Shown here: positions 1-64,000 of the stretch, in pieces | Numbering within the stretch: position 1 is the stretch's first letter | Layout of the letters: every line of letters begins with the position of its first letter | DNA from: Dehalococcoidia bacterium | Lineage (GTDB): Bacteria > Chloroflexota > Dehalococcoidia > UBA2979 | Length of the DNA: 64,000 nt | Assembly (NCBI GenBank): GCA_009692765.1 | Contig: SHYQ01000001.1 | Coordinates: forward strand, 29,096 to 93,095 | Direction of reading: 5' to 3' | Position numbers and translations under genes: made by a program | Notes under the pieces: model-generated | What the model was told of the DNA's origin: nothing | Seen by the model: the letters and a program-made list of their open reading frames with translations, nothing else | Databases searched by the model: none

Positions 1-90
1 TTCGTGTGCTGCACGGCATCATCGTCACGCTGACTCAGCGGCTGCGCGGGCAGCACTCGGCGTACTTCGAGATCACAGACCTGGGTGCCT
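1..90 (+). CDS. 3' end of an upstream gene (partial; C-terminus ...RVLHGIIVTLTQRLRGQHSAYFEITDLGA*)
   Basis: Open frame running in from the window edge to TAG at ~88-90. Protein-like residue composition. No homology assignable. Confidence 0.25.
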
Positions 91-195
91 AGCGGGGTCT
101 TCCCTCACACCAACCCCTCTACCGGAACCGGCAGAGGGGGCCGGAGATCCGAACCGCAGAACCCTCACCACGTCTGGGGAATGGCAGGGTGAGGG

Positions 196-1944
<1,749 letters not shown>

Positions 1945-2028
1945 CGCGACACCTCCGCAGCGATCCCGCCATGCAGCGAGGCGAGTATAGCGTCGGGGTG
2001 CGGGCGAGCCTTCGACCGGAGGCGGTCG

Positions 2029-2430
2029 CTACCGCCCCGCGCGAGGGGGCGCGCCCGTGGGCGGGCCGTCGCCGCGGGCCATGAAGCCCCACTCGTAGAG
2101 GAGCGCGAACCAGATCGCCTTTGCGGGGCGGTAGCACAGGACCGTGGCGACGAGGCTCAGCGCGGCGATCGTCCACGTCGACGGGAGGCCGAGGGCGCCG
2201 AGCGGCGACCACTGCCCCTCGATCAGAGCGAGCGCGAGCGCCACGAGCGCGCCGATGGCGTAGCCGATCGGGGGGCCGCCGAGCCATTCGCCGGAGGAGG
2301 ACTCGAAGCGCGTGCCGCAGACGGCGCAGCGTTCATGCAGGCCATAGAAGGAGTTGAACATCGAGGTCTGCCCGCACTCGGGGCAGCGCCGGAGGATGCC
2401 GGTGCGCCAGAACGTGTGGACGGCGCTCAT
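2029..2430 (-). CDS. DUF983-family zinc-ribbon membrane protein
   Basis: 133-aa ORF. CPECG...CAVCG zinc ribbon followed by two hydrophobic helices. Confidence 0.55.
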   Translation of the reverse strand: MSAVHTFWRTGILRRCPECGQTSMFNSFYGLHERCAVCGTRFESSSGEWLGGPPIGYAIGALVALALALIEGQWSPLGALGLPSTWTIAALSLVATVLCYRPAKAIWFALLYEWGFMARGDGPPTGAPPRAGR

Positions 2431-2449
2431 CGCGCCGGACCGCGCGGGG

Positions 2450-2632
2450 CTATCGACGTCCGGCGGTGGCGCGGTAGGGGTTGCCGATCTTCGCCTGACG
2501 CGCCGCGCATTCGGAGCAGAGCACGGACTTTTGGCGGAAGCGGACTCCCCCCTTGATCACGTACACGCCGCAGAGGGAGCATTTCCCCTCCACGCCGTTC
2601 TCGCCGATCTTGATGCCGGTCTGCTGTGCCAT
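2450..2632 (-). CDS. small zinc-ribbon protein (hypothetical)
   Basis: 60-aa ORF with CSLCG...CSEC motif, directly upstream of the DUF983 gene. Confidence 0.4.
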   Translation of the reverse strand: MAQQTGIKIGENGVEGKCSLCGVYVIKGGVRFRQKSVLCSECAARQAKIGNPYRATAGRR

Positions 2633-2744
2633 GGCGCGCCTCCGATGCCCGGTCCGATGCTGCTCCGCCTCAGTCTAGTCGCGGCGCGCACTGCTGCACA
2701 TACCGCGCTGCTGCCCGGACTGGCCCGCTGGATATACTGGGGGC

Positions 2745-4085
2745 ATGGCGAGCAGCATCGACGCGGGGGAGGTGCTGGCGCGCATCGAGTCGCACCGGCG
2801 ATCCGCCGCCCCCGACGCGTTCCTCGCGCTGACACTGCCCCCGGACTTCGACCCCCGCCGCCTGCTGGACGACCCGCAGGGCGCGGGCGTGGTCGCCTCC
2901 TACGAACGTCCCTCCCAGGGCATCGCCATGGTCGCCATCGGCGAGGCGGCGCGTATCGAGGCGCCGTGGGGCGCCGGCCCGGGCGCGGTGGGCGTGCAGG
3001 CGCGCGCGCTGGTCGACCGGCCGGGGGGAGGCGACCTGCCGGGGCTGCGTCCTCGGCTGCTGGGCGGTTTTCGCTTCAACGCCTCCGCCGCGCCGCATGC
3101 CCCGTGGGAGGCGTTCGGCGCGGGCTGGTTGGTGCTGCCGCGCGTGCTGTTCCTCGCCACGGGCGAATCGAACGCGCTGATCCTCGCGCCCAGCGCGGAG
3201 GCGCACGACGTCGCCGCGCTCGTCGAGCGCGCCCAGCGCGCACCCGATATCGCCTCCGCCACAGCACTCCGCGTCGAGCAGCCGATGGACCGCGGGCGGT
3301 GGCTGGCGAGCGTCGCGACGATCGCCGCCGAGGTGCGCGCGGGGCTGTACGAGAAGGCCGTGCTCGCCTCGACGCAGCAACTCGCCGGCGATGCCCCGAT
3401 CTCCGTCGGCCGCGCGCTGGCGCGGCTGCGCGAGGACTACCCAGACTGCCACCTGTTCACGATGACCAGCGGCGACGCCACGTTCCTCGGTGCAAGCCCC
3501 GAACTGCTGGTCTCGCTGACGCGAGGCCGCGTGCGCGCGCTCGGGCTCGCGGGGTCAGCGCGGCGCGGCGTCGACCCCGAGGAGGACGAGCGGCTGGGTG
3601 CGGCGCTGCTCGAGAGCGCGAAGAACCGCATCGAGCACGAGACCGTGGTCCGCGCGATCCGCGAGCGGCTGGGCGGGGCGACGGAGGAACTGCTGGCGCC
3701 GAACCAGCCGCAACTCCGCCGCCTGCATAACATCCAGCACCTCTCGACCGAGATCAGCGGCCGCGTGCGGACGGGCGTCGACGTCCTCGACCTGGTGGAG
3801 CGGCTGCACCCCACGCCCGCCGTCTGCGGCTGGCCAGCCGACCGCGCTGGCGAGGTAATCGCGCGCCACGAGGCGTTCGACCGCGGCTGGTACGCGGGGC
3901 CGGTGGGGTGGATGGACGGCGCGGGGGACGGCGAGTTCGCCGTCGGTCTCCGCTCAGCGGTGGTCCGCGGGTCACGCGCGTGGCTCTTCGCCGGCAACGG
4001 CATCATGGGCGACTCCGCCCCGCAGTCCGAGCTGGACGAAGTGCAGCTGAAGTTCCTGGCCGTCGGCGAGGCGTTGGGCGCGTAA
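2745..4085 (+). CDS. menF: isochorismate synthase (menaquinone-specific, MenF-like)
   Basis: 446-aa chorismate-binding enzyme. C-terminal ...GWYAGPVGW...EFAVGLRSAVV...LFAGNGIMGDSAPQSELDE motif is typical of isochorismate synthases. Confidence 0.8.
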   Translation: MASSIDAGEVLARIESHRRSAAPDAFLALTLPPDFDPRRLLDDPQGAGVVASYERPSQGIAMVAIGEAARIEAPWGAGPGAVGVQARALVDRPGGGDLPGLRPRLLGGFRFNASAAPHAPWEAFGAGWLVLPRVLFLATGESNALILAPSAEAHDVAALVERAQRAPDIASATALRVEQPMDRGRWLASVATIAAEVRAGLYEKAVLASTQQLAGDAPISVGRALARLREDYPDCHLFTMTSGDATFLGASPELLVSLTRGRVRALGLAGSARRGVDPEEDERLGAALLESAKNRIEHETVVRAIRERLGGATEELLAPNQPQLRRLHNIQHLSTEISGRVRTGVDVLDLVERLHPTPAVCGWPADRAGEVIARHEAFDRGWYAGPVGWMDGAGDGEFAVGLRSAVVRGSRAWLFAGNGIMGDSAPQSELDEVQLKFLAVGEALGA

Positions 4086-4122
4086 TCCGCCCGCCTGTCA
4101 CCAGTCTCCCTGCTCAATACAC

Positions 4123-7100
4123 CTAGCCCCAGCTCTTGCCCGCGGGCATCGCCAACACCTCGGCGGGGAAGAGTTGTGTGACCGATTCCGCGATGAGCGT
4201 GCGCTGCTCGCCAGCGCGTTCCTCAAGGCGGCCCTGTACGCGCATGAAGGGTGCGGTGCGGACGATGTCGCGGTACGCCTCGACGAGATCGCGGCTGACA
4301 AGGACGTTGACCATGCCGAACTCGTCCTCGAGCAGCAGGAAGATGATGCCTTTCGCGGTGAGCGGCTGCTGGCGGCAGACGACGAGGCCGGCGAGGTCGA
4401 CGCGCGTGCCCGCGGACAGTGTGCGCAGATGCCGGCTGGCCACCATGCCCTCGCCGAGGGCCGGGCGCAGGAACTGCATGGGGTGGCTGTCCGGCGACAG
4501 CCGCAGCACGGCGTAGTCCCCGGCCATGCGCTGGTACGCGCTGAAATCGGCCAGACGCACCTGGTCCTGCTCGGTGGGCAGCGCGAGGCGCAACTGGCGA
4601 TCGCGAGGACGGCGCAGCCCCGATTGCTCCCCGCGTCGGTAGACGCTTGCTCCGGAAGCAGGGCCGCCAGCGAACAGACCGAGCTGCCAGAGTAACTCGC
4701 GGCGGTTGAGGCCCAGGACGTCGAACGCTCCGATGCGGATGAGGTTCGTGGAGGCTTCGCGCGAGAGCCCGGTGCGCTGGACGAATTCGAACAGCGATCG
4801 GTACGGTCCCGCGCGGCGGCGCTCCTCCTCGATGCGGTTCGCGCCCGCCTCGCCGACGCCGCGCACGTAGCCGAGGCCGACACGCACGGCATCGAGGTGA
4901 TCGGGGCCGCGCCGATCGGTCTGCACAGCGTCGGGCGTGATCTCCTCGACGGTGCATCGCGCATCGCTAAGGTTGATATCGGGGCGGCGGACGTCCACGC
5001 CGTGGCGCTGCGCGTCATTCGTCAGCACGTGCGGCGGGTAGAAGCCCAGCGGCTGCTCGTTGAGCAGCGCGCACAGGTACTCCGGTGGGTAGTAGTGCCT
5101 CAGCCACGTCGACTGGTACGCGAGCAGGCCGAACGCCGCACCATGTGACTTGGGGAAGCCGAACTCCGCGAAGCCGAGGAGGTTCTCGAACATCTTCGTG
5201 GCGTCGGCCTCGGAGACGTCGTCGTGTGAGAGCGCCCCGGCCATGAACTGCTGGCGGTACCGCTCCATAATCTGCGACGAGCGTTTGCGGCTCATGGCCC
5301 GGCGGAACGTCTCCGCCTCGCCGGCATTGAAGCCGCCCATGCGCTTGGCGACCTCGATCACCTGGTCCTGGAACAGCACCACGCCCAGCGTCTCCTCCAG
5401 GGCCGGGCGCACGCACTCCGGCATCGGGATCGCGTAGTCCGGGTCGCGTCGCCGCGCCTCGCGACGGCGCACGTACGGGTTTACCGCGCCGCCGACGATC
5501 GGGCCGGGGCGCACAATCGAGACCTGCACGGTGAGGTCGTCGAGGTTGCGCGGCTGCGTGCGCGGCAGCATGGCGATCTGCGCGCGCGACTCGATCTGGA
5601 AGACGCCGATGGTGTCGCCTCGACAGATCTCGTCGTAGATCACCGGGTCGTTGAAGTCGGGGCTGCGCGACAGGTCGACGACCTTGTGGCGGTGACGCTC
5701 CACAAGGTCGACGCACTCCTCAACGACGGAGAGCATGCCGAGGCCGAGGAAGTCGATCTTCACCATCCGCGCGTCGTCGATGCTGTCCTTGTCCCAGTGC
5801 GCGAGGTAGCGGTTCGGCCAGCGCGCGGGCTGGCAGGGGACGCAGTCGATCAGCGGCTCCGAGGAGATCACCATCCCGCCGACGTGCTGCGACAGATGTC
5901 GAGGGAAGCCCGCGAGCTGGTGGGCCATTTCGGAGAGGTACTGCCACGCGCGGTCCTCGACGTTCTGAGGAGTGACGTACTCGCTCCCGGATCCGGCAGT
6001 AGCGGGATCGGCGATGCCGCGCTGGCGCGCCACCTCCTCGCCCACGTGCGTCGCGCGGTCGTACGGCCTCGCCCGCTTCGCAAGGCGATCGACCTCGGTC
6101 TCCGGCAGGCCGAGGACCTTGCCGATGTCACGCACGGCGCTGCGGATGCGGTAGGTCGGGAAGATCGCGACCAGCGCGGCATGTTCTTTGCCCCACTTCA
6201 CGTAGACGCGCTCGATCAGTCGCTCGCGGATATCGCGCGGGAAGTCGAGGTCGATGTCCGGCAGCGAGCGCATGCCGTCATTGAGGAAGCGATCGACGCC
6301 GAGCCGGTTGCGGATCGGGTCGATGTGCGACAGCCCGATCAGGTAGCAGATGATCGAGGCCACGGACGAGCCGCGCCCGCGCCCTGGCGGGAGTTCCGTG
6401 ACGCTGCGCGCGCGGCTCGGCCCGCGCACCTCCGCTGCCACGACCTCCGCGAGTGTCATCACCTCGTGGTAGACGAGGAAGAACCCGGCGAGGCGGTTCA
6501 GTTCCACGAGGGCCAGTTCCCGCTCCAGCCGCTCCAGCGCCGCGTCTCGCTCGCCGAACGAGTACTTGCGATCGAGACGCCCCATGCACAGCGATCGCAG
6601 TTCCTCGATCGGCGTGCGCCTGTCATGCGTGGGCGGTGAGGGCAGCGAGTAGCCCAGATCCTCGGTCAGGTCGAACGCGCAGCGGCGTGCGATGCGCACG
6701 GAGTTCGCCGCGGCCTCCGGGTGGTACTCGGCGAAACGCCGCGCCTGCTCCTGCGGCGAGCGCAGGGCGAACTCCCCGTTCGGCCTCCGCTCGCGGTGCG
6801 ATTCGTCCAGGGTCTTGCGGTGCTTGATCGCGACGAGCACGTCCTGCAGCCGATGCCGGTCCGGCTCGTGGTAATGCACGTCGCCCGTGCCGACGACCTC
6901 GACACCGGCGCGCGCGGCGAGGTCGACAAGCGTGCGATTGCGCGGACGGTCGCCGTAGACGAGGTTGTCCTGCAGTTCGACGAAGACATTGTTGCGGCCG
7001 AACCACGCGATCCAGCGGTGCAACGCGGTCTCTGCCTCCTCGACCCGATGCTCCTGTACCAGCCGCGGCACGAGGCCATCGCGGCAACCGGTGAGCGCGA

Positions 7101-7638
7101 TCAGGCCTGCGGTATGGGCCTCAAGGAATGCGGTGGGGACGACGGGATCGAGACGGCGCGTCTCGCGATCGTGCTGCGCCGCCTCGAACAGCCCGAACGC
7201 GCGGCTGGAGAGGCGACAGAGGTTGGAGTAGCCCCGGCGGTCCTCCGCGAGCAGCGTGATGTGCGATCGCGTGCCGTCGGGCTCCTCGAGGGTGAGCTCG
7301 AGGCCGGTGATCGGTCGGAATCCCTCCTCCTTCGCGGAGCGCGCGAACTCCATCGATCCGTACATGGCGTCGTGGTCGGTCAGCGCCAGCGCGCGGTGTC
7401 CCTGCTGCCTCGCGGCGATCAGCAACTCGTCGATGCTCGACGCGCCCTCCAGCAGCGAGTAGTTCGAGTGCAGGTGCAGCTCCACGTACGGCGCATCGTC
7501 GAGGACGGACAGCGGCACCGGCTGCGCCGGATCGCGTGCAGCCATCGAGCGCGGCGTGTCGCCCTCGATGGCCGCGTCGATGGCGCGTCGCCGTGCCGCG
7601 AACGCCTCCCACGAGTACTCGGGCGCGTGCGGGCTCAT
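4123..7638 (-). CDS. dnaE2: error-prone DNA polymerase III alpha-like (DnaE2)
   Basis: 1171-aa ORF with N-terminal PHP motif (HLHSNYSLLEGAS) and Pol III alpha core. Last gene of the imuB cassette. ATGA overlap with the upstream small ORF. Confidence 0.9.
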   Translation of the reverse strand: MSPHAPEYSWEAFAARRRAIDAAIEGDTPRSMAARDPAQPVPLSVLDDAPYVELHLHSNYSLLEGASSIDELLIAARQQGHRALALTDHDAMYGSMEFARSAKEEGFRPITGLELTLEEPDGTRSHITLLAEDRRGYSNLCRLSSRAFGLFEAAQHDRETRRLDPVVPTAFLEAHTAGLIALTGCRDGLVPRLVQEHRVEEAETALHRWIAWFGRNNVFVELQDNLVYGDRPRNRTLVDLAARAGVEVVGTGDVHYHEPDRHRLQDVLVAIKHRKTLDESHRERRPNGEFALRSPQEQARRFAEYHPEAAANSVRIARRCAFDLTEDLGYSLPSPPTHDRRTPIEELRSLCMGRLDRKYSFGERDAALERLERELALVELNRLAGFFLVYHEVMTLAEVVAAEVRGPSRARSVTELPPGRGRGSSVASIICYLIGLSHIDPIRNRLGVDRFLNDGMRSLPDIDLDFPRDIRERLIERVYVKWGKEHAALVAIFPTYRIRSAVRDIGKVLGLPETEVDRLAKRARPYDRATHVGEEVARQRGIADPATAGSGSEYVTPQNVEDRAWQYLSEMAHQLAGFPRHLSQHVGGMVISSEPLIDCVPCQPARWPNRYLAHWDKDSIDDARMVKIDFLGLGMLSVVEECVDLVERHRHKVVDLSRSPDFNDPVIYDEICRGDTIGVFQIESRAQIAMLPRTQPRNLDDLTVQVSIVRPGPIVGGAVNPYVRRREARRRDPDYAIPMPECVRPALEETLGVVLFQDQVIEVAKRMGGFNAGEAETFRRAMSRKRSSQIMERYRQQFMAGALSHDDVSEADATKMFENLLGFAEFGFPKSHGAAFGLLAYQSTWLRHYYPPEYLCALLNEQPLGFYPPHVLTNDAQRHGVDVRRPDINLSDARCTVEEITPDAVQTDRRGPDHLDAVRVGLGYVRGVGEAGANRIEEERRRAGPYRSLFEFVQRTGLSREASTNLIRIGAFDVLGLNRRELLWQLGLFAGGPASGASVYRRGEQSGLRRPRDRQLRLALPTEQDQVRLADFSAYQRMAGDYAVLRLSPDSHPMQFLRPALGEGMVASRHLRTLSAGTRVDLAGLVVCRQQPLTAKGIIFLLLEDEFGMVNVLVSRDLVEAYRDIVRTAPFMRVQGRLEERAGEQRTLIAESVTQLFPAEVLAMPAGKSWG

Positions 7639-7919
7639 CGCGGGGCTCCCTCAGGGGCATTCTGAGGGGCGGAGTACGGCTGCTCGAACCACGCGCCGGT
7701 GGCGTCGTCGCGGAACAGCGTGAGCGGACGGCCGCCTTCGAGGATCACGCGGTAGTAGGTGCGCGCCTGCGAGACCTCGCGCCACCACGCCTCTGCGATG
7801 CGCCAGATCTCCTCGATCTGCTCGACGCGCGCCTCGTCACGCGCACCACGCCGATCGCGGCGCGCGATCGCCACCGGACGCGCGTCCGCATCGACGCGTA
7901 CGAGGAGGCCGCGCGGCAT
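7635..7919 (-). CDS. 94-aa ORF translationally coupled between imuB and dnaE2 (possible detached ImuB C-terminal domain or novel mutasome subunit)
   Basis: ATG at 7919. Protein-like sequence (EEIWRIAEAWWREV...YYRVILEGGRPLTLFRDDATGAWF). 4-nt overlap with the dnaE2 start. imuB is only 405 aa versus ~500-530 aa typical. Confidence 0.45.
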   Translation of the reverse strand: MPRGLLVRVDADARPVAIARRDRRGARDEARVEQIEEIWRIAEAWWREVSQARTYYRVILEGGRPLTLFRDDATGAWFEQPYSAPQNAPEGAPR

Positions 7920-7978
7920 GCCGATCGCGCGCAACGACGTGGAGGCTGCCGTGCGACGTTGCTGTGGGTGGGGCGCGC

Positions 7979-9196
7979 TCACGGGTCGTACTCCAGCAGC
8001 GCGCGGCGGCGCTCCGGCAGCCGGTGCCACGGCTCCACCTCCACAACGCGCGCAAGCGGCGACTCGCCGAAGCGCACCTTCAGATGACGCACCATCTCGT
8101 CGAGCTGCTCTCGGCGGCGCGTCTGCTCCATGAACAGGCTGTGCTGCCGCCCGCTCTCCTCGGTCAGCCCCGCGAGCTCCAGCGTGACCAGCGAGAACGG
8201 GCCTGGGAACTCCGCGTACTCGACCAGCGTGCGCAGCACCGTCCACATCCGTCCGCGATCGCCCAGCGGATCGCGCAGCACCTGCTCGCGCTCCCAGAGC
8301 GCGCCGCGCTCCGTCTCCGCGCGCAGCCGGAGCAGCCGCACGAAGCGGCGCCGCGCGCGAGGCTGCCGCAAGGCGCGCCCCAGCATCTGCTCCAGCGCGT
8401 GCAGCACGGACTCGCGGCTGACCAGCGGCGGCTCCGCCTGCACGTGCTCCTCCACGCGCTCGCGCTCCCACGGTTGCGGTCGCACCGGCCGCGGGTCCTC
8501 GCCGCGCGCGGCGAGCCATGCGACGCCACCCTCGAGGCCGAACTGCGCCTCGATGGCCGCGCGCGGCAATGCGGCGAACGCGCCACAGCGCTCGATGCCG
8601 AGCAGGTGCAGCCGCTCGACCGCATCGACCTCGAGCGGGAGCCGCGACACCAGCTCCGTCGCGAGGAACGTCGCGGCCTCGGTGAGCGGCACGTGCACCA
8701 CGGCGTTCGGCTCCGCGCGGTGCGCGGCCATCAGCGCGGTGAAGCGTGCATCCGCGACGCCGAGCTGCGGGCACAGTTGCGGCGGCACCCCGCCGAACAC
8801 CGCGCGCTTGAGGTCGCCGAGGCGCGGGTACAGCCCTTCGGTGCCGCGCAGGTCCGCGAAGACGATGCCCTGTCCCGCCTCTTCCACGAGCGGGCTGACC
8901 GCACACATCGCCTCGACGAGGTCGCGCGCGAACCGCGCCACCAGCGCCGGCCGAGGCTCCACGACCGACAGCATCGGGCACAGCCCGACCGCATCCCGCA
9001 GCGTCATCCCCACGCGGACGCCATGTATGCGCGCCTCGGGCGTCACATCCAGGACGCGGGCGTGCGCCTCGTCGCTCAGCACGGCAGGCATCCCGGCCAG
9101 CCCCGGCCGCTCCACCAGTTCGCACTGGAATGCGAGCGACGGAATCGCGAGGCAGGCAACGGACGCGGCGCGCGGACGCGGGACGGCTCTCGACAT
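7979..9196 (-). CDS. imuB: ImuB (Y-family polymerase-like, catalytically inactive mutasome subunit)
   Basis: N-terminus ASVACLAIPSLAFQCELVERP, typical of ImuB/UmuC-fold proteins. Internal ATG at 9196 preceded by a GGGGGGAA SD. Positioned directly upstream of dnaE2. Confidence 0.8.
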   Translation of the reverse strand: MSRAVPRPRAASVACLAIPSLAFQCELVERPGLAGMPAVLSDEAHARVLDVTPEARIHGVRVGMTLRDAVGLCPMLSVVEPRPALVARFARDLVEAMCAVSPLVEEAGQGIVFADLRGTEGLYPRLGDLKRAVFGGVPPQLCPQLGVADARFTALMAAHRAEPNAVVHVPLTEAATFLATELVSRLPLEVDAVERLHLLGIERCGAFAALPRAAIEAQFGLEGGVAWLAARGEDPRPVRPQPWERERVEEHVQAEPPLVSRESVLHALEQMLGRALRQPRARRRFVRLLRLRAETERGALWEREQVLRDPLGDRGRMWTVLRTLVEYAEFPGPFSLVTLELAGLTEESGRQHSLFMEQTRRREQLDEMVRHLKVRFGESPLARVVEVEPWHRLPERRRALLEYDP

Positions 9197-9231
9197 GGTT
9201 CCCCCCGCCAGAAGGCAGGGGCAGTGTACAA

Positions 9232-9243
9232 GAACTGGTGTTC
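9232..9243. promoter_or_regulatory. Cheo-type LexA (SOS) box GAAC-N4-GTTC (aAGAACtggtGTTCTaa), ~36 nt upstream of the imuB start
   Basis: Seen directly as a palindrome with AGAAC/GTTCT arms and a 4-nt spacer. Matches the Gram-positive/actinobacterial LexA operator consensus (CGAAC-N4-GTTCG). It is the only such motif in this intergenic region. Confidence 0.5.
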
Positions 9244-9293
9244 TAATACGAGGGATAGGTTTGGCGGGGCGCTCGGCGGGTAACTGCGTGCGG

Positions 9294-10148
9294 TCAGTCC
9301 GCCGGAGCGAACCCCTCGTCGCCTTCGCGCAGCTGCCGGCTCGGACCAAGCACCCGCTGGATCGTCGCGCGGGCGGTCGCATACTGCCGGAGGCCCCACC
9401 CGTCCTCTCGCGCCATGCGCAGCGTCGCCGGTCGCGTGCCAGCGGCGAAGGTCCGGGATCGCGGCTGCATGTACTGCGATACGTACTCCGCAGCCTCTAG
9501 GCCGGCGATCGTGTGGGCGAAGGTTTCGACGTCATCCATCGGCAGCATTGGGCTCACCGCGACGCCGATGGGGACGCCGGCCTCACGAAGCGCACGCAAC
9601 GCCCGCAGTCGCACGCCGATCGCGGGCGCGCTCGCCTGCGGTACGAGGCGAGCGCGTTCTGAGTCCGTGGTCACCGAGACGTTGACGCGGATGTGATCGA
9701 ACTGCTGAAGCAGATCGATGTCACGCGTCACGATCGGGCTGCGGGTCTGGATAGTCAGCCGCGGCTGGACCCCGGCGGCAAGGATCGCCAGCAGGACCGA
9801 GCGTGTCAGCCCCAGCCGGTGCTCGGCTGGTTGGTAGGGATCCGTCGCACTGGACATGTACACCGTATCACCGGATCGGAGCGTGCCATCCTGGCAGGCC
9901 TTCGTGATCAGCGTGGCGGCATTCTGCTTGGCCGAGGCCCAGTCCCCCCAGGTGTCCCGCTTCGCCGGTGTCGGCGCGAACGAGCGCGCGTAGCAGTACT
10001 CGCACGCGAATCGACATCCCGAGTACGGGTTGAGCGTGTACTGGTAACGGCGGATGAAGCCGGAAGCGAGCGTCAGGATGGAGCGCTCGTCCACGAGCGC
10101 AATCCCGGCGCGCTTCCCTCTCCCCAGACCGCCGTCGAGGTCGCTCAT
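9294..10148 (-). CDS. radical SAM protein, SplB-like (spore-photoproduct-lyase / DNA repair photolyase family, COG1533)
   Basis: Iron-sulfur motif ...NPYSGCRFACEYCYARS... The nearest canonical radical-SAM pattern is C-x3-C-x2-C (CEYCYARSFAPTP), which fits the SplB-like family. Sits immediately upstream of the SOS box and imuB. Confidence 0.75.
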   Translation of the reverse strand: MSDLDGGLGRGKRAGIALVDERSILTLASGFIRRYQYTLNPYSGCRFACEYCYARSFAPTPAKRDTWGDWASAKQNAATLITKACQDGTLRSGDTVYMSSATDPYQPAEHRLGLTRSVLLAILAAGVQPRLTIQTRSPIVTRDIDLLQQFDHIRVNVSVTTDSERARLVPQASAPAIGVRLRALRALREAGVPIGVAVSPMLPMDDVETFAHTIAGLEAAEYVSQYMQPRSRTFAAGTRPATLRMAREDGWGLRQYATARATIQRVLGPSRQLREGDEGFAPAD

Positions 10149-10350
10149 GGCTGAAGGGTATGGGGTATCAGCAACCTGGCAAGCACCAGATGGCACTCAC
10201 GCAGCCGGCGCCAGCCACCCGTTCGCAACGCGCCCGTTCTTGTCTGGAGCCATTCCGACGCAGCCGGCTGCCTCGCAATCACAGCGTTGCCGGTTCGAGC
10301 GGCGTGGCAGGATCGCGACGCCACGACGGACGCGGGATAAGATGTAGCGA

Positions 10351-12162
10351 ATGGCCCTGCCCGCCGATCGCACCGTGCACGCGCTGTTGCAGTCGCTCTC
10401 CCGGAACGGGGTGCGGCACTTCGTGGTCGCCCCGGGCTCCCGCAACACGCCGATCACCATCGCCGCGACCGCGCCCGGGTCGCCGTTCCGCGTCTGGCTG
10501 CACCTGGACGAGCGCTCCGCGGGCTACTTCGCGCTCGGCATCGCGCGGCAGACCGGCGAGCCGGTGGCCGTCTGCTGTACCTCCGGTACCGCCGTCGCGA
10601 ACCTGCTGCCCGCCGCCGTCGAGGCGCGGCTGTCGCGCGTCCCGCTCATCCTCCTGACAGCCGACCGCCCGCCCGAGGCGCGCGACATCGGCGCGTCACA
10701 GACCATCGACCAGGTGGGGATCTTCTCGACGCACGTGAAGTGGGCGGCGGACCTGCCGGCAGCCGATGCGGGCGCGATCGACGACCTGGAGCGCTACGCC
10801 GCCGCGGCTGGCGCACGCGCCGCGGCAATCGCGTGCGAGGCCCCCGCCGGGCCGGTGCACCTGAACGTCCCCCTGCGGGAGCCGCTGGTCGACATTGACT
10901 CAGAAGAACTGCCGTTCGACCTCGGCGCGCCCGAGGTGCGGCGCGCGGTGGCCGCACCCTCCGTCCCGGCGCCCGCCGAGGTGGCGCGCGTCGTGAGCGC
11001 GGTCAGCGGTCGCCGGGGCGTGATCGTCTGCGGACCGGAGTCGGCCGGGCTGCCGGCCTCCGCCATCACCTCGCTCGCCGCGATCCTCGGCTGGCCGATC
11101 GTCGCAGACCCGCTGTCCGGGCTGCGCGCCGGGCGTCACCCGCTCGACGCCGTCATCGACCGCGCCGACGTGCTCGCCCGCGAGCCCGCGTTCACCGACC
11201 CCGCGACCCCCGAGGTGACGATCCGCTTCGGCGCGGCGCCGACCTCGAAGCCGCTCAACCAGTGGCTCACGACACTCGGTGATGCGCGGGGCAGAGGGGG
11301 CGCGACCCAGATCGTCGTCGACATGGCCGTCGCCGCGGGCGGCGGGTGGCGCGATCCGGACCTGCGCGCCGTGCTCGGCGTCGCCGCCGACCCCGGCGCG
11401 TTCTGCTCCACGCTCCTCGAAGCGCTCGACGCGCGGTCCGGCGCGCGCGCGGAGTGGCTTCCGCTGTGGCGCGATGCCAACGCCGCCGCGCGCACCGCGC
11501 TCGACGAGGCGATCGCGGACATCCGCGAGCCGTTCGAGGGCCAGGCCGTCGTCGACCTCGCAGGCGCGCTGTCTGAGGGCTCCACGCTCGTTGCCGGGAA
11601 CTCGATGCCCGTGCGCGATATCGACTCCTTCTTCCCGAACATGGACCGCGCGGTGCGGATCGTCGGCACGCGCGGCGCGAGCGGTATCGATGGCGTGACC
11701 TCGTCCGCGGTGGGCGCGGCGGCTGCGGCGTCGGTGGGGGCGGGGGGGGCGGTGGCGCTGCTGATCGGCGACCTGTCGTTCCTGCACGACATCAACGGCC
11801 TGTGGCCGGTACGTCGCCACGACCTGAGCCTCACCGTGGTGCTGGTGAACAATGACGGCGGCGGCATCTTCTCCTTCCTGCCGCAGCGCACGAGCATGCC
11901 CGCGCGCTTCGAGGAGTGGTGGGGCACGCCGCACGGCCTCGACCTGCGCCACGCCGTGGCGTTGCACGGCGGCCGCCACGCGCTGATGGACCATGGCCCG
12001 ACGAGCGGGGCGAGCGCGGCGATCGGCGACGCGCTCCAACGGCCGGGCCTCAACGTGCTGGAGCTGCGCACCGATCGCGACCGCAACGTGGCGCTGCACC
12101 AGCAGGTCTGGGCGCGCGCCACCGAGGCGGTGCGCCACGCCGTGGTCGCGGCGCGGGCATAG
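10351..12162 (+). CDS. menD: 2-succinyl-5-enolpyruvyl-6-hydroxy-3-cyclohexene-1-carboxylate synthase
   Basis: 603-aa ThDP enzyme. N-terminus HFVVAPGSRNTPITIA...CCTSGTAVANLLPA is diagnostic of MenD. Confidence 0.9.
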   Translation: MALPADRTVHALLQSLSRNGVRHFVVAPGSRNTPITIAATAPGSPFRVWLHLDERSAGYFALGIARQTGEPVAVCCTSGTAVANLLPAAVEARLSRVPLILLTADRPPEARDIGASQTIDQVGIFSTHVKWAADLPAADAGAIDDLERYAAAAGARAAAIACEAPAGPVHLNVPLREPLVDIDSEELPFDLGAPEVRRAVAAPSVPAPAEVARVVSAVSGRRGVIVCGPESAGLPASAITSLAAILGWPIVADPLSGLRAGRHPLDAVIDRADVLAREPAFTDPATPEVTIRFGAAPTSKPLNQWLTTLGDARGRGGATQIVVDMAVAAGGGWRDPDLRAVLGVAADPGAFCSTLLEALDARSGARAEWLPLWRDANAAARTALDEAIADIREPFEGQAVVDLAGALSEGSTLVAGNSMPVRDIDSFFPNMDRAVRIVGTRGASGIDGVTSSAVGAAAAASVGAGGAVALLIGDLSFLHDINGLWPVRRHDLSLTVVLVNNDGGGIFSFLPQRTSMPARFEEWWGTPHGLDLRHAVALHGGRHALMDHGPTSGASAAIGDALQRPGLNVLELRTDRDRNVALHQQVWARATEAVRHAVVAARA

Positions 12163-12175
12163 GCCGGCTCGCGCC

Positions 12176-13018
12176 GTGCCCGACGCGATTGCGCGCGATA
12201 TCGAGATCGACGGTCTGAGCCTCCACGTCGAACGCGCCGGGAGCGGGCCCCCCGTCGTGCTGCTGCACGGCTTCACCGGCTCCGGCGCATCGTGGGCTCC
12301 GCTCCTCGAGGTGCTCGCGCCTGACTTCACGACGCTGGCCGTCGACCTCGTGGGCCACGGCCGGTCGGGGCATCCGGCGGCGAACGATCGCTACCGGATG
12401 CGCCGCGCCGTGGACGACCTGGCCGCGCTGCTCCACGCGCTGGGGCACGAGCGCGCCGCGTGGCTCGGCTACTCGCTCGGTGGGCGCACGGCGCTCCAGG
12501 TCGCCGTGCATCGCCCGGAGGTCGTCTCCGCGCTGATCCTCGAGGGCGCGACGCCCGGCTACGCGACGCCCGAGGAGCGCGCCGCGCGGGTCGCCGCCGA
12601 CGAGGCGCTGGCGCTGCGCCTAGAACGCGAGGGGCTGGAGGCGTTTGTCGACTACTGGCAGGCGATCCCGCTGTGGGACAGCCAGCGGCACACGCTGACC
12701 GACGAGCAGCGCGCGGCGCTGCGCCGGGGCCGCCTCGCGCAGCACCCGGCCGGCCTCGCGGGCTCGCTGCGGGGGATGGGCACGGGGGCGCAGGACTGGG
12801 TGGGCGACCGCCTGGGCAAGGTGCGCGTGCCTGTGCTGCTGACGGCAGGTACGCTGGACACTAGGTTCAGCGCTATCGCCCGCGAGATGGCGGCGGTGAT
12901 CCCGGACAGCGCCGTGCGGCTGATCGACAATGCCGGACACGCCGCCCACCTCGAGCGGCCGGCGGCCTTCAACACGCTGGTGCGCGATTTTCTGATCGGC
13001 GTGCGCGGACGGCTGTAG
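12176..13018 (+). CDS. menH: 2-succinyl-6-hydroxy-2,4-cyclohexadiene-1-carboxylate synthase (alpha/beta hydrolase)
   Basis: GTG start after the menD stop. HGFTGSG...GYSLGGR alpha/beta-hydrolase nucleophile elbow. Position between menD and menB. Confidence 0.75.
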
Positions 13019-13020
13019 GA

Positions 13021-13878
13021 GTGCGGCAGGTGGGGACTGAAGGGCTCATGAGCGACATTCGCTGGCAGCCGGTACGGACGTACACCGACATCCTCTACGA
13101 CAAGGCGGGGGGGATCGCGAAGATCACGATCAACCGCCCCGAGGTGCACAACGCCTTCCGTCCGCTGACGATCGATGAACTCAGCGCGGCGTTCGTGGAC
13201 GCCGCGCAGGACGACGCGATCGGCGTGGTGCTGTTCACCGGCGCGGGCGGGCGCGCCTTCTGCTCCGGCGGCGACCAGCGCATCCGCGGCCACGCCGGGT
13301 ACGTGGACACCGAGGGGGCAGCGCGCCTGAACGTGCTCCCGCTGCAGCGCTTCATCCGCGAGATGCCGAAGCCGGTGATCGCCCTGGTCGCCGGGTACGC
13401 CATTGGCGGCGGGCACGTGCTGCACGTGATCTGCGACCTGACGATCGCCGCGGAGAACGCGCGCTTCGGGCAGACCGGCCCGCGGGTCGGATCGTTCGAT
13501 GCGGGGTACGGCGTGTCGATGCTGGCGCGGCTCGTCGGCACCAAGAAGGCGCGCGAGATCTGGTACCTCTGTCGCCAGTACGGCGCGCAGGAGGCGCTGG
13601 CGATGGGGCTGGTCAACGCCGTCGTCCCGCTCGACGATCTGGAGGCGGAGGGCGTGCGCTGGGCGAATGAGATCCTCGCGAAGTCGCCGACCGCGATCCG
13701 CTTCCTGAAGAACGCCTTCCTCGCCGACACCGACGGCGCGACCGGCCTGCAGGTGCTCGCCGGCGACCTCACGATGCTGTACTACACGACCGACGAAGCG
13801 AAGGAGGGACGCAACGCTTTCGTCGAGAAGCGCCAGCCTGACTTCACGAAGTTCGCGCGGCTGCCGTTCCATGGCTGA
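13021..13878 (+). CDS. menB: 1,4-dihydroxy-2-naphthoyl-CoA synthase
   Basis: Crotonase-fold protein with FCSGGDQ...[19 protein letters not shown]...GSFDAGYG motifs. Confidence 0.9.
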
Positions 13879-14785
13879 TTCGCCGCCGCCCGGTCCGCTG
13901 GCTGCGCCGGGCCGCCTGCGCGTGTGGGCGATGGCGATCCGCCCGGCCACGCTGACCGCAGCGGTAGTGCCGGTGGCGGTGGGCACCGGAGTCGCCGTGC
14001 ACGACGGCGTGCGCGCCCCCCTCGCGGCGCTCGCGGCGCTGATTGGGGCGCTTGCGTTGCAGGCCGGCGCGAACCTCGCGAACGACCTCTCGGACTTCCG
14101 CCGCGGCGCGGACACCGCGGCGCGCCTCGGCCCGATGCGCGTCACCCAGCACGGACTGCTCAGCGAGCGCCAGGTGACGATCGGCGTCGTCGTCTGCTTC
14201 GCGCTCGCAACGGTCGTCGGGCTGTACCTCACCACCCTCGGCGGCTGGCCGATCGTCGTGATCGGCGTCGCTGCGATGCTCGCGGCGGTGACGTACACCG
14301 GCGGGCCGTGGCCCTTCGGCTACCGCGGCCTCGGCGAGCTCTTCGTGTTCATCTTCTTCGGCGTGGTCGCTGTCGCGGGCACCTACTACGTGCAGGCGGG
14401 GGGCGTGACCGCCGGTGTCTTCGCTGCGTCGCTCCCGGTGTCGCTGACCGTCACGGCGATTCTCGTCGTGAACAACGTGCGCGACATCGATACCGATCGG
14501 CTGGCGGGGAAGTACACGCTGGCCGTCTACCTTGGCCGCCGCCTGGCGCGGACGGAACTCGTGGTCGTCGTCGGGGGGGCGTACGTGGCGGCGGCGGCGC
14601 TCTGGCTGCTGGGCGACTTCTCCGGCTGGGTGCTGCTGTCGTGGCTGTCGGTGCCGGCCGCCGTCGTCCCGGTGGCGGTGGTGCTGCGTCGCACGGACGG
14701 TCCGCCGCTGAACGCGGCGCTGCGGGCGATGGCACGGCTGCACCTGATCTTCGGGCTGCTGCTGGCGATCGGGCTCTCCACCTGA
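13871..14785 (+). CDS. menA: 1,4-dihydroxy-2-naphthoate polyprenyltransferase
   Basis: 304-aa polytopic UbiA-fold membrane protein with [11 protein letters not shown] and [10 protein letters not shown] Asp-rich motifs. 8-nt overlap with menB. Confidence 0.85.
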
Positions 14786-14838
14786 CGCCCCCGCGAGGGG
14801 ACGCCGCGCGTATCCGCTGGCGCGCGTTCCGGCTGCCG

Positions 14839-15960
14839 ATGCGCCATCGGTTCGAGGCGGCGCACGGCGCGATTGCGGATCGCCGGGGCGTGCTCATCGA
14901 GATCGCGGACGGCGAGGGCTACGTGGGCGTCGGCGAGGCTTCCCCGATCCCCTCACTCGGCTACGGCACCGTCGAGGACGTGCTCGTGCTGCTCCAGCGC
15001 TACGGTGCGGCGCTGCCGGCAACGCTCGATCTGCTCCATGCGCTCGACCCGCGTGCACCCGGCGTGCTGGCGCTGCGCTGCGCAGTCGACGTGGCCGCGC
15101 TGGACCTCGAAGGGCGACGCGCGGGGCGGTCGGTGGCTTCGCTGCTCTCGACGGCCGCGACGAACGTTGCGTCCGCGGTGCGCGTCAACGCCGTGATCGG
15201 CGAGGGTGCCCCCGAGGAGACCGCGCGCTACGGCCGCGGGGCGGCCGCGCAGGGCTACGCCGTGCTGAAGGCGAAGGTCGGCAGCGCCGCGCTCGCGGAG
15301 GATGTGCGGCGCATCGCCGCGCTGCGCGAAGCTTGCCCCGGCGTCGCGATCCGCCTCGACGCGAACGGCGCGTGGGACGAGGCGACGGCGGTCGCCGCCC
15401 TCCGTGCGTTCGCCCCCCACGGCATTGAGCTGATCGAGCAGCCCGTCGCCGCAGGGGAGGTCGAGGCGCTGGCGCGGGTGCGTGCCGCCGCGCACGCGCT
15501 CGGTGCCGCGACGGGGGGCGGACCGCTGATCGCCGCCGACGAAGCAGTCGCCGACCAGGACACCCTCGCGCGCGTCTTCGAGCAGCGCGCCGCCGACCTC
15601 GTGGTGCTGAAGCCGATGTTCCTCGGCGGGCTGCGGCCCGCCGTCGCGATCGCGCAGCGCGCCGCCGCCTGCGGCATGGGCGCGTTCGCGACGACGACGT
15701 TCGACTCCTCGATCGGGACGGCGGCGGCGCTGCACCTGGCTTGCGCGATGGATGGGGCCGGCGAGATCGCGCACGGGCTGGGCACCGGCGAGCACCTGAC
15801 GGCCGACCTCGTGGTGCACACGCTGGTCGCGCGGGATGGCATGCTCTCGCTACCGTCGGGCGCCGGACTGGGCGTCGCACCGGAGGAGGCGGCATGGCAT
15901 CGTGTGGCCGAGGGCGACTGGATCACTGCGCCGTACGCGCACCCGCCGTGGCGGCCGTAG
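14839..15960 (+). CDS. menC: o-succinylbenzoate synthase (enolase superfamily)
   Basis: FRLPMRHRFEAAHG...VLKAKVG...IRLDANGAWD...IEQP motifs. The start could be a non-ATG codon slightly upstream, around 14812. Confidence 0.75.
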   Translation: MRHRFEAAHGAIADRRGVLIEIADGEGYVGVGEASPIPSLGYGTVEDVLVLLQRYGAALPATLDLLHALDPRAPGVLALRCAVDVAALDLEGRRAGRSVASLLSTAATNVASAVRVNAVIGEGAPEETARYGRGAAAQGYAVLKAKVGSAALAEDVRRIAALREACPGVAIRLDANGAWDEATAVAALRAFAPHGIELIEQPVAAGEVEALARVRAAAHALGAATGGGPLIAADEAVADQDTLARVFEQRAADLVVLKPMFLGGLRPAVAIAQRAAACGMGAFATTTFDSSIGTAAALHLACAMDGAGEIAHGLGTGEHLTADLVVHTLVARDGMLSLPSGAGLGVAPEEAAWHRVAEGDWITAPYAHPPWRP

Positions 15961-15989
15961 CGCGCCCGCAGCCGCCCGTGGAGGGACCG

Positions 15990-17534
15990 ATGACCCTGAC
16001 GCCCGCGACCACCGGCACGCCGCTGCTCTCCGTCGAGCTCTGCGACTGGGTCGCCCGGCGCGCCTCGACGCACGCCGAGGTGATCGCCGTCGAGTGCGGC
16101 GACGAGCGCCTGACGTATCGCGCACTCGACGCGCGCGTAGGCGCGGCGGCGGCGCGTCTCGTCGCGCTCGGTGTCCGCGCGGGCGAACCGGTGGGGCTGT
16201 TGCACGCGAACGACAACGGCTTCGCCCTCTTCGTGCACGCGATCACCCGGGCCGGTGCGCTCTGCGCGCCCTTCAACGCGCGGCTGACGGTGAGCGAGAT
16301 CGCATGGCAACTGCGCGATGCCGGCGCGCGCTACCTCATCGCAGATGCGGCCAACGCCGAGCACGCGGCGCTCGCCCGCGCGGCGGCCGAGGAGGCCGGT
16401 GTCACGCTGCTCGCGGCGGGGGACGCTGCGTGGCGCGGTGCTCCGCCGGGCGCTGGCGTACCGATCGCCGAGCCGGAGGCGGTTCCCTTTGATCGCCCCC
16501 ACAGCCTGCTCTACACCTCGGGCACCACGGGGCGGCCGAAGGGGGTGGTGCTGACGCACGGCAACTTCTACTGGAGCGCCGTCGCGTCCGCGGAGCACCT
16601 CGGCGTCGCGTCCGACGACCGCTGGCTCGCCTGCCTGCCGCTGTACCACGTCGGCGGGCTGTCGATCCTGCTGCGCAGCGCGATCTACGGCACGACCGCC
16701 GTCATCCACGAGCGCTTCGATGAGGCGCGGGCCGTGCGCGCGCTGCGCGAGGAGCGCGTGACGCTGCTGTCCGTGGTCGCGAACATGCTCCAGCGGATGC
16801 TAGCGCTCGACGGCGAGGCGTACCCCTCGACGGTGCGCGCCGTGCTGCTGGGCGGCGGCCCCGCGCCGCGCCCGCTGCTGGAGGCCTCGGCGGCGCGCGG
16901 GCTGCCCGTGCTGCAGACGTACGGGCTGACCGAGACGGCGTCGCAGGTTGCCACGCTCTCCCCGGCGGACGCGCTCCGCAAACTGGGGTCGGCGGGGCTG
17001 CCGCTGCCCGGCACCACCGTGCGCATCGAGATCGAGGGCGTCGAGGCCGCGACCAGCGAGGTCGGCGAGATCATGGTGGCCGGGCCGACCGTGTGCGCGG
17101 GCTACCTGCACCGATCCGACGAGACGGCGCGGGCGATCCGCGGCGGCTGGCTGCACACCGGCGACCTCGGCTACCTCGACGCCGAGGGCTACCTGTACAT
17201 CGCCGACCGGCGCGACGACCTGATCATCTCCGGCGGCGAGAACGTCTACCCCGCGGAGGTGGAGTCCGCGCTGCTCGCGTTCCCCGGCATCGAGGAGTGC
17301 GCCGTCGTCGGCCTCCCCGACGAGCGCTGGGGGGCGCTGGTGGTCGCGGTGATCGTGCCGAGCGGCGCCGGCGCCTCGGGTATCGAGGTCGCCGCCGTGG
17401 AGGCGCACCTCCGCGCGCGCCTCGCGGGGTACAAGGTGCCGCGGCGCGTCGAGGTCACCGCGGAGCCGCTCCCACGCACCGCCTCCGGCAAGGTCCAGCG
17501 CCACCTCGTGCGCGAGCGGCTCCTCCCAGCGTAG
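15990..17534 (+). CDS. menE: o-succinylbenzoate--CoA ligase
   Basis: ATG at 15990 after a GAGGGA SD. Adenylate-forming motifs YTSGTTGRPKG, YGLTE, GWLHTGDLGYLD, GKVQR. Confidence 0.85.
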   Translation: MTLTPATTGTPLLSVELCDWVARRASTHAEVIAVECGDERLTYRALDARVGAAAARLVALGVRAGEPVGLLHANDNGFALFVHAITRAGALCAPFNARLTVSEIAWQLRDAGARYLIADAANAEHAALARAAAEEAGVTLLAAGDAAWRGAPPGAGVPIAEPEAVPFDRPHSLLYTSGTTGRPKGVVLTHGNFYWSAVASAEHLGVASDDRWLACLPLYHVGGLSILLRSAIYGTTAVIHERFDEARAVRALREERVTLLSVVANMLQRMLALDGEAYPSTVRAVLLGGGPAPRPLLEASAARGLPVLQTYGLTETASQVATLSPADALRKLGSAGLPLPGTTVRIEIEGVEAATSEVGEIMVAGPTVCAGYLHRSDETARAIRGGWLHTGDLGYLDAEGYLYIADRRDDLIISGGENVYPAEVESALLAFPGIEECAVVGLPDERWGALVVAVIVPSGAGASGIEVAAVEAHLRARLAGYKVPRRVEVTAEPLPRTASGKVQRHLVRERLLPA

Positions 17535-17643
17535 CGAGGAGCCTCGCGGTCCGCCGCGGCCTCGCCCGCGCTGGCGTGTTGACGTGGGGCGGGGGTGCGC
17601 GACAATCGCCTTCCACCCGACGGATCGCGGGAAGGTCTGCCCG

Positions 17644-18870
17644 ATGCCCGACCCACTGTCTGAGAACACCACCTACCTCGATCTGCACGTGCATTCCGCG
17701 GACGGTTCGGACGACGCGGGTGGCACGGTCGAGGGCTACCTGAAGTGGATCACCGCGCGCCGCGCGCACGGTCTCCGCATCGATGGCTTCGTGGTCACCG
17801 AGCACCGCCGTTTCGACCCGGACCGCGACTACTCGGCGCTCGCCGCGCGCTACGGTGCGATCGTGCTGCGCGGCGTGGAGGTGGAGACCGACATCGGGCA
17901 TGTGCTGGTCTTCGGCGTGACGCCGGAGTTCCTGAGCCGGTTCGATCTGACCTCCATCTCGCTGCCCTCGGAGGAGGTCTTCCGCGCCGCCTGGGAGACC
18001 GGTGGCGTTGCTGTGGGCGCGCACGCGGGGCGTCCGCGCATCGGCTGCGTCGAGCACGTCGATGAACGCGGCGTCACGCTCGAGGGCGTCCATGTCCTCG
18101 AGGCGCTGAACGGCGGCAGCAACGACTACGAGAACGGGCGCGCGTTCGACCTCGCAGACGCGCGGGGGCTGCGGGCCGTGGGCGGATCCGACGCGCACTT
18201 CGTCAGCGCGCTCGGCGGCTGCCTGACGCGCTTCGACCGCGCGATCCACACGGTCGACGACCTGGTTGCCGCGCTGCGCGACCCGGCGGCGGCGTACACG
18301 CCGATCTACCTAGAGGACACCGCGGAGGGCGTGGAACCGCGCCCCCGTCCCTCCGGCACGCCGGTGCTCCAGCCGTTCTCCAGCGGCCAGGGCACCCTCG
18401 GCGGCGACGTGATCGAGTACGACCGCAGCGTCGTGGGGCGCGAGGTGCTGGTCGGCAGCTTCGAGGTCACGCGCGAGCTCATCGCCAGTTTCTGTCAGGC
18501 GCTCGACGAGCGGAACCCGCTGTACACGGACGAGGCGTTCGCCGCGCAGGGCCCGCACGGCGGGATCATCGCGCCGCCCGGCATCATTCAGGCGGTGCGC
18601 ATGGGTCCGGCGCCCAACCCCGGCGTGAAGTTCGGCAGTTCGACGATGATGGCGGGGCAGTTGCACGAGTACTACCTGCCGGTGCGCCCGGGCGACACCA
18701 TCGAAGGCTTCGCGCAGGTGCGCGAGGTCTATGAGAAGACCGGCCGCAGCGGCCGTATGGTCTTCGTGGTGCGGCGCACCCGGTTCGCCAACCAGCACGG
18801 CGAGGACGTGGCCGCCTTGCAGACCACCAGCGTGCATCGCGAGATGCGTCCCGTGGGAGAGGCGGAATAA
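17644..18870 (+). CDS. fusion protein: N-terminal PHP-domain metal-dependent phosphoesterase plus C-terminal MaoC/HadA-like hotdog domain
   Basis: LDLHVHSADGSDD...GVEVET...HVLVFG...GGSDAHF (PHP fold), followed after ~aa 290 by a hotdog-like segment (PGDTIEGFAQVREVYEKTGRSGRMVFVVRRTRFANQHGEDVA). Confidence 0.65.
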   Translation: MPDPLSENTTYLDLHVHSADGSDDAGGTVEGYLKWITARRAHGLRIDGFVVTEHRRFDPDRDYSALAARYGAIVLRGVEVETDIGHVLVFGVTPEFLSRFDLTSISLPSEEVFRAAWETGGVAVGAHAGRPRIGCVEHVDERGVTLEGVHVLEALNGGSNDYENGRAFDLADARGLRAVGGSDAHFVSALGGCLTRFDRAIHTVDDLVAALRDPAAAYTPIYLEDTAEGVEPRPRPSGTPVLQPFSSGQGTLGGDVIEYDRSVVGREVLVGSFEVTRELIASFCQALDERNPLYTDEAFAAQGPHGGIIAPPGIIQAVRMGPAPNPGVKFGSSTMMAGQLHEYYLPVRPGDTIEGFAQVREVYEKTGRSGRMVFVVRRTRFANQHGEDVAALQTTSVHREMRPVGEAE

Positions 18871-18871
18871 C

Positions 18872-19330
18872 GTGGACGATGCACTGACCCAGCGCTACTT
18901 CGAAGAAGTCGCCGTCGGCGATGAGTTCGAAGAGTGGCAGCAACCGACCAGCCCGCACGTGGCCGCGTTTACCGCCATCTCGGGAGCGCTGGCCGGCGAT
19001 GGCCGCTTCCACGATCACGCGGCCGCGCGGGCCGCCGGCCTCGAAAAGGCGATCGTGCCGGGGCCGATGTCGGCCTCCATGCTCACGCGCCTGGTGACGG
19101 ACTGGATGGGGCCGCTCGGCCGCGTCCTGAGCCTGGACGTCTCATACCGGCGTCCGGCGTACCACGACGATCGCCTGCGCTGCGTGGCGCTGGTCACGGA
19201 CGTGAACGGCGACGGCGACTACGAGGGGACCGGCGAGGGCGCGGTGCACCTGGACGTGACGATGGAGAGCGAGCGCGGCGACAAGCCGGTGCAGGGCACG
19301 GCGATCGTCGTCATGCCGCGCCGGGGCTAG
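18872..19330 (+). CDS. MaoC-like (R)-hydratase/dehydratase hotdog protein, copy 1
   Basis: GTG start after a GGGAGAGG SD. ...AGDGRFHDHAAARAAG... resembles the hydratase-2 motif (D-x-N-P-x-H-like, with His present). Confidence 0.7.
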   Translation: MDDALTQRYFEEVAVGDEFEEWQQPTSPHVAAFTAISGALAGDGRFHDHAAARAAGLEKAIVPGPMSASMLTRLVTDWMGPLGRVLSLDVSYRRPAYHDDRLRCVALVTDVNGDGDYEGTGEGAVHLDVTMESERGDKPVQGTAIVVMPRRG

Positions 19331-19826
19331 GCGAGATCCGCCGGTGCGGTCCGGCCGCGCCACGGTCGGCGATCCGCTGCCCGTGCAGCGTTACCTCGAA
19401 GATGTCTCCGTCGGCGACATGTTCGAGGAGACGCAGCAGCCCACGCACGCGCAGGTGGTGGAGTTTCTCGACATCACAGGGCTGTTTCCGGGAGACGCGC
19501 GGATCACCGACGCCGAGACGGCCCGCGCCGCCGGCCTCGAGGCGGCGATCGTGCCGGGCCCCATGTCGGCCTCCATGCTCACGCGGCTGGTGACGGACTG
19601 GATGGGCCCGCTCGGTCGCGTGCTAAGCCTCGATGTCTCGTACCGGCGGGCGGTGTGGCACGACGATCGCCTGCGCTGCGTCGCGCTGGTCACCGATGTC
19701 AACGGCGACGGCGACTTCGAGGGCACGGGCGAGGGCGCGGTGCATCTGGATGTGACCCTGGAGAACGAGCGCGGGGAGAAGCCGGTGCAGGGCACGGCGA
19801 TCGTCGTGATGCCCCGCCGGGCGTAG
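19049..19826 (+). repeat. tandem gene duplication: ~280-bp segments 19049-19330 and 19547-19826 are ~88% identical at the nucleotide level
   Basis: Direct comparison of the two hotdog gene 3' halves, including the shared ...ggcacggcgatcgtcgt(c/g)atgcc(g/c)cgccggg... ends. Confidence 0.7.
19344..19826 (+). CDS. MaoC-like hotdog protein, copy 2 (tandem paralog; lacks the His of the hydratase motif)
   Basis: C-terminal ~95 aa are near-identical to copy 1 (IVPGPMSASMLTRLVTDWMGPLGRVLSLDVSYRR...VQGTAIVVMPRR). Confidence 0.7.
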   Translation: MRSGRATVGDPLPVQRYLEDVSVGDMFEETQQPTHAQVVEFLDITGLFPGDARITDAETARAAGLEAAIVPGPMSASMLTRLVTDWMGPLGRVLSLDVSYRRAVWHDDRLRCVALVTDVNGDGDFEGTGEGAVHLDVTLENERGEKPVQGTAIVVMPRRA

Positions 19827-19847
19827 GCGGCGCGCCCCCAGCCCGCG

Positions 19848-20585
19848 TTACGCGTTCGTGTCCGCCGCGGGCGCCCCGCCACTCGGCGCCCCGCGACGCT
19901 TCGCCTGCAACTGCTCCATCACGCGCTCCAACGTCTCGTACTCCTGAGCACCGACTACGGCGTACTGCTCGTCGAGGATGAACGTCGGGATCGCCTGCAC
20001 GCCGACCGCGTAGGACTGCTCGATGCCCTCGTTCACCGTCTGCAGGTGGGCGCCGCTGACCAGCGCCGCGCGCAGTGCCGCGCCGTCCAGTCCGACCGCG
20101 TCGGCGTGCCGCACCAGCACGTCCGCATCCATCAGGTTCTCGAAGTCGGTGAAGTACGCCTTGAACAGCGCGCGGTGGTAGTCCATCACCTGCCGGACGG
20201 TCCCGTGCTGGCGCGCGAACTCACCGGCCTGCAGCGCGAGGAGCGTGTGCGGCGTGAACGTCCTGCCGCGGCGGAATTCGAGGCCCAGCCGCTTGCCCCG
20301 CGCCTCCACGGGCGTCTCGGGGCTATCGGGCGCCTGCGGCTGGCGCGGCCGTCCCTCGGGCGGGATCGAGGGGTCGAGGAAGAACGGAGCCCAGTCGAGC
20401 TCGATGTCCCAGTGTTCGTAGAGCCGTTCGACCTCCACGAGGCCGATGTAGCACCACGGTCAGATGAAGTCCGAGACGATCGTAAGCCGCAACGGGCCCG
20501 TGCGTTCTTCGTCGGTGCGGGCGTGGGCGTGGGCGTGGGCGTCGGTCACATCAGTCTCCAGCCGTGCGGACGGTCCGCGGGTCAT
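19848..20585 (-). CDS. DsbA/FrnE-like thiol:disulfide oxidoreductase with in-frame TGA (candidate selenocysteine) in a U-P-W-C active-site motif
   Basis: Two same-frame track ORFs (20460..20789 and 19848..20438) are separated by a single stop. Minus-strand reading: ...TIVSDFI-TGA-PWCYIGLVEVERLYEHW... TGA occupies 20460-20462, exactly where DsbA/FrnE proteins have the first Cys of CPWC. A hairpin (GGCCUC-GUG-GAGGUC, extendable to 8 bp) lies ~14 nt downstream. Start uncertain (ATG 20585 or TTG 20492). Confidence 0.5.
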
Positions 20586-20676
20586 GTGAGAGCGCGGCAG
20601 CAGCATAGCGCAGCGGCCAAGGGCGGGTCGCGGGTGTCCGTTCGTGCGGGCCGCGCGAGCCGTGTTATCGTCGGCG

Positions 20677-21873
20677 ATGGTGACCGTCGAACAACAGTTC
20701 CCGACCCCCGTGACGAATGCCACCGAGGTGGCTTCGATCGCCGTCGCGATTGCGCGGGCGGGGTGGTTCGCGCTCGACCTCGAGTTCATGACCGAGGGGC
20801 GCTACGTCGCGGATCTCTCGCTGGTGCAGGTGGGCTGGGGCGATCACGAGTCCCCCACCGTCGCCGCGATCGACCCGCTGGAGGTCGACGCCCGCCCCGT
20901 CATCGAGCTCGTGGCGCGCGACGACGTCGAGGTCGTCCTCCACTCGGCGCAGGCCGACCTCGCGTTGATCGGCGCCGCCTTCGGCGTGCGTGCGACGCGC
21001 GTCTTCGACACCCAGATCGCAGCGGCGTTCTTGGGGCTGGGTGAGCAGATCGGCTACGGCGCGCTCGTCGAGCGCATGGCGGGCGTGCGCCTGGACAAGG
21101 GCGCGCAGTACACCGAGTGGTCGCGCCGCCCGCTTTCCGATGACCAGCTGCGCTATGCGCTGGACGACGTGCGCTACCTGCCCGCCGTCTGGCTGCAACT
21201 GCGGCAGCAGCTCGAGTCGCGCGGGCGCACCGCGTGGGTGCAGGAGGAGTGCGATCTCCTGGCGGACGCGTGGGCGGAACGCACGCCGCCGGACGAGATG
21301 TACCGCCGCGTCCGGGGCTGGAACGGCCTCAAGCGCCGCTCGTTGGGCGCGCTGCGTGCGGTCGCCGCGTGGCGCGAGCAGGAGGCGCTGCGGACCAACC
21401 GCCCGCCCTCGTGGATCATGAACGACCGGTCGCTGCTCGAACTCGCCCGCCGCCCCCCGCGCGAGGCCGCCGACCTGGGCGCGGTGCGCGGGCTGGGCGA
21501 GGGGACGGTGCAGCGCTACGGCGCGGCGATCCTAGAGGTGGTGGAGCGCGGCGTGAACGACCCGCCCGAGGATGAAGCCACCCCACCGCGCCTCCCGAAC
21601 CTCGGGCAGGCATGGCCCGCCATCCTCAGCGGCATCGTGCAGGCGCGCTGCTGTGAGGCGGAGATCGCGGCGCGCTTCGTGGCCACGCGCCACGAGATGG
21701 ACGAGATGATCGCGTGGTGGCTCACCGGCGATCGCGCGCAAGAGCCGCAGCTCCCGCTGCTGCGCGGCTGGCGTCGCGAACTCGCCGGGCGCGACCTGCT
21801 GGACTGGCTTCGCGGCGAGACGACCGTCGCCGTGGACATGCACACCGAGGCCGGCGTCCGCATCCAGCGCTAG
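20677..21873 (+). CDS. rnd: ribonuclease D (3'-5' exonuclease plus HRDC domain)
   Basis: DLEFMTEGRY...LHSAQADL DEDDy exonuclease motifs plus a C-terminal HRDC-like region. An alternative start at 20644 is possible. Confidence 0.8.
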   Translation: MVTVEQQFPTPVTNATEVASIAVAIARAGWFALDLEFMTEGRYVADLSLVQVGWGDHESPTVAAIDPLEVDARPVIELVARDDVEVVLHSAQADLALIGAAFGVRATRVFDTQIAAAFLGLGEQIGYGALVERMAGVRLDKGAQYTEWSRRPLSDDQLRYALDDVRYLPAVWLQLRQQLESRGRTAWVQEECDLLADAWAERTPPDEMYRRVRGWNGLKRRSLGALRAVAAWREQEALRTNRPPSWIMNDRSLLELARRPPREAADLGAVRGLGEGTVQRYGAAILEVVERGVNDPPEDEATPPRLPNLGQAWPAILSGIVQARCCEAEIAARFVATRHEMDEMIAWWLTGDRAQEPQLPLLRGWRRELAGRDLLDWLRGETTVAVDMHTEAGVRIQR

Positions 21874-22076
21874 GTGTTGCTCACGCCCTCGCGCACTCGC
21901 GCCCGGCCCTCCTGAGCGCCGCCGTGTCAGGTGTACCGCCTGACGATTCCGACAGGCTCCCGCTCGGATCAGGGTTTGCCCGGTTCCCGCGTTTCCGTCG
22001 TGCACGGATATTGAGCGCAACACCGGCAACACCGACAGCACCTCGGCGCGGACAGCGCTCGGACAGGGAGCGACGA

Positions 22077-23032
22077 ATGAGTGAGCACGACACCCCCGAC
22101 ATCCTCGACCCGATGGCGGTCGCCCTCCGCGCGAGCGGGCCGCGCATCTCCTGCCGGATCTTCACCCGCCGCACCTCCACGTGGCTGCTGGCGGGCGGGG
22201 CGATGACCGTCCTCGCCGCCTGCGGCAGCGCCGCCGCCACGAAGGAGGAGGTCGCGGTGCTCCGCAAGGAGGTCACCGCGCTCAAAGGCGAGGGCGCCAA
22301 GGCCACCGATGCGCATGGCGCTCCCGGCGCGACCACCGCGAAGCACTGGGAGTACGCGGGCGCGAACTGGCCGGAGAAGTGGGGCGAGCTCGCTCCCGAG
22401 AACGCGGTCTGCAGCGCCGGCTCCACGCAGTCGCCGATCGACATCGCGGGGACGCAGCTGGGCGCGATGGGGCCACGAACATCAAGTGGCAGCCCGCGGC
22501 GCTGAACGTGGTGAACAACGGCCACACGATCCAGGCCGACGTGGCCAACGGCGGCGTCATAGAGGTCGATGGCGTGCCGTACACGCTGGTGCAGTTCCAC
22601 TTCCACGCCCCCTCGGAGCACACGGTCGGCGGGAAGCGCTTCGCGATGGAGACGCATTTCGTGCACAAGAGTGCGAAGGGCGAGCTCGCTGTGATCGGCG
22701 TGCTGCACGAGGCCGGTGACGCGAACGAGGCGCTCGCCCCGCTCTGGAGCGCGCTCCCGAATACGACCGAGGAGAAGAAGCCGCTCGCGAAGTTCGACCT
22801 CGCCTCCGTGCTGCCGGCCGACCGCTCGATGTACCGCTACGCCGGATCGCTCACCACCCCGCCGTGCACCGAGGGCGTGCGCTGGCAGCTGCTCCAATCG
22901 CCCACCTCCGTCTCCGACGCGCAGGTGAAGGCGCTCAACGCGATCATCAAGCCGAACGCCCGCCCGATTCAGCCGCAGAAGGCGCGCGACGTGCTCAAGG
23001 AGGCGCTCGCGAAGCTGACCGCGAACAGGTAG
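22077..23032 (+). pseudogene. alpha-class carbonic anhydrase lipoprotein, interrupted by a +/-1 frameshift near 22467-22472 (G-run)
   Basis: N-terminal part (lipobox LAAC; HWEYAGANW...QSPIDIAGTQLGAMG) is in frame 3. The remainder (NIKWQPAALNVVNNGHTIQ...FHFHAPSEH...SLTTPPCTEGV) is in frame 2. Restoring one G in the GGGG run gives a contiguous alpha-CA of normal length. Either a true pseudogene or an assembly indel. Confidence 0.75.
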
Positions 23033-23141
23033 CGGAGCCGCTGCTCCAGCCCGGGCGCCGAGGGCGAGTCGCCCGGGCCTGTGCGCCCCCGGCTCGGAGC
23101 CGGTCCCTACGCTCACGTCTCCGCTCCGTCATCATGGCCGC

Positions 23142-25161
23142 ATGAGGTCGAGCCCCTTCGACTACACCGCGGTGACCCCGCACGCCGTCCGCGAAGGCGG
23201 TGAGGCGGCGATCGCCCGCTGCGAGGCCATCCTCGCGGAGTTGGTGGCGATCCCGGCGACCGGGCGGACCTTCGCCAACACCGTGCTGCCGCTGGACGAG
23301 GTGCGCGCGACCCTTGCGGGCACGGGCGGTCGCTACGGCTTTCTCTCCAACGTCGCCGACGATGAGGTGCTCCGGAGCGAGGCGCGCACGCTGCGTCAGC
23401 GTCTGGACACTTACGCCACCGCGGTCGGCTTCCGGGAGGAGCTGTTCGCGGCGTTGAGCGACTACGCGCAACAGTGCGGAGGCGGTGTCGCTGGGGCCGC
23501 TGGAACGTAGATACCTCGACCACGTGCTGCGCGACTTCCGGCGCAACGGCTTCGCCCTCGGTCGCCCCGAGCGAGCGCGCGTGCAGGCGCTGCGCGAGCG
23601 CCTCGTCGCGCTCGGCGTCGACTTCCGCCGCCACATCGACGAGGCGGACGACGCGCTCTGGCTCGCGCGCGACGACCTCTCGGGGCTGCCGCAGTCGTAC
23701 GTCGATCGCCTGCAATCGCGCGACACCGCCGAGGGCCTGCGCTACCGCGTCTCGCTGGAGTACCCGGAGTTCTACGCGTTCATGGACGGCGCCGAGCGCG
23801 GGGACCTGCGTCGCGCGTTGTTCCTGCTCAACCAACACAAGGCCGCCGCGACGAACCTGCCGATCCTCGATGAGGCGATCGCGCTGCGCGACGAGATCGC
23901 GACCACGCTCGGGTACGCCTCGTGGGCGCACTACATGATCGAGATGCGCATGGCCGCGACGCCCGAGGCGGCGACCGCGTTCCTCGTGGACCTCGAGGCC
24001 CGCGTGCGCGCGAAGGCCGAGATCGACATCGCCGAACTCGCCGCCTCGAAGCGCGTCCACACCGGCGGCCCCGCGGCACGGCTCGAGATCTGGGACTGGC
24101 GCTTCTACCAGGAGCGCGTGATGCGCGAGCGCTACGGCGTCGACTCCTTTGCGGTCGCCGAGTACTTCCCGCTGGAGGTCACCCTCGACGGCATGTTCGC
24201 GCATGCCCAGCGGCTGTTCGGCGTGCGGTTCATCGAGGTGCCGGAGCCGCGCGCGTGGCACCCGGACGTGCGCCTGTTCGACGTTCGGGACGTCGAAAGC
24301 GACGCGTGGCTTGGGGCGTTCTACCTCGACCTGCACCCGCGCGCGGAGAAGTACGGGCACACCGCGGCGTTCATGCTGCGCCCCGGGCGTCGCCTGGCGG
24401 ACGGCAGCTACGAGGGTGGCGTCTCCGCCATGGTCGCGAACTTCACGAAGCCCAGCTCCGCGGGGCACGGCCCAGGCACGCCCAGCCTGCTGCGCCATTC
24501 CGAGGTCAACACGCTGTTCCACGAGTTCGGGCACATCCTGCACCGGGTGCTGACCCGCGCACCCTACGCGCGCTTCGCCGGCAGCAGCGTGCAGCACGAC
24601 TTCGTCGAGGCGCCCTCGCAGATGCTGGAGCACTGGGCGTGGGACTCGGACGTGCTGGCCGGCTTCACCCGCCACGTCACCACCGGTCAGCCGCTCCCCG
24701 CGGACCTGCTGGCGAGGATGATCGCGGCGAAGCACGTTGCGAGCGGCGTGCACTACCTGCGCCAGCTGTACTTCGCGCGCCTCGACCTCGCGTACCATGG
24801 CGCGGGGCGGTCGAAGGACAGCGACGCGATCGCGGCGTCGCTGCATGACATCAGCGGCTTCCCGTTCCCGGCGGGCACGCATTTTCAGGCGGGGTTCGGC
24901 CACCTCTTCGGCTACGACGCGGGCTACTACGGCTACCTGTGGTCGAGGGTGTACGGCGACGACATGGCCTCGCGCTTCCTCGAGGATCCGGGGAGTGGTG
25001 ATCCGGTCGGCCTCGAGGCGGTCGGGCGGCACTACCGCCGCACGATCCTCGAGGTGGGTGGGACGCAGGACGGCGCGGACCTCGTGCGCGCGTTCCTCGG
25101 TCGGGAGCCGAGGAGCGGCCCGTTCCTGCGCGAGATCGGGCTCGATGTGCTCGGCGGCTAA
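23142..25161 (+). pseudogene. M3-family metallo-oligopeptidase (oligopeptidase A / Dcp-like), interrupted by a frameshift near 23465-23480
   Basis: First ~110 aa are in frame 3 (ORF 23142..23510). The rest is in frame 1 (from ...SLGPLERRYLDHVLRDFRRNG, through HEFGH, to the end). Combined length ~665 aa matches M3 peptidases. Confidence 0.75.
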
Positions 25162-25382
25162 CGCGTGCGCGCACCCATCTGCAGCGCAGCGAGCAGCCGC
25201 GCCGAGGTCGTCGCGATCTCCGCCACCGACGCCTCGAAGACGGCGCTGTTCGCGGGCGAGGGGCGCTGGAAGCCGCTGACCTTCCGCACGAACTGGAGCG
25301 CCGCCGCCTCCACCTCCTCGCGGGAGGCGGGCGGGTCGTTGCTGCCGGCGGCGGGGCGCAGACGCTTGATCGATCGGCACAT
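25158..25382 (-). CDS. DUF2277-family small protein
   Basis: 74-aa ORF, convergent with the M3 peptidase. Conserved-looking sequence (family assignment from memory). Confidence 0.5.
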   Translation of the reverse strand: MCRSIKRLRPAAGSNDPPASREEVEAAALQFVRKVSGFQRPSPANSAVFEASVAEIATTSARLLAALQMGARTR

Positions 25383-25505
25383 CGGCGGCTCCTCGCGGCT
25401 CCTCGCGGTTTCTGGCGGCGATGCAGCGCAGGATGCGAGTGTACGGCGCGCACGTCCGCGTTGCGGCGCGTGGCGTTAGACTGACGTTCCGGGAAAGGCA
25501 GCCAG

Positions 25506-26414
25506 ATGCGCGTCGGCATCTCCCTCACCAGCGCCTACCGCGTCGAGGATCCCCGCGAGGGGGCGCGGTGGATGATCGAGCGGGCGGCGGCGGCGCACGG
25601 CGCCGACCTGGACTCGCTGTTCGTGGGCGATCACCACTCCACCGGCCCCGGCACCTACTACCAGAACGTCCCGATCATGGGACGCCTGCTCGCGGAGTGG
25701 GGTGACCGACCGGCCGGCGTGCTGTTCCTGCTGCCGCTGTGGAACCCGGTGCTGGTCGCCGAGCAGGTGGGCACGCTGGCCGCGATCCATCAGGGCCGGT
25801 TCATCATCCAGTGCGCGATCGGCCGCGACGACCCGCAGTCGCCGGCGATGGGGGTGAACGCGAGGTTCCGCCCCTCGATGTTCGAGGAGTCGCTGGGCAT
25901 CATCCGCCGGCTGCTCGCGGGCGAGACGGTCTCCTCGGACGGGCGCTTCCACTTGACCGGGGCGCAGATCGCGCCCGTCGCGCTCGAGCCGGTGGAGGTG
26001 TGGATCGGCGGCAGCGTCTCGAAGTCCATCGACCGCGCGGCGCGGCTCGGCGAGGGGTGGCTGGGCGACCCGAGCCTCGCGTTGGAGGCGATCGCGGCGC
26101 AGGCCGCCGAGTACCACGAACGCGCGCAGGTGTACGGGCGCACCCCGGCGGCGGTGGCGGTGCGTCGCAACGTCTTCGTCGGCGCCACCGACGAGGAGGC
26201 GGCGCGCGTGCTGGAGCCGCTGCTTGCCCGCACCACCGGCGATCGGTCGACGATGCTCTACGGTTCGCCCGAGACGGTGGCTCGCCACATGAAATCGCTC
26301 GCCGACATCGGCTTCACTGACGTCATCGTGCGCAGCCTCGTTTCCGACCAGCGCCTGACGATCCAGAGCATCGAGCGCCTCGCCGAGGTGCGCGAGCGCG
26401 TGCGCGACTTCTAG
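25506..26414 (+). CDS. LLM-class flavin (FMN/F420)-dependent oxidoreductase (luciferase-like monooxygenase)
   Basis: 302-aa TIM-barrel LLM pattern (FVGDHH..., LLPLWNPVLVAEQ..., GRFIIQCAIG). Confidence 0.75.
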   Translation: MRVGISLTSAYRVEDPREGARWMIERAAAAHGADLDSLFVGDHHSTGPGTYYQNVPIMGRLLAEWGDRPAGVLFLLPLWNPVLVAEQVGTLAAIHQGRFIIQCAIGRDDPQSPAMGVNARFRPSMFEESLGIIRRLLAGETVSSDGRFHLTGAQIAPVALEPVEVWIGGSVSKSIDRAARLGEGWLGDPSLALEAIAAQAAEYHERAQVYGRTPAAVAVRRNVFVGATDEEAARVLEPLLARTTGDRSTMLYGSPETVARHMKSLADIGFTDVIVRSLVSDQRLTIQSIERLAEVRERVRDF

Positions 26415-26415
26415 C

Positions 26416-26955
26416 GTGGGCGTAACGGACGCGCCCGATCGGGCCCCGCACCCTGCGCCGCATCCGCGCGACGCCGCCGCGATCGAAGGGTTGCGGGACG
26501 TGGTGCGCGTCCACGTGAACGACTCGCGGTGGTGGCAGAACGCGTCGTTCGCGCTGCCGCTGCTGGTGTCGGTCGTTTCGCTCCTCGTGGGGGTGGTGTT
26601 CCAGCGCGCTGAGGGGATCGGCTTCGGGCTGTTCGCCGCGGCGGTGACGCTGATCATGGTCCCGGTGGTGCTGCTGACGTGGCGCAGCACCGCGACGGCG
26701 ATCGTCCTGACGAAGCACGGCGCCTCCGCGCTCCACCTCGGGCGGATGCTGCATCACGTCGACTGGCGCGACCTCCAGCGCATCGAGCGCGTCGAGTACC
26801 TAGGCAACACGCGCTACAAGCTGGTGCACGGCGATACGGAGTTCCTGACCGTGGAGGGCGAGATCGAGGACGCCGCCGGCCTGGTGGAGACCGCCTTCGC
26901 GCTCTCGGGCGTCGCGAGGCAGAGCGATGGTGCGCCCGGCGCGCCCGGTGCGTAG
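26416..26955 (+). CDS. membrane protein with bacterial PH-like (YdbT-type) domain, hypothetical
   Basis: GTG start. Two TM helices followed by a ~100-aa soluble domain. Confidence 0.45.
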   Translation: MGVTDAPDRAPHPAPHPRDAAAIEGLRDVVRVHVNDSRWWQNASFALPLLVSVVSLLVGVVFQRAEGIGFGLFAAAVTLIMVPVVLLTWRSTATAIVLTKHGASALHLGRMLHHVDWRDLQRIERVEYLGNTRYKLVHGDTEFLTVEGEIEDAAGLVETAFALSGVARQSDGAPGAPGA

Positions 26956-26973
26956 CGCGCTGCGGGTCGTGCC

Positions 26974-27579
26974 GTGGACGGGTGCGGACGAGTGCGGACA
27001 GGCCCCACAAGCGTAGAGGAGGCGCGCGTGAACATCGGCAGGATCGGGCGCACCGAGGATGACGACATCCGCGAGGCGCTGCAAGAGTTCCCCTACGGCA
27101 TCTACATCATCGGCACGACGCGGGACGGGCGTCCGAACGCAATGATTGCGGACTGGGTGATGCAGGTGTCGTTCGAGCCGCGGCTGATCGCGGTGGGCTT
27201 CGAGCGCGACTCCTCCTCGCTTGCGCGCATCCGGGAGAACGGTGCGTTCACCGTGAACCTGCTGAACCGCGAGGGCAACGGTATGGCGCTGGCGCGGGGG
27301 TTCGTGCAACCGGCCGACGCCTCGAAGGTGCGGGGACGCAGCAACCAAGCGGCGGCGCAGCAGCACGACAAGCTGGCGGGCGTCGCCCACCGCCTGTCCG
27401 AGCGCGCCCCCGGCTGTCCGATCCTCGACGACGCGCTGGCGTACGCGGAGTGCGCGGCGGAGCAGTTCGTCGATGCGGGCGATCACGTGCTGGTGCTCGG
27501 GCGCGTGCTCTACGCTGAGGTGCTGAACAGCGGCGAGCCGCTGACCTCCACGTTCACCGGCTGGTCGTACGGCGGGTAA
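26974..27579 (+). CDS. flavin reductase-like (NAD(P)H:flavin oxidoreductase, HpaC/RutF fold)
   Basis: FPYGIYIIGTTRDGRPNAMIADWVMQVSFEPRLIAVG is typical of flavin-reductase-domain proteins. Likely partner of the adjacent LLM enzyme. Confidence 0.7.
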   Translation: MDGCGRVRTGPTSVEEARVNIGRIGRTEDDDIREALQEFPYGIYIIGTTRDGRPNAMIADWVMQVSFEPRLIAVGFERDSSSLARIRENGAFTVNLLNREGNGMALARGFVQPADASKVRGRSNQAAAQQHDKLAGVAHRLSERAPGCPILDDALAYAECAAEQFVDAGDHVLVLGRVLYAEVLNSGEPLTSTFTGWSYGG

Positions 27580-27618
27580 GGTCTGGGGGTAGCGTGGTGT
27601 GGGGTCCGGGCCCGCCGC

Positions 27619-28290
27619 TCACACGATCGGCGCGCCGCGGCCGCCCCCGTCGCGGCCCGCAGCGCCGGCGGCGAGTCGCCGCACCGCCTCCTCCAGCGCC
27701 TCGGACGCACGGCCGGCGGTCAGGTCGTCCGGCGCGGTCAACTGGAGGATGGCGAGGCCGGTCGCGAGCGCGAGCAGGGGCTCCGCCGCGGCCGCCGCGT
27801 CGAGGTCCGCGGGCAGCTCACCGTTGCGGACGCCTGCCTCGATCAGTTCCTCGATGGCGCGTCTCTGCGCGGTCTGGCTACCGCGTTCGTGGCGGCGCAG
27901 CTCCTCGTCACGCGCGCTCTGCGCGGCCACCTCGACCCAGAACTGCCACCACGCACGGCGCTCCCGCGTGTCGAGGACGAAACCCGCGAGCAGGCCGCGC
28001 AGCCGGGCGAGCGGGGAGCCGCCGAGCGCGCCCCCCTCGGGCGCGCCGGCGGCGGAGGCCAGCGCCGCCAGCACCAGTCCGCGCTTGTTGCTGAAGTGGT
28101 AGTTGACCGTGCCGGTGCTCAGCCCGGTGGCGCGCGCCACCTGCCGCATCGTCATGCCGTCGATGCCGTGCTCGCCGATGAGCGCGATGACGTGACGGAG
28201 TATCTCGTTGCGTCGCGGCTCCCGGGCGCCGTCAGTCGGCGGGGCAGCCGCCGGCGCAGTGGCGGCATCGGGGCTGGCGGGGAGTGTCAT
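27619..28290 (-). CDS. TetR/AcrR-family transcriptional regulator
   Basis: N-terminal HTH ...TMRQVARATGLSTGTVNYHFSNK... Confidence 0.8.
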   Translation of the reverse strand: MTLPASPDAATAPAAAPPTDGAREPRRNEILRHVIALIGEHGIDGMTMRQVARATGLSTGTVNYHFSNKRGLVLAALASAAGAPEGGALGGSPLARLRGLLAGFVLDTRERRAWWQFWVEVAAQSARDEELRRHERGSQTAQRRAIEELIEAGVRNGELPADLDAAAAAEPLLALATGLAILQLTAPDDLTAGRASEALEEAVRRLAAGAAGRDGGGRGAPIV

Positions 28291-28353
28291 GGTGGAGTCG
28301 CCTCCTCGTCGCGCTGCTGCTCGATGGCGCGCGCAAGGTGGCCGAGCGGTCCG

Positions 28354-28548
28354 CTACCAGAATCCCGTCTTGTAGAACACATCACCGTGCGCCCATCCGC
28401 GGGTTCCGGCCTTCTGCATCCGCGCCAGGTGCTTCGTGCACACCCACAGCGTCAGACGCTCGCGGTCGTCGGGGTCCTCGCGCCAGCGGGAGACTGCGAC
28501 CTCGCGGTTGGGGCGGGCGGTGCAGAACTCGCAGCGCTGAGTCGCCAT
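28354..28548 (-). CDS. small Cys/His-containing hypothetical protein
   Basis: 64-aa ORF with CEFC...CTKH. Confidence 0.35.
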   Translation of the reverse strand: MATQRCEFCTARPNREVAVSRWREDPDDRERLTLWVCTKHLARMQKAGTRGWAHGDVFYKTGFW

Positions 28549-28703
28549 CGCATCGATCCTATACCCGCTTAACCCGGCTGTCGGGCTTTCGGGGCGATTC
28601 CCCCCGCTACGCCCTCGCTGACGGCCGTTGTACGAGATTTCAGCGCCTCGCGGCGGCAGTCGTTACCACACCACCACACGGCCACGCGGGGTGGCGAGCG
28701 CGA

Positions 28704-30542
28704 CTAGACGCTCGCCGCCATCCGCGGGCGGCGGGCCGCCTTGTCGCGCTCGTTGCTGTCTAGGATCAGCTTGCGCAGCCGGACGACGCGCGGCGTCACC
28801 TCCACGCACTCGTCGGCGCGGATGAACTCCAGCGCCTCCTCCAGCGACAGGCGTCGAGGCGGCGTGACGCGCACCGTGGTGTCGGCGGAGGCAGCACGCA
28901 TGTTGGTGAGCTTCTTCTCGCGGGTGATGTTCACGACCATGTCGTCCGCGCGCGAGTTCTCGCCCACGATCATCCCCTCGTACACCGTGTCGCCGCCGGT
29001 GACGAAGAGCGACGAGCGCTCCTGCAGCGCGGCGATCGCGTACGGCGTCGCCGGCCCCGGGCGGTCCGCGACCAGCGAGCCGGACTCGCGCGTCCGCAGT
29101 TCGCCGGCCCACGGCTCGTAGCCCTCGAAGACGTGGTGCATCAGGCCCGTGCCACGCGTCTCCGTCATGAACTCCGTGTGGAAGCCGATCAGGCCGCGCG
29201 CCGGGACGTCGTACTCCATGCGGATCCGTCCGGTGCCGTGATTCGAGGTGCCCAACAGGCGGCCCCGGCGCGGCGCCAGCAGCCGCGTGACGGAGCCCAT
29301 GTGCTCCTCCGGCACGTCCACGACCAGGCGCTCGGTCGGCTCATGCAGCCGGCCGTCGATCATCCGCGTCACGACCTCCGGCTTGCCGACTGTCATCTCG
29401 AAGCCCTCGCGGCGCATCGTCTCCACCAGTACCGCGAGCTGCAGTTCGCCGCGCCCGTAGACCATCCAGGTGTCGGGACGGTCGGCGGGCTCCACGCGGA
29501 TCGAGACGTTGCCGAGCGTCTCCTGGTCGAAGCGGTTCTTGAGGACGCGCCCAGTCAACTTGTCGCCGTCCTGCCCCGAGAGGGGGGCGGTGTTCACGCC
29601 GATCGTCATCGACATGCTGGGCTCGTCCACCGTGATCACTGGCAGCGGGCGCGGGTCCGCCTGATCCGCCAGCGTCTCGCCGATGGTGACCTCCGGGATG
29701 CCGGCGATCGCGATGAGCTCGCCCGGGCCCACCGACTCCGCGCTCACACGTTCGAGCGCCTCCGTGACGTACAGCTCGACGACCTTCGCGGACTGGATCG
29801 TGCCGTTCACGCGGCACCACGCCACGGTCTGGCCCTTCTTCACGGTTCCCTGATGCACGCGGCAGAGCGCGAGGCGGCCGAGGTATGGCGAGGCGTCGAG
29901 GTTGGTCACCAGCGCCTGGAACGGGTGCCCCTCTTCGTACGTGGGGGCGGGGATGCGGGACATGATCACCTCGAACAGCGGGTCGAGGGTGGTGCCGGGA
30001 ACGGCGGGGTCCAGCGTCGCGGTGCCGGCCCTCGCGTTCGTGTAGACGATCGGGAAGTCGATCTGCTCGTCGGTGGCATCCAGCTCTAGGAAGAGCTCGT
30101 AGGTCTCGTCCACAACCTCGCTCACGCGCGCGTCCGGTCGGTCGATCTTGTTCACGAGGAGGATCACCGGTAGCCGCAGCGAGAGCGCCTTGCGGAGGAC
30201 GAAGCGCGTCTGGGGCAGTGGGCCCTCGGAGGCGTCGACGAGCAGCAGCACGCCGTCGACCATGGTGAGGCCGCGCTCCACCTCGCCGCCGAAGTCGGCG
30301 TGCCCCGGGGTGTCCACGATGTTGATCTTCAGGCCGCCCCGCCGGACCGCGGCGTTCTTCGCGAGGATCGTGATCCCCTTCTCACGTTCGAGGTCCGTGG
30401 AGTCCATGATCCGGTCGGTCAGCGCCTCGTGGGCGGCGAAGGTGCCGGACTGGCGCAGCATGGCGTCCACCAGCGTCGTCTTCCCGTGGTCAACGTGGGC
30501 GATGATCGCGATGTTGCGGAGGTCGTCTCTGGTAGCGGTCAC
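28704..30542 (-). CDS. typA: translational GTPase TypA/BipA
   Basis: [16 protein letters not shown]1 motif, DTPGHADF. 612 aa. Confidence 0.9.
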
Positions 30543-30767
30543 GCGGATGGGGTCCTGACGATAGGCGGGTGCGTGGTGGCGGCTGGGTTCGGCGGCGCTC
30601 AGCAGCGCTCAGCAGCGCTCACTAGGGGTACGACTGCTCGGTCACGGTGATCCCATGATCACAGCCAACTCCGCCCCGCGCCAGCGGCCCCCGATTGGCT
30701 ACGAATACGACAGCCGCCTCATCGGCGGCTGCGCGGTTCGAGTGCCGTGTCCCAGGGCCGGGTTGTG

Positions 30768-30962
30768 CTAGGTGGCGGCGGTCTCGGCGGTGGCGGGCTT
30801 CTTCTTCGCCGCGGGACGCGGGACCCATCCTCGGGCGGCGGCGTTTGAGAACTCCTTCTCGGCGCCGCAATGTTTACAGGTTCCCACGCTGGTCGGGCCG
30901 CCCGGAGCGGGCAGCATGTAGTGGTGGGTTTCGCAGACCATCGCGCGCGTCTTTGTCGCCAT
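30768..30962 (-). CDS. small zinc-ribbon protein (hypothetical, 64 aa)
   Basis: ATG at 30962 preceded by a GGGGAGGG SD. CETHH...CKHCG motif. Lys-rich tail. Confidence 0.45.
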   Translation of the reverse strand: MATKTRAMVCETHHYMLPAPGGPTSVGTCKHCGAEKEFSNAAARGWVPRPAAKKKPATAETAAT

Positions 30963-31166
30963 GTGCCCTCCCCGTTTGCTAGACCTGTGTCCGTGCGTTC
31001 GGGTGTCCCCGCCCGGCGCCTCCCGAACCATAACACGTTTCCCCTCATTGACGGGTACGTAAGGGTCAGATTCTGGCGCCCGGTGACTGCCAACCTGCCG
31101 CACCGAGCGCTCGGGGGATCGCCGGCGGGGCCGCCTCGCACCGCGCCGGCCGACGGCTGGTCGGGC

Positions 31167-31636
31167 CTATGCCAGCGCCGCCTCGATCTGGTCGACGTGG
31201 CCGCCATCATGCCCGGGACCGCCGCGCACGATCATGTCTGCGACGGCCGCCTCGCCCGGCCGGAAGCCCTGCGGCATCGTGGTCGCGAGCGTGGCATCGT
31301 CGACCTGGCCGAGCGCGCCGAGGGCCGCCGCGTGTCCTGCACAGATCTCGTCGATGAGTTGCGCGACGGCGGCGTCCCGGCGCTCCTCGACCTGCCCGGC
31401 GTTGATCTCGTCGATCGTGGCGGGCGGCCCGCGGTCCCGGCCTGGAACGCACGCAGGCGCTGCACCACGCGGTCCACGCCGTTCGCGCGGGCCGCGTGGT
31501 GCGACAGGGCGTCGCGGACGTGCCACATCCCCTCCGCCAGCGATCGGTCGCCGCCGTCAATGAGGCGGAGGTGCAGCGTCGCGAGCCGGGCATCGACCCC
31601 GCGGATCGCCGCGATGATGTCGTCTCGTGTCGTCAT
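31167..31636 (-). pseudogene. DinB_2 / TIGR03083-like (mycothiol-maleylpyruvate-isomerase N-terminal domain family) protein, interrupted by a frameshift near 31435-31450
   Basis: N-terminal 65 aa (MTTRDDIIAAIRGVD...GMWHVRDALSHH...VVQRLRAF) are in one frame. The plausible continuation (PPATIDEINAGQVEERRDAAVAQLIDEICAGHAAALG...) is in another. Family assignment is tentative. Confidence 0.45.
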
Positions 31637-31705
31637 GTCCGTACTCCCTGCCCGTGGGCGCGGATGATAGCCGATTGCGCGAGGTCTGGCGGGGTGGGTG
31701 GGCGG

Positions 31706-33601
31706 CTACGAGGTGGCGGGGGCGACCTCGGTCATGTTGTCGGTGATCACGCCCGCGTCCCCGGAGGCGGCGTACGCCATCCGGTAGAGCCGGGCGTAGA
31801 CACCGTCCCGCGCGAGCAACTGCGCGTGGTTGCCCTGCTCGATGATGTGCCCGCGCTCCAGCACGACGATGCGCGTGGCGTCGCGGATCGTGGAGAGGCG
31901 GTGCGCGATCACGAAGGAGGTGCGGCCCCGCAGCATCTCGCGCAGCGCCGTCTGGATGATCACCTCGGTCTGCGTGTCGACGTTCGCGGTCGCCTCGTCG
32001 AGCACGAGGATGCGCGGGTTGGCCAGCAGCGCCCGCGCGAAGGAGATCAGCTGGCGCTGGCCCACCGACAGGTTGTGCGCCCGCTCCGCGAGCGTGGTGT
32101 CGTAGCCCTGCGGCAGGCGGCGGATGAACCCGTCCGCGCCCACCAGTCCCGCGGTCGCCTCCACCTCTTCGTCGGTCGCGTCTAGACGACCGTAGCGGAT
32201 GTTGTCGCGGATCGTGCCGGAGAACAGGAACGGGTCCTGGAGCACCACGCCCATCTGGCGGTGGAGTTCGGACAGCTTCACGTCGCGCACGTCCACGCCA
32301 TCGATGCGGATCGCGCCCCGGGTCACGTCGTAGTAGCGACCGATGAGGTTCGTCATGGTGCTCTTGCCGGCGCCCGTCTGGCCGACGAAGGCGATCGTCT
32401 CGCCGGGCGCGACGTGCAGATCGATGTGCTGCAACACCGGCCGGCCCGCCACGTAGGCGAACGTCACGTCGTCGAAGTCCACGCGGCCCTGCACGTCGAA
32501 CACCCGCGCGTCCTCGCGGTCCACGACCTCCGGCTTTGTGTCGAGGACCTCGATGATGCGTTGGCCGCCGGCCATCGCGCGCTGGATCTGCGTGTACTGG
32601 AGCACCAGGTCGCGCACCGGGTCGAAGAAGCGCGAGATGTACAGCACGAACGCCGTCACCACGCCGATGGTGACTTCCCCCTGCGCGACGCGCATCCCGC
32701 CCACCAACAGCACGAGGCCCGTGGACAGCGCAACCACGCCCTCCACGATCGGCAAGACGGCCGCGGACAACCGGCCGGCGGAGACGTTCGCGCGCAGGTT
32801 CCGCTGGTTGATGATGTCGAAGCGGCGTGCGTTCTCGCCCTCGCGCGACAGCGACTGGATGACGCGCACGCCGGAGACGTTCTCGTTCAGCGTTGCATTG
32901 ACGGTGGAGATCGTCTGGCGGACCTCGACGAACGCCATCCGCGCCCGTCGCTGCCACACGATCATGACGCCCACCAGGATCGGCATGCTGGCGAACGTCA
33001 CGAGGGCGAGTTCGACGTCCCGCTGGATCAGCACGGCGACCACGATGAACAGGACGATGATGTCCGAGAGGATCGTCAGGCTGCCGGTGGTGAGCAGTTC
33101 CTGCAACGCCGTCACGTCGCTCGTGACGCGCGACATGATCCGGCCCACCTCGTGCCGGTCGATGAACGACAACGACAACTTCTGGATGTGTCCGAACATC
33201 TCGGTGCGGAGACGGTAGAGGATGCGGTGCCCGATGTACCCCGTCTGCGTCTGTTGCAGGTAGTGGAACATCCACGAGATGGCGACGAGGCCGACGAGGC
33301 CAAACACCATCCGCGACAGGCCGGGAAGGTCGCCACGGACCACGGCGTCCACCGCGAAGCCGACGAGCAGCGGCTGGATCGTCGTCGTCAGTGAGAACCC
33401 GATGACGCCGAGGAGGGCGAACGCCACGCGCACGCGGTAGGGCTTCAGGTAGGGCGCAAGGCGGGAGACCACTTCGCCGTCGTAGATCTTGCCAAGGTCG
33501 TCGTCGTTCCAGCCGTCCAGGCCGCGGCGGAAGTCGCCGCCGTGCCCGGTGGCGCTGGTACTCCACCCGCCCGCCTGACCGCCGCCGCCGCCGAAACCCA
33601 T
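31706..33601 (-). CDS. ABC exporter, fused permease/ATPase (MsbA-like), subunit 1
   Basis: 6-TM domain plus Walker A (GQTGAGKST), signature (LSVGQRQ), Walker B (LVLDEAT). Confidence 0.85.
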   Translation of the reverse strand: MGFGGGGGQAGGWSTSATGHGGDFRRGLDGWNDDDLGKIYDGEVVSRLAPYLKPYRVRVAFALLGVIGFSLTTTIQPLLVGFAVDAVVRGDLPGLSRMVFGLVGLVAISWMFHYLQQTQTGYIGHRILYRLRTEMFGHIQKLSLSFIDRHEVGRIMSRVTSDVTALQELLTTGSLTILSDIIVLFIVVAVLIQRDVELALVTFASMPILVGVMIVWQRRARMAFVEVRQTISTVNATLNENVSGVRVIQSLSREGENARRFDIINQRNLRANVSAGRLSAAVLPIVEGVVALSTGLVLLVGGMRVAQGEVTIGVVTAFVLYISRFFDPVRDLVLQYTQIQRAMAGGQRIIEVLDTKPEVVDREDARVFDVQGRVDFDDVTFAYVAGRPVLQHIDLHVAPGETIAFVGQTGAGKSTMTNLIGRYYDVTRGAIRIDGVDVRDVKLSELHRQMGVVLQDPFLFSGTIRDNIRYGRLDATDEEVEATAGLVGADGFIRRLPQGYDTTLAERAHNLSVGQRQLISFARALLANPRILVLDEATANVDTQTEVIIQTALREMLRGRTSFVIAHRLSTIRDATRIVVLERGHIIEQGNHAQLLARDGVYARLYRMAYAASGDAGVITDNMTEVAPATS

Positions 33602-33637
33602 GCTCGCCTCGCCCTCTCCGTGCAGCCAGCGGTGCCG

Positions 33638-35449
33638 CTATGCGTCGGCCGCGCCCGCGCCCGCGCCCGCGCCCACGGAGGCCTCGAAGGCCTCCTCTTG
33701 GTCGCGCAGCTCGAGTTCGTAGATCCGCTGGTACAGGCCGCCGCCGCGCGCTAGGTCCTGGTGACGCCCGCGCTCCACGATCGCGCCGCGGTCGAGCACG
33801 AGGATCGTGTCCGCGGCCTTCACCGTGCGCAGACGCTGGGCGATGACGAACGTCGTGCGCCCCTCCATCAGCTCGGCGAGCGCCTGCTGGATCAGGTACT
33901 CCGTCTCCATGTCCACGCTGGAGGTCGAGTCGTCGAAGATCAGGATCGCCGGGTCCAGCAGCAGCGTGCGCGCAATCGAGATCCGCTGCTTCTGGCCCCC
34001 GGACAGCGTGACGCCGCGCTCGCCGACCCAGGTGTCGTAGCCGTCCGGCAGCGAGAGGATGAACTCGTGGATGCGCGCCACCCGCGCGGCGTCCTCCACC
34101 TCCCCGTCGGTCGCCTCCAGCCTCCCGTAGCGGATGTTCTCGCGGATAGTGTCGATGAAAAGGAACACGTCCTGCTGGACGATGCCGATCTGGCCGCGGA
34201 GCGACTCGATCGTCAGGTCGCGGATGTCGAGCCCGTCCATCAACACGCGCCCCGCCGTGACGTCGTAGAACCGGGGCATCAGGTTCACCAGCGACGACTT
34301 GCCGGAGCCGGTCGGGCCCACCAGGGCGACGATCTCGCCCGGGTGCGAGGTGAAGGTCACGTCGTGCAACACCGGGGTCTGCGCGTTGTAGCCGAACGAC
34401 ACGTGCTCGAAGCGCACCTCGCCCCGAGCGCGCCCCCGCGCCGCCACGAGGACGACCGCGTCCGGCCTCTCCAGCACGGCGCTCTCCGCGTCCAGGATGT
34501 CGTAGATCCGTTGCCCGGCGCTGATCGTGCGGCTGAAGATGTTGATCATGAACCCCAGCATGCGCACCGGCTGCTGCAACAACTGGAGGTAGACGATGAA
34601 CGCCACCAGTTCGCCGGGCGTGATCCGCCCCGCGATCACCTCGCGTCCGCCGAACGCCAGCGTCGAGGCGATCGCGAGCCCGCCGAGGGCGGTGAGCAGC
34701 GGCCCGTTGACCGCCTGGAACTGGTTCGTGCGGTAGGAGTGCTTGAAGAGCGCCTCCGCCTCGACCTCGAACTTGCGGGCCTCGAAGTCCTCGCGGCTGA
34801 ACGCCTTGACCACGCGCACGCCGGAGAGATTCTCATGGAGCACGTTGCTCATGCGGCCCTGGCCGTCCTGCACCAGCTGCCACAGCGGGCGCAGGCGCAT
34901 GCTCATGTAGATCGAGATCGCCGCCATCACCGGCAGGAAGGTCCACGACACCAGCGTGAGCATGGCGCTGGTGCGCAGCATCAGCGCCAGCGTCACGAAC
35001 AGCAGGATGAGGATCGCACCGGCGCGGATCAGCCCCATGTTGATGTACTGGCGCATCGCCTCCACGTCCTGCGTGGCGCGCGACATGATCTGCCCGATCT
35101 GCGCCTGGTCGTGGTAGGCGAACGAGAGATTCTGGAGTCGCTCGTAGATCGCGTTGCGGATCGTGTAGGCCACCGACTGCGACAGTTTCTCGCCGAGGTA
35201 CTGCTGGGAGTACGCGAACACGCCGCGCAGCAGGGCCGCGCCCATGATCAGCCCGAACCCCATCACTAGCGGGTTCCAGGCCACGGCCCCGCCGCTCGCC
35301 TGCGAGTGGATCGCGCTGTCGAGCGCGAAGCCGATGATCTGCGGCACCACCAGCGAGAAGGCGCTGGCGCCGACCATCATGCACAGCGTGACGAGCAGCA
35401 GCCCGCGGAAGGGCCCGAGGAAACCGAGCAGTCGAATCAGGACGCGCAT
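33638..35449 (-). CDS. ABC exporter, fused permease/ATPase, subunit 2 (heterodimer partner)
   Basis: Start at MRVLIRLLGF. GPTGSGKSS, LSGGQKQR, LIFDDSTS. Adjacent to subunit 1. Confidence 0.85.
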   Translation of the reverse strand: MRVLIRLLGFLGPFRGLLLVTLCMMVGASAFSLVVPQIIGFALDSAIHSQASGGAVAWNPLVMGFGLIMGAALLRGVFAYSQQYLGEKLSQSVAYTIRNAIYERLQNLSFAYHDQAQIGQIMSRATQDVEAMRQYINMGLIRAGAILILLFVTLALMLRTSAMLTLVSWTFLPVMAAISIYMSMRLRPLWQLVQDGQGRMSNVLHENLSGVRVVKAFSREDFEARKFEVEAEALFKHSYRTNQFQAVNGPLLTALGGLAIASTLAFGGREVIAGRITPGELVAFIVYLQLLQQPVRMLGFMINIFSRTISAGQRIYDILDAESAVLERPDAVVLVAARGRARGEVRFEHVSFGYNAQTPVLHDVTFTSHPGEIVALVGPTGSGKSSLVNLMPRFYDVTAGRVLMDGLDIRDLTIESLRGQIGIVQQDVFLFIDTIRENIRYGRLEATDGEVEDAARVARIHEFILSLPDGYDTWVGERGVTLSGGQKQRISIARTLLLDPAILIFDDSTSSVDMETEYLIQQALAELMEGRTTFVIAQRLRTVKAADTILVLDRGAIVERGRHQDLARGGGLYQRIYELELRDQEEAFEASVGAGAGAGAADA

Positions 35450-35588
35450 GGCGCTCTTTCCCGGGCGTTGGGGGCAGTTCCCTGATGATCCTTCGTGATT
35501 CGTGGTGAGAATGCACTCTAACGTGCGCGTGAGGGTTCCCGCAACCGCTATACCCGCTGGACGGCGCTCTCCGGCGCTCCCTGGCGCG

Positions 35589-36434
35589 CTACAGCGCAGG
35601 GAGACTCGCGGCCGCCTCGCGCACGCGCCGTCGCCGAGCGGCGTGGTCGGGCAGCAGGCCGGCCACGGCGCTCCAGAACCCCGACCCGTGGTTCGGCACG
35701 GCGAGGTGGACGAGTTCGTGGACCACGACATAATCTAGGAATTCCGGCGCGAGCATCACGAGCCGCCAGTTGAATCGCAGCGTCCCGTCCGGCGAGCAGG
35801 AGCCCCAGCGCTGGTGCTGGTTCCGGATCAGCACGCGCCGCGGCACGAGCCCGGTGATCGCCGTCCAGCGTCCCACGCTCGCCTCGATCGCCGCCCGCGC
35901 GCGCTCCGCGTACCAGCGCGTGACGGCGCGCTCGATCGCGCGGATCCGGCGCGCCCCCTCGTAGCGTGCGGGGGCCGTGATGCTGAGGTCGAAGAGCCCG
36001 CGGGTTACCGTGGCGCTGCGTGTGCGGCGCGCGCTCACGAAGAGCGGCAGCGCGCGGCCCTCGAACGGGATTACCTCGCCGGTGACGTACGCGAGCGGCG
36101 GCGTGGCGACCGGGCGGTGCCTGGCGATCCACGGTGCGCGTTCGCGCACGAACGCCTCGATCTCCCGGAGGGGCGTCCGGAGCGGGGCGCGGACGCGGAC
36201 ACCGTGGGCATCGACCGTCAGTTGCAGCGTGCGCCGGCGGCGAGCGCTGCGCACCACCTCGTACTCGATGGGCTCGATCGCAGCGCTGGGGTGCACGCCC
36301 GCCTGCACGATGACGCCACGCTCCGGCTCCACCGTCGTATCCGCGGCGCCCGCGCCTCCCGCGCCTGTCCGTCGCGCCACGGGTTGCTCCCTCGCCCGGC
36401 CTCCGCGGATCCCCGGTGCAGGCGCCCGGGCCAC
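35589..36434 (-). CDS. M48/YgjP-family (DUF45) metal-dependent hydrolase
   Basis: HELVHLAVPNHG zincin motif near the C-terminus. Start codon uncertain. Confidence 0.7.
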   Translation of the reverse strand: MARAPAPGIRGGRAREQPVARRTGAGGAGAADTTVEPERGVIVQAGVHPSAAIEPIEYEVVRSARRRRTLQLTVDAHGVRVRAPLRTPLREIEAFVRERAPWIARHRPVATPPLAYVTGEVIPFEGRALPLFVSARRTRSATVTRGLFDLSITAPARYEGARRIRAIERAVTRWYAERARAAIEASVGRWTAITGLVPRRVLIRNQHQRWGSCSPDGTLRFNWRLVMLAPEFLDYVVVHELVHLAVPNHGSGFWSAVAGLLPDHAARRRRVREAAASLPAL

Positions 36435-36766
36435 CTGAGGGTACCCCCGATCGCCTGGAACGGCGGTGGTGGCTGCGGCGCGCGCGTCGGGAACTCCGGT
36501 CGCGGCGTCGCGGAAGCGCGGGTTTCCCCCGCCGCCGCCGGCGCGAGGCGCGGGGCGTCCGGCCGATGATTGATGCAGAGCGGACGCCGTCGGGACGCGT
36601 GCCGTGATGCGAGATGATGGCAGGCGGGGGCCGATGCACGAGCAACAGCGGGCACGGGCCGGCGGCGCGAGGCTTCATCGCTGGTTCACGGCGACGTTCG
36701 CCATCGTGGGCCACAGCATGTTCGTGAGCGGGTTGTTCGTGCTCGCGGCGGCCGGGCGCGTACCCG

Positions 36767-37012
36767 ATGCTGACGAATCTGTTCATCCTCGGTGCCGCCG
36801 TGGTGCTCAGTCTGCCGCTGCTCGCGATCACGGTCGTCGTGGCCGGGAGCGAGGCGTTGCTCGGGCGTGCGTGGGCGAACGGCCTGCACCGCCTAGCGGG
36901 CGGCGACCGACGCCTCCGCGCGACCTCGATCCGCGCGCTGCGGTACGCCTCCGTCCTCTGGACCGCTAACGGCGCGGCGATGTGGCTGGCGACGCTCCTC
37001 GCCCAGCTCTAG
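36767..37012 (+). CDS. small hydrophobic membrane protein (hypothetical). May be the frameshifted continuation of the upstream ORF 36634..36760
   Basis: 81-aa ORF with two TM-like segments. The preceding ORF in another frame also encodes a TM helix (FAIVGHSMFVSGLFVLAAAG). Confidence 0.3.
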   Translation: MLTNLFILGAAVVLSLPLLAITVVVAGSEALLGRAWANGLHRLAGGDRRLRATSIRALRYASVLWTANGAAMWLATLLAQL

Positions 37013-37214
37013 CAGCGCTCCACCGCCGCCCGCTCGCGCCATTGCCCGCGCGGATGGGCCAGTGCCCAATGCTCCGGTCGGACGAACACGGGCCGCCCTC
37101 GCCCCGTTGTCAGGGAGAGGCGCGCAACCACTGCGCCTATCATGGTTGTACCGTCAGTACCCCACCTGCTGGCCCACTCCATCCGCTCGTAGTGCTCCGT
37201 GGAAGGCGAGGGGT

Positions 37215-39257
37215 ATGGCCGCATCCCGTAGCGAGGTCTCCCGCAGCGACGTCTCGGTTCTGATTGCCCGGCGTCCCCTTTGGCGTCGGGGGCGGGTGGT
37301 CGCCTCGGTCGTGCTGATCGGGTTCCTCGCCGGCCTCGGCTACTACGGCTTCCTGCGGAGCAGGCCGGCTGCCCCCATCAGCACCACCCAGGAGGTCAAA
37401 GTCACGCTCGGGTCGCTCTCGACCACGCTGTCGGCCTCCGGGACGGCCGCCGCCGAGCAGTCGACGCCGCTGACGTTCTCTACCGGCGGCGTCGTGACGC
37501 AGGTGCTCGTGCGGCTGGGCGACGAGGTGAAGTCGGGCCAGGCCCTGGTCCGCCTGGATCCGCGCGACCCCGCGCGTAGCGTGGAGACGGCGCGGTCGAG
37601 CCTCGACCTAGCACGGCTGCGGCTGAAGCAGCTGCTGGAGCCGAACGCGATCGAGCGGACCGCGATGCAACAGACGCTGGTGGGCGCACGGACGCAACTC
37701 GAGAGCGCCGAGGCGGCGTACGCGAGTCTCGGCAAGCCCACCGCGTCGGAACTCATTGCCGCTCAGAACGCGGTCGCGTCGGCTCAGGCCTCCGTGCGGT
37801 CGGCGCAGAACAGCGTGGACTCGTCCCGGTCCAGCCTTTCCCTGGCGCAGACCGGCTACTGCAGCCTCTGGCTGGAGGCGACGATCGGTGTCTGCACCCC
37901 GGACAGGCTTCCGATCTCCGCCGAGTTCGTGGCGATGCTGCAGACGAGCATTGAGCGCGGGACCACGGTCCCGACGACGAGCCTCACCTCGGCCGTGATC
38001 TCGCTGATCTCCGCGAACGCCTTGTACACCAACGCGCTTGCGAACAAGGGGACGGCCGCCAACGCGCTCGTGGCGGCGGAGGTGAAGTTGCGGGAGCTCA
38101 CCGCGCCGACCGCCGAGGCGATCCGGAGCGCGCAGGCCGCGATCCAGAATGCGCGCGCTGCATACGACTCGGCGCTGGCGAAGGCCGACGCGCTCGGCAA
38201 GCCCACAGATGTGGACCTCGGGCTCCAGCAGCAGGCCGTGCGGACGGCGGAGATCGCGCTGCAGCAGGCGCAGGACGCGTTGAACGACACTACGCTCGCC
38301 GCGCCGTTCGGGGGCAAGGTGGGGTCGGTCACCGCGATCGTCGGCCAGCGCATCGGCAGCGGGGCGGCGGCCGTGGTGCTCTCCAACCCCGACGCGATCC
38401 GGCTGGACCTCACCATCTCCGAGACCGACCTGGTGAACGTGAAGGCCGGAATGATCGGCGTCGCGCGCTTCGACTCGCTACCGCGGAGCGCCTATGTGGT
38501 GCGGGTGGTCGGGGTGAGCGCGGTCCCCGTGGTGACGCAGGGCGTGGTGACGTACCCGGTACAGGCGGCGATCCTTCGAGGCAGCGCGCTCAATGACATC
38601 CGCGAGCAGTTGCCGGCGCTGACGCGTGCGCTGACCAGCGGTGCCGCCGGCGCTCAATTCGGCGCGCTCCTCGGCACCGGCGGCGCGGGCGGCGGCCCGC
38701 AGGCGCAGCAAGGGCAGCGAGGCCCGGGAGCGGGCCCGGGTGCTGGTGCGCCGGGCACGCGAGGGCCGGGCGGCGGCGCCGCCTCGACCACGACCGGGAT
38801 CCCGACCGGCAGCGGCACGCCAACGAGCACGGGGACACCCGGAGCGGGCGGCGCGGGCGGTGCGGGTGGCCTAGGCGGAGGCACGGGTGGTGGGGCGGGC
38901 ATTCAGGCGCTGCTGAACCCGCCGCTTCCGACGGCCGGCATGAACGCCTCCGTCACGCTGCTCGTGAGCTCCCTCGAGAACCAGTTGTTGGTCCCGACGG
39001 GCGCGGTCCGGCGGCAGGGCAACCAGAGCTTCGTCTACCTGCCGGGGACCGCGGGCGGGCCGCCGGTGCAGAAGCAGGTGGTCGCCGCCGGCACCGACGG
39101 CACGAACACCGCGATCGCGAGCGGGCTCGCCGAGGGTGACGTGGTGCTCCTCGGCGCGATCGGTACGGCGACGCCGGCGGCGTCGCGCACGAACGCACCG
39201 GGCGGCATCGGGGGCGGCCCGGGCGGTGGCCCGGGCGGCGGGGGTGGCATCCGGTGA
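37215..39257 (+). CDS. efflux periplasmic adaptor (HlyD/MacA-like membrane fusion protein) with long Gly/Pro/Thr-rich low-complexity inserts
   Basis: N-terminal TM anchor, coiled-coil region, beta-barrel/lipoyl motifs (GQALVRLDP...TTLAAPFGGKVGSV). ~90-aa G/P/T-rich segment and a GGGPGGG tail. Confidence 0.7.
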   Translation: MAASRSEVSRSDVSVLIARRPLWRRGRVVASVVLIGFLAGLGYYGFLRSRPAAPISTTQEVKVTLGSLSTTLSASGTAAAEQSTPLTFSTGGVVTQVLVRLGDEVKSGQALVRLDPRDPARSVETARSSLDLARLRLKQLLEPNAIERTAMQQTLVGARTQLESAEAAYASLGKPTASELIAAQNAVASAQASVRSAQNSVDSSRSSLSLAQTGYCSLWLEATIGVCTPDRLPISAEFVAMLQTSIERGTTVPTTSLTSAVISLISANALYTNALANKGTAANALVAAEVKLRELTAPTAEAIRSAQAAIQNARAAYDSALAKADALGKPTDVDLGLQQQAVRTAEIALQQAQDALNDTTLAAPFGGKVGSVTAIVGQRIGSGAAAVVLSNPDAIRLDLTISETDLVNVKAGMIGVARFDSLPRSAYVVRVVGVSAVPVVTQGVVTYPVQAAILRGSALNDIREQLPALTRALTSGAAGAQFGALLGTGGAGGGPQAQQGQRGPGAGPGAGAPGTRGPGGGAASTTTGIPTGSGTPTSTGTPGAGGAGGAGGLGGGTGGGAGIQALLNPPLPTAGMNASVTLLVSSLENQLLVPTGAVRRQGNQSFVYLPGTAGGPPVQKQVVAAGTDGTNTAIASGLAEGDVVLLGAIGTATPAASRTNAPGGIGGGPGGGPGGGGGIR

Positions 39258-39964
39258 TCGAACTCCAGGAGGTCGCGAAGACGTACGTGACGGGCGCGGG
39301 CCCGGTCCACGCGTTGCGCGGCGCCGACCTGAAGATCACGCGTGGCGAGTTTGTAGCGATCATGGGGCAGTCTGGCTCCGGCAAGACCACGATGATGAAC
39401 ATCCTGGGCCTGCTGGACCGGCCCACAGGCGGTCGCTACCTGCTGGAGGGCAGCGACGTGAGCGACCTGGACGCCGACGAGCGCGCTCGCCTGCGCGGGC
39501 GCGAGTTCGGGTTCGTCTTCCAGGCGTACAACCTCGTCCCGCGCCTGAGCGCGATCGAGCAGGTGGAGCTTCCGCTGGTCTACCAGGGCGCGAAGGACCG
39601 GCGCGAGCGCGCGGCGGCGGCGCTCGAACGCGTCGGGCTGTCGGTCGAGTTCCACCGGCGCGGGCCGACGCAACTGTCTGGGGGTCAGCAGCAGCGTGTA
39701 GCCATCGCGCGGTCGATCGTCGTCGAACCGCGCGTGATCCTCGCGGATGAGCCGACGGGCGCGCTGGACACGGCGACGAGCGCGGAGGTCATGGCGCTGT
39801 TCCGTGACCTGGTGCAGCGCCACGGCATCACGGTGATCATCGTGACGCACGAGGCGGAGATCGCCGCGCTGACCGACCGCATCGTGCGCATGGTGGACGG
39901 CCGGATCGTGGGCGACGTCGAGACGAGGCTGCTGGCGCGCGGACAGCAGGAGGCGAGCGCATGA
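39254..39964 (+). CDS. ABC transporter ATP-binding protein (MacB/LolD-type)
   Basis: GQSGSGKTT, LSGGQQQRVAIAR, ILADEPTGALD. GTGA overlap with the adaptor gene. Confidence 0.9.
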   Translation: MIELQEVAKTYVTGAGPVHALRGADLKITRGEFVAIMGQSGSGKTTMMNILGLLDRPTGGRYLLEGSDVSDLDADERARLRGREFGFVFQAYNLVPRLSAIEQVELPLVYQGAKDRRERAAAALERVGLSVEFHRRGPTQLSGGQQQRVAIARSIVVEPRVILADEPTGALDTATSAEVMALFRDLVQRHGITVIIVTHEAEIAALTDRIVRMVDGRIVGDVETRLLARGQQEASA

Positions 39965-41205
39965 GCATCGCCGACGCCCTGCGGGTCGCCACGCGCGCGA
40001 TCCTCGCGAACCGGCTGCGCAGCATCCTGACGACGCTGGGCCTAGTGATCGGCGTGACCTCGGTGATCGTGCTGATCGCGGTGGGGCAGGGCGCGCAGGT
40101 CGGCGTCGCCTCGAAGATCCGCGGGCTGGGGACGGACCTGATCTTCGTGCAGCCCGGCCAGTCCAACGACCGCACCACCGGCGCGCGAGGCCAGTCGGTC
40201 TCGCTGACCCGGTCCGATTCCGATGCGATCGTCGCGGCCGCGATTCCCGGTGTGGCGGGCGTTGCGCCGCAGATCTCCTTCAACGCGCAGCTGATCGCGG
40301 GCTCCAACAACAGCCGCGGTTCGGTCATTGGCACCACCCCGGACTACATCACCGTGCGTTCGGCGCTCGTCGCGCAGGGCGAGTTCGTGACGGACACGGA
40401 CGTCGATCGGCGCGCGCTGAACATGGTGCTCGGCTCGGCGCTGGCCGAGTCGCTGTTTCCCAACGGCGAAGCGATCGGGCAGCAGGTACGCCTGGCGATC
40501 GGCGGGCCGCTGGGGTTCAACTTCCGCGTGGTCGGCGTCATGGCCGCACGCGGCGGCGCCACCGACCAGGACTCGCAGGCCTTCGTCCCGGTGACGACGA
40601 TGCAGAGCCGGCTGCCCTTCACGCGCAACTCGACGGGCGAGATCGCCGTCAACCAGATCAGCATCCAGATGACGTCGAAGGCGGACCAGAAGGCCGTGAA
40701 GGCGGAGATCACGAACCTGCTCGTCGCCCGACACGCGGTCGCGGCGCCCGACTTCACCGTGCAGAGTCAGAACGACCTGCTCGGCGCAGCGTCCGAGGTG
40801 AGCGCCACACTCTCCATCCTCCTCGGCAGTGTCGCCGGCATCTCGCTACTCGTCGGGGGGATCGGCGTGATGAACATCATGCTGGTGTCCGTGACCGAGC
40901 GGACGCGCGAGATCGGCATCCGGCGTGCGGTCGGCGCGCAGAGCCGCGACATCGTCTTGCAGTTCGTCACGGAGGCGCTGACGCTGAGCATCGGCGGCGG
41001 ACTGCTGGGGATGGCGCTCGGCGTGGGGATCGCACTCGGGCTCAACGGCCGCCAGGTCGCGGGCCAGGCGATGACGACGCTCATCCAGCCGTGGAGCATC
41101 ATCGTCGCGTTCGCCGTCGCCGCGGGCGTCGGCCTCGCCAGCGGGTCGTACCCCGCGTTCCGCGCCACGGCGATCGACCCGATCGTCGCGCTCCGCAACG
41201 AGTAG
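39961..41205 (+). CDS. ABC transporter permease (FtsX/MacB-type)
   Basis: N-terminal TM, large periplasmic domain, C-terminal 3-TM FtsX fold. ATGA overlap with the ATPase. Confidence 0.85.
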   Translation: MSIADALRVATRAILANRLRSILTTLGLVIGVTSVIVLIAVGQGAQVGVASKIRGLGTDLIFVQPGQSNDRTTGARGQSVSLTRSDSDAIVAAAIPGVAGVAPQISFNAQLIAGSNNSRGSVIGTTPDYITVRSALVAQGEFVTDTDVDRRALNMVLGSALAESLFPNGEAIGQQVRLAIGGPLGFNFRVVGVMAARGGATDQDSQAFVPVTTMQSRLPFTRNSTGEIAVNQISIQMTSKADQKAVKAEITNLLVARHAVAAPDFTVQSQNDLLGAASEVSATLSILLGSVAGISLLVGGIGVMNIMLVSVTERTREIGIRRAVGAQSRDIVLQFVTEALTLSIGGGLLGMALGVGIALGLNGRQVAGQAMTTLIQPWSIIVAFAVAAGVGLASGSYPAFRATAIDPIVALRNE

Positions 41206-41265
41206 GCCGCGAGCCGCCTTCAGGTGTCTGCACTCACACAGACGCCAGCGTAGGCGCGGCCTCGA

Positions 41266-42420
41266 TCAGCGCGCCTCCGGGCGTCCGGCGAGGAGCACCT
41301 CGACGGCGACGCGATCCTGCACCTGCACCGTCGGGGTGCTCGGCGGCACGATGTCGAAGTCCTTCCACACGAAGGAGGTCTTCCCGAGCAGGTGAAGCAC
41401 GGTGCCGTCGAGGCGCGCCTCGACATCGAACGCGATCGGGCGCTCAACGCCGTTGATCGCCAGCGTTCCCCGGACCGTCTGCCGTACGGTCTGCCCCGCC
41501 TCGTAGCGATCCGGGAGCGCGGCGAGCGCGGAGACCGTGAGCACCGCCGAGGGCCGCGCGCGGAACATCTGCCGCATGAAGTTGTCGCGTCGGGGTTGAT
41601 CGCTCGTCAGCCGCAGCAGGTCCAGCACCATCCGCGACGGGCGGCCGTCTAGGCGGATGTCGCCGGTGAGCGCCGTGCTGTGCATCACCGCGTCGTTCGG
41701 GAGCGGGAGCCCCGCGAATTGCTCGGTGACGGTGAAGGTCGCCTGCGAGCCCTCGCCCACGACGAACGTGACGTCCTTCACGTCGGACGGCGTCGCGAAC
41801 CACGTGGGCAGCGCATTCGGTCGACTTGCCGGTGCCGTCGAGCCCGTCGAGGCGGCCGCGGCAGCGGTCGCGGAGCCGGTGGCGCCTGTGCTCGCGGCGA
41901 CGGCGGCGCTCGCGCCGGTGAGGGCGGCCACCGCGGGCGCGGCGGGGAGGGAGAGCGATCCGCTCTCGGCGTCACGCTGGCCGACGAGGCCCAGCCCCGC
42001 CGCGACCGCCAGGCCCGCCGCGGCTGCGCTCAGCACCGGCAGCCGTGGGATGCGCTGCTCGTCGAGGAGCCAGACGCCGAGGCCGGTCGTACCCAGCACG
42101 GCCGCTGCGATCGGCAGGCCGAACGACAGCGTCCGCTCGAATATCGATTCGCCCGCGGCAAGCGCCGCGATGGCCGCGACGAAGAGCCCGCCCCACGCGA
42201 CGGCGAACCGCCGCGCGGAGAGCGACCGCCGGAGCACGCCGGCCACGAGGCCCGCGGCGAGCGCGGCGATGGTCACGGTGGCGCTGTTGAAGATGGCGTC
42301 GTCGGGCGAGTGGAGCGGGAGCGACAGCAGCGCGCCGATGAGCGCGGCCACGCCGCCCGCGAGCAGACCGATGAGCATAGAGCCTCCGAGTGACCCGCGG
42401 TGGAGCGGCCCATCTATCAT
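41266..42420 (-). CDS. YceI-like domain membrane protein
   Basis: N-terminal multi-TM region and Ala/Ser-rich linker, then a YceI-like beta-barrel (...TFTVTEQFAGLPLPNDAVMHSTALTGDIRLDG...). Start chosen at MIDGPLHRG. Confidence 0.55.
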   Translation of the reverse strand: MIDGPLHRGSLGGSMLIGLLAGGVAALIGALLSLPLHSPDDAIFNSATVTIAALAAGLVAGVLRRSLSARRFAVAWGGLFVAAIAALAAGESIFERTLSFGLPIAAAVLGTTGLGVWLLDEQRIPRLPVLSAAAAGLAVAAGLGLVGQRDAESGSLSLPAAPAVAALTGASAAVAASTGATGSATAAAAASTGSTAPASRPNALPTWFATPSDVKDVTFVVGEGSQATFTVTEQFAGLPLPNDAVMHSTALTGDIRLDGRPSRMVLDLLRLTSDQPRRDNFMRQMFRARPSAVLTVSALAALPDRYEAGQTVRQTVRGTLAINGVERPIAFDVEARLDGTVLHLLGKTSFVWKDFDIVPPSTPTVQVQDRVAVEVLLAGRPEAR

Positions 42421-42443
42421 CGCAGACCGGCCCGGTAGCGGCG

Positions 42444-43214
42444 CTAGCGGTCTAACTCCAGGATGAGCGGCGCGTGGTCGGAGGGCTTCGGCCCTTTGCG
42501 GAACTCCCGGTCGATGCCGCATGACCGCAGCGCGGCGGCGAGGTCCGGCGAGACGAGCGCGAGGTCGATGCGCAGGCCGCGCCCGCGATGGAAGTCGCCG
42601 CCGCGGTAGTCCCACCACGTGTACTGCGCCCCGTCCGCGTCCACGTGGCGGTAGGCGTCCACCAGGCCGCGGTCGAGAATCGCGCGCAGGCGTCCGCGCT
42701 CCTCGGGCGTGACGTGCGTCGACTGCGCGAACGTCGCCGGGCTGTACACATCGACGTCCGCGGGCGCGATGTTGAAGTCGCCGGCGACGACCAGCGGCTC
42801 TCCCGCGAGCGCGCTGACGCGCTCCGCGATCATCCCCAGGAATTCGAGCTTGGCGGGGAACATCGGATCATCCAGCGTGCGGCCGTTGATCACGTAGACG
42901 CTCGCCACGCGCACCCCGCCCACGGTCGCCTCGATCCATCGCGCCTCGTCGGGCAGCGGCGCGCCGGGGAGTCCGCAGACGACATCGGTGATCGGCGTAC
43001 CCAGCGGCACGAGGATCGCCACACCCGCCCACTGTCCCGCGCTGTGATCGACGGCCGCGTAGCCGGCCTCGAGGAACGCGCCGCGCGGGAAGGCCTCCGC
43101 GGTGGTCTTCGTCTCCTGCAGGCACAGGACGTCGGGATGGTGGACGTGCAGGAACTCCAGCACGCGGGGGATGCGCGCCTTCACGGAGTTCACGTTCCAC
43201 GTGGCGATCTTCAT
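42444..43214 (-). CDS. xthA: exodeoxyribonuclease III (AP endonuclease)
   Basis: MKIATWNVNS...LCLQETK...GQWAGVAIL... EEP-fold motifs. Confidence 0.9.
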   Translation of the reverse strand: MKIATWNVNSVKARIPRVLEFLHVHHPDVLCLQETKTTAEAFPRGAFLEAGYAAVDHSAGQWAGVAILVPLGTPITDVVCGLPGAPLPDEARWIEATVGGVRVASVYVINGRTLDDPMFPAKLEFLGMIAERVSALAGEPLVVAGDFNIAPADVDVYSPATFAQSTHVTPEERGRLRAILDRGLVDAYRHVDADGAQYTWWDYRGGDFHRGRGLRIDLALVSPDLAAALRSCGIDREFRKGPKPSDHAPLILELDR

Positions 43215-43225
43215 CGCCGCATCGC

Positions 43226-43804
43226 CTACCGAGTCGCTTCGCCGCTGCGTCTGCGCGCCGGGGCCCGGGCCCCGGGCGCGGGCCCCGGCGCGATGACCGT
43301 GCCCGCGCTCGCGGTGACGTTGCCCGTGACCGACGGCGGGAACGGCGCGTGGTCGATGACGATGAAAAGCGCCAGCGTGCCCTCGCCGCCCGCGCGCAGA
43401 TCAAGGACGGGCGCGACCGTGAGTGTGCCGTCGCCGTTGTTCAGGATCGACCCGCCCGCGATCACCCCGCCCAGCGGGAGCTCGCCGACGATCATGCCCC
43501 ATTGCCCACGGGTGATACCGGCGCGATCGCCGGGAAGTGGGAGCTCCTCGTGGTTGACCAGCACCCACCAGCGGCCGTCGCCCGGCGCGCCGTCGAGGGC
43601 GCCGTCGAAGCGGCCGATGAAGACCGCCACACCGCAGACGATCTGCGGGCACAACTCCACGCCCGTCACCGCGCCCGCCAGCGTCGTGGCCTCGGTTGCG
43701 CGCACGCTGCCCGGCGCGAGCAGCAGCACCGCGACGATGGCGGGCAGCACCGTCAGGGCGGCCCGACCGACGATACGCGCACAATACGCAATCAGCACAA
43801 TCAT
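43226..43804 (-). CDS. secreted hypothetical protein (signal peptide then Gly-rich beta domain)
   Basis: Start at MIVLIAYCARIV... (signal-like). No recognisable family. Confidence 0.35.
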   Translation of the reverse strand: MIVLIAYCARIVGRAALTVLPAIVAVLLLAPGSVRATEATTLAGAVTGVELCPQIVCGVAVFIGRFDGALDGAPGDGRWWVLVNHEELPLPGDRAGITRGQWGMIVGELPLGGVIAGGSILNNGDGTLTVAPVLDLRAGGEGTLALFIVIDHAPFPPSVTGNVTASAGTVIAPGPAPGARAPARRRSGEATR

Positions 43805-43893
43805 GACGCCAGTGTAGCGAACCGCGTGCTTGCGCTGCGCGGGTGTATCTTTCACCTGTCGCCGCACGCAGGCGACGTGGCGAGGGACGCACG

Positions 43894-44523
43894 ATGTCCG
43901 ACTTCCGCAGGCCGTGCACCCGCATTCCGATCGTGGGCGCTGTCGTGCTCGTGCTTGTTGCGCTGGGTGTCGCCCTCGCGGGCGCGCTCCTCGCTCCGAA
44001 GAGCCAGCCCGCCGCGTCGAGGGCCTCGGGCACCCCGCAAGCGGCGGGGCCGTCGCCGCTCGCCAGCAGACCCGCGGCGTCGAGCGACGATCCGTGGGAC
44101 TCCTGCGCCGCCGCCGGCACGATCGACCGGCCCGACCCGCGCTACCTCGGCGATGGCACGCGCGCGGTGATCCAGGACGCGCTGGCGATCGCGGAGCGAC
44201 GGCCTCAGCGCTTCGCGGACCCGGCCGCGCGGCGCGTGGCGATCCCGTGGCGCTGCATGGACGGCGCGGTATGGGCGTGCGACCAGGGGGCGAATCTCCC
44301 CTGCGGCGCCGCGAACCAGAACCGCGAGCCGACCGCGGCGATGAATACGTACTGCGCGGAGCACCCGGATTGGGGGATTCCCCTGTACGTCAGCGGGCAC
44401 TCGACGATCTTCGCGTGGAGTTGCTACGGCGGGCGAGCGGTCATCGACCGGCAGCAGTTTCAGGTGGATGCGCGCGGCTTCGTCGCCAACTTCTGGTACC
44501 GCCTCGAACGTCCGCGGTCCTAG
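43894..44523 (+). CDS. Cys-rich secreted/anchored hypothetical protein
   Basis: MSDFRRPCTRIPIVGAVVLVLVALGVALAGALLA signal/anchor. Eight Cys in the mature domain. Confidence 0.45.
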   Translation: MSDFRRPCTRIPIVGAVVLVLVALGVALAGALLAPKSQPAASRASGTPQAAGPSPLASRPAASSDDPWDSCAAAGTIDRPDPRYLGDGTRAVIQDALAIAERRPQRFADPAARRVAIPWRCMDGAVWACDQGANLPCGAANQNREPTAAMNTYCAEHPDWGIPLYVSGHSTIFAWSCYGGRAVIDRQQFQVDARGFVANFWYRLERPRS

Positions 44524-45005
44524 ATGGCGCCCGGCTTGAAGACCATCACCGCGAGGATCAGCAGCAGGATCGCAAGGTCGATGCGCGACGCGAGCAGCAT
44601 CCGGTCGCCTAGTCCGACCACCTCCGGATGACCGACGCCGGGATGCCGCCGAAGGAGCGCCTGTAGCTGGCGGCCCTTCGGCGCCAGGTAGCCCATCTCG
44701 ATCCCGAGGCTCGCGAATACGCCGAGGAAGCCAGCGCTGATCCACGGCGCGGAAAGGATCCCGCCGATGATCCCCATCCCGATCCCCGCCATGATCGTGA
44801 GGATGGAGGCGGGCATGAAGAACGTCCTGCGGAATCGTTCGGTGCGGACGACCAACGCCGCCATCTCCTCCCACGCCCCGTCGGCGCGCACCTGCTGCGC
44901 CAGGAGCGCGAGGATCAATCCGCCACCCACCCACGCGACCGCGGCGGCGACGTGCACGAACACCAGCACGTGATAGAGGTCAAACAAGCGCACACTTCCG
45001 ATCAC
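44520..45005 (-). CDS. DUF2269-family integral membrane protein
   Basis: 161-aa, 4-TM protein. Confidence 0.55.
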   Translation of the reverse strand: MIGSVRLFDLYHVLVFVHVAAAVAWVGGGLILALLAQQVRADGAWEEMAALVVRTERFRRTFFMPASILTIMAGIGMGIIGGILSAPWISAGFLGVFASLGIEMGYLAPKGRQLQALLRRHPGVGHPEVVGLGDRMLLASRIDLAILLLILAVMVFKPGAI

Positions 45006-45096
45006 TGGCCCACATCATCAGCCCAGATCATCAGCCGGGGTCTTTGGTACATCTCGCGCACTCTGCGGCGCGTGGGCCGGTCGCGTCAAGACGCCG

Positions 45097-47655
45097 TCAT
45101 GCCTCGATCGCTGCACGCGCGGCGGCCGAGGCGCCAGCCCCGCGCCGGACGAGCGTGTCGCCGGTGGCCGGATCGCGGTCCAGCACGACCAGGTCCTCGA
45201 TCCGCTCGCGCAGCGCGGGGACGTGGCTGACGATCACCACGAGCCGGTCCTCCGATTCCGTGACGAGCCGCTCGATGCCCTCCATCGCGAGGTCGAGGTG
45301 CTCCTCGTCCAGGCTGCCGAAGCCCTCGTCGAGGAAGAACGCGTCGAGCCGTCCGCCCCCCTGCGTCACCATCTCGGCGAGCGCCAGCGCGAGCGACAGC
45401 GACGCGAGGAACGTCTCGCCGCCGGAGAGCGTGCTGCTGCGGCGCGCATGCTCGGCTGCGGTGAGGTCGATCACATCGAACGAGCCGTCGCCCGCGAAGC
45501 GGTAGCGCCCGCGCGACAGCCGCTCGAACCACTCGCTCCCGATCTCCGCGAGCGACGTCCGTTCGTCCTCCAGCAGGTAGTTCAGAAACTTCGAGGGCGT
45601 GAGGTCAGTAGACAGTCGCCGGTACACGGTGCGACGCGCCTCGATCGCCTGCGACTGCTGCTCGGCGTCGGCGGCCTCTGCGATGCGACGCTCGGCCTCT
45701 GCGATCAGCGCATCGAGCACGGCCACCCGCTGCTTCGCCTCACCGACCGCGTCGTCGAACGACGTCGCTTGGGGCACGCCGCCCGACGCCAGCGCCGCGC
45801 CGCGACGCTGCGCCGCGGCCTCCGCAGCGGCCGTCGCGGCCGTCTCCCGTTCCGTGACCGCCGCGCGCTCGGTGCGCCAGCGCTCGCGGACGCCGTCGAG
45901 CAGCGCGCGCACCGCCGCCGGCGAGTCTTCCTCGCGCACCTCCACGCCGAGCGTCCCTGCGACCATCGCGAGCCGCACGCGGAGCGAGGCGAGCGCGGTG
46001 CGGCCGGCGTCGTGCGCGGCAGAGGCCGCCGCTTCGGCGGCGCGTGCGGTCTGCGCGCTCCGCGACGCCGTCTCCAGCGCCGCCTCCGCCACCGCGAGCG
46101 ACGCCCGCAGCGCCGCGAGCCGCTGTGCCGCGTCCCCCTCGCCGAGGAGGGCCCGCACGCCGTCGTCCGCGGCGGCAAGCGCCGCGGTGGCAGCGGCGAG
46201 CGCGGCCTCCGTGGCGGTGAGCGTCGCCGTCGCGGCCTCCAGCTGTTGCGCGACGCCCGTCGCGGTTGCGGAAGCGTGCGCCGCCGCGTCGCGCGCCGCC
46301 TTCGCGGCGGCGTCGGCGGTGTGCAGCGCCGCTTGTGCGGCGGCGCGCTCGCCGTGCGCGCGGTCGAGATCGGGCGAGGCCGCGCCCGCGGGCAGCTTCG
46401 CGATCTTGCGGCCGCACACCGGACACGGGTCTCCCGCCGCGATCCCCTCGCGCAGCGTGATCGCGAAGTCGAGGCGCTCCGCCGCATGCAGCGCCGCGTC
46501 GGCCGTAGCCACGGCCGCCTCGGCCTTCGTGAGCGCGCCCTCGGTGCGCTTCGCGGTCGTGGCGGCGTCCCGCGCCACCGCTTGCGCTGCGGCGGCCTGC
46601 GCGCGCGCGGCGTCGAGGGCGGTGCGCGCGGCATCACGTTGGCGCGCGCGGTCGGCGTGCGTCTCGCGCGCGTGACCCTGCGCCTGCAGCGCGCTCGCGG
46701 CCGCCTCTAGGCGCTCCGGCCCGCCCGCCTCGCGCAGCGCAGTCTCGCGACCCTCGCGGGCATGCGCCTCCGCCGCTTCCGCCTGCTCGCGCGCCTGTCC
46801 CGCCCGTGCTGCGGTCTCGATGAGCGCCGCGAAGCCATCGATCGCGTGGTTGCTCTCCTCGGGGCGCGGCAGGCCGCTCCGCAGCGCGTCGATCTCGACG
46901 GCGCGGCGCTGCGCACTCAGCACCTGCTCGCGCGCCTCGCGTTCCGTGCGCGTGTGCTGCTCGATCGCCGGGCGCAGCGCCTCGAGCGACGCGAGTCGCG
47001 CGGCGTGCGCCTGGTGCTCGGTGCGTCGCTCGAGCACGCTCGTCCGGGCCGCCGCCACCTCGGCGACAAGATGCGCGAGCGTGCTGGTGGCGAGATCTGC
47101 CGCGTGCAGGCGATCGCGCGCCGCTACCTGCATCGCGCCGACGCGGTCGAGGTTGAAGACGCCCTGGAGCACCCGGTCGCGCTCGGTTGGCGTCGCGTTC
47201 AGGAAGTCGGCGAACCGGTTCTGCGCGAGCAGCACCGATCGCCGGAAGGCATCGAAGTCCAGTCCCAGCAACTGCGTGACGCCGTCCGTGACCGCCTTCT
47301 GCCCGCTGACCCCCGCGCCGCGGTCGGGTTCGCGCGTCTGTTCGTCGTACGGGTACAGCGTGTGGTTGGGGGCGCCGATGTTCCGGATCGCGCGCACGAC
47401 CTGCCACGCCTGCCCCTCCACGCGGAAGGTGAGCGCGACCTGAGCGACCGCGCGGCGCTGGTTGATCAGCCCCTTCGTGTCCGCGCCCGACGACGGCGTG
47501 CGTCCGTACAGCGCGAACGCGATCGCATCGAGGATGCTCGACTTGCCGCTGCCGATCGGCCCGACGATCCCGACCAGCCGGCGGTCACGCCAGTCGAAGC
47601 GCGTCTCCTCGGCGAATGAGCGGAAGCCGTTGACGACGAGTTCAAGCGGTCGCAT
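45097..47655 (-). CDS. sbcC: SbcC/Rad50-like SMC ATPase
   Basis: N-terminal MRPLELVVNGFRSFAEE...GPIGSGKSSILDAI Walker A. Long Ala-rich coiled coil with central CPVCG zinc hook. C-terminal LSGGE...FFLDEGFGSLD. Confidence 0.85.
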   Translation of the reverse strand: MRPLELVVNGFRSFAEETRFDWRDRRLVGIVGPIGSGKSSILDAIAFALYGRTPSSGADTKGLINQRRAVAQVALTFRVEGQAWQVVRAIRNIGAPNHTLYPYDEQTREPDRGAGVSGQKAVTDGVTQLLGLDFDAFRRSVLLAQNRFADFLNATPTERDRVLQGVFNLDRVGAMQVAARDRLHAADLATSTLAHLVAEVAAARTSVLERRTEHQAHAARLASLEALRPAIEQHTRTEREAREQVLSAQRRAVEIDALRSGLPRPEESNHAIDGFAALIETAARAGQAREQAEAAEAHAREGRETALREAGGPERLEAAASALQAQGHARETHADRARQRDAARTALDAARAQAAAAQAVARDAATTAKRTEGALTKAEAAVATADAALHAAERLDFAITLREGIAAGDPCPVCGRKIAKLPAGAASPDLDRAHGERAAAQAALHTADAAAKAARDAAAHASATATGVAQQLEAATATLTATEAALAAATAALAAADDGVRALLGEGDAAQRLAALRASLAVAEAALETASRSAQTARAAEAAASAAHDAGRTALASLRVRLAMVAGTLGVEVREEDSPAAVRALLDGVRERWRTERAAVTERETAATAAAEAAAQRRGAALASGGVPQATSFDDAVGEAKQRVAVLDALIAEAERRIAEAADAEQQSQAIEARRTVYRRLSTDLTPSKFLNYLLEDERTSLAEIGSEWFERLSRGRYRFAGDGSFDVIDLTAAEHARRSSTLSGGETFLASLSLALALAEMVTQGGGRLDAFFLDEGFGSLDEEHLDLAMEGIERLVTESEDRLVVIVSHVPALRERIEDLVVLDRDPATGDTLVRRGAGASAAARAAIEA

Positions 47656-48829
47656 CGACGACCTCGTCGTGCAGTTCGGTGAACGCGGTACGCACCGCGT
47701 CCGACGGCGGCTCGCCGTGTTCGCGCTCGTGGTACTCGCCGTAGAGTTCGTCCCACGTCCGGCCGGCGCGGCTCGCGGCACGCGCGGTCGGCCGCGGGTA
47801 CTCCGCGCGCACCCGCACGAGGCGGTCGAAGGTCTCGGTCGCGCGCGCCGCGAGCGCCGGGTCCGGCCCCGTGGTCGTCACCACCAGGTCGAGGTACGCG
47901 CCCGCGAACTCGTCGCGCCGAGCGAGCAGCTCGTCCCACGTCCCCTGCGCGCGCACGAGCGGGAAGCGTCGCGGTGTGTCGAGCGCAATCGACCTGACCG
48001 TGGCAGAGACGCGCGGCGTCGCCTCGATGAGCACGACGCGCTTCTGCTCATCGGCCTCGCCGAAGTCGAGGGGGAGCAGCGAGCCCGCGTACTCCGCGGG
48101 GCCCGGCGCACCCGGCACACGCTGCGGCGCGTGGATGTGGCCCATCGCGATGTACTGCGGGCCGGGCGGCAGCCCCGCGGCGTCGATCGTGTACGTCTCG
48201 CCCATGTGCAGCTCGCGCTCGCCGCGCCCGTATTGTTGGCCGTGCACCACAGCGCCGTTCACCGTGGCGTGGGCCACGAGGACCGTCACCGCCTCGGCGG
48301 CCTCGCGGTCGAGCGCCTCGCCCATCGCGCGGAAGATGCCGCTCAAGCGGTCCTTGTACTCGCCGTACCACTGGCCGGACTCGAGCATGAAGTCCACCAC
48401 GCGCCCCTCGCGCAGGAAGGGGACGCACGCGAGCGCCGCACGCCCGCCGGGCGTGTCGAGGATCAGCAGGCCGCCCCCCTCGCCGCCGCTGCCGGGGCGC
48501 CTGATGTGCCCGACGAGGTGCACCCCCATGGGCTGCACCAGCGGCGCGAGCACCTCGAACAGGTCGCCCGAGTCATGGTTGCCGGCGATCGCGACGACCG
48601 GGCGTCGCCCGCCATCGGCAAGGCGGATCAGCGCCTCGAGGCCGTCGCCGAGCGCGTCGGTGGGCGGCGTCGCGCGGTCCCACAGGTCGCCGGAGACGAC
48701 GACGAGGTCGACCGCGTGCGCCTCCGCGATCCGCTGCACTTCGCGCAGCGCCTCGCGGAACTCCGCGGCGCGGTCGTAGCGTCCGATGTGCTTGCCGATG
48801 TGCCAGTCGGAGGTGTGCAGGATGCGCAT
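47642..48829 (-). CDS. sbcD: SbcD/Mre11-like nuclease
   Basis: MRILHTSDWHIG...DLVVVSGDLWD calcineurin-like phosphoesterase motifs. Overlaps the sbcC start by 14 nt. Confidence 0.85.
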   Translation of the reverse strand: MRILHTSDWHIGKHIGRYDRAAEFREALREVQRIAEAHAVDLVVVSGDLWDRATPPTDALGDGLEALIRLADGGRRPVVAIAGNHDSGDLFEVLAPLVQPMGVHLVGHIRRPGSGGEGGGLLILDTPGGRAALACVPFLREGRVVDFMLESGQWYGEYKDRLSGIFRAMGEALDREAAEAVTVLVAHATVNGAVVHGQQYGRGERELHMGETYTIDAAGLPPGPQYIAMGHIHAPQRVPGAPGPAEYAGSLLPLDFGEADEQKRVVLIEATPRVSATVRSIALDTPRRFPLVRAQGTWDELLARRDEFAGAYLDLVVTTTGPDPALAARATETFDRLVRVRAEYPRPTARAASRAGRTWDELYGEYHEREHGEPPSDAVRTAFTELHDEVVDATA

Positions 48830-48852
48830 CGTGGTGCCTCGTGGTCTTCTGC

Positions 48853-50682
48853 CTACAGGCCGCGGAACGGGTCGGCGTCGGCCTCGCGGCGCACCTCGTC
48901 GGGGCGCGTGGCCCAGGGGACGCGCGGGAAGTTGAGGACGATCGGCACCGGCACCGCGGGCTGGCCGAGCACCATCGTGCCGGGCTTCAGCAGCCGCGCG
49001 CGCGCCTTCGTCGAGGGGAGCATCCAGCCGTACTCGGCGCGCTCCGACTCCGCGGCATCGAGGCGGCCGGTGACGCGGATCGATGCGTTCTCGAGCACGT
49101 CCGGCGCGACGCGCGACGCGCTCTGCTGCGCGCCGATCATCAGAACGCCGAGCGATCGCCCGCGCTGTGCGATGTCGACCAGCATCTCCTTCAGCGGGCT
49201 CTGGCCCTCGCGCGGCGCGTACTTGTTCAGCTCGTCCAGCACCATGATCGAGAGCGGAAGGCGCTGGCCGCTCTCCTCCTTGTCGCGGAACGTCTCGCGC
49301 AGCAGCGCACCGACGACGAAGCGCTGCGCGAGGTCGTGCAGGTTCTGGATCGCGACGACGCTGACCGTGGCGGCGAGGCGGTCGATGCGGTGGCTCTCCC
49401 CGTCGCGGACGAGGCGGCCGAGGCGGGAGTCCATCGAGGCGGCGTGGAGGCGGCGCATGAACGCGCTCACCGTGCCGCCCTGCACGCGACCGCTCCACGC
49501 GTAGTCGGGCTCCGCGCCGTCCTCCGGTTCGAGGTGCGTCGCGATCTCATCGGCGAGGTCACGCAGCGTGCGGATCACGCGCTCCGGGCCGCGTGCATGG
49601 ACCGCGCGCTGTCCGCCCTCGCGGTCGTTCTGCTCCCGCAGCACCACCGCGCCCGACGCGCCGAGGACATCGACGGCGAGGCGCTTCAACTGTGCGCGCA
49701 CGCGCTCTTCGACGAAGGAGATCTGGTTGCGCGCGTCCGTCGCGTCCGTGAAGACGAACTCCAACAGGCCCTCGTCGATGAACTCGCGCGGCGTCCAGGT
49801 GAACACGGCGACGCCGTCTGCGCGCCCGCTGACGTCCGGCATCAGCACGTCGCCGGCGTGGGCGCGCAGGGGCGCCCAGTACGCGACCGTGGGCACGCCC
49901 GGCGTCGCGTGCGGCGTCGAGGCGCGCAAGCCGGGCGTCGCAAGCGCGAACGGCGTCGGCTCGACGCCCAGCCGCCGCCACGCCGCCGCGTCGTCGTCGG
50001 TGAACTCCGTACCCGGGCGGTCGAGGTAGAGCAGGTCCTCGCCCTTCACGTTGAAGACGAGCACGCGCGTGTTCGCGGCTGATGGGCCGAGCAGCTCCGG
50101 GTGCCCCGCGAGCAGGCGCACGAAGAAGAACGCGAACGTCGTCTTCGTCGCGACCCCGGAGACGCCGGCGATCGACATGTGTCCGCCCTTTGTCCCGTCG
50201 AAGAAGTCGAGGTCCAGGTACACCGGCTCGCCGTCACGCCCGCGCCCCACCGCCAGCGGGTGGCGCATCTCGTCCGCATACAGCGCGCGGTCCCGGTCGA
50301 CGCCGCGCGCGCGGAAGACCTCCTCGCCGGGGTCGGCGGCGACCCACACCTCGGGGTCGACGCGCGTGACGGCGACCCGCGCGGTGCGCACCTTCGCTGC
50401 GGGCTGGAGGCCGCCGCCCATCGCGTAGTCGCCCGCGATGCGATGCACGTCCGACTCGTACGCCGCGCCCTCGTAGGTCGCCTCGCTTTCCACGACGACG
50501 CCGTAGGTGCACAGCGTGCCGACGCCGGGCACCTCGGTGCGCACGACGACGAGGTCGTCCACCGCGAGGTGCGCCCCCTCGTCGAGCACGGCGCGGAACT
50601 CCTGTGAGGAGGTGTGCCCCACGCCCACGACCCGCCCGACGCGCTCGCTGGTCTGGAGGGCTGGCATCGCTTCGTCGGTCAT
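48853..50682 (-). CDS. herA: HerA-like (DUF87) FtsK-clade ATPase/helicase
   Basis: Start MTDEAMPALQT after a GGAG SD. ...SIMVLDELNKYAPREG...IAQRGRSLGVLMIGAQQSASR is the HerA/DUF87 signature region. Start overlaps the nurA stop (TGATG). Confidence 0.7.
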   Translation of the reverse strand: MTDEAMPALQTSERVGRVVGVGHTSSQEFRAVLDEGAHLAVDDLVVVRTEVPGVGTLCTYGVVVESEATYEGAAYESDVHRIAGDYAMGGGLQPAAKVRTARVAVTRVDPEVWVAADPGEEVFRARGVDRDRALYADEMRHPLAVGRGRDGEPVYLDLDFFDGTKGGHMSIAGVSGVATKTTFAFFFVRLLAGHPELLGPSAANTRVLVFNVKGEDLLYLDRPGTEFTDDDAAAWRRLGVEPTPFALATPGLRASTPHATPGVPTVAYWAPLRAHAGDVLMPDVSGRADGVAVFTWTPREFIDEGLLEFVFTDATDARNQISFVEERVRAQLKRLAVDVLGASGAVVLREQNDREGGQRAVHARGPERVIRTLRDLADEIATHLEPEDGAEPDYAWSGRVQGGTVSAFMRRLHAASMDSRLGRLVRDGESHRIDRLAATVSVVAIQNLHDLAQRFVVGALLRETFRDKEESGQRLPLSIMVLDELNKYAPREGQSPLKEMLVDIAQRGRSLGVLMIGAQQSASRVAPDVLENASIRVTGRLDAAESERAEYGWMLPSTKARARLLKPGTMVLGQPAVPVPIVLNFPRVPWATRPDEVRREADADPFRGL

Positions 50683-51656
50683 CAGGCGGCTCCGGCAGGT
50701 GCGCCGTGGATGGCGGCGCGCAGCGCGCGGCGCACCAGCCCCTCGTCGCCGAGCCAGCGGCGCAGCTCTCTTTCGAGCGCGGCGATCGGCACAAGGTTCT
50801 GTGGCGCGCGCGCATCCAGGTGCAGCGGCATCGCCGCGAGCGGCAGCAGCGCCGCCGTGCGGTCGGCGAGGACGCGCGCGCGCTCGATGCCGATCGCCTC
50901 GGGCGCCTCGACGCGCGCGATGCCCGACCACGAGTGGCCGTAGGGAATCTCCGCGAGGCGGACGTACCACGAGTAGCGCTGGAACTGGTGGCCGGGGATA
51001 AGGAACACCGGCGTCCGCTCGCCCGCCCGCAGCGCACCGATGATCCGCGATTCCGGCGGTCGCAGGTACGACTGGTGGTGGCTCTTGATGTAGCCCACCG
51101 CCTCGTGGGGGCCGATGTCGTCGAGGCGTCCGTCCGCCACCACGAACCAGCCCTCGCGCAGCAGGGCGAGCACCGTCGCCACCTCCGCCTGCCCGCGTCG
51201 CCGGTCGAGGCGCGCGCGCAACTCCGGGATGTCGCGCCCCTCGGCCGCCTCGACGACGTAATCGAGGCCGGGGACGTGCGGCAGGTCCGGGAGCATCGCG
51301 TCGCCGAACACGGCGACACGGCCGACCGTCACATCGCGGAACGTCGAGCGCCCGGCCTCGCGGTCCCACAGCGAAGCGCCGACCGCGTAGGCGGCGCAGA
51401 TGCCGGGCAGCGGGCCGCCGTCATTCTCAGTATCGGGGTCGTCCAGCGTGAGGCGCGCCTCGATGCGCTGCACACCGTCGACGAAGGCGACACGGCGCAC
51501 GCCATCGTCGCGGCCGGGGAGGGGTTCCCACGCGCCGCGCACCTCGACCGCAGTGTCGACGACCACTTCGCCGGGGAGCGTGTCCGGGTCGGACTCGAAG
51601 GGAGCGCCGTACTCGGGGGACCAGTCCTCCACGTACAGTCTCACCATCCGGGGCAT
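50682..51656 (-). CDS. nurA: NurA-like nuclease
   Basis: RNase-H-like NurA pattern (VAFVDG...VVADGRLDD...GYIKSHHQSY...RYSWYVRL). First gene of the four-gene operon. Confidence 0.65.
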   Translation of the reverse strand: MPRMVRLYVEDWSPEYGAPFESDPDTLPGEVVVDTAVEVRGAWEPLPGRDDGVRRVAFVDGVQRIEARLTLDDPDTENDGGPLPGICAAYAVGASLWDREAGRSTFRDVTVGRVAVFGDAMLPDLPHVPGLDYVVEAAEGRDIPELRARLDRRRGQAEVATVLALLREGWFVVADGRLDDIGPHEAVGYIKSHHQSYLRPPESRIIGALRAGERTPVFLIPGHQFQRYSWYVRLAEIPYGHSWSGIARVEAPEAIGIERARVLADRTAALLPLAAMPLHLDARAPQNLVPIAALERELRRWLGDEGLVRRALRAAIHGAPAGAA

Positions 51657-51678
51657 TCTAGCGGGTCGCGCGCTAGAA
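51656..51678. promoter_or_regulatory. inverted repeat TTCTAGCG-N7-CGCTAGAA overlapping the nurA translation start region (candidate operator)
   Basis: Seen directly: cattctagcgggtcgcgcgctagaacg has 8-9-bp perfect arms. At the 5' end of the nurA-herA-sbcDC operon. Confidence 0.4.
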
Positions 51679-51734
51679 CGCACGTTCGGCTGGCGAGCGG
51701 GCCAGACGAGCCGCGGGTGCGCCTCGCGCGGGCG

Positions 51735-51956
51735 CTACCTCGCACCGGTCGCGCTTCCGCGCAGGCCCATGGTGTGCACGGCGATCGCCAGCAGCAGCGT
51801 CGCGCCGAGGATCGGCGTGAACGTCCGCTTGAGCATCGCCTCCTCCAGCAGCAGCGCCGCCACGAACCCGCTGATCCCGATGGTGACGCCCCAGAAGATC
51901 ACGTGGTCGATCCAGGCGGGCCGCGCGCGCTCCGAGAGCAGTGCCGCGAACACGAG
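51735..51956 (-). CDS. small 2-TM membrane protein or C-terminal remnant of a membrane protein
   Basis: Hydrophobic ORF (...DHVIFWGVTIGISGFVAALLL...ILGATLLLAIAVH). Start unclear. Confidence 0.25.
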   Translation of the reverse strand, partial: LVFAALLSERARPAWIDHVIFWGVTIGISGFVAALLLEEAMLKRTFTPILGATLLLAIAVHTMGLRGSATGAR

Positions 51957-52124
51957 GACGCGTTGGTCATCACGCCCACGAAGATTGTTGCGCGACCGAT
52001 AGCGCGCCCCCCGATTTCGCAAGTGACGTCTATCGAAACCGGCCAGTGAGTGGCCGGCGGCGGCGCACGTGACGGCAGGCCCCGCTGACGTACGAGGCGG
52101 CGGGGCCTGCCCCCGGGGGGGGGT

Positions 52125-53390
52125 CTACACGGCGGGAGCACGCCCCGCATCAGGCTCCGCAGGCTGGCCGGCATCGATCGGGCCGGTCTCCGGCATCGCC
52201 CACGCGCACGCGGCTAGCGCTGGCGCCAGCGCGCAGGCGATGGCGAGGCCGGGGGTGAACGATCCGGTGAGGTCGCGCAGGTACCCGACCAGCAGCGGCA
52301 CGACGAACCCGGCGAGGTTAGCCGCGCCCAGCACCATCGCCACCGCGATCCCGACACGGGCGGCGTTCATGCCCGGGAGCTCCATCGGGATCGTGAAGAC
52401 CACCGGCATGAAGACCCAGCCGACGATGCCCAGCAGCAGGATGCTGGGGATCAGCAGCAGCGGCAGGTCGATCGCGGTCGCCCCGGCGGCGAACAGCGGG
52501 ATGCCGAGGCCCCCGGCGATCAGGAACGGACGTCGCCGCGGGATACGCACGGGCAGCGTCGATCCGATGAGCGCGCCGAGGATACCGAAGAACGAGAGCA
52601 GCCCGCTGATCGTCCCCGCCTGCTCCAACGAGTAGCCCCGTTGCTCGTGGTAGAACGTCGGCAGCCACGACTGGAGCGAGATAAAGGCGCCGAGCGCGCC
52701 CGCCAGGCCGATCGACAGCAGCACCACGACGCGGCTCCGGGCCACCGCGACGAGGTCGCCGAGCGTGAAGTTCGCCGCCGCGCCCGAGGCCTCGGCGGGC
52801 GTCCGGCCGAGCACCAGCCACAACGCGGTCGCCGCCAGTGCCGCCGCGCCGAAGGTGGACAGCGCGCCGTCCCAGCCGAGCGGCCCGGCCAGCCGCGGCC
52901 CGAGCAGCATCGACGTCGTCACCCCGAGGCTCTGGGCGATGACGTTCGCGCCGTTGACGACCGACAGTTCCTTCGTCGGGAACCAGCGCAGCAGCACGCC
53001 GGGAGTCGCGCTGAGGTTGATCGCGGCGCCCAGCGCGAACGAGACGCGCGAGGCGATCAGCAGCGGGAAGGAGCCGGCGAACAGCGAGAGCGCTGTGCAA
53101 CCCATGAGCACGCCGCCGAGGACCAGCGACCACCGCGACCCCAGCCGCGCCGCGAGCAGGCTCGCCGGGACGAGGGCGAGCGCCACCGCAAGCGAGGTGA
53201 CGCCGACCAGCAGGCTCACCGTGGCGTTGTCGACCGCGAACGCCTCGATGATCAGTGGGAACAGCGGCGCGACCGCAAGGAAACTCAGGCCCATCGCGAA
53301 CTGGAGCAGCAGGATCGAGGCTTCGATGACCCAGCGGTAGGAGCGCGCGTCGGTCGCTTCGGCGGCCTCGGTTGTTGGGGTATGTGTCAC
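52125..53390 (-). CDS. MFS transporter
   Basis: 421 aa, 12 predicted TM helices, MFS loop motifs. Confidence 0.8.
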   Translation of the reverse strand: MTHTPTTEAAEATDARSYRWVIEASILLLQFAMGLSFLAVAPLFPLIIEAFAVDNATVSLLVGVTSLAVALALVPASLLAARLGSRWSLVLGGVLMGCTALSLFAGSFPLLIASRVSFALGAAINLSATPGVLLRWFPTKELSVVNGANVIAQSLGVTTSMLLGPRLAGPLGWDGALSTFGAAALAATALWLVLGRTPAEASGAAANFTLGDLVAVARSRVVVLLSIGLAGALGAFISLQSWLPTFYHEQRGYSLEQAGTISGLLSFFGILGALIGSTLPVRIPRRRPFLIAGGLGIPLFAAGATAIDLPLLLIPSILLLGIVGWVFMPVVFTIPMELPGMNAARVGIAVAMVLGAANLAGFVVPLLVGYLRDLTGSFTPGLAIACALAPALAACAWAMPETGPIDAGQPAEPDAGRAPAV

Positions 53391-53574
53391 AGGCTCCCCC
53401 TCGTGCTCACCGGCGCACCAGAGCGTTCAGCATCCGGCTCGAGTCGGTAGCCATCATACGGCTCCGCTCCGCTTCGGAGCCGCGCATAGAGAGGTTCAGC
53501 GTGGTACTCGGTTACACTCGGCGAGCGGCGCGGCGGCCGCGCGTCGACCGCGGGCCTATCGATCGGAGCGGCTG

Positions 53575-54093
53575 ATGTCCACGCTCGTCCCGATGCTGAT
53601 TGCGGTGGCGGTCGGGTTGGGGTCGTCGGCGCAGATCGCGCTGATCGGCGGGATGGTGCGCAGCCGCAGCGCGCCCGAGGCGACGTTCACATCGATGATG
53701 GCGACGCTTGCCGGGATCGCGCTCGTGCTCGCGGTTCGCGGGGCACGCGGTGACGCGCCACAGTACTTCGCGCCGCTCGATCGCGGCATCGCGTTCTTTG
53801 CGGTGGCGGTGGTGGCCGGTGTGTTGCTGCTGCTCTCGATGAAGGGGCTGCACCCCGGCTACGCCGTGACGGGCGTGTTCGCCACCGCGTTCCTCTTGGG
53901 CACGGCCGCGCTCGTGCCGAGGCTGGGCGTCGCGCTGTTCTTCGCCGCCACGACCGCCGGGTCGCTGATCGGGGCGCTGGTCTTCGATCAGATCGGCGCG
54001 TTCGGCGCGCAGGCGACGCCGCTGAACCCGCTCCGCCTTGTCGGCGTGATCGCGGTGTTCGGGGGCGTCATCCTGGTGCGCATCGCGCGCTGA
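53575..54093 (+). CDS. DMT-superfamily small membrane transporter (DUF606/YdcZ-like)
   Basis: 172 aa, ~5 TM, Gly/Ala-rich helices. Confidence 0.55.
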   Translation: MSTLVPMLIAVAVGLGSSAQIALIGGMVRSRSAPEATFTSMMATLAGIALVLAVRGARGDAPQYFAPLDRGIAFFAVAVVAGVLLLLSMKGLHPGYAVTGVFATAFLLGTAALVPRLGVALFFAATTAGSLIGALVFDQIGAFGAQATPLNPLRLVGVIAVFGGVILVRIAR

Positions 54094-54120
54094 CCCGGTC
54101 ACGCGCTTGCGAACGCTCGG

Positions 54121-55155
54121 CTACACGAGTTCGTAGCGGGGCGGGTCTTTCCACATCGCCGACGGGGGGTTCTCCTGCGAGCGGAGCGCGGCGCGGCGGC
54201 GGTCCGCCTCGATCTTCCGCCCCTGCCGGATCACGCGATCCTGCGCGCGCGCGTGCTCCCGGTCGCGCTCGATCTTCTTCTTGCTCGTCGGGCGTCGCGG
54301 CGTGCCGGCGTAGCCCTTGATGCGCCCCTCCTCCTGCAGCTGCGCCAGGTGGCTGCGCACGTTGCCATCGGCCGCGCGGTGCAGGCGGGGGTTCACGTCC
54401 GGGTACATCTCCAGCATGATCTCCCATGAGGTGCGCGGTTTGCCTCCGGCGAGCGCCTTCAGCACCTGTTGCTCGCGCTGGTTGCGGTGGCTGATGTACA
54501 TCTGCAGACGCTCGCGCGGGTCATTGACGATCTGTCCGTGGCCGGGGCAGATCACCTTGAGGTTGGGGAGCGCGGCCAGCCGCTGGAGGCTCCGGCGGTA
54601 CGGGCCAAGGTCGTGCACCGTCGTGGTGGAGGAGCCGAGCAGCGTGTCCCCGGTGAACAGCACGCCCTCTTCCTCGAGGTAGTACGACATCGAGTCGACG
54701 CTGTGGCCGGGCGTGGCGATCACCTGCACGCGGACGCCGCCGCCGAGGTCGATGACGTCGCCGTCTTGCAGCGTCTCGACCTTCGCCGGAAGGCGGCCCC
54801 GCAGGAGCGCGCGTCCGTTATGCGGGATGTTCACCTGCGCGCCCAGCAGCTCGTTGACCCACTTCAGGTTGCCCGAGTGGTCCGCGTGGTGGTGGGTGAT
54901 CGTCGCGATCCCGATCTCCGCCTTCTCCGCCGCCGCCAAGTAGCCGCGCAGGAACCACTGGTAGCGCTGCATCGCCTCCCCCGAGTCGATGGTGAGCGAC
55001 TGCCCGCCCTTCGGACCGAGGAGGTAGATCGACGTGAAGCCGGGGTGCATCGGGTTTTCGTCCGGGACCATCGCGGCGCGGACGGACGGGCTGATCTGCA
55101 TGGCGGCCTCGCACTCCACAGGCAACATGACGGATCGGCTCTCCGGTGCGGCCAC
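54121..55155 (-). CDS. MBL-fold metallo-hydrolase
   Basis: ITHHHADHSGN metal-binding motif plus GHSVDS, GDTLL. Basic C-terminal tail. Start uncertain (an internal Met is likely). Confidence 0.75.
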   Translation of the reverse strand: MAAPESRSVMLPVECEAAMQISPSVRAAMVPDENPMHPGFTSIYLLGPKGGQSLTIDSGEAMQRYQWFLRGYLAAAEKAEIGIATITHHHADHSGNLKWVNELLGAQVNIPHNGRALLRGRLPAKVETLQDGDVIDLGGGVRVQVIATPGHSVDSMSYYLEEEGVLFTGDTLLGSSTTTVHDLGPYRRSLQRLAALPNLKVICPGHGQIVNDPRERLQMYISHRNQREQQVLKALAGGKPRTSWEIMLEMYPDVNPRLHRAADGNVRSHLAQLQEEGRIKGYAGTPRRPTSKKKIERDREHARAQDRVIRQGRKIEADRRRAALRSQENPPSAMWKDPPRYELV

Positions 55156-55320
55156 CCGGGCCGAGCGTCACGGGCGGAGCATAACGGATCGCCGGGCCGC
55201 GGGCGCGCCGCTCCGGCCGCCCCTTCCCGAGGCGAGCGTTCCGAGGCGAGAGATTGGCGAGATCGTCTGGTGTTTGCTGCTCGCGCATCGCGCGCATCTC
55301 GCGCGAGGGGATACATTCGG

Positions 55321-57372
55321 TTAAGGTGTCTACGCAAGTGCGGGACTGGACGGGAGTTCACCACGCGCCGCGCCACCGCCTACCTCCCCGCTGTCGACGG
55401 CCTGCGGGCGATCGCGATCGCGGCCGTCTTCGTGTACCACGCGCACAGCGGGTGGCTGCCCGGCGGCTTCCTTGGCGTTGACCTCTTCTTTGCGATCAGC
55501 GGCTTCCTGATCACCCGCGCGCTGCTCGCGGAGCATGACCGCAGCGGTCGTGTGGACCTGCGCCGGTTCTGGATCCGTCGCGCCCGCCGCCTGCTGCCCG
55601 CGGCGATCGTCTTCATCTTCGTGCTGCTTGCCGTGGCGCAGGCGTTCTTTCCCGCGGACCTGCACGCCCTGCGCGGTGTGGCGCTCGCGGCGGTGGGCTA
55701 CGGCACGAACTGGTACCTGATCTTCAGCGAAGAGTCCTACTTCGAGGTGATCGGCCGGCCGCGATTGCTCCAGCACCTCTGGTCGCTCGCCGTCGAGGAG
55801 CAGTTCTACCTCATCTGGCCGCTGATCCTCGTGCTTGCGCTCCGCATCGTGCCGCGCTCCGTCGCGTTCGGCGGCACGATGCTGCTGGGCCTCGCCTCCG
55901 CGGTGCTCATGGCCGTGATGTACCGCGGCGGCGCGGATGCGTCGCGCCTGTACTACGGGACCGACACGCACGCTGTCGGGCTGCTGCTGGGCGCGGCGCT
56001 GGCGTTCATCGAGCCGGCGTACGGGACGCACGAAGGACGTCGGTTTGCCGGCGCCGCGCAGGCGGGGGGCGTCGCCGCGCTGGGCGTGACGCTGTTCCTG
56101 TTCTGGTGGCTCGCCGAGTGGCGTCCGTTCCTCTACCAGGGGGGCTTCGTGCTGGCCGCGGTCGTCAGCGCGGTGCTCATCGTCGCGGCGTCCGTGCGAG
56201 GGGCGTTCGCGCGCGTCGTCGGCAGCGGCGCGTTCCGCTGGGTGGGTGTGCGCTCCTACAGCATCTATCTCTGGCACCCGGCGGTGCTGGGCACCGCCGC
56301 TGCCGCCCGCCTCGAACTGCCGCCGCCGGTGCTCGCGGCGCTGGCGGCGATCGCGACGATGGTCGTCGCCGACCTGTCGTTCCGGTACGTCGAGACTCCG
56401 GTCCGCAGCGGCGCCGTGGTGCGCGCGATCGAGGAGTTCCGCCGGCTGCGTCGCGATACGCGTTGGGCGGTCGGCGGGGCCGCGTCGCTGGCCTGCTGCG
56501 CCGTGATCATCGGCGTCGTGGCCGCTCCGCCGCCGGCCGCGCCGGCGTATCTCGCGGTACCGGCGATCAGCGGCGTGCTCACCGCACCTCTTCCCAGCGA
56601 CGCGGCGGCGGGTGCGCCCTCGTGGGTGGTGCCGCGCGATACCGTCGGGGGATCCTCGGTCGAGGCGGTGTCGCGTTTAGTGGTCCCGGTCCGCACACCG
56701 GGGGCCGGTCTGACGGTCAGCAGCCTGAGCGCCGTGGTCACGGCCCCGCCCGCGGCCAGCGGCCCTCCGATTGCAGCACCGGCAACGCCCATCGTCGCCT
56801 CGCCTCCCGCGCCGGCTCCTGTCAACTCGTCCGTGCTCGCGATCGGCGACTCGGTGATGCTCGGCGCGGCGCACGGCCTTGCCCGCGCGTTCGGGACGAT
56901 CGAGGTTGATGCGGCGATCGGGCGCGATTTCTGGACGACGCTCCGCATGCTGCGCGAGCGCCACTCCTCCGGCCTGCTGCCGGCGACCGTCATCGTGCAG
57001 GTGGGCAACAACGGTCCGATTACCCGCCCGCAGATGGACGAGATCATGCAGACCCTCGCGGGGACGCAGCGCGTCGTGATCGTCGACCTGCACGTGCCAC
57101 GGCCGTGGGAGGCGTCGAACAACGCGGTCCTCGCGGATGCCGTGTCGCGGTACCCGAACGCGCGTCTCGTTGCCTGGCACGGCGCCAGTGATTCGCGCGC
57201 GGAGCTCTTCTGGGACGACATGCACCTGCGCACCGAGGGCATCAACCTGTATGTGAGCCTGATCGCCGCGCAGGCCGCGCAGGCCGCGCAGGCCGCGCAG
57301 GCCGCGCAGGTCGCGCAGGTCGCGCAGGTCGCGCAGGCCATGCAGGCTGCGGTGACCGCGGATGCGGGGTAG
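55321..57372 (+). CDS. OafA/YrhL-type acyltransferase-3 membrane domain fused to a C-terminal SGNH hydrolase domain
   Basis: ...LPAVDGLRAIAIAAVFVYHA...GVDLFFAISGFLITR acyltransferase-3 signature. C-terminal ...LAIGDSVML... SGNH block. No canonical start codon found in frame near the N-terminus (start uncertain). Confidence 0.7.
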   Translation, partial: LRCLRKCGTGREFTTRRATAYLPAVDGLRAIAIAAVFVYHAHSGWLPGGFLGVDLFFAISGFLITRALLAEHDRSGRVDLRRFWIRRARRLLPAAIVFIFVLLAVAQAFFPADLHALRGVALAAVGYGTNWYLIFSEESYFEVIGRPRLLQHLWSLAVEEQFYLIWPLILVLALRIVPRSVAFGGTMLLGLASAVLMAVMYRGGADASRLYYGTDTHAVGLLLGAALAFIEPAYGTHEGRRFAGAAQAGGVAALGVTLFLFWWLAEWRPFLYQGGFVLAAVVSAVLIVAASVRGAFARVVGSGAFRWVGVRSYSIYLWHPAVLGTAAAARLELPPPVLAALAAIATMVVADLSFRYVETPVRSGAVVRAIEEFRRLRRDTRWAVGGAASLACCAVIIGVVAAPPPAAPAYLAVPAISGVLTAPLPSDAAAGAPSWVVPRDTVGGSSVEAVSRLVVPVRTPGAGLTVSSLSAVVTAPPAASGPPIAAPATPIVASPPAPAPVNSSVLAIGDSVMLGAAHGLARAFGTIEVDAAIGRDFWTTLRMLRERHSSGLLPATVIVQVGNNGPITRPQMDEIMQTLAGTQRVVIVDLHVPRPWEASNNAVLADAVSRYPNARLVAWHGASDSRAELFWDDMHLRTEGINLYVSLIAAQAAQAAQAAQAAQVAQVAQVAQAMQAAVTADAG
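57258..57340 (+). repeat. 9-bp tandem repeat (GCGCAGGYC)x~8 encoding (AQA/AQV)n at the C-terminus of the acyltransferase-SGNH protein
   Basis: Seen directly: gcgcaggccgcgcaggccgcgcaggccgcgcaggtcgcgcaggtcgcgcaggtcgcgcaggcc. Confidence 0.8.
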
Positions 57373-57780
57373 CGCTAGGCAGCGCGGGTGCGCCCTACTC
57401 GCTCCAGGTCGGATGACGTGTTACGGTAGTTTCACGGTCCGAGGATCGCCGGGTAGTCCGGGATCTCGTTTGCAGACCTCCAACCGCACACCGCCTGCGA
57501 GCCCGGAGCCCGGCGGCACCAGCGACCCACGCTGGCGACCCAGCACGACGTGGACGGCACTGAGCAGCGTTCCCCGGTCGCAGACCACTCGGTCTCAGGC
57601 CGAATGCGCGCCCGTTCCACGTTCCTCCGCGGCAACACGACCGGCTCAATGGCGCTCAGCCAGTACGGCCCATTCCGAACTCGGAGAACCATCCGCTTGC
57701 CTTTTTTTGACCGCCGAAGCGCGACCGACACGACCCGTACGACCGATGCGGTCGCCACCACCCCCGTCCGACCCGCCGTC

Positions 57781-59181
57781 ATGGTGGATGACGAGGATCT
57801 CGCCACCGTGACCTTCGAGGCGCTCGGCGTCCCCCACGACCTCGTGGAGGTGCTGAACGACCGCGGGATCACCGCGCCGTTCCCGATCCAGGTGCTCACC
57901 ATCCCGGAGGCGCTCGCCGGCCGCGACGTCAGCGGCAAGGCGAAGACCGGGTCCGGCAAGACGCTCGCCTTCGGCCTGCCGCTCGTGGAGCGCACGAAGA
58001 CCGCGAAGCGCCGCCGCCCCGCGTCGATCGTCCTCGTCCCCACGCGCGAACTCGCCAACCAGGTCGCCGACGAGATCGCTCCGCTGGCCAAGGCACGCGG
58101 GCTGTGGATCACCGCGATCTACGGCGGCGTCTCCATGTCGCGCCAGATCAACGCGCTGCACCACGGCGTGGACGTGGTGATCGCCACGCCGGGCCGCCTG
58201 AACGACCTGCTGGAGCGCGGTGAGATGTCCGTCGCGGACGTGCAGTTCGTCGTCATCGACGAGGCCGACCAGATGGCCGACATGGGCTTCTTGCCGCAGG
58301 TCGAGCGCATCCTGAAGCAGATCGAGGGCACGCCCCAGACGCTGCTCTTCTCCGCGACGCTGGACGGCGCCGTGGGCGCGCTCGTCCGCAACTACCAGCG
58401 CGATCCGGTCCGCCACGAGGTCGAGTCCGAGACGATGACCGTGGACAGCCTGGAGCAACGTTTCATCGGCGTCACCAGCGAAGACCGGCTCCCCGTGGCG
58501 GCGCGCATCTGCGCGGGCGCCGCGCGCGCGCTTGTCTTCGTGCGCACCACCCACGGCGCCGACCGCGTCGCGAAGCAGCTTGCGGACGAGGGGCTACGGA
58601 CCGCCGCGATCCACGGCCGCCTGTCGCAGGCGAAGCGCGAGGCCGCCCTCGCGGCCTTCTCCGCCGGGCGGACGCCCGTGCTGGTCGCGACCAACGTCGC
58701 GGCGCGCGGGCTGCATGTGTCCGGCATCGACGTCGTCATCCACTTCGACATCCCGGACGATCACAAGACGTACCTCCACCGCTCCGGCCGCACCGCCCGC
58801 GCCGGCGAGGATGGACTGGTCGTGACGCTGGTCCTGCCGGAGCAGATGCGCGACATCGCGATGATCCAGCGCGACGCCGGCCTCGACCTGGCGATCGTGC
58901 CGATGCGGCCGGACGACAACCGGCTGCTGGACCTCGCCGCGTGGGAAGCGCCGGCCGGCTTGGTGTGGCCGACCCGCGGCAGCGTGCAGCAGTCCGGCCC
59001 CGGCCCCCGCGGCCGCAACCAGCGCAGCAGCGCCCCGCCGCGCAACGCCCCCGGCCGCCCGGCCGGACGGGGCGGCGTGCGTGCCGCAAGCCACGGCGAC
59101 CACGAGGGTGCGCGTCCGGCGTCCCGTGGAGCCTCGGACGGACGGCAGGCCGTCGTGTTCGCTCGCCGGCGTCCGTTCTAG
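57781..59181 (+). CDS. DEAD-box ATP-dependent RNA helicase
   Basis: ATG at 57781. Q-motif region, AKTGSGKT, DEAD, SAT, HRSGRTARAG. Arg/Gly-rich C-terminal tail. Confidence 0.9.
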   Translation: MVDDEDLATVTFEALGVPHDLVEVLNDRGITAPFPIQVLTIPEALAGRDVSGKAKTGSGKTLAFGLPLVERTKTAKRRRPASIVLVPTRELANQVADEIAPLAKARGLWITAIYGGVSMSRQINALHHGVDVVIATPGRLNDLLERGEMSVADVQFVVIDEADQMADMGFLPQVERILKQIEGTPQTLLFSATLDGAVGALVRNYQRDPVRHEVESETMTVDSLEQRFIGVTSEDRLPVAARICAGAARALVFVRTTHGADRVAKQLADEGLRTAAIHGRLSQAKREAALAAFSAGRTPVLVATNVAARGLHVSGIDVVIHFDIPDDHKTYLHRSGRTARAGEDGLVVTLVLPEQMRDIAMIQRDAGLDLAIVPMRPDDNRLLDLAAWEAPAGLVWPTRGSVQQSGPGPRGRNQRSSAPPRNAPGRPAGRGGVRAASHGDHEGARPASRGASDGRQAVVFARRRPF

Positions 59182-59277
59182 CATGAGGCGCTGCGCGTAC
59201 GCGCCGAAGCACGACGACAACGCCGCCCGCGAGGGCGGCGTTGTCGCGTGTCGCAGCCGGAGTCGCCGTGCGGTGTG

Positions 59278-60039
59278 CTAGCGGAAGGCGCCGATGATCG
59301 AGACTGCGCCCATGAGCACGAGCAGCCCCATCGACAGCAGCCGGAACCAGGAATCGGACAGCCGCGGGCGAATGTAACGCCCGCCATACAGCGCGATCAC
59401 GACCACCGGCAGTCCCGCCACGGCGTGCGCGAGCGTATCCAGCGTCACGACCCCGCTTCCCGTGGCGAACACCGCGCCGGTGATGCCGGTGAGCGCGAAG
59501 TACGCCAGGAGCCGCCGACGGATCGTCAGCGTCGGCGCGCCGCGCCAGTGCTCGTAGATCACGACCGGCGGGCCGCCCATGCTGGTGGCGCCGCGCATGA
59601 CGCCCGAGAGCACGCCGACGCCGAGGGTGGTGGGGAGATGCTCCGGGCGCTCGGCGGCGGGGTGCGACGTCACGAACGTGCCGATCACGGAGGCGAGAAC
59701 GGCGATGCCGATGCCAACGCGCAGCACTCGCTCGTCCGCGACGGCGAGGACGTACACGCCGATCGGGGTCACCGCCGTGGCCGCCAGGAACATCGGCAGC
59801 ACGCTGCGCAGCGGGGCGCGCGGCGGGTCGTCGAGGTAGAGCACGAGCGAGAGCGCCATGCCGAGGATCATCGATAGCGCGATCGCCTCCCGCGCGCCCA
59901 TCGCCAGCGACAGCAGCGGCGTGAAGATGACGGCGAACCCGAAGCCGACGACCGCCTGCATCAACGCGGCAAACGCGGCGATGACGATGATGATCACGAA
60001 CTCCACATGGCCCTCCTCCGCCAGTCGCGGGCGTGCCAC
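59278..60039 (-). CDS. TauE/SafE-family sulfite exporter-like membrane protein
   Basis: 253 aa, 7-8 TM, internal duplicated halves typical of TauE/SafE. Confidence 0.7.
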   Translation of the reverse strand: MARPRLAEEGHVEFVIIIVIAAFAALMQAVVGFGFAVIFTPLLSLAMGAREAIALSMILGMALSLVLYLDDPPRAPLRSVLPMFLAATAVTPIGVYVLAVADERVLRVGIGIAVLASVIGTFVTSHPAAERPEHLPTTLGVGVLSGVMRGATSMGGPPVVIYEHWRGAPTLTIRRRLLAYFALTGITGAVFATGSGVVTLDTLAHAVAGLPVVVIALYGGRYIRPRLSDSWFRLLSMGLLVLMGAVSIIGAFR

Positions 60040-60064
60040 ATTCTGGCTTCGCCCTGCGCCCTCG

Positions 60065-61297
60065 TCACACCTCGGCGGGCGGCGTCCAGTGTCGCTTGAT
60101 CATCGCGAGGTACGCGGTGAGCGCGATCCCGATGAGGCAGCACGCCGCGATCGTGAAGAACCCGATCGTGAACGACCCCGTGACGTCCTTGATCCACCCA
60201 AGACCCCACGTGGAGGCGAATCCGCCGATGTTCGCGAAGAAGTTCGAGAAGCCGCTGGAAATGCCGGCGCGGCGCGCGCCCAGCAGCTCGATCGGCACGG
60301 CGAAGAGCGGTCCGAAGTAGAACTGCACGAACACCGCGTTCACGCACATCGCCACGATCAGCATCGGCGTGTTGTCGACGAGCACGATCAGCACGCTGGT
60401 CGTCGCGAGCATGGCGAGCGAGAACGCGATGACGCCCAGCGGGTTCGCCAGCCGGTCCGAGACGTAGCCGCCCAGGAAGTTCGACGGCACGCTGAACGCC
60501 GCGCTGAGCGCGAGCAGCAGCCCCGTGGTGTGCAGCGAGAACCCCCGGTCCGCGACGAGCAGCGTGGGCAGCCAGAAGCCGATGCCCAGCGCCACGAAGA
60601 AACGGACGAACTGGATGCCGCCGATCACCCACATCACGCGGTAGCGGAAGAGGCTCAGCGCCTCGCCGACGCTCGCGGCCCGCGCCGCAGCGCGCGGGCG
60701 CTCGCTGGCCAGCCGCCCGTACGCGAGCGCGGCCGCGACGCCGAGGCCCGCGAACAGCATGAACATGGACCGCCAGCCGAACCGCGCCTCAAGCGCCGGC
60801 CCGACGAGGTTCAGGAGGATGTTCGAGGAGAAGCCGCCCACGATGAACAGGCCCATCGCCGTGGCGCGCCGCTGGGGCGGGAACCACGATGCCATGAGCA
60901 CCAGCCCCGGCGCGAACAGCAGCGAGCGGAAGAACCCCGCGGCCCCCTGGTTCAGCAGGAGCAGCGGGTACGAATGGACCAGCGCGAACGTGAACGCCAG
61001 TACGCTGGTCCCCAGCGCGCCGATGAAGAACAGCCGCCGCGGCCCGAACCGATCGACCAGGTAGCCCGCCGGGATCTGCATGAAGGCATAGACGAGCGTG
61101 GCCATCGAGGAAAGCGATCCCCCCTGCGTGAACGTCAGTTCCAACTCGGGGCGAATGCGCGGGAGAAAGAGCGACAGTCCGCCCTGGATCAGCCCCTGGA
61201 ACGCCTGCGAGAGGATGAGCAGGCTGATCGTCAGGATCGCGGCACGCCTCAGTGCAGACGACAGCGGGAGGTCGGGCGGGGCGGAGGCTGATGCCAC
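60065..61297 (-). CDS. MFS transporter
   Basis: 410 aa, 12 TM, with ...VDRFGPRR... loop motif. Confidence 0.8.
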   Translation of the reverse strand: MASASAPPDLPLSSALRRAAILTISLLILSQAFQGLIQGGLSLFLPRIRPELELTFTQGGSLSSMATLVYAFMQIPAGYLVDRFGPRRLFFIGALGTSVLAFTFALVHSYPLLLLNQGAAGFFRSLLFAPGLVLMASWFPPQRRATAMGLFIVGGFSSNILLNLVGPALEARFGWRSMFMLFAGLGVAAALAYGRLASERPRAAARAASVGEALSLFRYRVMWVIGGIQFVRFFVALGIGFWLPTLLVADRGFSLHTTGLLLALSAAFSVPSNFLGGYVSDRLANPLGVIAFSLAMLATTSVLIVLVDNTPMLIVAMCVNAVFVQFYFGPLFAVPIELLGARRAGISSGFSNFFANIGGFASTWGLGWIKDVTGSFTIGFFTIAACCLIGIALTAYLAMIKRHWTPPAEV

Positions 61298-61387
61298 GTT
61301 GCCTCTTACGTCGTGAGGTGTGTGCGAGGGTGTGCAGGGGAGTGACGGCCCGAGCGCGTTGCAGATTGCGGCATCATAGGCGCCGCC

Positions 61388-61894
61388 TTGTGCGCTCGGT
61401 CAAGCCGCGCGCGCATCCGACCGCCGGCCGGGCGCGTACCGTGGGTGTATCGAAAGGCGTGCAGCCATAGCATCTTCGGCGATATCGAGCGACTGCTGGA
61501 CGCGCTGTACCCGTACCGCGTACCGCTCGCGCTCGTCGCACTGCTCGTGACCGCGGGTGCGGGATGGGTGATCGTCCGCCGTGGCGGGCACCGGCCGCTG
61601 CTGCGGCGGATCGGCGCGCACCGCCGCGCAAGCCTCGCCGTCGCCGTGCTCGTGGTCGTTAACGGCTCGGTGATGCGGCTGCGATTCACGCAGCCGGACA
61701 CCCCGCGGCCGTTTCGCGTGCGCCCCACGATCGCCGGCATCCCCGTGCCTTCGCTGGTCGGCCTCGGCGGTGCGCTCGTGCTGTCGGCGTACATGGATCG
61801 CAGCGCGCTCATCGTCGGGGGCGGCGCGCTGATCCTCGGGCTCGCGCTGTCGTTCGTGCTCGTCCAGCGCGACCCTGCCGGAGCGCGCCGCTAG
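61388..61894 (+). pseudogene. probable C-terminal remnant of an APC-family amino-acid permease
   Basis: ...RLRFTQPDTPRPFRVRPTIAGIPVPSLVGLGGALVLSAYM... strongly resembles the conserved C-terminal PFRVP... region of APC permeases. No upstream permease body is present. Confidence 0.35.
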
Positions 61895-63252
61895 CCCTCA
61901 TCGACGACCTCGGGCGCGTGACGGAAGACGATCCGCAGCGCCACAAACCCAAGGACACCCGACGCAATCGACCCGGTGATAACGCCTAGCTTCGAGTCCG
62001 TCAGCATCCCTGCGCTCGCGTACGACAGCTCGGTGACGAAGAGCGCGACCGTGAAGCCGATGCCCGCCACGATGCCCATCGCGACGATGCCGGCCCAGCC
62101 CACGCCGTCCGGGAGCCGGGCGCCGCCGGCGACCGCCAGCCGGATCGCCACGAAGATGCCGATTGGCTTGCCCACCAGCAGGCCGAGGAACACACCGATC
62201 GCCACGGGCGATGTCATTGCGGCGCCCAGCGTCCCCGGATCCAGCGGCACCCCGGAGTTCGTGAGCGCGAACAGCGGCGCGATGCCGAACGCCACGACCG
62301 GCGTCAGGTCGCGGACCAGCCGGTCCAGCGGCGAGACGTGGTCGCGCGTCTGGCGCGCCAGTTCCAGCGCCACTGTGACCTGCTCATCCTCGTCGTCCGG
62401 CGTCTCCTCTGCACGGTGGAAGCGCTCCGTGAGCAGACGCATGCGTTCGGCGAAGCCCTCCTCCGGCCGCCACGCGCGCCACGGTGCGAGCAACCCCAGC
62501 GCGACGCCGAAGATCGTGGGATGCACGCCGGACTCGAGCATCGCCGCCCAGCCGAGGATGCCCAGCACGAAGTACAGCGGGAGGTACCAGACGCCGCTCT
62601 GCCGCAGCACGTAGCACGCGATCAGGATCGTCGCGACCGCCGCCAGCGCCCACGCCTCCAGGTTGGAGGCGTAGAAGACCGCGATCACCACGATGCCGCC
62701 GATGTCGTCGACGATCGCCAGCGCGAGCAGCATCACGCGCAGCCCGAACGGTACCCGCGGTCCCACGAGCGTCAGCACGCCCACGGCGAACGCGATGTCA
62801 GTGGCGACCGGGATGCCCCAGCCATGCGCGCCCTCACCGCCGGCGACGATCGTCGCGAAGATGACCGCCGGCGCGATCATCCCGCCGAGCGCGCCAGCGA
62901 TCGGCACGATCACCCGCCGCAACTCCGACAGCTCGCCGATCATCGCCTCGCGCTTGATCTCCAAGCCGACGACGAAGAAGAAGAAGACCATCAAGACGTC
63001 GTTCACCCAGAAGTGGAACGGCTCGTCGACGGTCCAGAAGCCGAGCGACACCGCGATGTGGTGGTCGCGCAGCGCATGGTAGACGGGGGCCCACGGCGAG
63101 TTCGCCCACGCCAGCGCGAGCAGCGCGCCGGCCAGCAGCACCACGCCGCTGGCGCTCTCCACGGCCATGAACTGGGTGACCGGCCGCACCAGTCGGTCGA
63201 CGCGCGCACGCCGCGCGTGCAGCCGCGAGTGGTGGTGGGTATCGGAAGTCAT
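61891..63252 (-). CDS. nhaA: Na+/H+ antiporter NhaA
   Basis: ...FFFFVVGLEIKRE... and ...VDDIGGIVVIAVFY... NhaA signature helices. 453 aa. Confidence 0.85.
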   Translation of the reverse strand: MTSDTHHHSRLHARRARVDRLVRPVTQFMAVESASGVVLLAGALLALAWANSPWAPVYHALRDHHIAVSLGFWTVDEPFHFWVNDVLMVFFFFVVGLEIKREAMIGELSELRRVIVPIAGALGGMIAPAVIFATIVAGGEGAHGWGIPVATDIAFAVGVLTLVGPRVPFGLRVMLLALAIVDDIGGIVVIAVFYASNLEAWALAAVATILIACYVLRQSGVWYLPLYFVLGILGWAAMLESGVHPTIFGVALGLLAPWRAWRPEEGFAERMRLLTERFHRAEETPDDEDEQVTVALELARQTRDHVSPLDRLVRDLTPVVAFGIAPLFALTNSGVPLDPGTLGAAMTSPVAIGVFLGLLVGKPIGIFVAIRLAVAGGARLPDGVGWAGIVAMGIVAGIGFTVALFVTELSYASAGMLTDSKLGVITGSIASGVLGFVALRIVFRHAPEVVDEG

Positions 63253-63379
63253 CGCGCTCCCTGATCGTCGTCGACGATGGCGGTGATTGTCGCCATCGAG
63301 GTGTTTCTGCGCGATTACACTCCGCCCGCCTTCACCGCGGTCGCGGTGCCCGGACGCTCTGGCGGCTGGCGCCGCCGCG

Positions 63380-63706
63380 TTAGCGGAGCGGCGAGAAGTC
63401 GGTCGGGGTCAGGAAGCGGTTCTCGATGTGGTGCACCAGCGGGCCGTCCGCCTCGGTCGCTGCGCGCGCGGCGTGCCACGCCGGGTCGGCCTGGAACGTG
63501 CCCCACGCGCGCTCGCGGTGAGCCATGCTGTCGAAGGCGACGATGTAGACGAACTCGTCGCTGCGGCCCCCCACCGTGTTCGTCCAGTAGGCCACGCTCT
63601 TGATGCCGTGCTTCTCGAAGAACCCCATCGTGGTGTCCCGAAAGCGCGCCTGGAGCGCCGGCATCTTGCCCGGGTTCACGTAGTAGAGACGCAGTTCGTA
63701 CAGCAT
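63380..63706 (-). CDS. NIPSNAP-family protein
   Basis: ATG at 63706 after a GGAGGA SD. MLYELRLYYVNPGKM... dimeric alpha/beta barrel family. Confidence 0.65.
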   Translation of the reverse strand: MLYELRLYYVNPGKMPALQARFRDTTMGFFEKHGIKSVAYWTNTVGGRSDEFVYIVAFDSMAHRERAWGTFQADPAWHAARAATEADGPLVHHIENRFLTPTDFSPLR

Positions 63707-63825
63707 CGTTCGATCCTCCATGCGCGACACGGCGCGCTTCGTCACGGTACACGCCCCGCCGCATTCGGCAAGGTGTCCCGGGGCGGGGCCCGCCACCCGA
63801 GGGTGGGCACGCCTTGCCGCCTCGC

Positions 63826-63870
63826 TGACGCAGCAACGCCGCCCCATCGGGGCGGCGTTGCTGCGTCAGC
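63826..63870. terminator. perfect 21-bp-stem hairpin (ctgacgcagcaacgccgcccc-atc-ggggcggcgttgctgcgtcag), without a T-tract. Probable factor-independent-like terminator for the right-hand minus-strand gene.
   Basis: Seen directly. Lies between the end of a minus-strand partial gene (stop ~63912) and the NIPSNAP start. Confidence 0.45.
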
Positions 63871-63911
63871 GGCTGTCGCGAGGGGCCGCGGGCGACCCCT
63901 CGGGCCCTGTC

Positions 63912-64000
63912 CTAGCCCACGAAGAGGGGTGCGAGCACCAGCGTCACCGTGGCGAGGAGTTTGATGAGCACGTGGAGCGACGGGCCGGCGGTGTCCTTGA
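63912..64000 (-). CDS. 3' end of a minus-strand membrane-protein gene (partial; ...SLHVLIKLLATVTLVLAPLFVG*)
   Basis: Open hydrophobic frame ending at TAG (~63912-63914) and running off the window edge. Confidence 0.3.
   Translation of the reverse strand, partial: KDTAGPSLHVLIKLLATVTLVLAPLFVG

Follow-up and report, generated by a model that had tools for sequence, protein, structure and literature searches.

Based on the profile, structure-prediction and gene-neighbourhood evidence presented here, three genes lying directly downstream of menE in a Dehalococcoidia bacterium (Chloroflexota; contig SHYQ01000001.1) are predicted to encode a conserved multi-subunit enzyme with an intact PHP-type metal hydrolase site. 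This module is a plausible candidate for MenI, releasing 1,4-dihydroxy-2-naphthoate from DHNA-CoA, a reading to which we assign a probability of roughly one in three; its candidacy derives from the men neighbourhood of the module in Chloroflexota and from the absence of a conventional enzyme for this step from the gene cluster. In menaquinone synthesis, DHNA-CoA hydrolysis is carried out by different hotdog enzymes, recruited independently in different lineages, and to our knowledge the step is without an assigned enzyme in many phyla, including the Chloroflexota. We also know of no characterised enzyme in which a PHP site that looks active is combined with hotdog subunits devoid of hydratase residues.

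Organisation of the locus

The window, i.e. the whole stretch of 64,000 nucleotides that was analysed, contains the men gene set as originally described, and ORFs A, B and C follow on the strand of menE, downstream of its stop at 17534:

2679-4082: menF, separate from and before menD-H-B-A-C-E
10351-17534, plus strand: men operon, menD-H-B-A-C-E (NCBIfam equivalogs and protein identity)
10351-12162, plus strand: menD (NCBIfam equivalog above cut-off)
about 12245-13018, plus strand: menH (NCBIfam equivalog above cut-off)
13021-13878, plus strand: menB (NCBIfam equivalog above cut-off)
13871-14785, plus strand: menA (NCBIfam equivalog above cut-off)
14839-15960, plus strand: menC (protein 100% identical to NCBI 'o-succinylbenzoate synthase')
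about 15990-17534, plus strand: menE (NCBIfam equivalog above cut-off)
17579-17606, plus strand: promoter-like match, sigma-70-like, TTGACG-16-GACAAT, within the 109 nt that separate menE from ORF A (consensus match only)
17644-18870, plus strand: ORF A, 408 aa, fusion of a PHP metallohydrolase and a HadA-like hotdog (Pfam and AlphaFold2)
17644-18321, plus strand: PHP domain of ORF A, residues ~1-226, with the full metal-ligand set
18430-18867, plus strand: HadA-like hotdog domain of ORF A, residues ~263-408
18872-19330, plus strand: ORF B, 152 aa, HadB/MaoC-like hotdog subunit, paralogue 1
19344-19826, plus strand: ORF C, 160 aa, HadB/MaoC-like hotdog subunit, paralogue 2, with the R-[F/I]-T-D motif typical of the family
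19848-20560, minus strand: DsbA-like gene, convergent with ORF C, 5' end at 20560 approximate (Pfam DSBA, 3.5e-23)

ORF B starts with a GTG codon 1 nt past the stop of ORF A, with GGGAGAGG just before it. The promoter-like site upstream, which is the sole such match in 9400-20700 (shuffled-sequence mean 0.3), may give ORF A a transcript of its own, independent of the men operon, a point against the MenI reading. No riboswitch or other RNA element reached the Rfam gathering thresholds in 9000-21000. As had been proposed, the men cluster lacks a conventional gene for a DHNA-CoA thioesterase: it holds no hotdog-fold gene besides the module, and none of 20 short or mid-size ORFs of the window encodes a protein of the 4HBT family.

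The DsbA-like gene, which adjoins the module in many relatives too, has an in-frame TGA (20460-20462) at the first Cys of its CxxC motif and is a candidate selenoprotein; in related loci this codon is TGA (n=22) or TGC/TGT (n=8).

The PHP domain of ORF A

The assignment of the N-terminal part of ORF A to the PHP superfamily is based on a Pfam PHP_C match (4e-15, residues 162-212), on an NCBIfam domain match, on conserved ligands and on the structural model. The NCBIfam match, to the CehA/McbA metallohydrolase domain (1.8e-15, residues 13-189), is the top one for this part of the protein, though at 57.2 bits it falls under the cut-off of 80 and covers only positions 6-183 of the 315 in the profile. 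In the AlphaFold2 model (pLDDT 90.6, pTM 0.83), a PHP barrel (~1-226) is followed by a linker (227-262) and a hotdog domain (263-400), and Foldseek matches the PHP part to PsfC, TM0559 and RNase AM. The PHP fold fused to a hotdog is thus as the original prediction had it, with a length of about 226 rather than about 270 residues. Likewise, the profile searches suggested there recovered PHP_C, FAS1_DH_region and MaoC_dehydratas, whereas Pfam PF02811 gave no match to ORF A.

The barrel and the ligands HxH, Glu, His, His and Asp-x-His are shared with the PHP hydrolases 2yb1, RNase AM (7ug9), YcdX, PsfC (7rty) and CehA/McbA, and the domain is close in size to PsfC and to TM0559-like stand-alone proteins. 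Across Chloroflexota, Myxococcota, Binatia and Proteobacteria, D13, H15, H17, D24, E53, H54, R55, E79, E81, H86, H127, R130, H138, E153, N156, D183 and H185 are invariant. The conservation of the ligands and of other polar residues across phyla suggests that the PHP domain is probably catalytically active. However, it misses the threshold of every characterised subfamily tested (nucleoside bisphosphate phosphatase, RNase AM, CehA/McbA) and constitutes a subfamily of its own, tied to hotdog subunits. The solved PHP enzymes (9etk, 3e0f, PsfC, RNase AM, 2yb1, YcdX) are remote sequence matches only, with PDB profile E-values of 1e-4 to 1e-2 (best 6.7e-5). Remoter PHP relatives (33-40% identity), which occur alone or as Kelch fusions, are found in unrelated and uninformative contexts. 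In favour of the MenI reading, PHP-type domains are able to hydrolyse non-phosphate naphthol esters: in the carbaryl hydrolase McbA, three His residues in a predicted PHP-like domain are crucial for hydrolysis (PMC8292978).

The same domain could instead act as a phosphoesterase on the nucleotide part of a hotdog-bound acyl-CoA, by removal of the 3'-phosphate or cleavage of the diphosphate, the module then degrading or editing CoA esters and dephospho-CoA kinase restoring CoA. The fold and the full metal site are of the PHP phosphoesterase type, 2yb1 (a 3',5'-nucleotide bisphosphate phosphatase), RNase AM and 3e0f are among its closest relatives of solved structure, and the JGI name for the ORF A family is TrpH-like. 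In the four Myxococcota loci that were scanned, the PHP gene begins about 6 nt after the end of coaE (Pfam 5e-46 to 5e-50), and the coaE cluster lies directly upstream of the module in eight loci of one Myxococcota clade; this position points to the CoA nucleotide, not the thioester, as the target, and thus speaks against the MenI reading, as does the fact that a thioesterase has no obvious need for a domain of the phosphoesterase type. The invariant K-T-G-R-S-G hairpin of the HadA-like hotdog could moreover bind phosphate. Nevertheless, similarity to characterised phosphatases is weak not only in the PDB profiles but also against NF041577 (14.8 bits, cut-off 400), the coaE linkage is limited to one clade and concerns a housekeeping gene, and PsfC, the best structural match of the PHP part, is not known as a phosphoesterase. 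We also know of no pathway with a 3'-dephospho acyl-CoA, and on balance we regard action on the CoA nucleotide as unlikely.

The hotdog domains

The C-terminal part of ORF A matches Pfam FAS1_DH_region (1.6e-21, residues 262-390) and NCBIfam HadA (3.3e-7; 30.7 bits against an equivalog cut-off of 180), and Foldseek relates it to MaoC, HadA and ChsH. Both ORF B (4.2e-7, 30.0 bits) and ORF C (1.8e-6, 28.0 bits) reach the Pfam MaoC_dehydratas cut-off of 27, in agreement with their description as MaoC-like paralogues; ORF B also matches NCBIfam HadB (2.1e-6), the HadB equivalog scores of ORF B and ORF C being 27.7 and 27.1 bits against a cut-off of 203. The module therefore combines, in a hotdog fold, FAS1_DH/HadA-like and MaoC/HadB-like subunits. 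With MaoC and FAS1_DH as the best matches, none of the three ORFs belongs to the 4HBT/YdiI/Slr0204-type family of MenI (EC 3.1.2.28): against Pfam 4HBT, ORF B (18.0 bits) and ORF C (13.4) remain below the cut-off of 20.6, and ORF A has no match.

This architecture is reminiscent of the HadAB and HadBC dehydratases of Mycobacterium tuberculosis, in which HadA-like and HadB-like hotdogs are likewise encoded by adjacent genes and alternative partner subunits occur, a role for which ORF B and ORF C would qualify here. One could thus envisage a heterodimer of the HadAB/HadBC or ChsH1-ChsH2 type that works conventionally, either as an (R)-specific enoyl-CoA hydratase or as a (3R)-hydroxyacyl dehydratase, with the PHP domain as an accessory; the top family matches (FAS1_DH_region, MaoC_dehydratas, HadA, HadB, ChsH), the two-subunit build and the alternative partners all recall such enzymes. 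The active site is nonetheless degenerate. In the HadA-like hotdog, E289 stands in the place of the Asp, Y294 in that of the His (Tyr or Phe across the family) and 'PPG' replaces 'HG', while both phylum groups preserve the signature Y363-E-K-T-G-R-S-G370-x-M-x-F374 with little or no variation. In the HMMER alignment of ORF B to HadB, the catalytic Asp36 corresponds to an Ala and His41 to Phe46. One paralogue had been thought to retain the hydratase-motif His; this residue, His47 of ORF B, sits one residue away from the catalytic position, and position 47 is occupied mostly by Thr (50) or Ser (15) in 84 family members, which keep an R45-F46-[T/S]47-D48 motif. The Asp/His dyad of the hydratase-2 motif (D-x-N-P-x-H) is missing from the HadB-like subunit in 84/84 members (Asp36 being replaced by Ala or a variable residue, His41 by Phe), and also from the HadA-like domain of the members examined, and the 'HG' element is absent from both subunits throughout the family. 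The loss of the dyad from both hotdog halves makes HadAB-type hydratase activity unlikely, the scores are far under the equivalog cut-offs, and a strictly conserved PHP site would be left without a role; we thus consider a conventional hydratase very improbable.

Two further differences separate the module from the mycobacterial enzymes: it duplicates the HadB-like subunit, whereas mycobacteria vary the HadA-like partner (HadA vs HadC), and it has a PHP metallohydrolase fused or adjacent. ORF B and ORF C are 77% identical, with a dN/dS of 0.26 that indicates purifying selection on both; identity falls to 36% over residues 26-50. Close relatives have one HadB-like copy (L003-L007) or three (L008), and the tandem is a lineage-specific duplication. 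The proposed resemblance to HadAB/HadBC is hence confined to the HadA-like and HadB-like parts, and extends neither to the dyad nor to the pairing of B with C.

Distribution of the module

The conserved unit consists of the PHP domain, the HadA-like hotdog and one HadB-like hotdog, and is present in at least 126 species. ORF A is 100% identical to a protein of a Dehalococcoidia MAG and its family comprises 258 clusters; some homologues derive from TARA ocean samples. The fused form is found in most Chloroflexota, and more than 100 protein clusters have it. In other Chloroflexota (L046, L054, L083/84 and the P0107 contig) and in all non-Chloroflexota loci examined, belonging to Myxococcota, Binatia and Proteobacteria MAGs, the unit is split into three adjacent genes, the order in locus L056 being HadA-like hotdog, HadB-like hotdog, PHP. 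An assembly or frameshift artefact is excluded by the recurrence of the same fused architecture in more than 100 independent clusters. The PHP-hotdog fusion is thus real, with domain boundaries backed by Pfam/NCBIfam and AlphaFold2, and is conserved across phyla. It had not been recognised as a known arrangement, and indeed a literature search found no paper pairing 'PHP domain' with MaoC; in the searchable literature the architecture is unreported and the sources carry generic names only. A search for DUF35, MaoC and phosphoesterase together returned a single match, an unrelated gene table, and one for MenI in Dehalococcoidia returned nothing.

Gene neighbourhoods of the module

Men genes lie within 10 kb of the module in 38 of the 51 informative Chloroflexota loci. 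They do so in at least five arrangements: the module may follow menE, follow menC directly with no menE nearby, or converge on a men operon that has been inverted, and cassettes of 6 or 11 kb may be inserted between it and the operon. In the PHP tree, these men-linked arrangements are scattered throughout the Chloroflexota clade. Thirteen Chloroflexota loci have adequate flanks yet show no men gene inside 10 kb, the operon lying about 11 kb away in one of the thirteen (L025), and outside the Chloroflexota no men gene is found near the module (0/23 loci). In two loci (L093 and L094) the order menFDHACE-unk-DoxX-DsbA-menB is kept and the module is absent. Co-conservation with men genes, which the original prediction proposed to assess, thus gives a mixed picture: the linkage at many Chloroflexota loci favours the MenI reading, while its absence from the men-less Chloroflexota loci, the other phyla and these two loci weighs against it.

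Two other genes are alternative MenI candidates in relatives: 'unk', a second men-linked gene of no assigned function, and a 4HBT gene located 5 kb upstream of menF in locus L091. As for the loci in which menC is followed by the PHP gene with no menE within 10 kb (L046, L049-L053, L083/84, P0107 contig), a replacement of MenE by the module was set aside, as it has no supporting chemistry and those genomes may carry a menE elsewhere. A family III CoA-transferase as a partner bypassing both MenE and MenI was also discarded, such genes being present mainly in men-less loci and not in menE-less clusters.

Beyond the Chloroflexota the neighbours are different. In 18-19 of the 23 loci the module is accompanied by a thiolase (Thiolase_C_1) and a DUF35 protein (zf-ChsH2/OB_ChsH2_C), in two different arrangements and often with an alpha/beta hydrolase. 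These Myxococcota, Binatia and Proteobacteria loci resemble the ChsH1-ChsH2-Ltp2 system of steroid side-chain degradation, which likewise combines MaoC-like heterodimeric hotdogs, DUF35 and an SCP-x/thiolase-like protein. The module may accordingly be a general acyl-CoA-processing unit, accessory, in a beta-oxidation-like or aldolase pathway, to C-C bond enzymes of the thiolase/DUF35 type and without a role in menaquinone synthesis, its proximity to men genes in Dehalococcoidia being inherited gene order. The similarity of its hotdog parts to ChsH1/ChsH2 fits such a role, as do the men-less Chloroflexota loci, which often carry family III CoA-transferase, ACAD, SDR or ECH genes, and the two loci that lack the module. 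In addition, the men-containing Dehalococcoidia block also keeps the unrelated RNase D, peptidase M10 and DUF983 genes, which implies that part of the men linkage is inherited synteny. On the other hand, this linkage persists through inversion, where menE has left the cluster and where cassettes have been inserted, whereas RNase D and DsbA are not always retained. A MaoC-like heterodimer, DUF35 and a thiolase-like aldolase are not encoded together in the window operon, which has no DUF35 or thiolase gene, and thiolase or DUF35 cluster members are near the module in one or two Chloroflexota loci only. Furthermore, a ChsH-like hydratase-aldolase route would need a hydratase and the module lacks the catalytic dyad, while its PHP component has no counterpart in ChsH/Ltp2. 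We consider this general acyl-CoA role only slightly less likely than the MenI reading.

Proposed function

The PHP hydrolase is fused to a HadA-like hotdog in this genome, and where the two are separate their genes are neighbours. In the preferred MenI reading, the HadA-like subunit would pair with a HadB-like hotdog, duplicated here into two variants that differ in their pocket regions. The hotdog heterodimer would mainly recognise and hold an acyl-CoA thioester, with Glu289 possibly a residual catalytic acid, and the PHP metal centre would carry out, or finish, the reaction on the CoA ester so bound. The reaction would most likely be hydrolytic acyl release and, less likely, phosphoester cleavage of the CoA nucleotide. 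In Chloroflexota, the gene neighbourhood suggests a substrate from the MenE/MenB part of menaquinone synthesis.

Like the known DHNA-CoA thioesterases (YdiI of E. coli, Slr0204 of Synechocystis, plant DHNAT, MenI of Listeria/Staphylococcus), the module has the hotdog fold and, as in some organisms, lies in or near the men genes. The known enzymes are, however, small homo-oligomeric proteins of the 4HBT type, whereas the module would be a MaoC/HadAB-type heteromer with a PHP domain. YdiI, Slr0204 and DHNAT were themselves recruited independently from different hotdog subfamilies. DHNA-CoA, a Dieckmann product, and the products of thiolases are both Claisen-type beta-keto thioesters, and this shared chemistry could unite the men and thiolase contexts.

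A more specific version of the MenI reading, which we judge improbable, would make the PHP metal centre the catalyst and the two dead hotdogs interchangeable adaptors presenting a CoA thioester, DHNA-CoA in Chloroflexota. If true, the substrate specificity would differ between ORF B and ORF C, and the module would represent a new class, either a PHP-type metallo-thioesterase or a CoA-ester-specific phosphoesterase, and a non-homologous replacement of MenI.

The module, present in at least 126 species, offers a concrete and testable candidate for the DHNA-CoA release step that the men cluster lacks. Knowledge of its reaction would annotate hundreds of proteins now named 'MaoC family dehydratase N-terminal domain-containing', and might reveal new CoA-ester chemistry in abundant uncultured Dehalococcoidia, Myxococcota and Binatia.

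Results

The three ORFs that follow menE on the same strand encode a conserved module of three parts, a PHP domain, a HadA-like hotdog domain and a HadB-like hotdog subunit, in which the PHP site is intact and both hotdog halves have lost the hydratase residues. A 109-nt gap separates menE from ORF A, the PHP-hotdog fusion. The window has a G+C content of 72%, and its proteins are identical to those of a Dehalococcoidia (Chloroflexota) MAG.

Features of the men region in the window (EQ, NCBIfam equivalog above cut-off)
2679-4082, menF
10351-12162, + strand, menD (EQ)
between menD and menB, + strand, menH (EQ)
13021-13878, + strand, menB (EQ)
13871-14785, + strand, menA (EQ)
14839-15960, + strand, menC (100% identity to NCBI 'o-succinylbenzoate synthase', not by NCBIfam equivalog)
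~15990-17534, + strand, menE (EQ)
17579-17606, sigma-70-like promoter match in the menE-ORF A gap, the sole such match in 11 kb
17644-18870, + strand, ORF A, 408 aa
18872-19330, + strand, ORF B, 152 aa, GTG start 1 nt past the ORF A stop
19344-19826, + strand, ORF C, 160 aa
19848-~20560, - strand, DsbA-like gene, convergent with and downstream of ORFs A-C
22085-23029, + strand, alpha-type carbonic anhydrase (Pfam 'Eukaryotic-type', 9e-36), ~2 kb downstream of the men/PHP region

Bicarbonate dependence is a property of some MenB enzymes. The DsbA-like gene, which mechanical ORF calling cuts short, has an in-frame TGA (20460-20462) exactly in place of the first CxxC cysteine (...TIVSDFI-TGA-PWCYIG...); this codon is TGA in 22 related loci and TGC/TGT in 8, which is the Sec/Cys pattern of a candidate selenoprotein. 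A hairpin 4 nt past the UGA (-22 kcal/mol, z = -1.5) is not significant alone.

The original prediction described a PHP-hotdog fusion followed by a MaoC-like pair, and this anatomy proved right. ORF A matches PHP_C (4e-15) and FAS1_DH_region (1.6e-21) in Pfam, and the CehA/McbA metallohydrolase domain (1.8e-15, below cut-off) and HadA (3.3e-7) in NCBIfam. A confident AlphaFold2 model built from 39 homologues (pLDDT 90.6, pTM 0.83) places a PHP barrel at residues ~1-226 and a hotdog domain at 263-400, joined by a linker. Foldseek relates the PHP half to PsfC, TM0559 and RNase AM, and the hotdog half to MaoC-like proteins, HadA and ChsH1/2; profile searches of PDB sequences gave only remote PHP matches. 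Both ORF B and ORF C score above the Pfam MaoC threshold and are similar to HadB. They share 77% identity (dN/dS 0.26), their differences clustering in residues 26-50 (36% identity), and their tandem is a recent, lineage-limited duplication: the closest relatives carry a single copy, and three are present in L008, the nearest of the relatives in which duplication is seen (11227-12650; 76%, 64-69% and 54% identity to ORFs B/C), pointing to repeated expansion of the partner subunit in this lineage.

Homologues of ORF A form 258 clusters, more than 100 with full-length fusions, and scanning a single genome for each species detected the module in at least 126 species. The 80 loci fetched for comparison split into two groups, one of Chloroflexota and one, at 41-50% identity, made up of MAGs from Myxococcota, Binatia and Proteobacteria. 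Everywhere among them the PHP part is followed by the HadA-like and one HadB-like hotdog, with one permuted exception (HadA-like, HadB-like, PHP); the parts are three adjacent genes in several Chloroflexota loci, as they are in the loci examined from other phyla. That they occur fused, split and permuted argues that the three work jointly.

The PHP domain is likely an active metalloenzyme, as a complete metal site and further polar residues are kept across phyla (D13, H15, H17, D24, E53, H54, R55, E79, E81, H86, H127, R130, H138, E153, N156, D183 and H185). The hotdog halves are altered. In the HMMER alignment of ORF B with HadB, catalytic Asp36 is replaced by Ala and catalytic His41 by Phe46; the hydratase His earlier assigned to one paralogue is not there, His47 of ORF B lying one residue away as an exception to the usual Thr/Ser. 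Across 84 family members the motif reads R45-F46-[T/S]47-D48, with 'PG' replacing 'HG', and ORF C has this typical form. The HadA-like domain retains an acid (E289, Glu or Asp in ~95% of members), has Tyr or Phe at the hydratase His position, and carries a hairpin, Y-E-K-T-G-R-S-G-x-M-x-F, that shows little or no variation in either group. The proposed analogy with HadAB/HadBC holds for architecture and fails for catalysis. Without the canonical Asp/His residues in its hotdog halves, a conventional (R)-hydratase is unlikely, and we consider it highly improbable that the module as a whole is a hydratase of the usual kind; the pair resembles a scaffold for binding, or a different type of catalyst.

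Among Chloroflexota loci with adequate flanks, men genes lie within 10 kb of the module in 38 of 51. The module directly follows menE, as in the window, or menC (L046, L049-L053, L083/L084 and the P0107 contig, GCA_041447075.1), where menD-H-(B)-A-C runs straight on to unk, PHP and hotdog genes, and neither menE nor another AMP-binding ligase lies within 10 kb. Elsewhere the men operon is inverted and converges on the module (L023, L024, L028, L029, L040, L045), or the two are set apart by an inserted cassette that measures 6 kb in L011 and 11 kb in L025/L091; one MAG has module and operon on separate contigs. In the PHP-domain tree these types are scattered over the whole Chloroflexota clade, with several independent separations. 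In several lineages menB lies outside the operon (~3 kb downstream in L002). The Dehalococcoidia loci L093 (11104-14328) and L094 (11101-14128) have menFDHACE-unk-DoxX-DsbA-menB in the order of L002, and no PHP-hotdog or MaoC genes were found in their men neighbourhoods. Further genes are conserved in the block that holds men and the module (RNase D, a DsbA-like gene, DoxX, peptidase M10 and DUF983), so the men linkage is partly inherited gene order. A generic acyl-CoA unit whose men position is inherited synteny is a reading that we rate only slightly less probable than the MenI reading discussed below.

In relatives, two other genes may serve as MenI, the DHNA-CoA thioesterase. The gene unk (~200 aa, no Pfam family; motifs ...LVSKFEPGFA...NHCPG..FAR.ML..W..CTGT.PP) separates the end of the men operon from the PHP module in L002, L028, L083 and ~35 further Chloroflexota loci, and in ~35 loci its linkage to the operon end is as tight as that of the module; it is a second men-linked candidate. 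In L011 and L025 it has remained with menE, in L041 with the PHP module; in the window it was not found (best tblastn match E = 0.02). The 4HBT-family gene of L091, from the same genome as L025, is a conventional MenI candidate for its lineage; the window does not include the corresponding region.

Candidate genes in related loci
L002:9296-9913, - strand, unk
L028:2394-2975, unk
L083:6049-6636, unk
L091:1-172, - strand, 4HBT-family gene, ~5 kb upstream of menF

Near the module in 23 non-Chloroflexota loci we found no men genes; 18-19 of these have genes for an SCP-x-type thiolase (Thiolase_C_1) and for a DUF35 protein (zf-ChsH2 + OB_ChsH2_C). The two lie upstream in the same orientation, in most cases with an alpha/beta hydrolase ahead, or downstream and convergent. 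This parts list is like that of ChsH1-ChsH2-Ltp2, but the module lacks the hydratase dyad and has an extra PHP protein. In the Myxococcota clade with the downstream, convergent arrangement, eight loci have a member of the coaE sequence cluster immediately ahead of the PHP gene, and in four coaE (dephospho-CoA kinase, Pfam 5e-46 to 5e-50) ends ~6 nt before it.

coaE genes adjoining the PHP gene
L079:7326-8048
L081:4668-5303
L066:1509-2153
L075:8814-10015

This adjacency may tie the PHP domain to the 3'-phosphate of CoA. Together with PHP relatives that include pAp phosphatase and RNase AM, it suggests a phosphoesterase directed at the 3'-phospho-ADP moiety of CoA, a reading we regard as rather unlikely.

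Discussion

The hotdog pair would hold a CoA thioester and the PHP site would act on it. Of three readings of this module we favour, at a probability of about one in three, hydrolysis of the thioester, in Chloroflexota that of DHNA-CoA (the MenI step). Claisen-type beta-keto thioesters are products of both MenB and thiolases, which could account for both the men and the thiolase contexts. The MenI reading fits the men linkage, the lack of any other hotdog gene in the cluster (no 4HBT-type gene was found there or among 20 short and mid-size window ORFs) and the precedent of the carbaryl hydrolase McbA, in which three His of a predicted PHP-like domain are crucial for naphthyl carbamate hydrolysis (PMC8292978).

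Database names for the ORF A family are generic ('MaoC family dehydratase N-terminal domain-containing protein', 'acyl dehydratase/TrpH', 'hypothetical'). The folds are known; in the literature searched we found no paper on a PHP domain combined with MaoC, and this combination and the lost hydratase dyad are undescribed there. The original proposal of a missing MenI is plausible, now better framed and open to direct test; the module family is widespread in uncultured lineages.

Follow-up and report, generated by a model that had tools for sequence, protein, structure and literature searches.

A DsbA/FrnE-like gene of a Dehalococcoidia bacterium with TGA at its active-site cysteine position is very probably a selenoprotein gene

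The window, i.e. the whole 64-kb stretch of Dehalococcoidia DNA analysed here, carries on its minus strand a reading frame for a DsbA/FrnE-like protein that runs from 20585 or 20549 to 19848. Read directly, this frame contains a single internal stop, the TGA at 20462..20460, in the context ...L-T-I-V-S-D-F-I-[TGA]-P-W-C-Y-I-G-L-V-E-V-E-R-L... An earlier reading made from the sequence only had described just this, two same-frame open reading frames separated by one TGA. The gene stands in divergent orientation to an RNase D gene. After the DsbA/FrnE-like gene come two genes for MaoC-like dehydratases, a PHP/FAS1-DH gene, menE, menC, menA, menB, menH and menD, with menF farther along. The adjacency to menaquinone genes proposed in that reading is thus confirmed at the Pfam level. 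The features of the locus are collected in Table 1.

Table 1. Features of the DsbA/FrnE-like locus, in window coordinates.
Feature	Position	Strand	Remark
Corrected gene model	19848..20549	minus	Proposed FrnE/DsbA-like selenoprotein; 233 residues, GTG start, Sec (U) at residue 30, Cys33
Stop codon TAA of the corrected gene	19850..19848	minus	
Start codon GTG	20549..20547	minus	Favoured; orthologue N-termini MTN.../VTN... aligned, upstream GGAG
Alternative start ATG	20585..20583	minus	Less likely; would place U at residue 42
GGAG, putative Shine-Dalgarno sequence	20556..20559	minus	Read directly; 6 nt upstream of GTG 20549..20547
TGA, proposed selenocysteine codon	20460..20462	minus	Position of the N-terminal nucleophilic Cys of the CxxC motif
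TGC, resolving Cys33 of U-P-W-C	20451..20453	minus	Invariant in family alignments A1 and A3
SECIS-like hairpin	20428..20446	minus	UCGGCCUC-GUG-GAGGUCGA; 8-bp stem
Extended lower stem	20417..20458	minus	Predicted fold of the window sequence only; orthologues have varied structures here, not conserved
I-P-T, cis-proline loop of the thioredoxin fold	19983..19991	minus	Residues 187-189; Pro and Thr invariant in A1 and A3

The extent of 19848-20585 that was given earlier for the gene is right as to the frame but probably not as to the start. Because the orthologue N-termini (MTN or VTN) align with GTG 20549 and a GGAG lies at 20559..20556, this GTG is favoured over the ATG at 20585. Cys33 is the sole Cys of the resulting protein. 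The public gene call P0001 (196 aa, MEVERLYEHW...) is instead the truncated product from GTG 20438, as had been foreseen for standard gene callers, and lacks the active site. It is not an isolated case. The lengths of the homologues are bimodal, with one group of ~215-250 aa reading SDFICPWCY and another of ~185-198 aa beginning right after the motif, and dozens of database entries are 185-198-aa products of the same truncated type.

When the stop is replaced by Cys, PF01323 (DSBA) matches the protein with an E-value of 3.5e-28 (99.1 bits vs a cut-off of 25.6). As the match runs from 2 to 189 of the 191 profile positions and crosses the stop, the DSBA domain spans the TGA. The nearest solved structure by sequence is FrnE (5CNW/5CP1), with an E-value of 3.9e-23 for 5CNW over residues 19-222. 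In this alignment the TGA falls on the first Cys of the FrnE CPWC, so that U-P-W-C corresponds to C-P-W-C, which bears out the claim that the TGA stands in place of the first active-site Cys; further, the Pro of the window I-P-T aligns to the Pro of the FrnE 'VPFF' loop. The fold was modelled by proxy, using the AlphaFold model of the Cys orthologue P0004 (78% identical, pLDDT 86.8). Here β1 comprises residues 14-19, CPWC residues 24-27 and the helix residues 25-40, which puts CPWC at the helix N-terminus, and the best PDB fold matches of the model are FrnE and SCO1869 (for FrnE, Foldseek E 7e-12 to 5e-11, TM ~0.7). Several features of the DsbA family are accordingly present in the window protein: a thioredoxin fold with inserted helical domain, as judged by the family profile; a CxxC position at the N-terminus of helix α1 after β1, whose first codon is TGA and not Cys; and a conserved cis-proline loop I-P-T, as judged by sequence conservation. 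Neither a signal peptide nor a transmembrane segment was found in the protein. Its N-terminus is hydrophilic and the maximum 19-residue Kyte-Doolittle mean is 1.52, and therefore the protein is presumably cytoplasmic, like FrnE.

The codon homologous to the TGA was compared in DNA from 96 related loci, taken from reference MAGs, JGI metagenomes and assemblies and belonging mainly to Chloroflexota/Dehalococcoidia. Among 90 sites it is TGA in 68, TGC in 14 and TGT in 8, a count biased against TGA forms since one of the two metagenome search patterns demanded CPWCY. Two more truncated homologues are also TGA forms. A Sec/Cys pair thus occurs at the very codon in question, as the alignment of orthologues suggested in the sequence-only reading was meant to reveal. 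In a neighbour-joining tree the TGA forms extend across the entire clade, with Cys forms nested in at least eight places by Fitch parsimony.

These comparisons bear directly on the view that the TGA is a sequencing or assembly error and that the true codon is TGC or TGT. A single base separates TGA from either codon, and the assembly may contain indel errors elsewhere, as noted earlier. However, 58 different sequences share the TGA; they come from numerous independent metagenomes and MAGs, and the close relatives L001, L002 and L013 at 79-84% identity are among them. The truncated protein P0001 appears on two contigs of ENA analysis ERZ1305449, the source sample. Further, the TGA state correlates with the state of the downstream hairpin described below. 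Because the TGA recurs in so many sequences and samples, the chance of an error is negligible, in keeping with the earlier judgement that a point error was less likely.

Another view takes the TGA for a true stop, in a pseudogene or a two-piece gene whose functional product would be the 196-aa protein from GTG 20438 without the redox motif. Automatic gene callers give exactly that model, for P0001 as for the dozens of similar entries, and TGA does terminate other genes in the window. What speaks against it is the segment before the TGA. In none of the 56 unique TGA forms is the frame interrupted over the 20-30 codons before the TGA. The N-terminus has a conserved M-T-x, and a coding periodicity is evident from codon -9 to codon -1: at codons -8, -6 and -5 the second position never varies, but the third has an entropy of 0.85-1.3 bits. 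A start codon lies 17-20 codons upstream of the TGA in most loci, and the motif SDF[IV]-TGA-PWCY is invariant. The pre-TGA segment is under coding selection and is therefore translated in frame with the post-TGA segment; a start downstream of the TGA, one of the outcomes that the sequence-only reading had named as overturning its interpretation, is thereby contradicted. In addition, the truncated product would, according to the proxy model, be deprived of strand β1 and the N-terminus of helix α1 of the thioredoxin fold. A genuine stop is hence very improbable. By comparison across the relatives, the TGA is neither a sequencing error nor the mark of a pseudogene; rather, the locus has the features of a bacterial selenoprotein, with a Sec/Cys pair at an in-frame UGA and conserved coding on both sides.

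The second line of evidence comes from the RNA. The sequence-only reading had pointed out an 8-bp hairpin with G and U in the loop about 14 nt 3' of the UGA, and such a hairpin is present at 20446..20428. With the U of the UGA numbered +1, the stem pairs +17..+24 with +28..+35, and the apical loop consists of G25-U26-G27 (20438..20436). The hairpin starts at the 14th nucleotide past the UGA, i.e. with 13 nt between them, and its loop is spaced 21 nt from the UGA. Folding of the 51-nt segment from the UGA onward gives -22.0 kcal/mol (z = -3.64), and none of 200 shuffles was as stable.

In the relatives, the hairpin goes together with the TGA. The stem is complete, with all eight pairs, in 52 of the 56 unique TGA forms but in none of the 20 Cys forms, and 99.1% of the cells are paired in alignment A2. 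The third codon positions within the stem (+18, +21, +24, +30 and +33) are 95-100% conserved in the Sec forms; their mean entropy is 0.11 bits in the TGA forms vs 1.18 bits in the Cys forms, whereas third positions elsewhere vary alike (1.24 bits for TGA vs 1.08 bits for Cys). The third position of the loop, +27, is free (1.43 bits), giving GUG, GUU, GUC and GUA, while G25-U26 is found in 54 of the 56 TGA forms. At the peptide level, G-L-V-E-V-E is invariant in the Sec forms vs a variable GL[ETDMAKR]E[IVL].. in the Cys forms. Since there are at least eight nested Cys placements and the full hairpin is missing from all 20 Cys forms, the association of hairpin and TGA is replicated over independent switches. 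The hairpin conservation that was to be looked for in orthologues is therefore found, and it is specific to the TGA forms. The freedom of +27 also bears on the truncated gene model: what it takes for a GTG start is the hairpin's apical loop, and as +27 varies, 22 of the 56 forms have no start codon there.

The hairpin is not identical throughout. In L092 (TGA, peptide GLEEIRP) the stem has a bulged U, a GGAGA loop and a spacing of 23 nt, and in L093 (TGA, peptide GLDVIER) a 6-bp stem carries a CGUGA loop, likewise at 23 nt; both have G as the first or second loop nucleotide. The stem is so constant that it shows next to no covariation: one compensatory change from C-G to U-A (L002) and four one-sided changes from U-A to U-G were seen, and four of the eight pairs are invariant.

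Published descriptions of bacterial SECIS elements agree with the window hairpin, with differing power to discriminate. The bSECIS criteria are a loop of 3-9 nt, a stem of 4-16 bp, a distance of 16-37 nt from the UGA and an MFE of at most -7.5 kcal/mol, with a G in the first two loop positions and a loop pattern N1-G-[G|U]-N-N2 (PMC13188914). The window hairpin agrees with all four consensus criteria (GUG loop, 8 bp, 21 nt, ~-11 kcal/mol), the loop pattern, here C-G-U-G-G, among them. It is also in line with PMC4605307, which describes such elements as 6-8 bp stems whose loop carries a conserved G ~20 nt past the UGA. However, the bSECIS criteria are passed not just by all 58 TGA forms but also by 18 of the 20 Cys forms and 40 of 58 shuffles, and even the stricter G[G|U] rule is passed by 8 of the 20 Cys forms and 24 of the 58 shuffles. 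In coding sequence of 65-72% GC these criteria are unspecific and a poor discriminator. Energies separate the groups modestly: the best hairpin, irrespective of register, has -12.3 ± 1.3 kcal/mol in Sec forms vs -9.3 ± 2.5 kcal/mol in Cys forms, and a contrast of -11.3 vs -3.9 kcal/mol, tuned to the main register, was set aside as it overstates this gap. One Cys form, L004, folds well into a neat 6-bp hairpin. The region tends to fold regardless because the Leu codon CUC and the Glu codon GAG are reverse complements, and the Cys-type relatives of Sec hydrogenases behave alike in folding (PMC13582414). What sets the TGA forms apart is, as the alignments tell it, uniformity: a spacing of exactly 21 nt with a GUN loop, found in 53 of the 58 TGA forms, and frozen synonymous sites. 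The strongest RNA evidence for a putative SECIS is thus comparative, namely the TGA-specific freezing of synonymous stem sites. Rfam returned no SECIS family for the whole window at the gathering threshold, nor for 20350-20500 at E<=10, where the sole match was a chance snoRNA (E 8.3).

A further possibility is that the UGA is read through independently of a SECIS by a near-cognate tRNA (Trp, Cys or Arg) with stimulation by the hairpin, or that UGA has been reassigned in the whole lineage. Downstream structures can stimulate read-through, and TGA is under-used as a stop in the lineage, ending 4 of 25 well-supported window genes. In relatives, however, TGA ends 6-15 of 20 genes and terminates genes at every locus examined, including the homologous DsbA gene itself in L008 and L001. 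Apart from the TGA of the DsbA gene, no in-frame TGA in the 64-kb window is flanked by coding signal (GC3) both before and after. As TGA otherwise terminates and this is the sole in-frame case so flanked, the recoding is local and context-dependent. Moreover, the motif would be inactive if Trp or Arg took the place of the catalytic Cys, and the spacing and G-U loop match SelB-type elements. Read-through or reassignment is accordingly highly unlikely.

The machinery for Sec insertion was sought in the surroundings of the gene. The lack of sel genes in the window, noted earlier, holds, and there are no tRNA-Sec or Rfam matches there either. In the 64-kb window and ~300 kb of related loci, none of selA, selB, selD and tRNA-Sec was found; ARAGORN detected no tRNA-Sec in the window or 60 related loci, and Pfam no SelA, SelB or SelD among 20 large ORFs outside the previously annotated stretch of the window. 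Elsewhere in the phylum, Sec usage is established: Dehalococcoidia MAGs with 46-49 selenoproteins are among the most selenoprotein-rich bacteria (PMC13326102), and Chloroflexota possess Sec-type hydrogenases (PMC13582414).

The same type of recoding could in principle insert Cys. A Cys-charged tRNASec-like tRNA (tRNA-ReC, SelC*) acting with SECIS and a SelB-type factor would yield an ordinary CPWC protein. That tRNA-ReC decodes UGA as Cys given a downstream SECIS is credited to Vargas-Rodriguez et al. 2018 as cited in PMC13582414, and tRNA-ReC is present in ~13-17% of the genomes examined in PMC13582414. Sec and Cys insertion are indistinguishable from sequence data. Against this, tRNA-ReC is uncommon, whereas Dehalococcoidia are known for large and genuine selenoproteomes (PMC13326102). 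Further, keeping a UGA with a frozen SECIS in at least 58 lineages merely to insert Cys would bring no evident gain over TGC, a codon to which the clade has switched at least eight times. Cys insertion is therefore improbable.

Collectively, the locus is very probably a real selenoprotein gene encoding a DsbA/FrnE-type thiol oxidoreductase, and the selenoprotein interpretation reached from the sequence at the outset is supported, each sequence-level check proposed with it and carried out here having turned out favourably. In all likelihood, SelB/SECIS-directed Sec insertion yields a cytoplasmic FrnE-like oxidoreductase with U30-P-W-C33. The UGA at 20462..20460 would be recoded co-translationally, with the mRNA hairpin +17..+35 serving as a bacterial SECIS. 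By binding SelB-GTP-Sec-tRNASec, the hairpin would place it at the UGA in the A site of the ribosome, where RF2 is the competitor. The enzyme would then cycle between the selenol/thiol form and a selenenylsulfide (Se-S) with Cys33, and may reduce or isomerise cytoplasmic disulfides, as FrnE does via its CPWC. The recoding signal and the protein family follow from the comparisons made here, whereas we infer the presence of SelA, SelB, SelD and tRNASec (SelC) in the source genome, the actual insertion of selenium and the substrate of the enzyme.

DsbA-like selenoproteins have been reported in bacteria, as the sequence-only reading stated. The DsbA-like protein (COG2761, PF01323, UxxC) was described as a selenoprotein family from the Sargasso Sea with nine sequences by Zhang, Fomenko and Gladyshev in 2005 (PMC1088965) and subsequently turned up in Anaeromyxobacter, Desulfovibrio and Desulfotomaculum (PMC1794560). 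A survey of >5,200 sequenced organisms lists the DsbA-like family with counts of 41 and 45 in its selenoprotein table (PMC5029168), and a 2026 review includes a 'DsbA-like protein form 1', which also occurs in Asgard archaea (PMC13188914). As far as the family description goes, the window gene fits the form 1 definition (PF01323/COG2761 with UxxC), and its likeness to published members (e.g. AACY01178397, NIP15863.1) is one of family definition. Shared traits are Sec in the first position of UxxC, widespread Cys homologues and a downstream SECIS hairpin whose small apical loop contains G. The present clade differs in that Sec is the majority state (68/90), in that it falls mainly within Chloroflexota/Dehalococcoidia, and in that the public records hold truncated proteins of 185-198 aa.

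Among characterised proteins, Deinococcus radiodurans FrnE (DR_0659; PDB 5CNW, 5CO3, 5XWH) shares the SD-x-x-CPWCY-IG context; it is cytoplasmic, as the window protein presumably is, and likewise devoid of a signal peptide. The identity is, however, only ~29%, and FrnE has Cys where the window protein has the proposed Sec. FrnE also bears a C-terminal Cys-containing tail motif, to which the C239S mutant entry 5CP1 points, whereas the window protein has no Cys except C33. The hairpin can likewise be set beside the E. coli fdhF-type SECIS and the bSECIS model. Like these, it is a stem-loop directly 3' of the UGA within the coding region, with an 8-bp upper stem, a small loop starting with G-U, a 21-nt spacing and an MFE of ~-11 kcal/mol. 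The fdhF SECIS has a bulged U; the main form of the window-type hairpin does not, although the variant L092 has one. Unlike fdhF/bSECIS, the window-type element of 19 nt is almost invariant across proteins that are only ~45% identical, and its binding by SelB is putative. A further candidate relative, NCBIfam NF041057 (Rcas_1661 family thioredoxin-like (seleno)lipoprotein), is alike in being a Chloroflexi-named thioredoxin-like selenoprotein with a weak match in the C-terminal half. The window protein is not a lipoprotein, and membership was rejected at 46.3 bits vs a curated cut-off of 190, with only profile positions 140-246 matching.

A broader reading can be built on these observations, and as a whole it is unlikely. 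It would hold that Sec is both the ancestral and the majority state in this Chloroflexota FrnE clade and was lost to Cys at least eight times; that the nearly invariant 19-nt SECIS fixes G-L-V-E-V-E, which would suggest that a lineage-specific SelB recognises the element by its sequence; and that the enzyme is perhaps tied to the menaquinone genes. For the last part, HCCA isomerase and kappa-GST, which are related to the enzyme in fold, provide the analogy: the selenoenzyme might act on, or be reoxidised by, a naphthoquinone. The distribution of the men arrangement bears on this. The same arrangement is found in the Cys form L094 (73% identity) and in the Sec forms L008 and L010 (57-59%), and men synteny holds at 57-84% identity for Sec and Cys forms alike but is absent in L095 and L096 (49-51%). 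Because it is shared by Sec and Cys forms and lost at 49-51% identity, the synteny is a subclade-level trait independent of Sec status. The loss in more distant family members weakens the quinone part, and a functional link to the men operon was not upheld beyond the subclade. The adjacency itself stands, while its earlier reading as suggestive is weakened; the neighbourhood points at best weakly to a quinone-related role.

The gene joins a selenoprotein family that has been known since 2005 and represents neither a new family nor a new mechanism. As the family is a known one, in a phylum known to use Sec, the novelty is low, and the importance of the locus is therefore mainly as the correction of a truncated gene call. 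This locus and dozens of orthologues in NCBI, ENA and JGI are called as a 185-198-aa 'DsbA family protein' without active site, where the correct product would be ~215-235 aa with U-P-W-C. The correction affects selenoproteome counts in Chloroflexota/Dehalococcoidia, already noted for large selenoproteomes. The clade also presents a natural experiment, with at least eight Sec/Cys switches and the SECIS decaying every time, and could serve to study how an RNA element constrains its host protein, the G-L-V-E-V-E peptide being frozen only in the Sec forms.

The SECIS-like hairpin downstream of the redox-motif codon takes more than one form among the related DsbA loci. In two loci with the Sec (TGA) codon, L092 and L093, both the downstream peptide and the hairpin are unlike those of the other TGA forms, and these hairpins appear to be alternative SECIS solutions inside one family. 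A hairpin is also found in L004, a locus with the Cys codon TGC; its stem is like that of L093 and its loop is like that of L092. L004 may represent a recent Sec-to-Cys conversion in which the SECIS element has not yet decayed, or the perfect stem may simply arise from the intrinsic CUC/GAG self-complementarity of its peptide.

The hairpin also bears on how the gene is annotated. The GTG at which the public gene call, the 196-aa ORF lacking the redox motif, begins is the apical loop itself. The loop is other than GUG (GUU, GUC, GUA or GGU) in 22 of the 56 orthologues, and there gene callers choose other starts further downstream.

Coordinates of features in the window and in related DsbA loci
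Feature	Location	Strand	Details
Tandem hexanucleotide repeat in the DsbA gene	window 20517-20540	-	GCCCAC x3 plus degenerate GCCCGC
GTG taken as start of the truncated 196-aa ORF	window 20436-20438	-	SECIS hairpin apical loop G25-U26-G27
L092 hairpin, TGA form	JBBDUS010000108.1, about 3955-4000		peptide GLEEIRP; 5+3 bp stem, bulged U, GGAGA loop
L093 hairpin, TGA form	Ga0172380_10024724, about 330-370		peptide GLDVIER; 6-bp stem, CGUGA loop
L004 hairpin, Cys form (TGC)	CAIXBH010000235.1, around nt 874-890		perfect 6-bp stem, GCUCGA-GGAGA-UCGAGC
Menaquinone biosynthesis cluster	window 2679-4085 and 9848-17400		menF, menD, menH, menB, menA, menC, menE by Pfam
DnaE2-like error-prone polymerase (1175 codons) and adjoining ImuB-like IMS-family gene	window 4123-9496	-	
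Long high-GC3 ORFs	window 47444-51734	both	855, 350 and 686 codons

In 37 of 72 loci, Sec and Cys forms alike, the 25 nt preceding the start codon contain a TATACT-like hexamer (TAYAY). In most of these it begins exactly 12-13 nt 5' of the start codon, the distance being 12 nt in, for example, L010, L015, L022, L039, L056 and L089. This geometry fits transcription of a leaderless mRNA from a -10 box. In place of the hexamer, the window gene, L001, L007 and L018 carry a GGAG-type Shine-Dalgarno. Just inside the window gene, the hexanucleotide repeat codes for A-H-A-H-A-H-A-R in the N-terminal tail of DsbA. The closest TGA orthologues, L001 and L002, are without it. The tail is probably disordered and the repeat inserted there by slippage.

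The menaquinone cluster is accompanied by MaoC-like and PHP/FAS1-DH genes, all of which adjoin the DsbA gene. This synteny extends to relatives with at least 57% identity, irrespective of their Sec or Cys state (L094, L008, L010), and is gone at 49-51% identity (L095, L096). Stop-codon usage looks like a trait of the lineage that is independent of the Sec/Cys state. The 25 window genes end mostly in TAG (17, with 4 TAA and 4 TGA) although the GC content is 71%; TAG also leads in L094, a close relative with the Cys form (14 TAG, 6 TGA), and in L010 (11 TAG, 8 TGA, 1 TAA), while L008 is of the usual TGA-rich type (TGA in 15 of 20).

Elsewhere in the window, a Pfam search of the three long high-GC3 ORFs at E<=1e-5 gave zero matches. 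The DnaE2-like polymerase contains PHP, DNA_pol3_alpha, finger and HHH_6 domains, and together with its ImuB-like neighbour it appears to form an imuB-dnaE2 mutagenesis cassette of the typical kind.

Follow-up and report, generated by a model that had tools for sequence, protein, structure and literature searches.

A nurA-herA-sbcD-sbcC operon in a Dehalococcoidia bacterium and its candidate SOS promoter

Introduction

The NurA-HerA complex of Deinococcus radiodurans (DR_0836/DR_0837; PDB 7F6D, 7WRW/7WRX) is encoded by coupled genes in the order nurA-herA (PMC9960219), which are unlinked to sbcCD (PMC4663267, PMC5448004). Mutation of nurA/herA in D. radiodurans and Thermus thermophilus has small or even paradoxical effects on sensitivity to damage (PMC4663267, PMC5448004). 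In Oceanithermus profundus, a member of the phylum Deinococcota, the cluster nurA-hepA-sbcD-sbcC (Ocepr_1235 region) places sbcD and sbcC after the gene for the HerA homologue and was explicitly remarked upon as an archaeal-like architecture in a bacterium (PMC5448004); our comparison with it is through this published mention. The archaeal herA-mre11-rad50-nurA operon (Sulfolobus, Pyrococcus) is inducible by damage (UV) (PMC5448004, PMC3326311), and its labour is presumed to be split between end recognition by Mre11-Rad50 and long-range 5' resection by HerA-NurA. The sbcDC unit of Staphylococcus aureus, which is without NurA-HerA, is controlled by a LexA box of the Cheo type, CGAACAAATGTTCT (PMC11442139).

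Here we describe a chromosomal operon of a Dehalococcoidia bacterium that has the same four-gene content as the O. profundus cluster and the same four protein families, with the same presumed division of labour, as the archaeal operon. The order nurA-herA-sbcD-sbcC is already known from Oceanithermus.

Results

Four coupled genes of bacterial type

The window, that is, the whole 64-kb stretch of DNA analysed, contains a DNA-break-processing operon of nurA, herA, sbcD and sbcC (Table 1). The coordinates bear out the single, tightly coupled minus-strand unit described in a sequence-only reading of this DNA: nurA and herA meet in TGATG with a 1-nt overlap, herA and sbcD are separated by a 23-nt gap containing GAGG, and sbcD and sbcC overlap by 14 nt. 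The conserved start of nurA is ATG 51647; it is favoured over GTG 51683, which we rejected, by orthologues and by the 321-aa gene called in ENA. Transporter genes and xthA make up the neighbourhood, in which neither mobile nor defence genes were found, and the GC content of the locus is unremarkable. We read the locus as a vertically inherited operon. Scans of it for consensus promoters and terminators gave no matches.

Table 1. Coordinates of the operon and of its promoter elements in the window
Feature	Position	Strand	Description
nurA	50682-51647	minus	bacterial-type NurA 5'-3' nuclease, 321 aa
herA	48853-50682	minus	bacterial-type HerA hexameric dsDNA translocase, 609 aa
sbcD	47642-48829	minus	Mre11-family nuclease, 395 aa
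sbcC	45097-47655	minus	Rad50-family ATPase with CPVC zinc hook, 852 aa
Cheo-type LexA (SOS) box CGAACGTGCGTTCT	51675-51688	minus	perfect GAAC-N4-GTTC
-10 promoter hexamer TAGAAT	51655-51660	minus	7 nt upstream of nurA ATG
Palindrome TTCTAGCG-N7-CGCTAGAA	51656-51678	none	LexA-box tail, variable spacer and -10 box

Searches of Pfam and NCBIfam matched SbcD and SbcC and returned nothing for NurA or HerA, so that this check of the proposed identities succeeded for the former pair and failed for the latter. The failure is a blind spot of the two libraries and does not reflect a wrong assignment: direct comparison with the solved D. radiodurans complex confirms both proteins. In phmmer searches of solved structures, NurA matched D. 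radiodurans NurA (7F6D_H; E 8.4e-29) and Thermotoga maritima TM1739 (1ZUP; E 2.8e-8), and the homology of HerA to D. radiodurans HerA (DrHerA, 7F6D_B; E 2.1e-103 across residues 6-597) is full-length. Asp57, Glu155 and Asp172 of NurA are each conserved in at least 97% of 74 orthologues. In HerA, the Walker A segment Gly173-Thr181, the Walker B residues Asp483/Glu484 and the pore arginines Arg491 and Arg548 are invariant (residue roles according to PMC9960219). The P-loop, GVSGVATKT at residues 173-181, had been considered atypical. However, GxSGVATKT is the proven and invariant Walker A of the bacterial HerA family; D. radiodurans shares this deviant motif along with the Walker B DE pair and the pore arginines, and Lys180/Thr181 correspond to Lys175/Thr176 of DrHerA, whose Lys175 is experimentally required (PMC9960219).

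SbcD scores 139 bits against TIGR00619 (sbcd; cut-off 77.65), also matches Pfam Metallophos and SbcD_C, and contains all five phosphoesterase motifs (DWH, GDLWD, GNHD, VAH and GHIH); its closest solved structure is Escherichia coli SbcD, ahead of archaeal Mre11. SbcC exceeds the cut-offs of Pfam AAA_23, SMC_N and SbcC_Walker_B, and its best NCBIfam match, TIGR00618 (sbcc), stays under the cut-off at 220 bits. The protein carries Walker A (GPIGSGKSS), the Q-loop, the LSGGE signature, Walker B (FFLDEGFG) and the H-loop (VSHV), and the CPVC(G) zinc hook noted earlier is present at residues 411-414 (46414-46425). Among solved structures it comes closest to E. coli SbcC (E 4.5e-29). Both proteins score far better against bacterial than against archaeal models, and judged by these comparisons they are of bacterial rather than archaeal type, with E. 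coli SbcCD as the nearest match. Throughout the four proteins all catalytic and translocation residues are kept (roles in the NurA-HerA/SbcCD set drawn from PMC9960219 and PMC3300031).

The archaeal-type label that had been proposed is therefore not supported: nurA comes first, in contrast to the archaeal herA-mre11-rad50-nurA, and the four proteins are nearest to DrHerA, DrNurA and E. coli SbcCD. The Pfam models for NurA and DUF87 that fail to match the Dehalococcoidia proteins are largely archaeal-built, and the NurA-HerA interface is ionic in bacteria, as opposed to hydrophobic (PMC9960219). From the D. radiodurans arrangement the locus differs in that sbcD-sbcC directly follow nurA-herA.

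The gene order is the rule in many Chloroflexota and Actinomycetota

An operon encoding all four proteins had been thought unusual in bacteria. Besides the described case of O. profundus (PMC5448004), of about 70 related genomes that could be evaluated, 67-69 share the order, and essentially all of the 80 nearest genomes (Chloroflexota, Acidimicrobiia and other Actinomycetota) have it; for a large group within these two phyla it is the norm. At 68 of 70 loci nurA precedes herA, sbcD follows herA at 67 of 71, and sbcC follows sbcD without exception (69/69). Flanking genes vary even between close relatives, and the four genes therefore form a conserved unit. In the HerA tree, Chloroflexota are split from Actinomycetota.

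Damage-response motifs precede nurA in two phyla

The LexA box spans positions -41 to -28 from the nurA ATG, over the -35 region, with its GAAC-N4-GTTC core at 51676-51687 (-40 to -29). In Firmicutes and Actinobacteria, motifs of this type are LexA sites, variants of which occur in Chloroflexi (PMC4951493), and the conserved positions match those of the S. aureus sbcDC box (PMC11442139), although the box here would head a four-gene unit starting with nurA. The core is enriched in the window, where five copies, a number reached in none of 100 shuffles, contrast with 0.41 expected. One copy precedes an imuB-like gene by 36 nt, with dnaE2 following that gene, and imuB-dnaE2 is the canonical LexA-controlled mutagenesis cassette (PMC4951493). 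A lexA gene was not found within the window. Of the nearest relatives, L001, L081 and L085 have a perfect nurA box and L082 one with a single mismatch; the box is absent in more distant Chloroflexota orthologues (L003, L004, L060, L067 and L069), and the LexA wiring is therefore lineage-specific. Set against the D. radiodurans genes, the operon here has a LexA box, the comparison of regulation covering the Dehalococcoidia locus.

The -10 hexamer TAGAAT is invariant in five close relatives, and wherever nurA promoters of orthologues can be aligned a TAnnnT hexamer stands in the matching position, whereas its spacing from the LexA box varies among relatives. Its position so close to the ATG implies a probably leaderless nurA mRNA; no Shine-Dalgarno sequence is seen before the ATG, nor is there space for one. 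As the box covers the -35 region of the predicted single promoter, the operon would most likely be under LexA repression and inducible by DNA damage.

In Actinomycetota, 52 of 68 orthologues have GTCR-N11-TAnnnT before nurA (background 0.003 per 75 nt), 31 of the 68 in the strict tTGTCR form. The end of the motif falls 6-9 nt short of the start codon in 50/52 promoters and exactly 7 nt short of it in 34/52. It matches the RecA-NDp/PafBC promoter consensus tTGTCRgtg-8nt-TAnnnT (PMC5656591), standing directly before a leaderless nurA in Acidimicrobiia and other Actinomycetota, and lends independent support to a damage-response role. At this position the lineage of the Dehalococcoidia bacterium instead has a LexA box, and the RecA-NDp-type motif occurs nowhere in the window.

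A damage-inducible end-resection operon is the best reading

With a probability of roughly 75%, we read the locus as a DNA-damage-inducible (SOS) end-resection operon of two cooperating DNA-end machines. The four translationally coupled genes would be transcribed from a single promoter, with TAGAAT as -10 and the LexA box at -35, which LexA may repress until DNA damage induces it as part of the SOS regulon. By analogy to the E. coli enzyme, SbcCD, the bacterial Mre11-Rad50, would recognize and clip double-strand ends that are blocked, dirty or form hairpins. NurA-HerA, modelled on the D. radiodurans complex, would form a HerA hexamer ring with a NurA dimer cap, in which the ring pumps duplex DNA and NurA splits the duplex and degrades the 5' strand, leaving a 3' tail for RecA. 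The analysis itself establishes who the four genes are, that their catalytic residues and the operon are conserved, and that the motif is present, enriched and conserved. We infer LexA binding, damage induction, the leaderless start and the physical cooperation of SbcCD with NurA-HerA. Overall, the sequence-only reading was supported on protein identities, the operon and repair over defence, and not supported in calling the locus archaeal-type and unusual, the P-loop atypical and the operator not a Cheo/LexA box.

That operator was a palindrome, held not to be a Cheo/LexA box. The inverted repeat is indeed perfect, but it lies at -9 to -31 from the ATG rather than over the nurA start, and the canonical LexA box abuts and overlaps it: the 3' end of CGAACGTGCGTTCT runs into the left arm of the repeat, and TAGAAT lies in the right arm. 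A dedicated dimeric repressor, acting besides or instead of LexA, might bind this 8+8 dyad and occlude the -10 region, as the dyad covers the hexamer and the promoter spacer. A/T-rich perfect dyads of this size are scarce (4 observed vs 0.4), and L085 has a perfect 8+8 dyad at the equivalent place with other inner bases (TTCTACGC/GCGTAGAA), which resembles compensatory change. Yet the covariation is not significant, 35 of 500 shuffles being equally good, and the inner 3 bp are fully paired only in the window and L085; in the other relatives (three of five close lineages) no more than 5-6 of the 8 positions pair. In each arm the outer 5 bp, which are conserved among relatives, already have an explanation in the LexA-box GTTCT and TAGAAT, two elements conserved independently of each other. 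Perfect 8+8 repeats with 3-12-nt spacers are also frequent (56 in the window vs about 37 in shuffles, or about one per 1.1 kb), and this one has no second copy in the 64 kb even with three mismatches allowed. A dedicated operator is accordingly improbable; the palindrome is a composite of LexA-box tail, variable spacer and -10 box.

It is rather unlikely that the proteins, as identified, serve mainly in replication-fork or hairpin processing or in recombination/ploidy control, with damage induction secondary. Hairpin and palindrome cleavage, for which SbcCD is best known in E. coli, would fit such a role. A recombination/ploidy function has been suggested for Deinococcus and Thermus: nurA/herA mutants of D. 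radiodurans show a small contribution to radioresistance, with recombination and growth affected (PMC4663267), and Thermus hepA mutants have temperature and UV phenotypes unlike simple resection (PMC5448004). Against this, the complex of D. radiodurans resects the 5' strand in vitro to give a 3' tail (PMC9960219), and a function in the damage response is indicated by the tight linkage of nurA-herA to sbcDC in about 70 genomes, together with LexA or RecA-NDp promoters. Far less probable is an anti-phage or anti-plasmid system of the HerA-plus-nuclease (Sir2-HerA, DUF4297-HerA) or SMC/Rad50-like (Lamassu, Wadjet-like) kind that degrades foreign linear DNA. Defence modules that pair HerA with a nuclease are known (PDB 8XAU and 8WIV, met in the HerA structure search), and restriction of linear phage DNA by end-degrading enzymes has been discussed for archaeal HerA-NurA (PMC3326311). 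PADLOC, however, returned only weak matches, of the HerA C-terminus to its 'HerA' model (3e-6) and mad8 and of SbcC to mad3 and LmuB, and none for NurA. Defence islands are patchy, whereas this operon is near-universal and syntenic in its clade, has a tree that tracks phyla and housekeeping neighbours, and carries DNA-damage-regulon motifs in its promoters in two phyla. DNA repair is the better fit, as HerA matches the repair enzyme DrHerA with E 2e-103 and defence HerAs with just 0.002 to 1.4.

Identification of the four-gene operon

Judged from its sequence, the four-gene locus is a genuine NurA-HerA-SbcDC operon of bacterial type that is common in its clade, has been noted earlier in one bacterium and carries an ordinary predicted SOS box. 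The window derives from a metagenome-assembled genome of the Dehalococcoidia (Chloroflexota): its HerA shows 100% identity to the NCBI/ENA entry 'MAG: ATP-binding protein [Dehalococcoidia bacterium]'. Our own ORF reading of the window, whose GC content is ~71%, and the independent gene call of the ENA contig yield the identical four minus-strand products (Table), and the junctions are as first described: a TGATG stop/start overlap of 1 nt between nurA and herA, a 23-nt gap with GAGG inside it between herA and sbcD, and a 14-nt overlap between sbcD and sbcC with GAGG ahead of the sbcC start. A Shine-Dalgarno sequence precedes the three internal genes herA, sbcD and sbcC; none is found ahead of the nurA start. 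The GTG start at 51683 originally proposed for nurA is unsupported, as the orthologues all start at the ATG equivalent to position 51647, as does the ENA call, and the conserved NurA N terminus M-x-R-L-Y-V-E-x-W marks this ATG as the start. Scans of 44400-52300 for consensus sigma-70 promoters and intrinsic terminators gave no match, no hairpin was found 3' of sbcC, and an Rfam search of the whole window returned no match.

Features of the window and motifs of SbcC (nucleotide positions unless residues are indicated)
Feature	Position	Strand	Size or score	Remark
dnaE2	4123-7638	-	NF004225, 948 bits	exceeds cut-off; 3' of imuB-like gene
imuB-like Y-family polymerase gene	7979-9196	-		weak Pol IV matches
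Predicted LexA box AGAACACCAGTTCT	9231-9244			perfect palindrome; 36 nt 5' of imuB-like gene
Radical SAM gene	9294-10196	-		PA0069/Rv2578c family
GAAC-N4-GTTC copy	10906
RNase D gene	20677-21873	+	TIGR01388, 266 bits	slightly under cut-off
GAAC-N4-GTTC copy in RNase D gene	20689-20700			perfect; codons 5-8
xthA (exodeoxyribonuclease III)	42444-43214	-	TIGR00633, 227 bits
sbcC	45097-47655	-	852 aa
sbcD	47642-48829	-	395 aa
herA	48853-50682	-	609 aa
nurA	50682-51647	-	321 aa
Palindrome TTCTAGCG-N7-CGCTAGAA	51656-51678			single copy in window
Predicted LexA box CGAACGTGCGTTCT	51675-51688	-		perfect GAAC-N4-GTTC
Inverted repeat GGCAGGCCCCGC/GCGGGGCCTGCC	52074-52111		12 bp, 14-nt loop	perfect; G+C-rich
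GAAC-N4-GTTC copy	61130
SbcC Walker A	residues 32-40 of 852
SbcC Q-loop	residues 142-146 of 852
SbcC zinc hook CPVC	residues 411-414 of 852
SbcC signature LSGGE	residues 743-747 of 852
SbcC Walker B	residues 773-780 of 852
SbcC H-loop	residues 809-812 of 852

SbcD exceeds the cut-offs of TIGR00619 (139.4 versus 77.65 bits) and Pfam Metallophos (60.7 versus 21.5), equals that of SbcD_C (24.4 versus 24.4) and contains the five motifs of calcineurin-like phosphoesterases (DWH, GDLWD, GNHD, VAH and GHIH). SbcC exceeds the cut-offs of Pfam AAA_23, SMC_N and SbcC_Walker_B, and its ABC head motifs are split by a coiled coil carrying a central CxxC zinc hook. The protein misses the curated cut-offs of NCBIfam, where the best match, TIGR00618 (sbcc), reaches 220 versus 478.5 bits and the archaeal Rad50 models score at most 66 bits; at 852 aa this SbcC is both short and divergent. 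For both SbcD and SbcC the nearest solved structures are those of E. coli SbcCD, with T. maritima next and archaeal Mre11/Rad50 thereafter.

NurA matched no family at E<=0.01 in Pfam (including PF09376) or NCBIfam, and HerA had no Pfam (DUF87/HerA) or NCBIfam match, an outcome that the sequence-only reading had named as speaking against both assignments. The two libraries indeed miss both proteins, and the assignments are nevertheless upheld by comparison with solved structures. As this direct comparison is decisive, we reject the missing matches as evidence against NurA and HerA and read them as a library gap. NurA matches D. radiodurans NurA (DrNurA, 7F6D_H) over residues 38-311 with E = 8.4e-29 and T. 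maritima TM1739 (1ZUP) with E = 2.8e-8. Its residues D57 (in FVDG), E155 and D172 (in VADG) are each at least 97% conserved among 74 orthologues, and the two DG motifs have aligned counterparts in DrNurA and TM1739. These three residues correspond to the RNase H-like catalytic acids D51, E105 and D126 of archaeal (Pf) NurA (PMC3300031), E155 being mapped by position only.

HerA matches its D. radiodurans counterpart (DrHerA, 7F6D_B) over residues 6-597 of 609, comprising the HAS-barrel, RecA-like and helical domains, with E = 2.1e-103. Its P-loop, previously described as atypical, proves to be the Walker A motif of the family: GVSGVATKT aligns residue by residue with GISGVATKT of DrHerA and is invariant in the HerA family alignment, as are K180/T181 of Walker A (DrHerA K175/T176), D483/E484 of Walker B (D487/E488) and the pore arginines R491 and R548 (R495 and R552). 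In DrHerA, K175 and T176 bind the metal and the beta-phosphate of ATP, and a K175 mutation compromises both resection and ATPase activity (PMC9960219). We assign HerA to a bacterial, NurA-associated clade of the FtsK-HerA superfamily, for which translocation as a hexamer with a NurA dimer is predicted from homology. The precomputed Pfam annotation is likewise empty for all homologues, and the operon, being invisible to Pfam and NCBIfam, therefore carries no annotation beyond 'ATP-binding protein' or 'hypothetical'. The bacterial NurA/HerA clade comprises over 5,500 clusters (90% identity) without a Pfam or NCBIfam match, and sources label these proteins merely 'ATP-binding protein', 'ATPase' or 'hypothetical'.

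Distribution and lineage of the operon

The cluster encodes all four families of the archaeal herA-mre11-rad50-nurA end-resection operon, and to this extent its earlier description as archaeal-type holds. The description fails for gene order, as nurA here comes first, followed by herA-sbcD-sbcC, and for protein lineage. Since all four proteins have their best matches among bacterial proteins, the module is, on these comparisons, bacterial in lineage and archaeal-like in gene content only.

The arrangement had also been regarded as unusual in bacteria; within this clade it is the usual order. Close HerA relatives are encoded at at least 589 loci (one genome per GTDB species), and we compared the best 80 of these, which come from Chloroflexota/Dehalococcoidia, Acidimicrobiia and other Actinomycetota. 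Among loci whose contigs reach far enough, nurA lies immediately 5' of herA in 68 of 70 and sbcD immediately 3' of herA in 67 of 71, and sbcC follows sbcD in every case (69/69). There is also a precedent: in Oceanithermus profundus, sbcD-sbcC lie 3' of a HerA homologue in what was called an archaeal-like architecture (PMC5448004). Deinococcus and Thermus show no linkage of nurA-herA with sbcCD (PMC4663267, PMC5448004). Apparent gaps of 1.1-2 kb precede sbcC in 18 loci; the one checked, L006, is a tblastn artefact, and its ORF keeps the 14-nt overlap. The real exceptions are insertions, located between herA and sbcD in L059, L060 and L061 and between nurA and herA in L008 and L010. In L060 and L061, both from marine Chloroflexota, a function-unassigned opposite-strand gene of 591 aa separates herA from sbcD (11843-13618 of L060); the herA-sbcD gap of L059 measures 4.3 kb, and the nurA-herA gaps of L008 and L010 ~0.9 kb.

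Flanking genes vary even among relatives with 87-90% identical HerA, and the four genes therefore constitute the conserved unit. The gene xthA is found 1.9 kb 3' of sbcC, beyond three small genes; as this neighbourhood is common only to the window and its closest relative, L001, it probably lies outside the unit. Because HerA is ~65% identical across phyla, recent horizontal transfer from Acidimicrobiia was suspected, a possibility that is unsupported by a midpoint-rooted NJ tree of HerA, in which Chloroflexota are kept apart from Actinomycetota. This split by phylum fits vertical inheritance and not a mobile island.

A predicted LexA box at the nurA promoter

An alignment of the sequence 5' of nurA from the window and the orthologous loci L001, L081, L082 and L085, which are the five nearest lineages, reveals two conserved blocks flanking a variable spacer of 13 nt. 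Block 1, [C/A]GAACG[T/A]GCG[T/C]TCT, is predicted to be a textbook Cheo-type LexA box, a class of site that the sequence-only reading had excluded here; in the window it reads CGAACGTGCGTTCT, with a perfect GAAC-N4-GTTC that shares bases with the palindrome. Block 2, the hexamer TAGAAT, ends 7-9 nt ahead of the ATG and has the form and position of a putative -10 element for a leaderless mRNA, and a TAnnnT hexamer occupies the same place in the alignable orthologous nurA promoters. CGAACGTGCGTTCT lies 14 nt 5' of this -10 box (15 nt for the GAAC-N4-GTTC core) in a promoter whose position is itself predicted. In Firmicutes and Actinobacteria, LexA binds GAAC-N4-GTTC, and variants of this site are reported for Chloroflexi and Dehalococcoides (PMC4951493); the LexA box of S. 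aureus sbcDC reads CGAACAAATGTTCT (PMC11442139), as compared with CGAACGTGCGTTCT at nurA in the window.

The window contains five copies of GAAC-N4-GTTC versus 0.41 expected, a number reached in none of 100 shuffles. The nurA box is kept at -40 to -42 in L001, L081 and L085 (perfect) and in L082 (one mismatch). Perfect boxes are scarce across the 83 fetched loci (0.017 per kb in 1.36 Mb), and at -40 to -42 of nurA they occur only in the nearest relatives of the window. A tblastn search of the 64-kb window with approximate E. coli and B. subtilis LexA queries gave no credible match to a LexA homologue. In the orthologous locus L003 (~9000-9030), the LexA box is degenerate and the -10 box is 21 nt, instead of 7-9 nt, from the ATG, displaced by a local duplication of GCGAGACTG; this promoter is an example of turnover within the clade.

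The palindrome itself is real; with the start of nurA corrected to the ATG, it lies upstream of the gene and does not overlap the start as had been claimed. Its outer five base pairs are the LexA-box tail GTTCT-A and the -10 box TAGAA, and only the inner three pairs are extra. A separate operator acting beyond these two elements would be in line with a second perfect dyad in L085, whose inner pairs differ from those of the window by a double change (CGC/GCG versus GCG/CGC), and with the rarity of A/T-rich perfect dyads (4 versus 0.4 in shuffles). However, the outer base pairs are already accounted for by the LexA box and the -10 box, the palindrome positions of L001, L081 and L082 pair at only 5-6 of 8, with 35 of 500 shuffles doing equally well in the pair-count test across relatives, and perfect 8+8 dyads are frequent in the window (56 in 64 kb versus ~37 in shuffles). 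Because the outer arms are explained, the inner pairing is inconsistent and such dyads are frequent, we rate a separate operator, which is unproven, as less likely than the combination of LexA box and -10 element.

RecA-NDp-like promoters and the function of the operon

Among 68 orthologous loci of Actinomycetota, GTCR-N11-TAnnnT is present ahead of nurA in 52 and its strict TGTCR form in 31, compared with a background of 0.003 per 75 nt. Of the 52 motif-bearing promoters, 50 have the end of the hexamer 6-9 nt ahead of the start codon, and in 34 this distance is exactly 7 nt. The motif agrees with the RecA-NDp promoter consensus tTGTCRgtg-8nt-TAnnnT (PMC5656591), to which the activator PafBC binds (PMC8223512). 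No Chloroflexota locus carries the RecA-NDp-like motif, and TGTCR-N11-TAnnnT has no match on either strand of the window. In the Actinomycetota loci L005-L080, the RecA-NDp/PafBC-type promoters of these 52 operons lie 20-35 nt 5' of a predicted leaderless nurA, for example TGTCACACCCCCTCGGTACCAT. The motif implies that in Acidimicrobiia and related classes the four-gene operon is part of a predicted damage regulon of the PafBC type; we found no paper making this assignment. By these motifs the operon is tied to DNA-damage regulons by two different routes, and it appears to be wired to different regulators in the two phyla, which argues for repair and against phage defence.

Phage defence had been put forward as an alternative role. 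PADLOC detected a weak 'HerA' match in HerA (3e-6, residues 433-540) and, for the operon, weak partial matches only, with no significant full-length defence model, and defence-type HerA structures match the window HerA with E = 0.0018 or worse. On these grounds, together with the conserved synteny, the HerA tree that follows the phyla and the damage-type promoters, we reject the defence reading in favour of DNA repair.

In a repair pathway modelled on homologous systems, SbcCD would clip blocked or hairpin DNA ends, and a HerA hexamer with a NurA dimer would translocate along duplex DNA; the strands would part at the NurA pin, and degradation of the 5' strand would leave a 3' tail (PMC9960219). 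The operon would stay repressed by LexA at the -35 region until RecA stimulates autocleavage of the repressor. The phenotypes of nurA and herA mutants of Deinococcus and Thermus are mild or paradoxical (PMC4663267, PMC5448004). A more far-reaching reading, to which we give about three chances in ten, joins Chloroflexota and Acidimicrobiia: the four proteins would form a physically coupled 'resectosome', in which SbcCD passes ends to HerA-NurA as proposed for archaea, and would provide the principal double-strand break resection in place of RecBCD/AddAB/AdnAB, the operon having been captured independently by LexA in the Dehalococcoidia lineage and by a PafBC-type activator in Actinomycetota.

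The locus reveals no new kind of machinery, and its interest is modest, lying in the breadth of the operon, the annotation blind spot and the predicted dual wiring to LexA and RecA-NDp. Bacterial NurA-HerA has been studied so far only where it is unlinked to SbcCD. Across a large clade of mostly uncultivated bacteria, linkage of all four genes is the norm, and at least 589 species-level genomes encode a close HerA relative. Whether Mre11-Rad50 and HerA-NurA work together in bacteria, as is presumed in archaea, is a question that can be tested on this operon and its relatives.

Other LexA-like sites and neighbouring genes

Together with its perfect palindromic box, the imuB-like/dnaE2 stretch (4123-9244, minus strand) is a predicted SOS mutagenesis cassette; across bacteria, the minimal SOS core includes imuB-dnaE2-type cassettes (PMC4951493). 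The gene directly 5' of the imuB-like one encodes a radical SAM protein that falls in the SplB-like 'DNA repair photolyase' group, and its orthologous group, PA0069/Rv2578c, is reported to be LexA-regulated in several phyla (PMC4951493). The RNase D gene has its perfect GAAC-N4-GTTC straight after a TATCGT hexamer; this copy may have arisen by chance or may represent a third LexA site. The remaining two copies are found inside ORFs. The inverted repeat 5' of nurA has no T-run and sits immediately past the stop codon of an MFS transporter gene located upstream, where it may be a terminator insulating the nurA promoter region.
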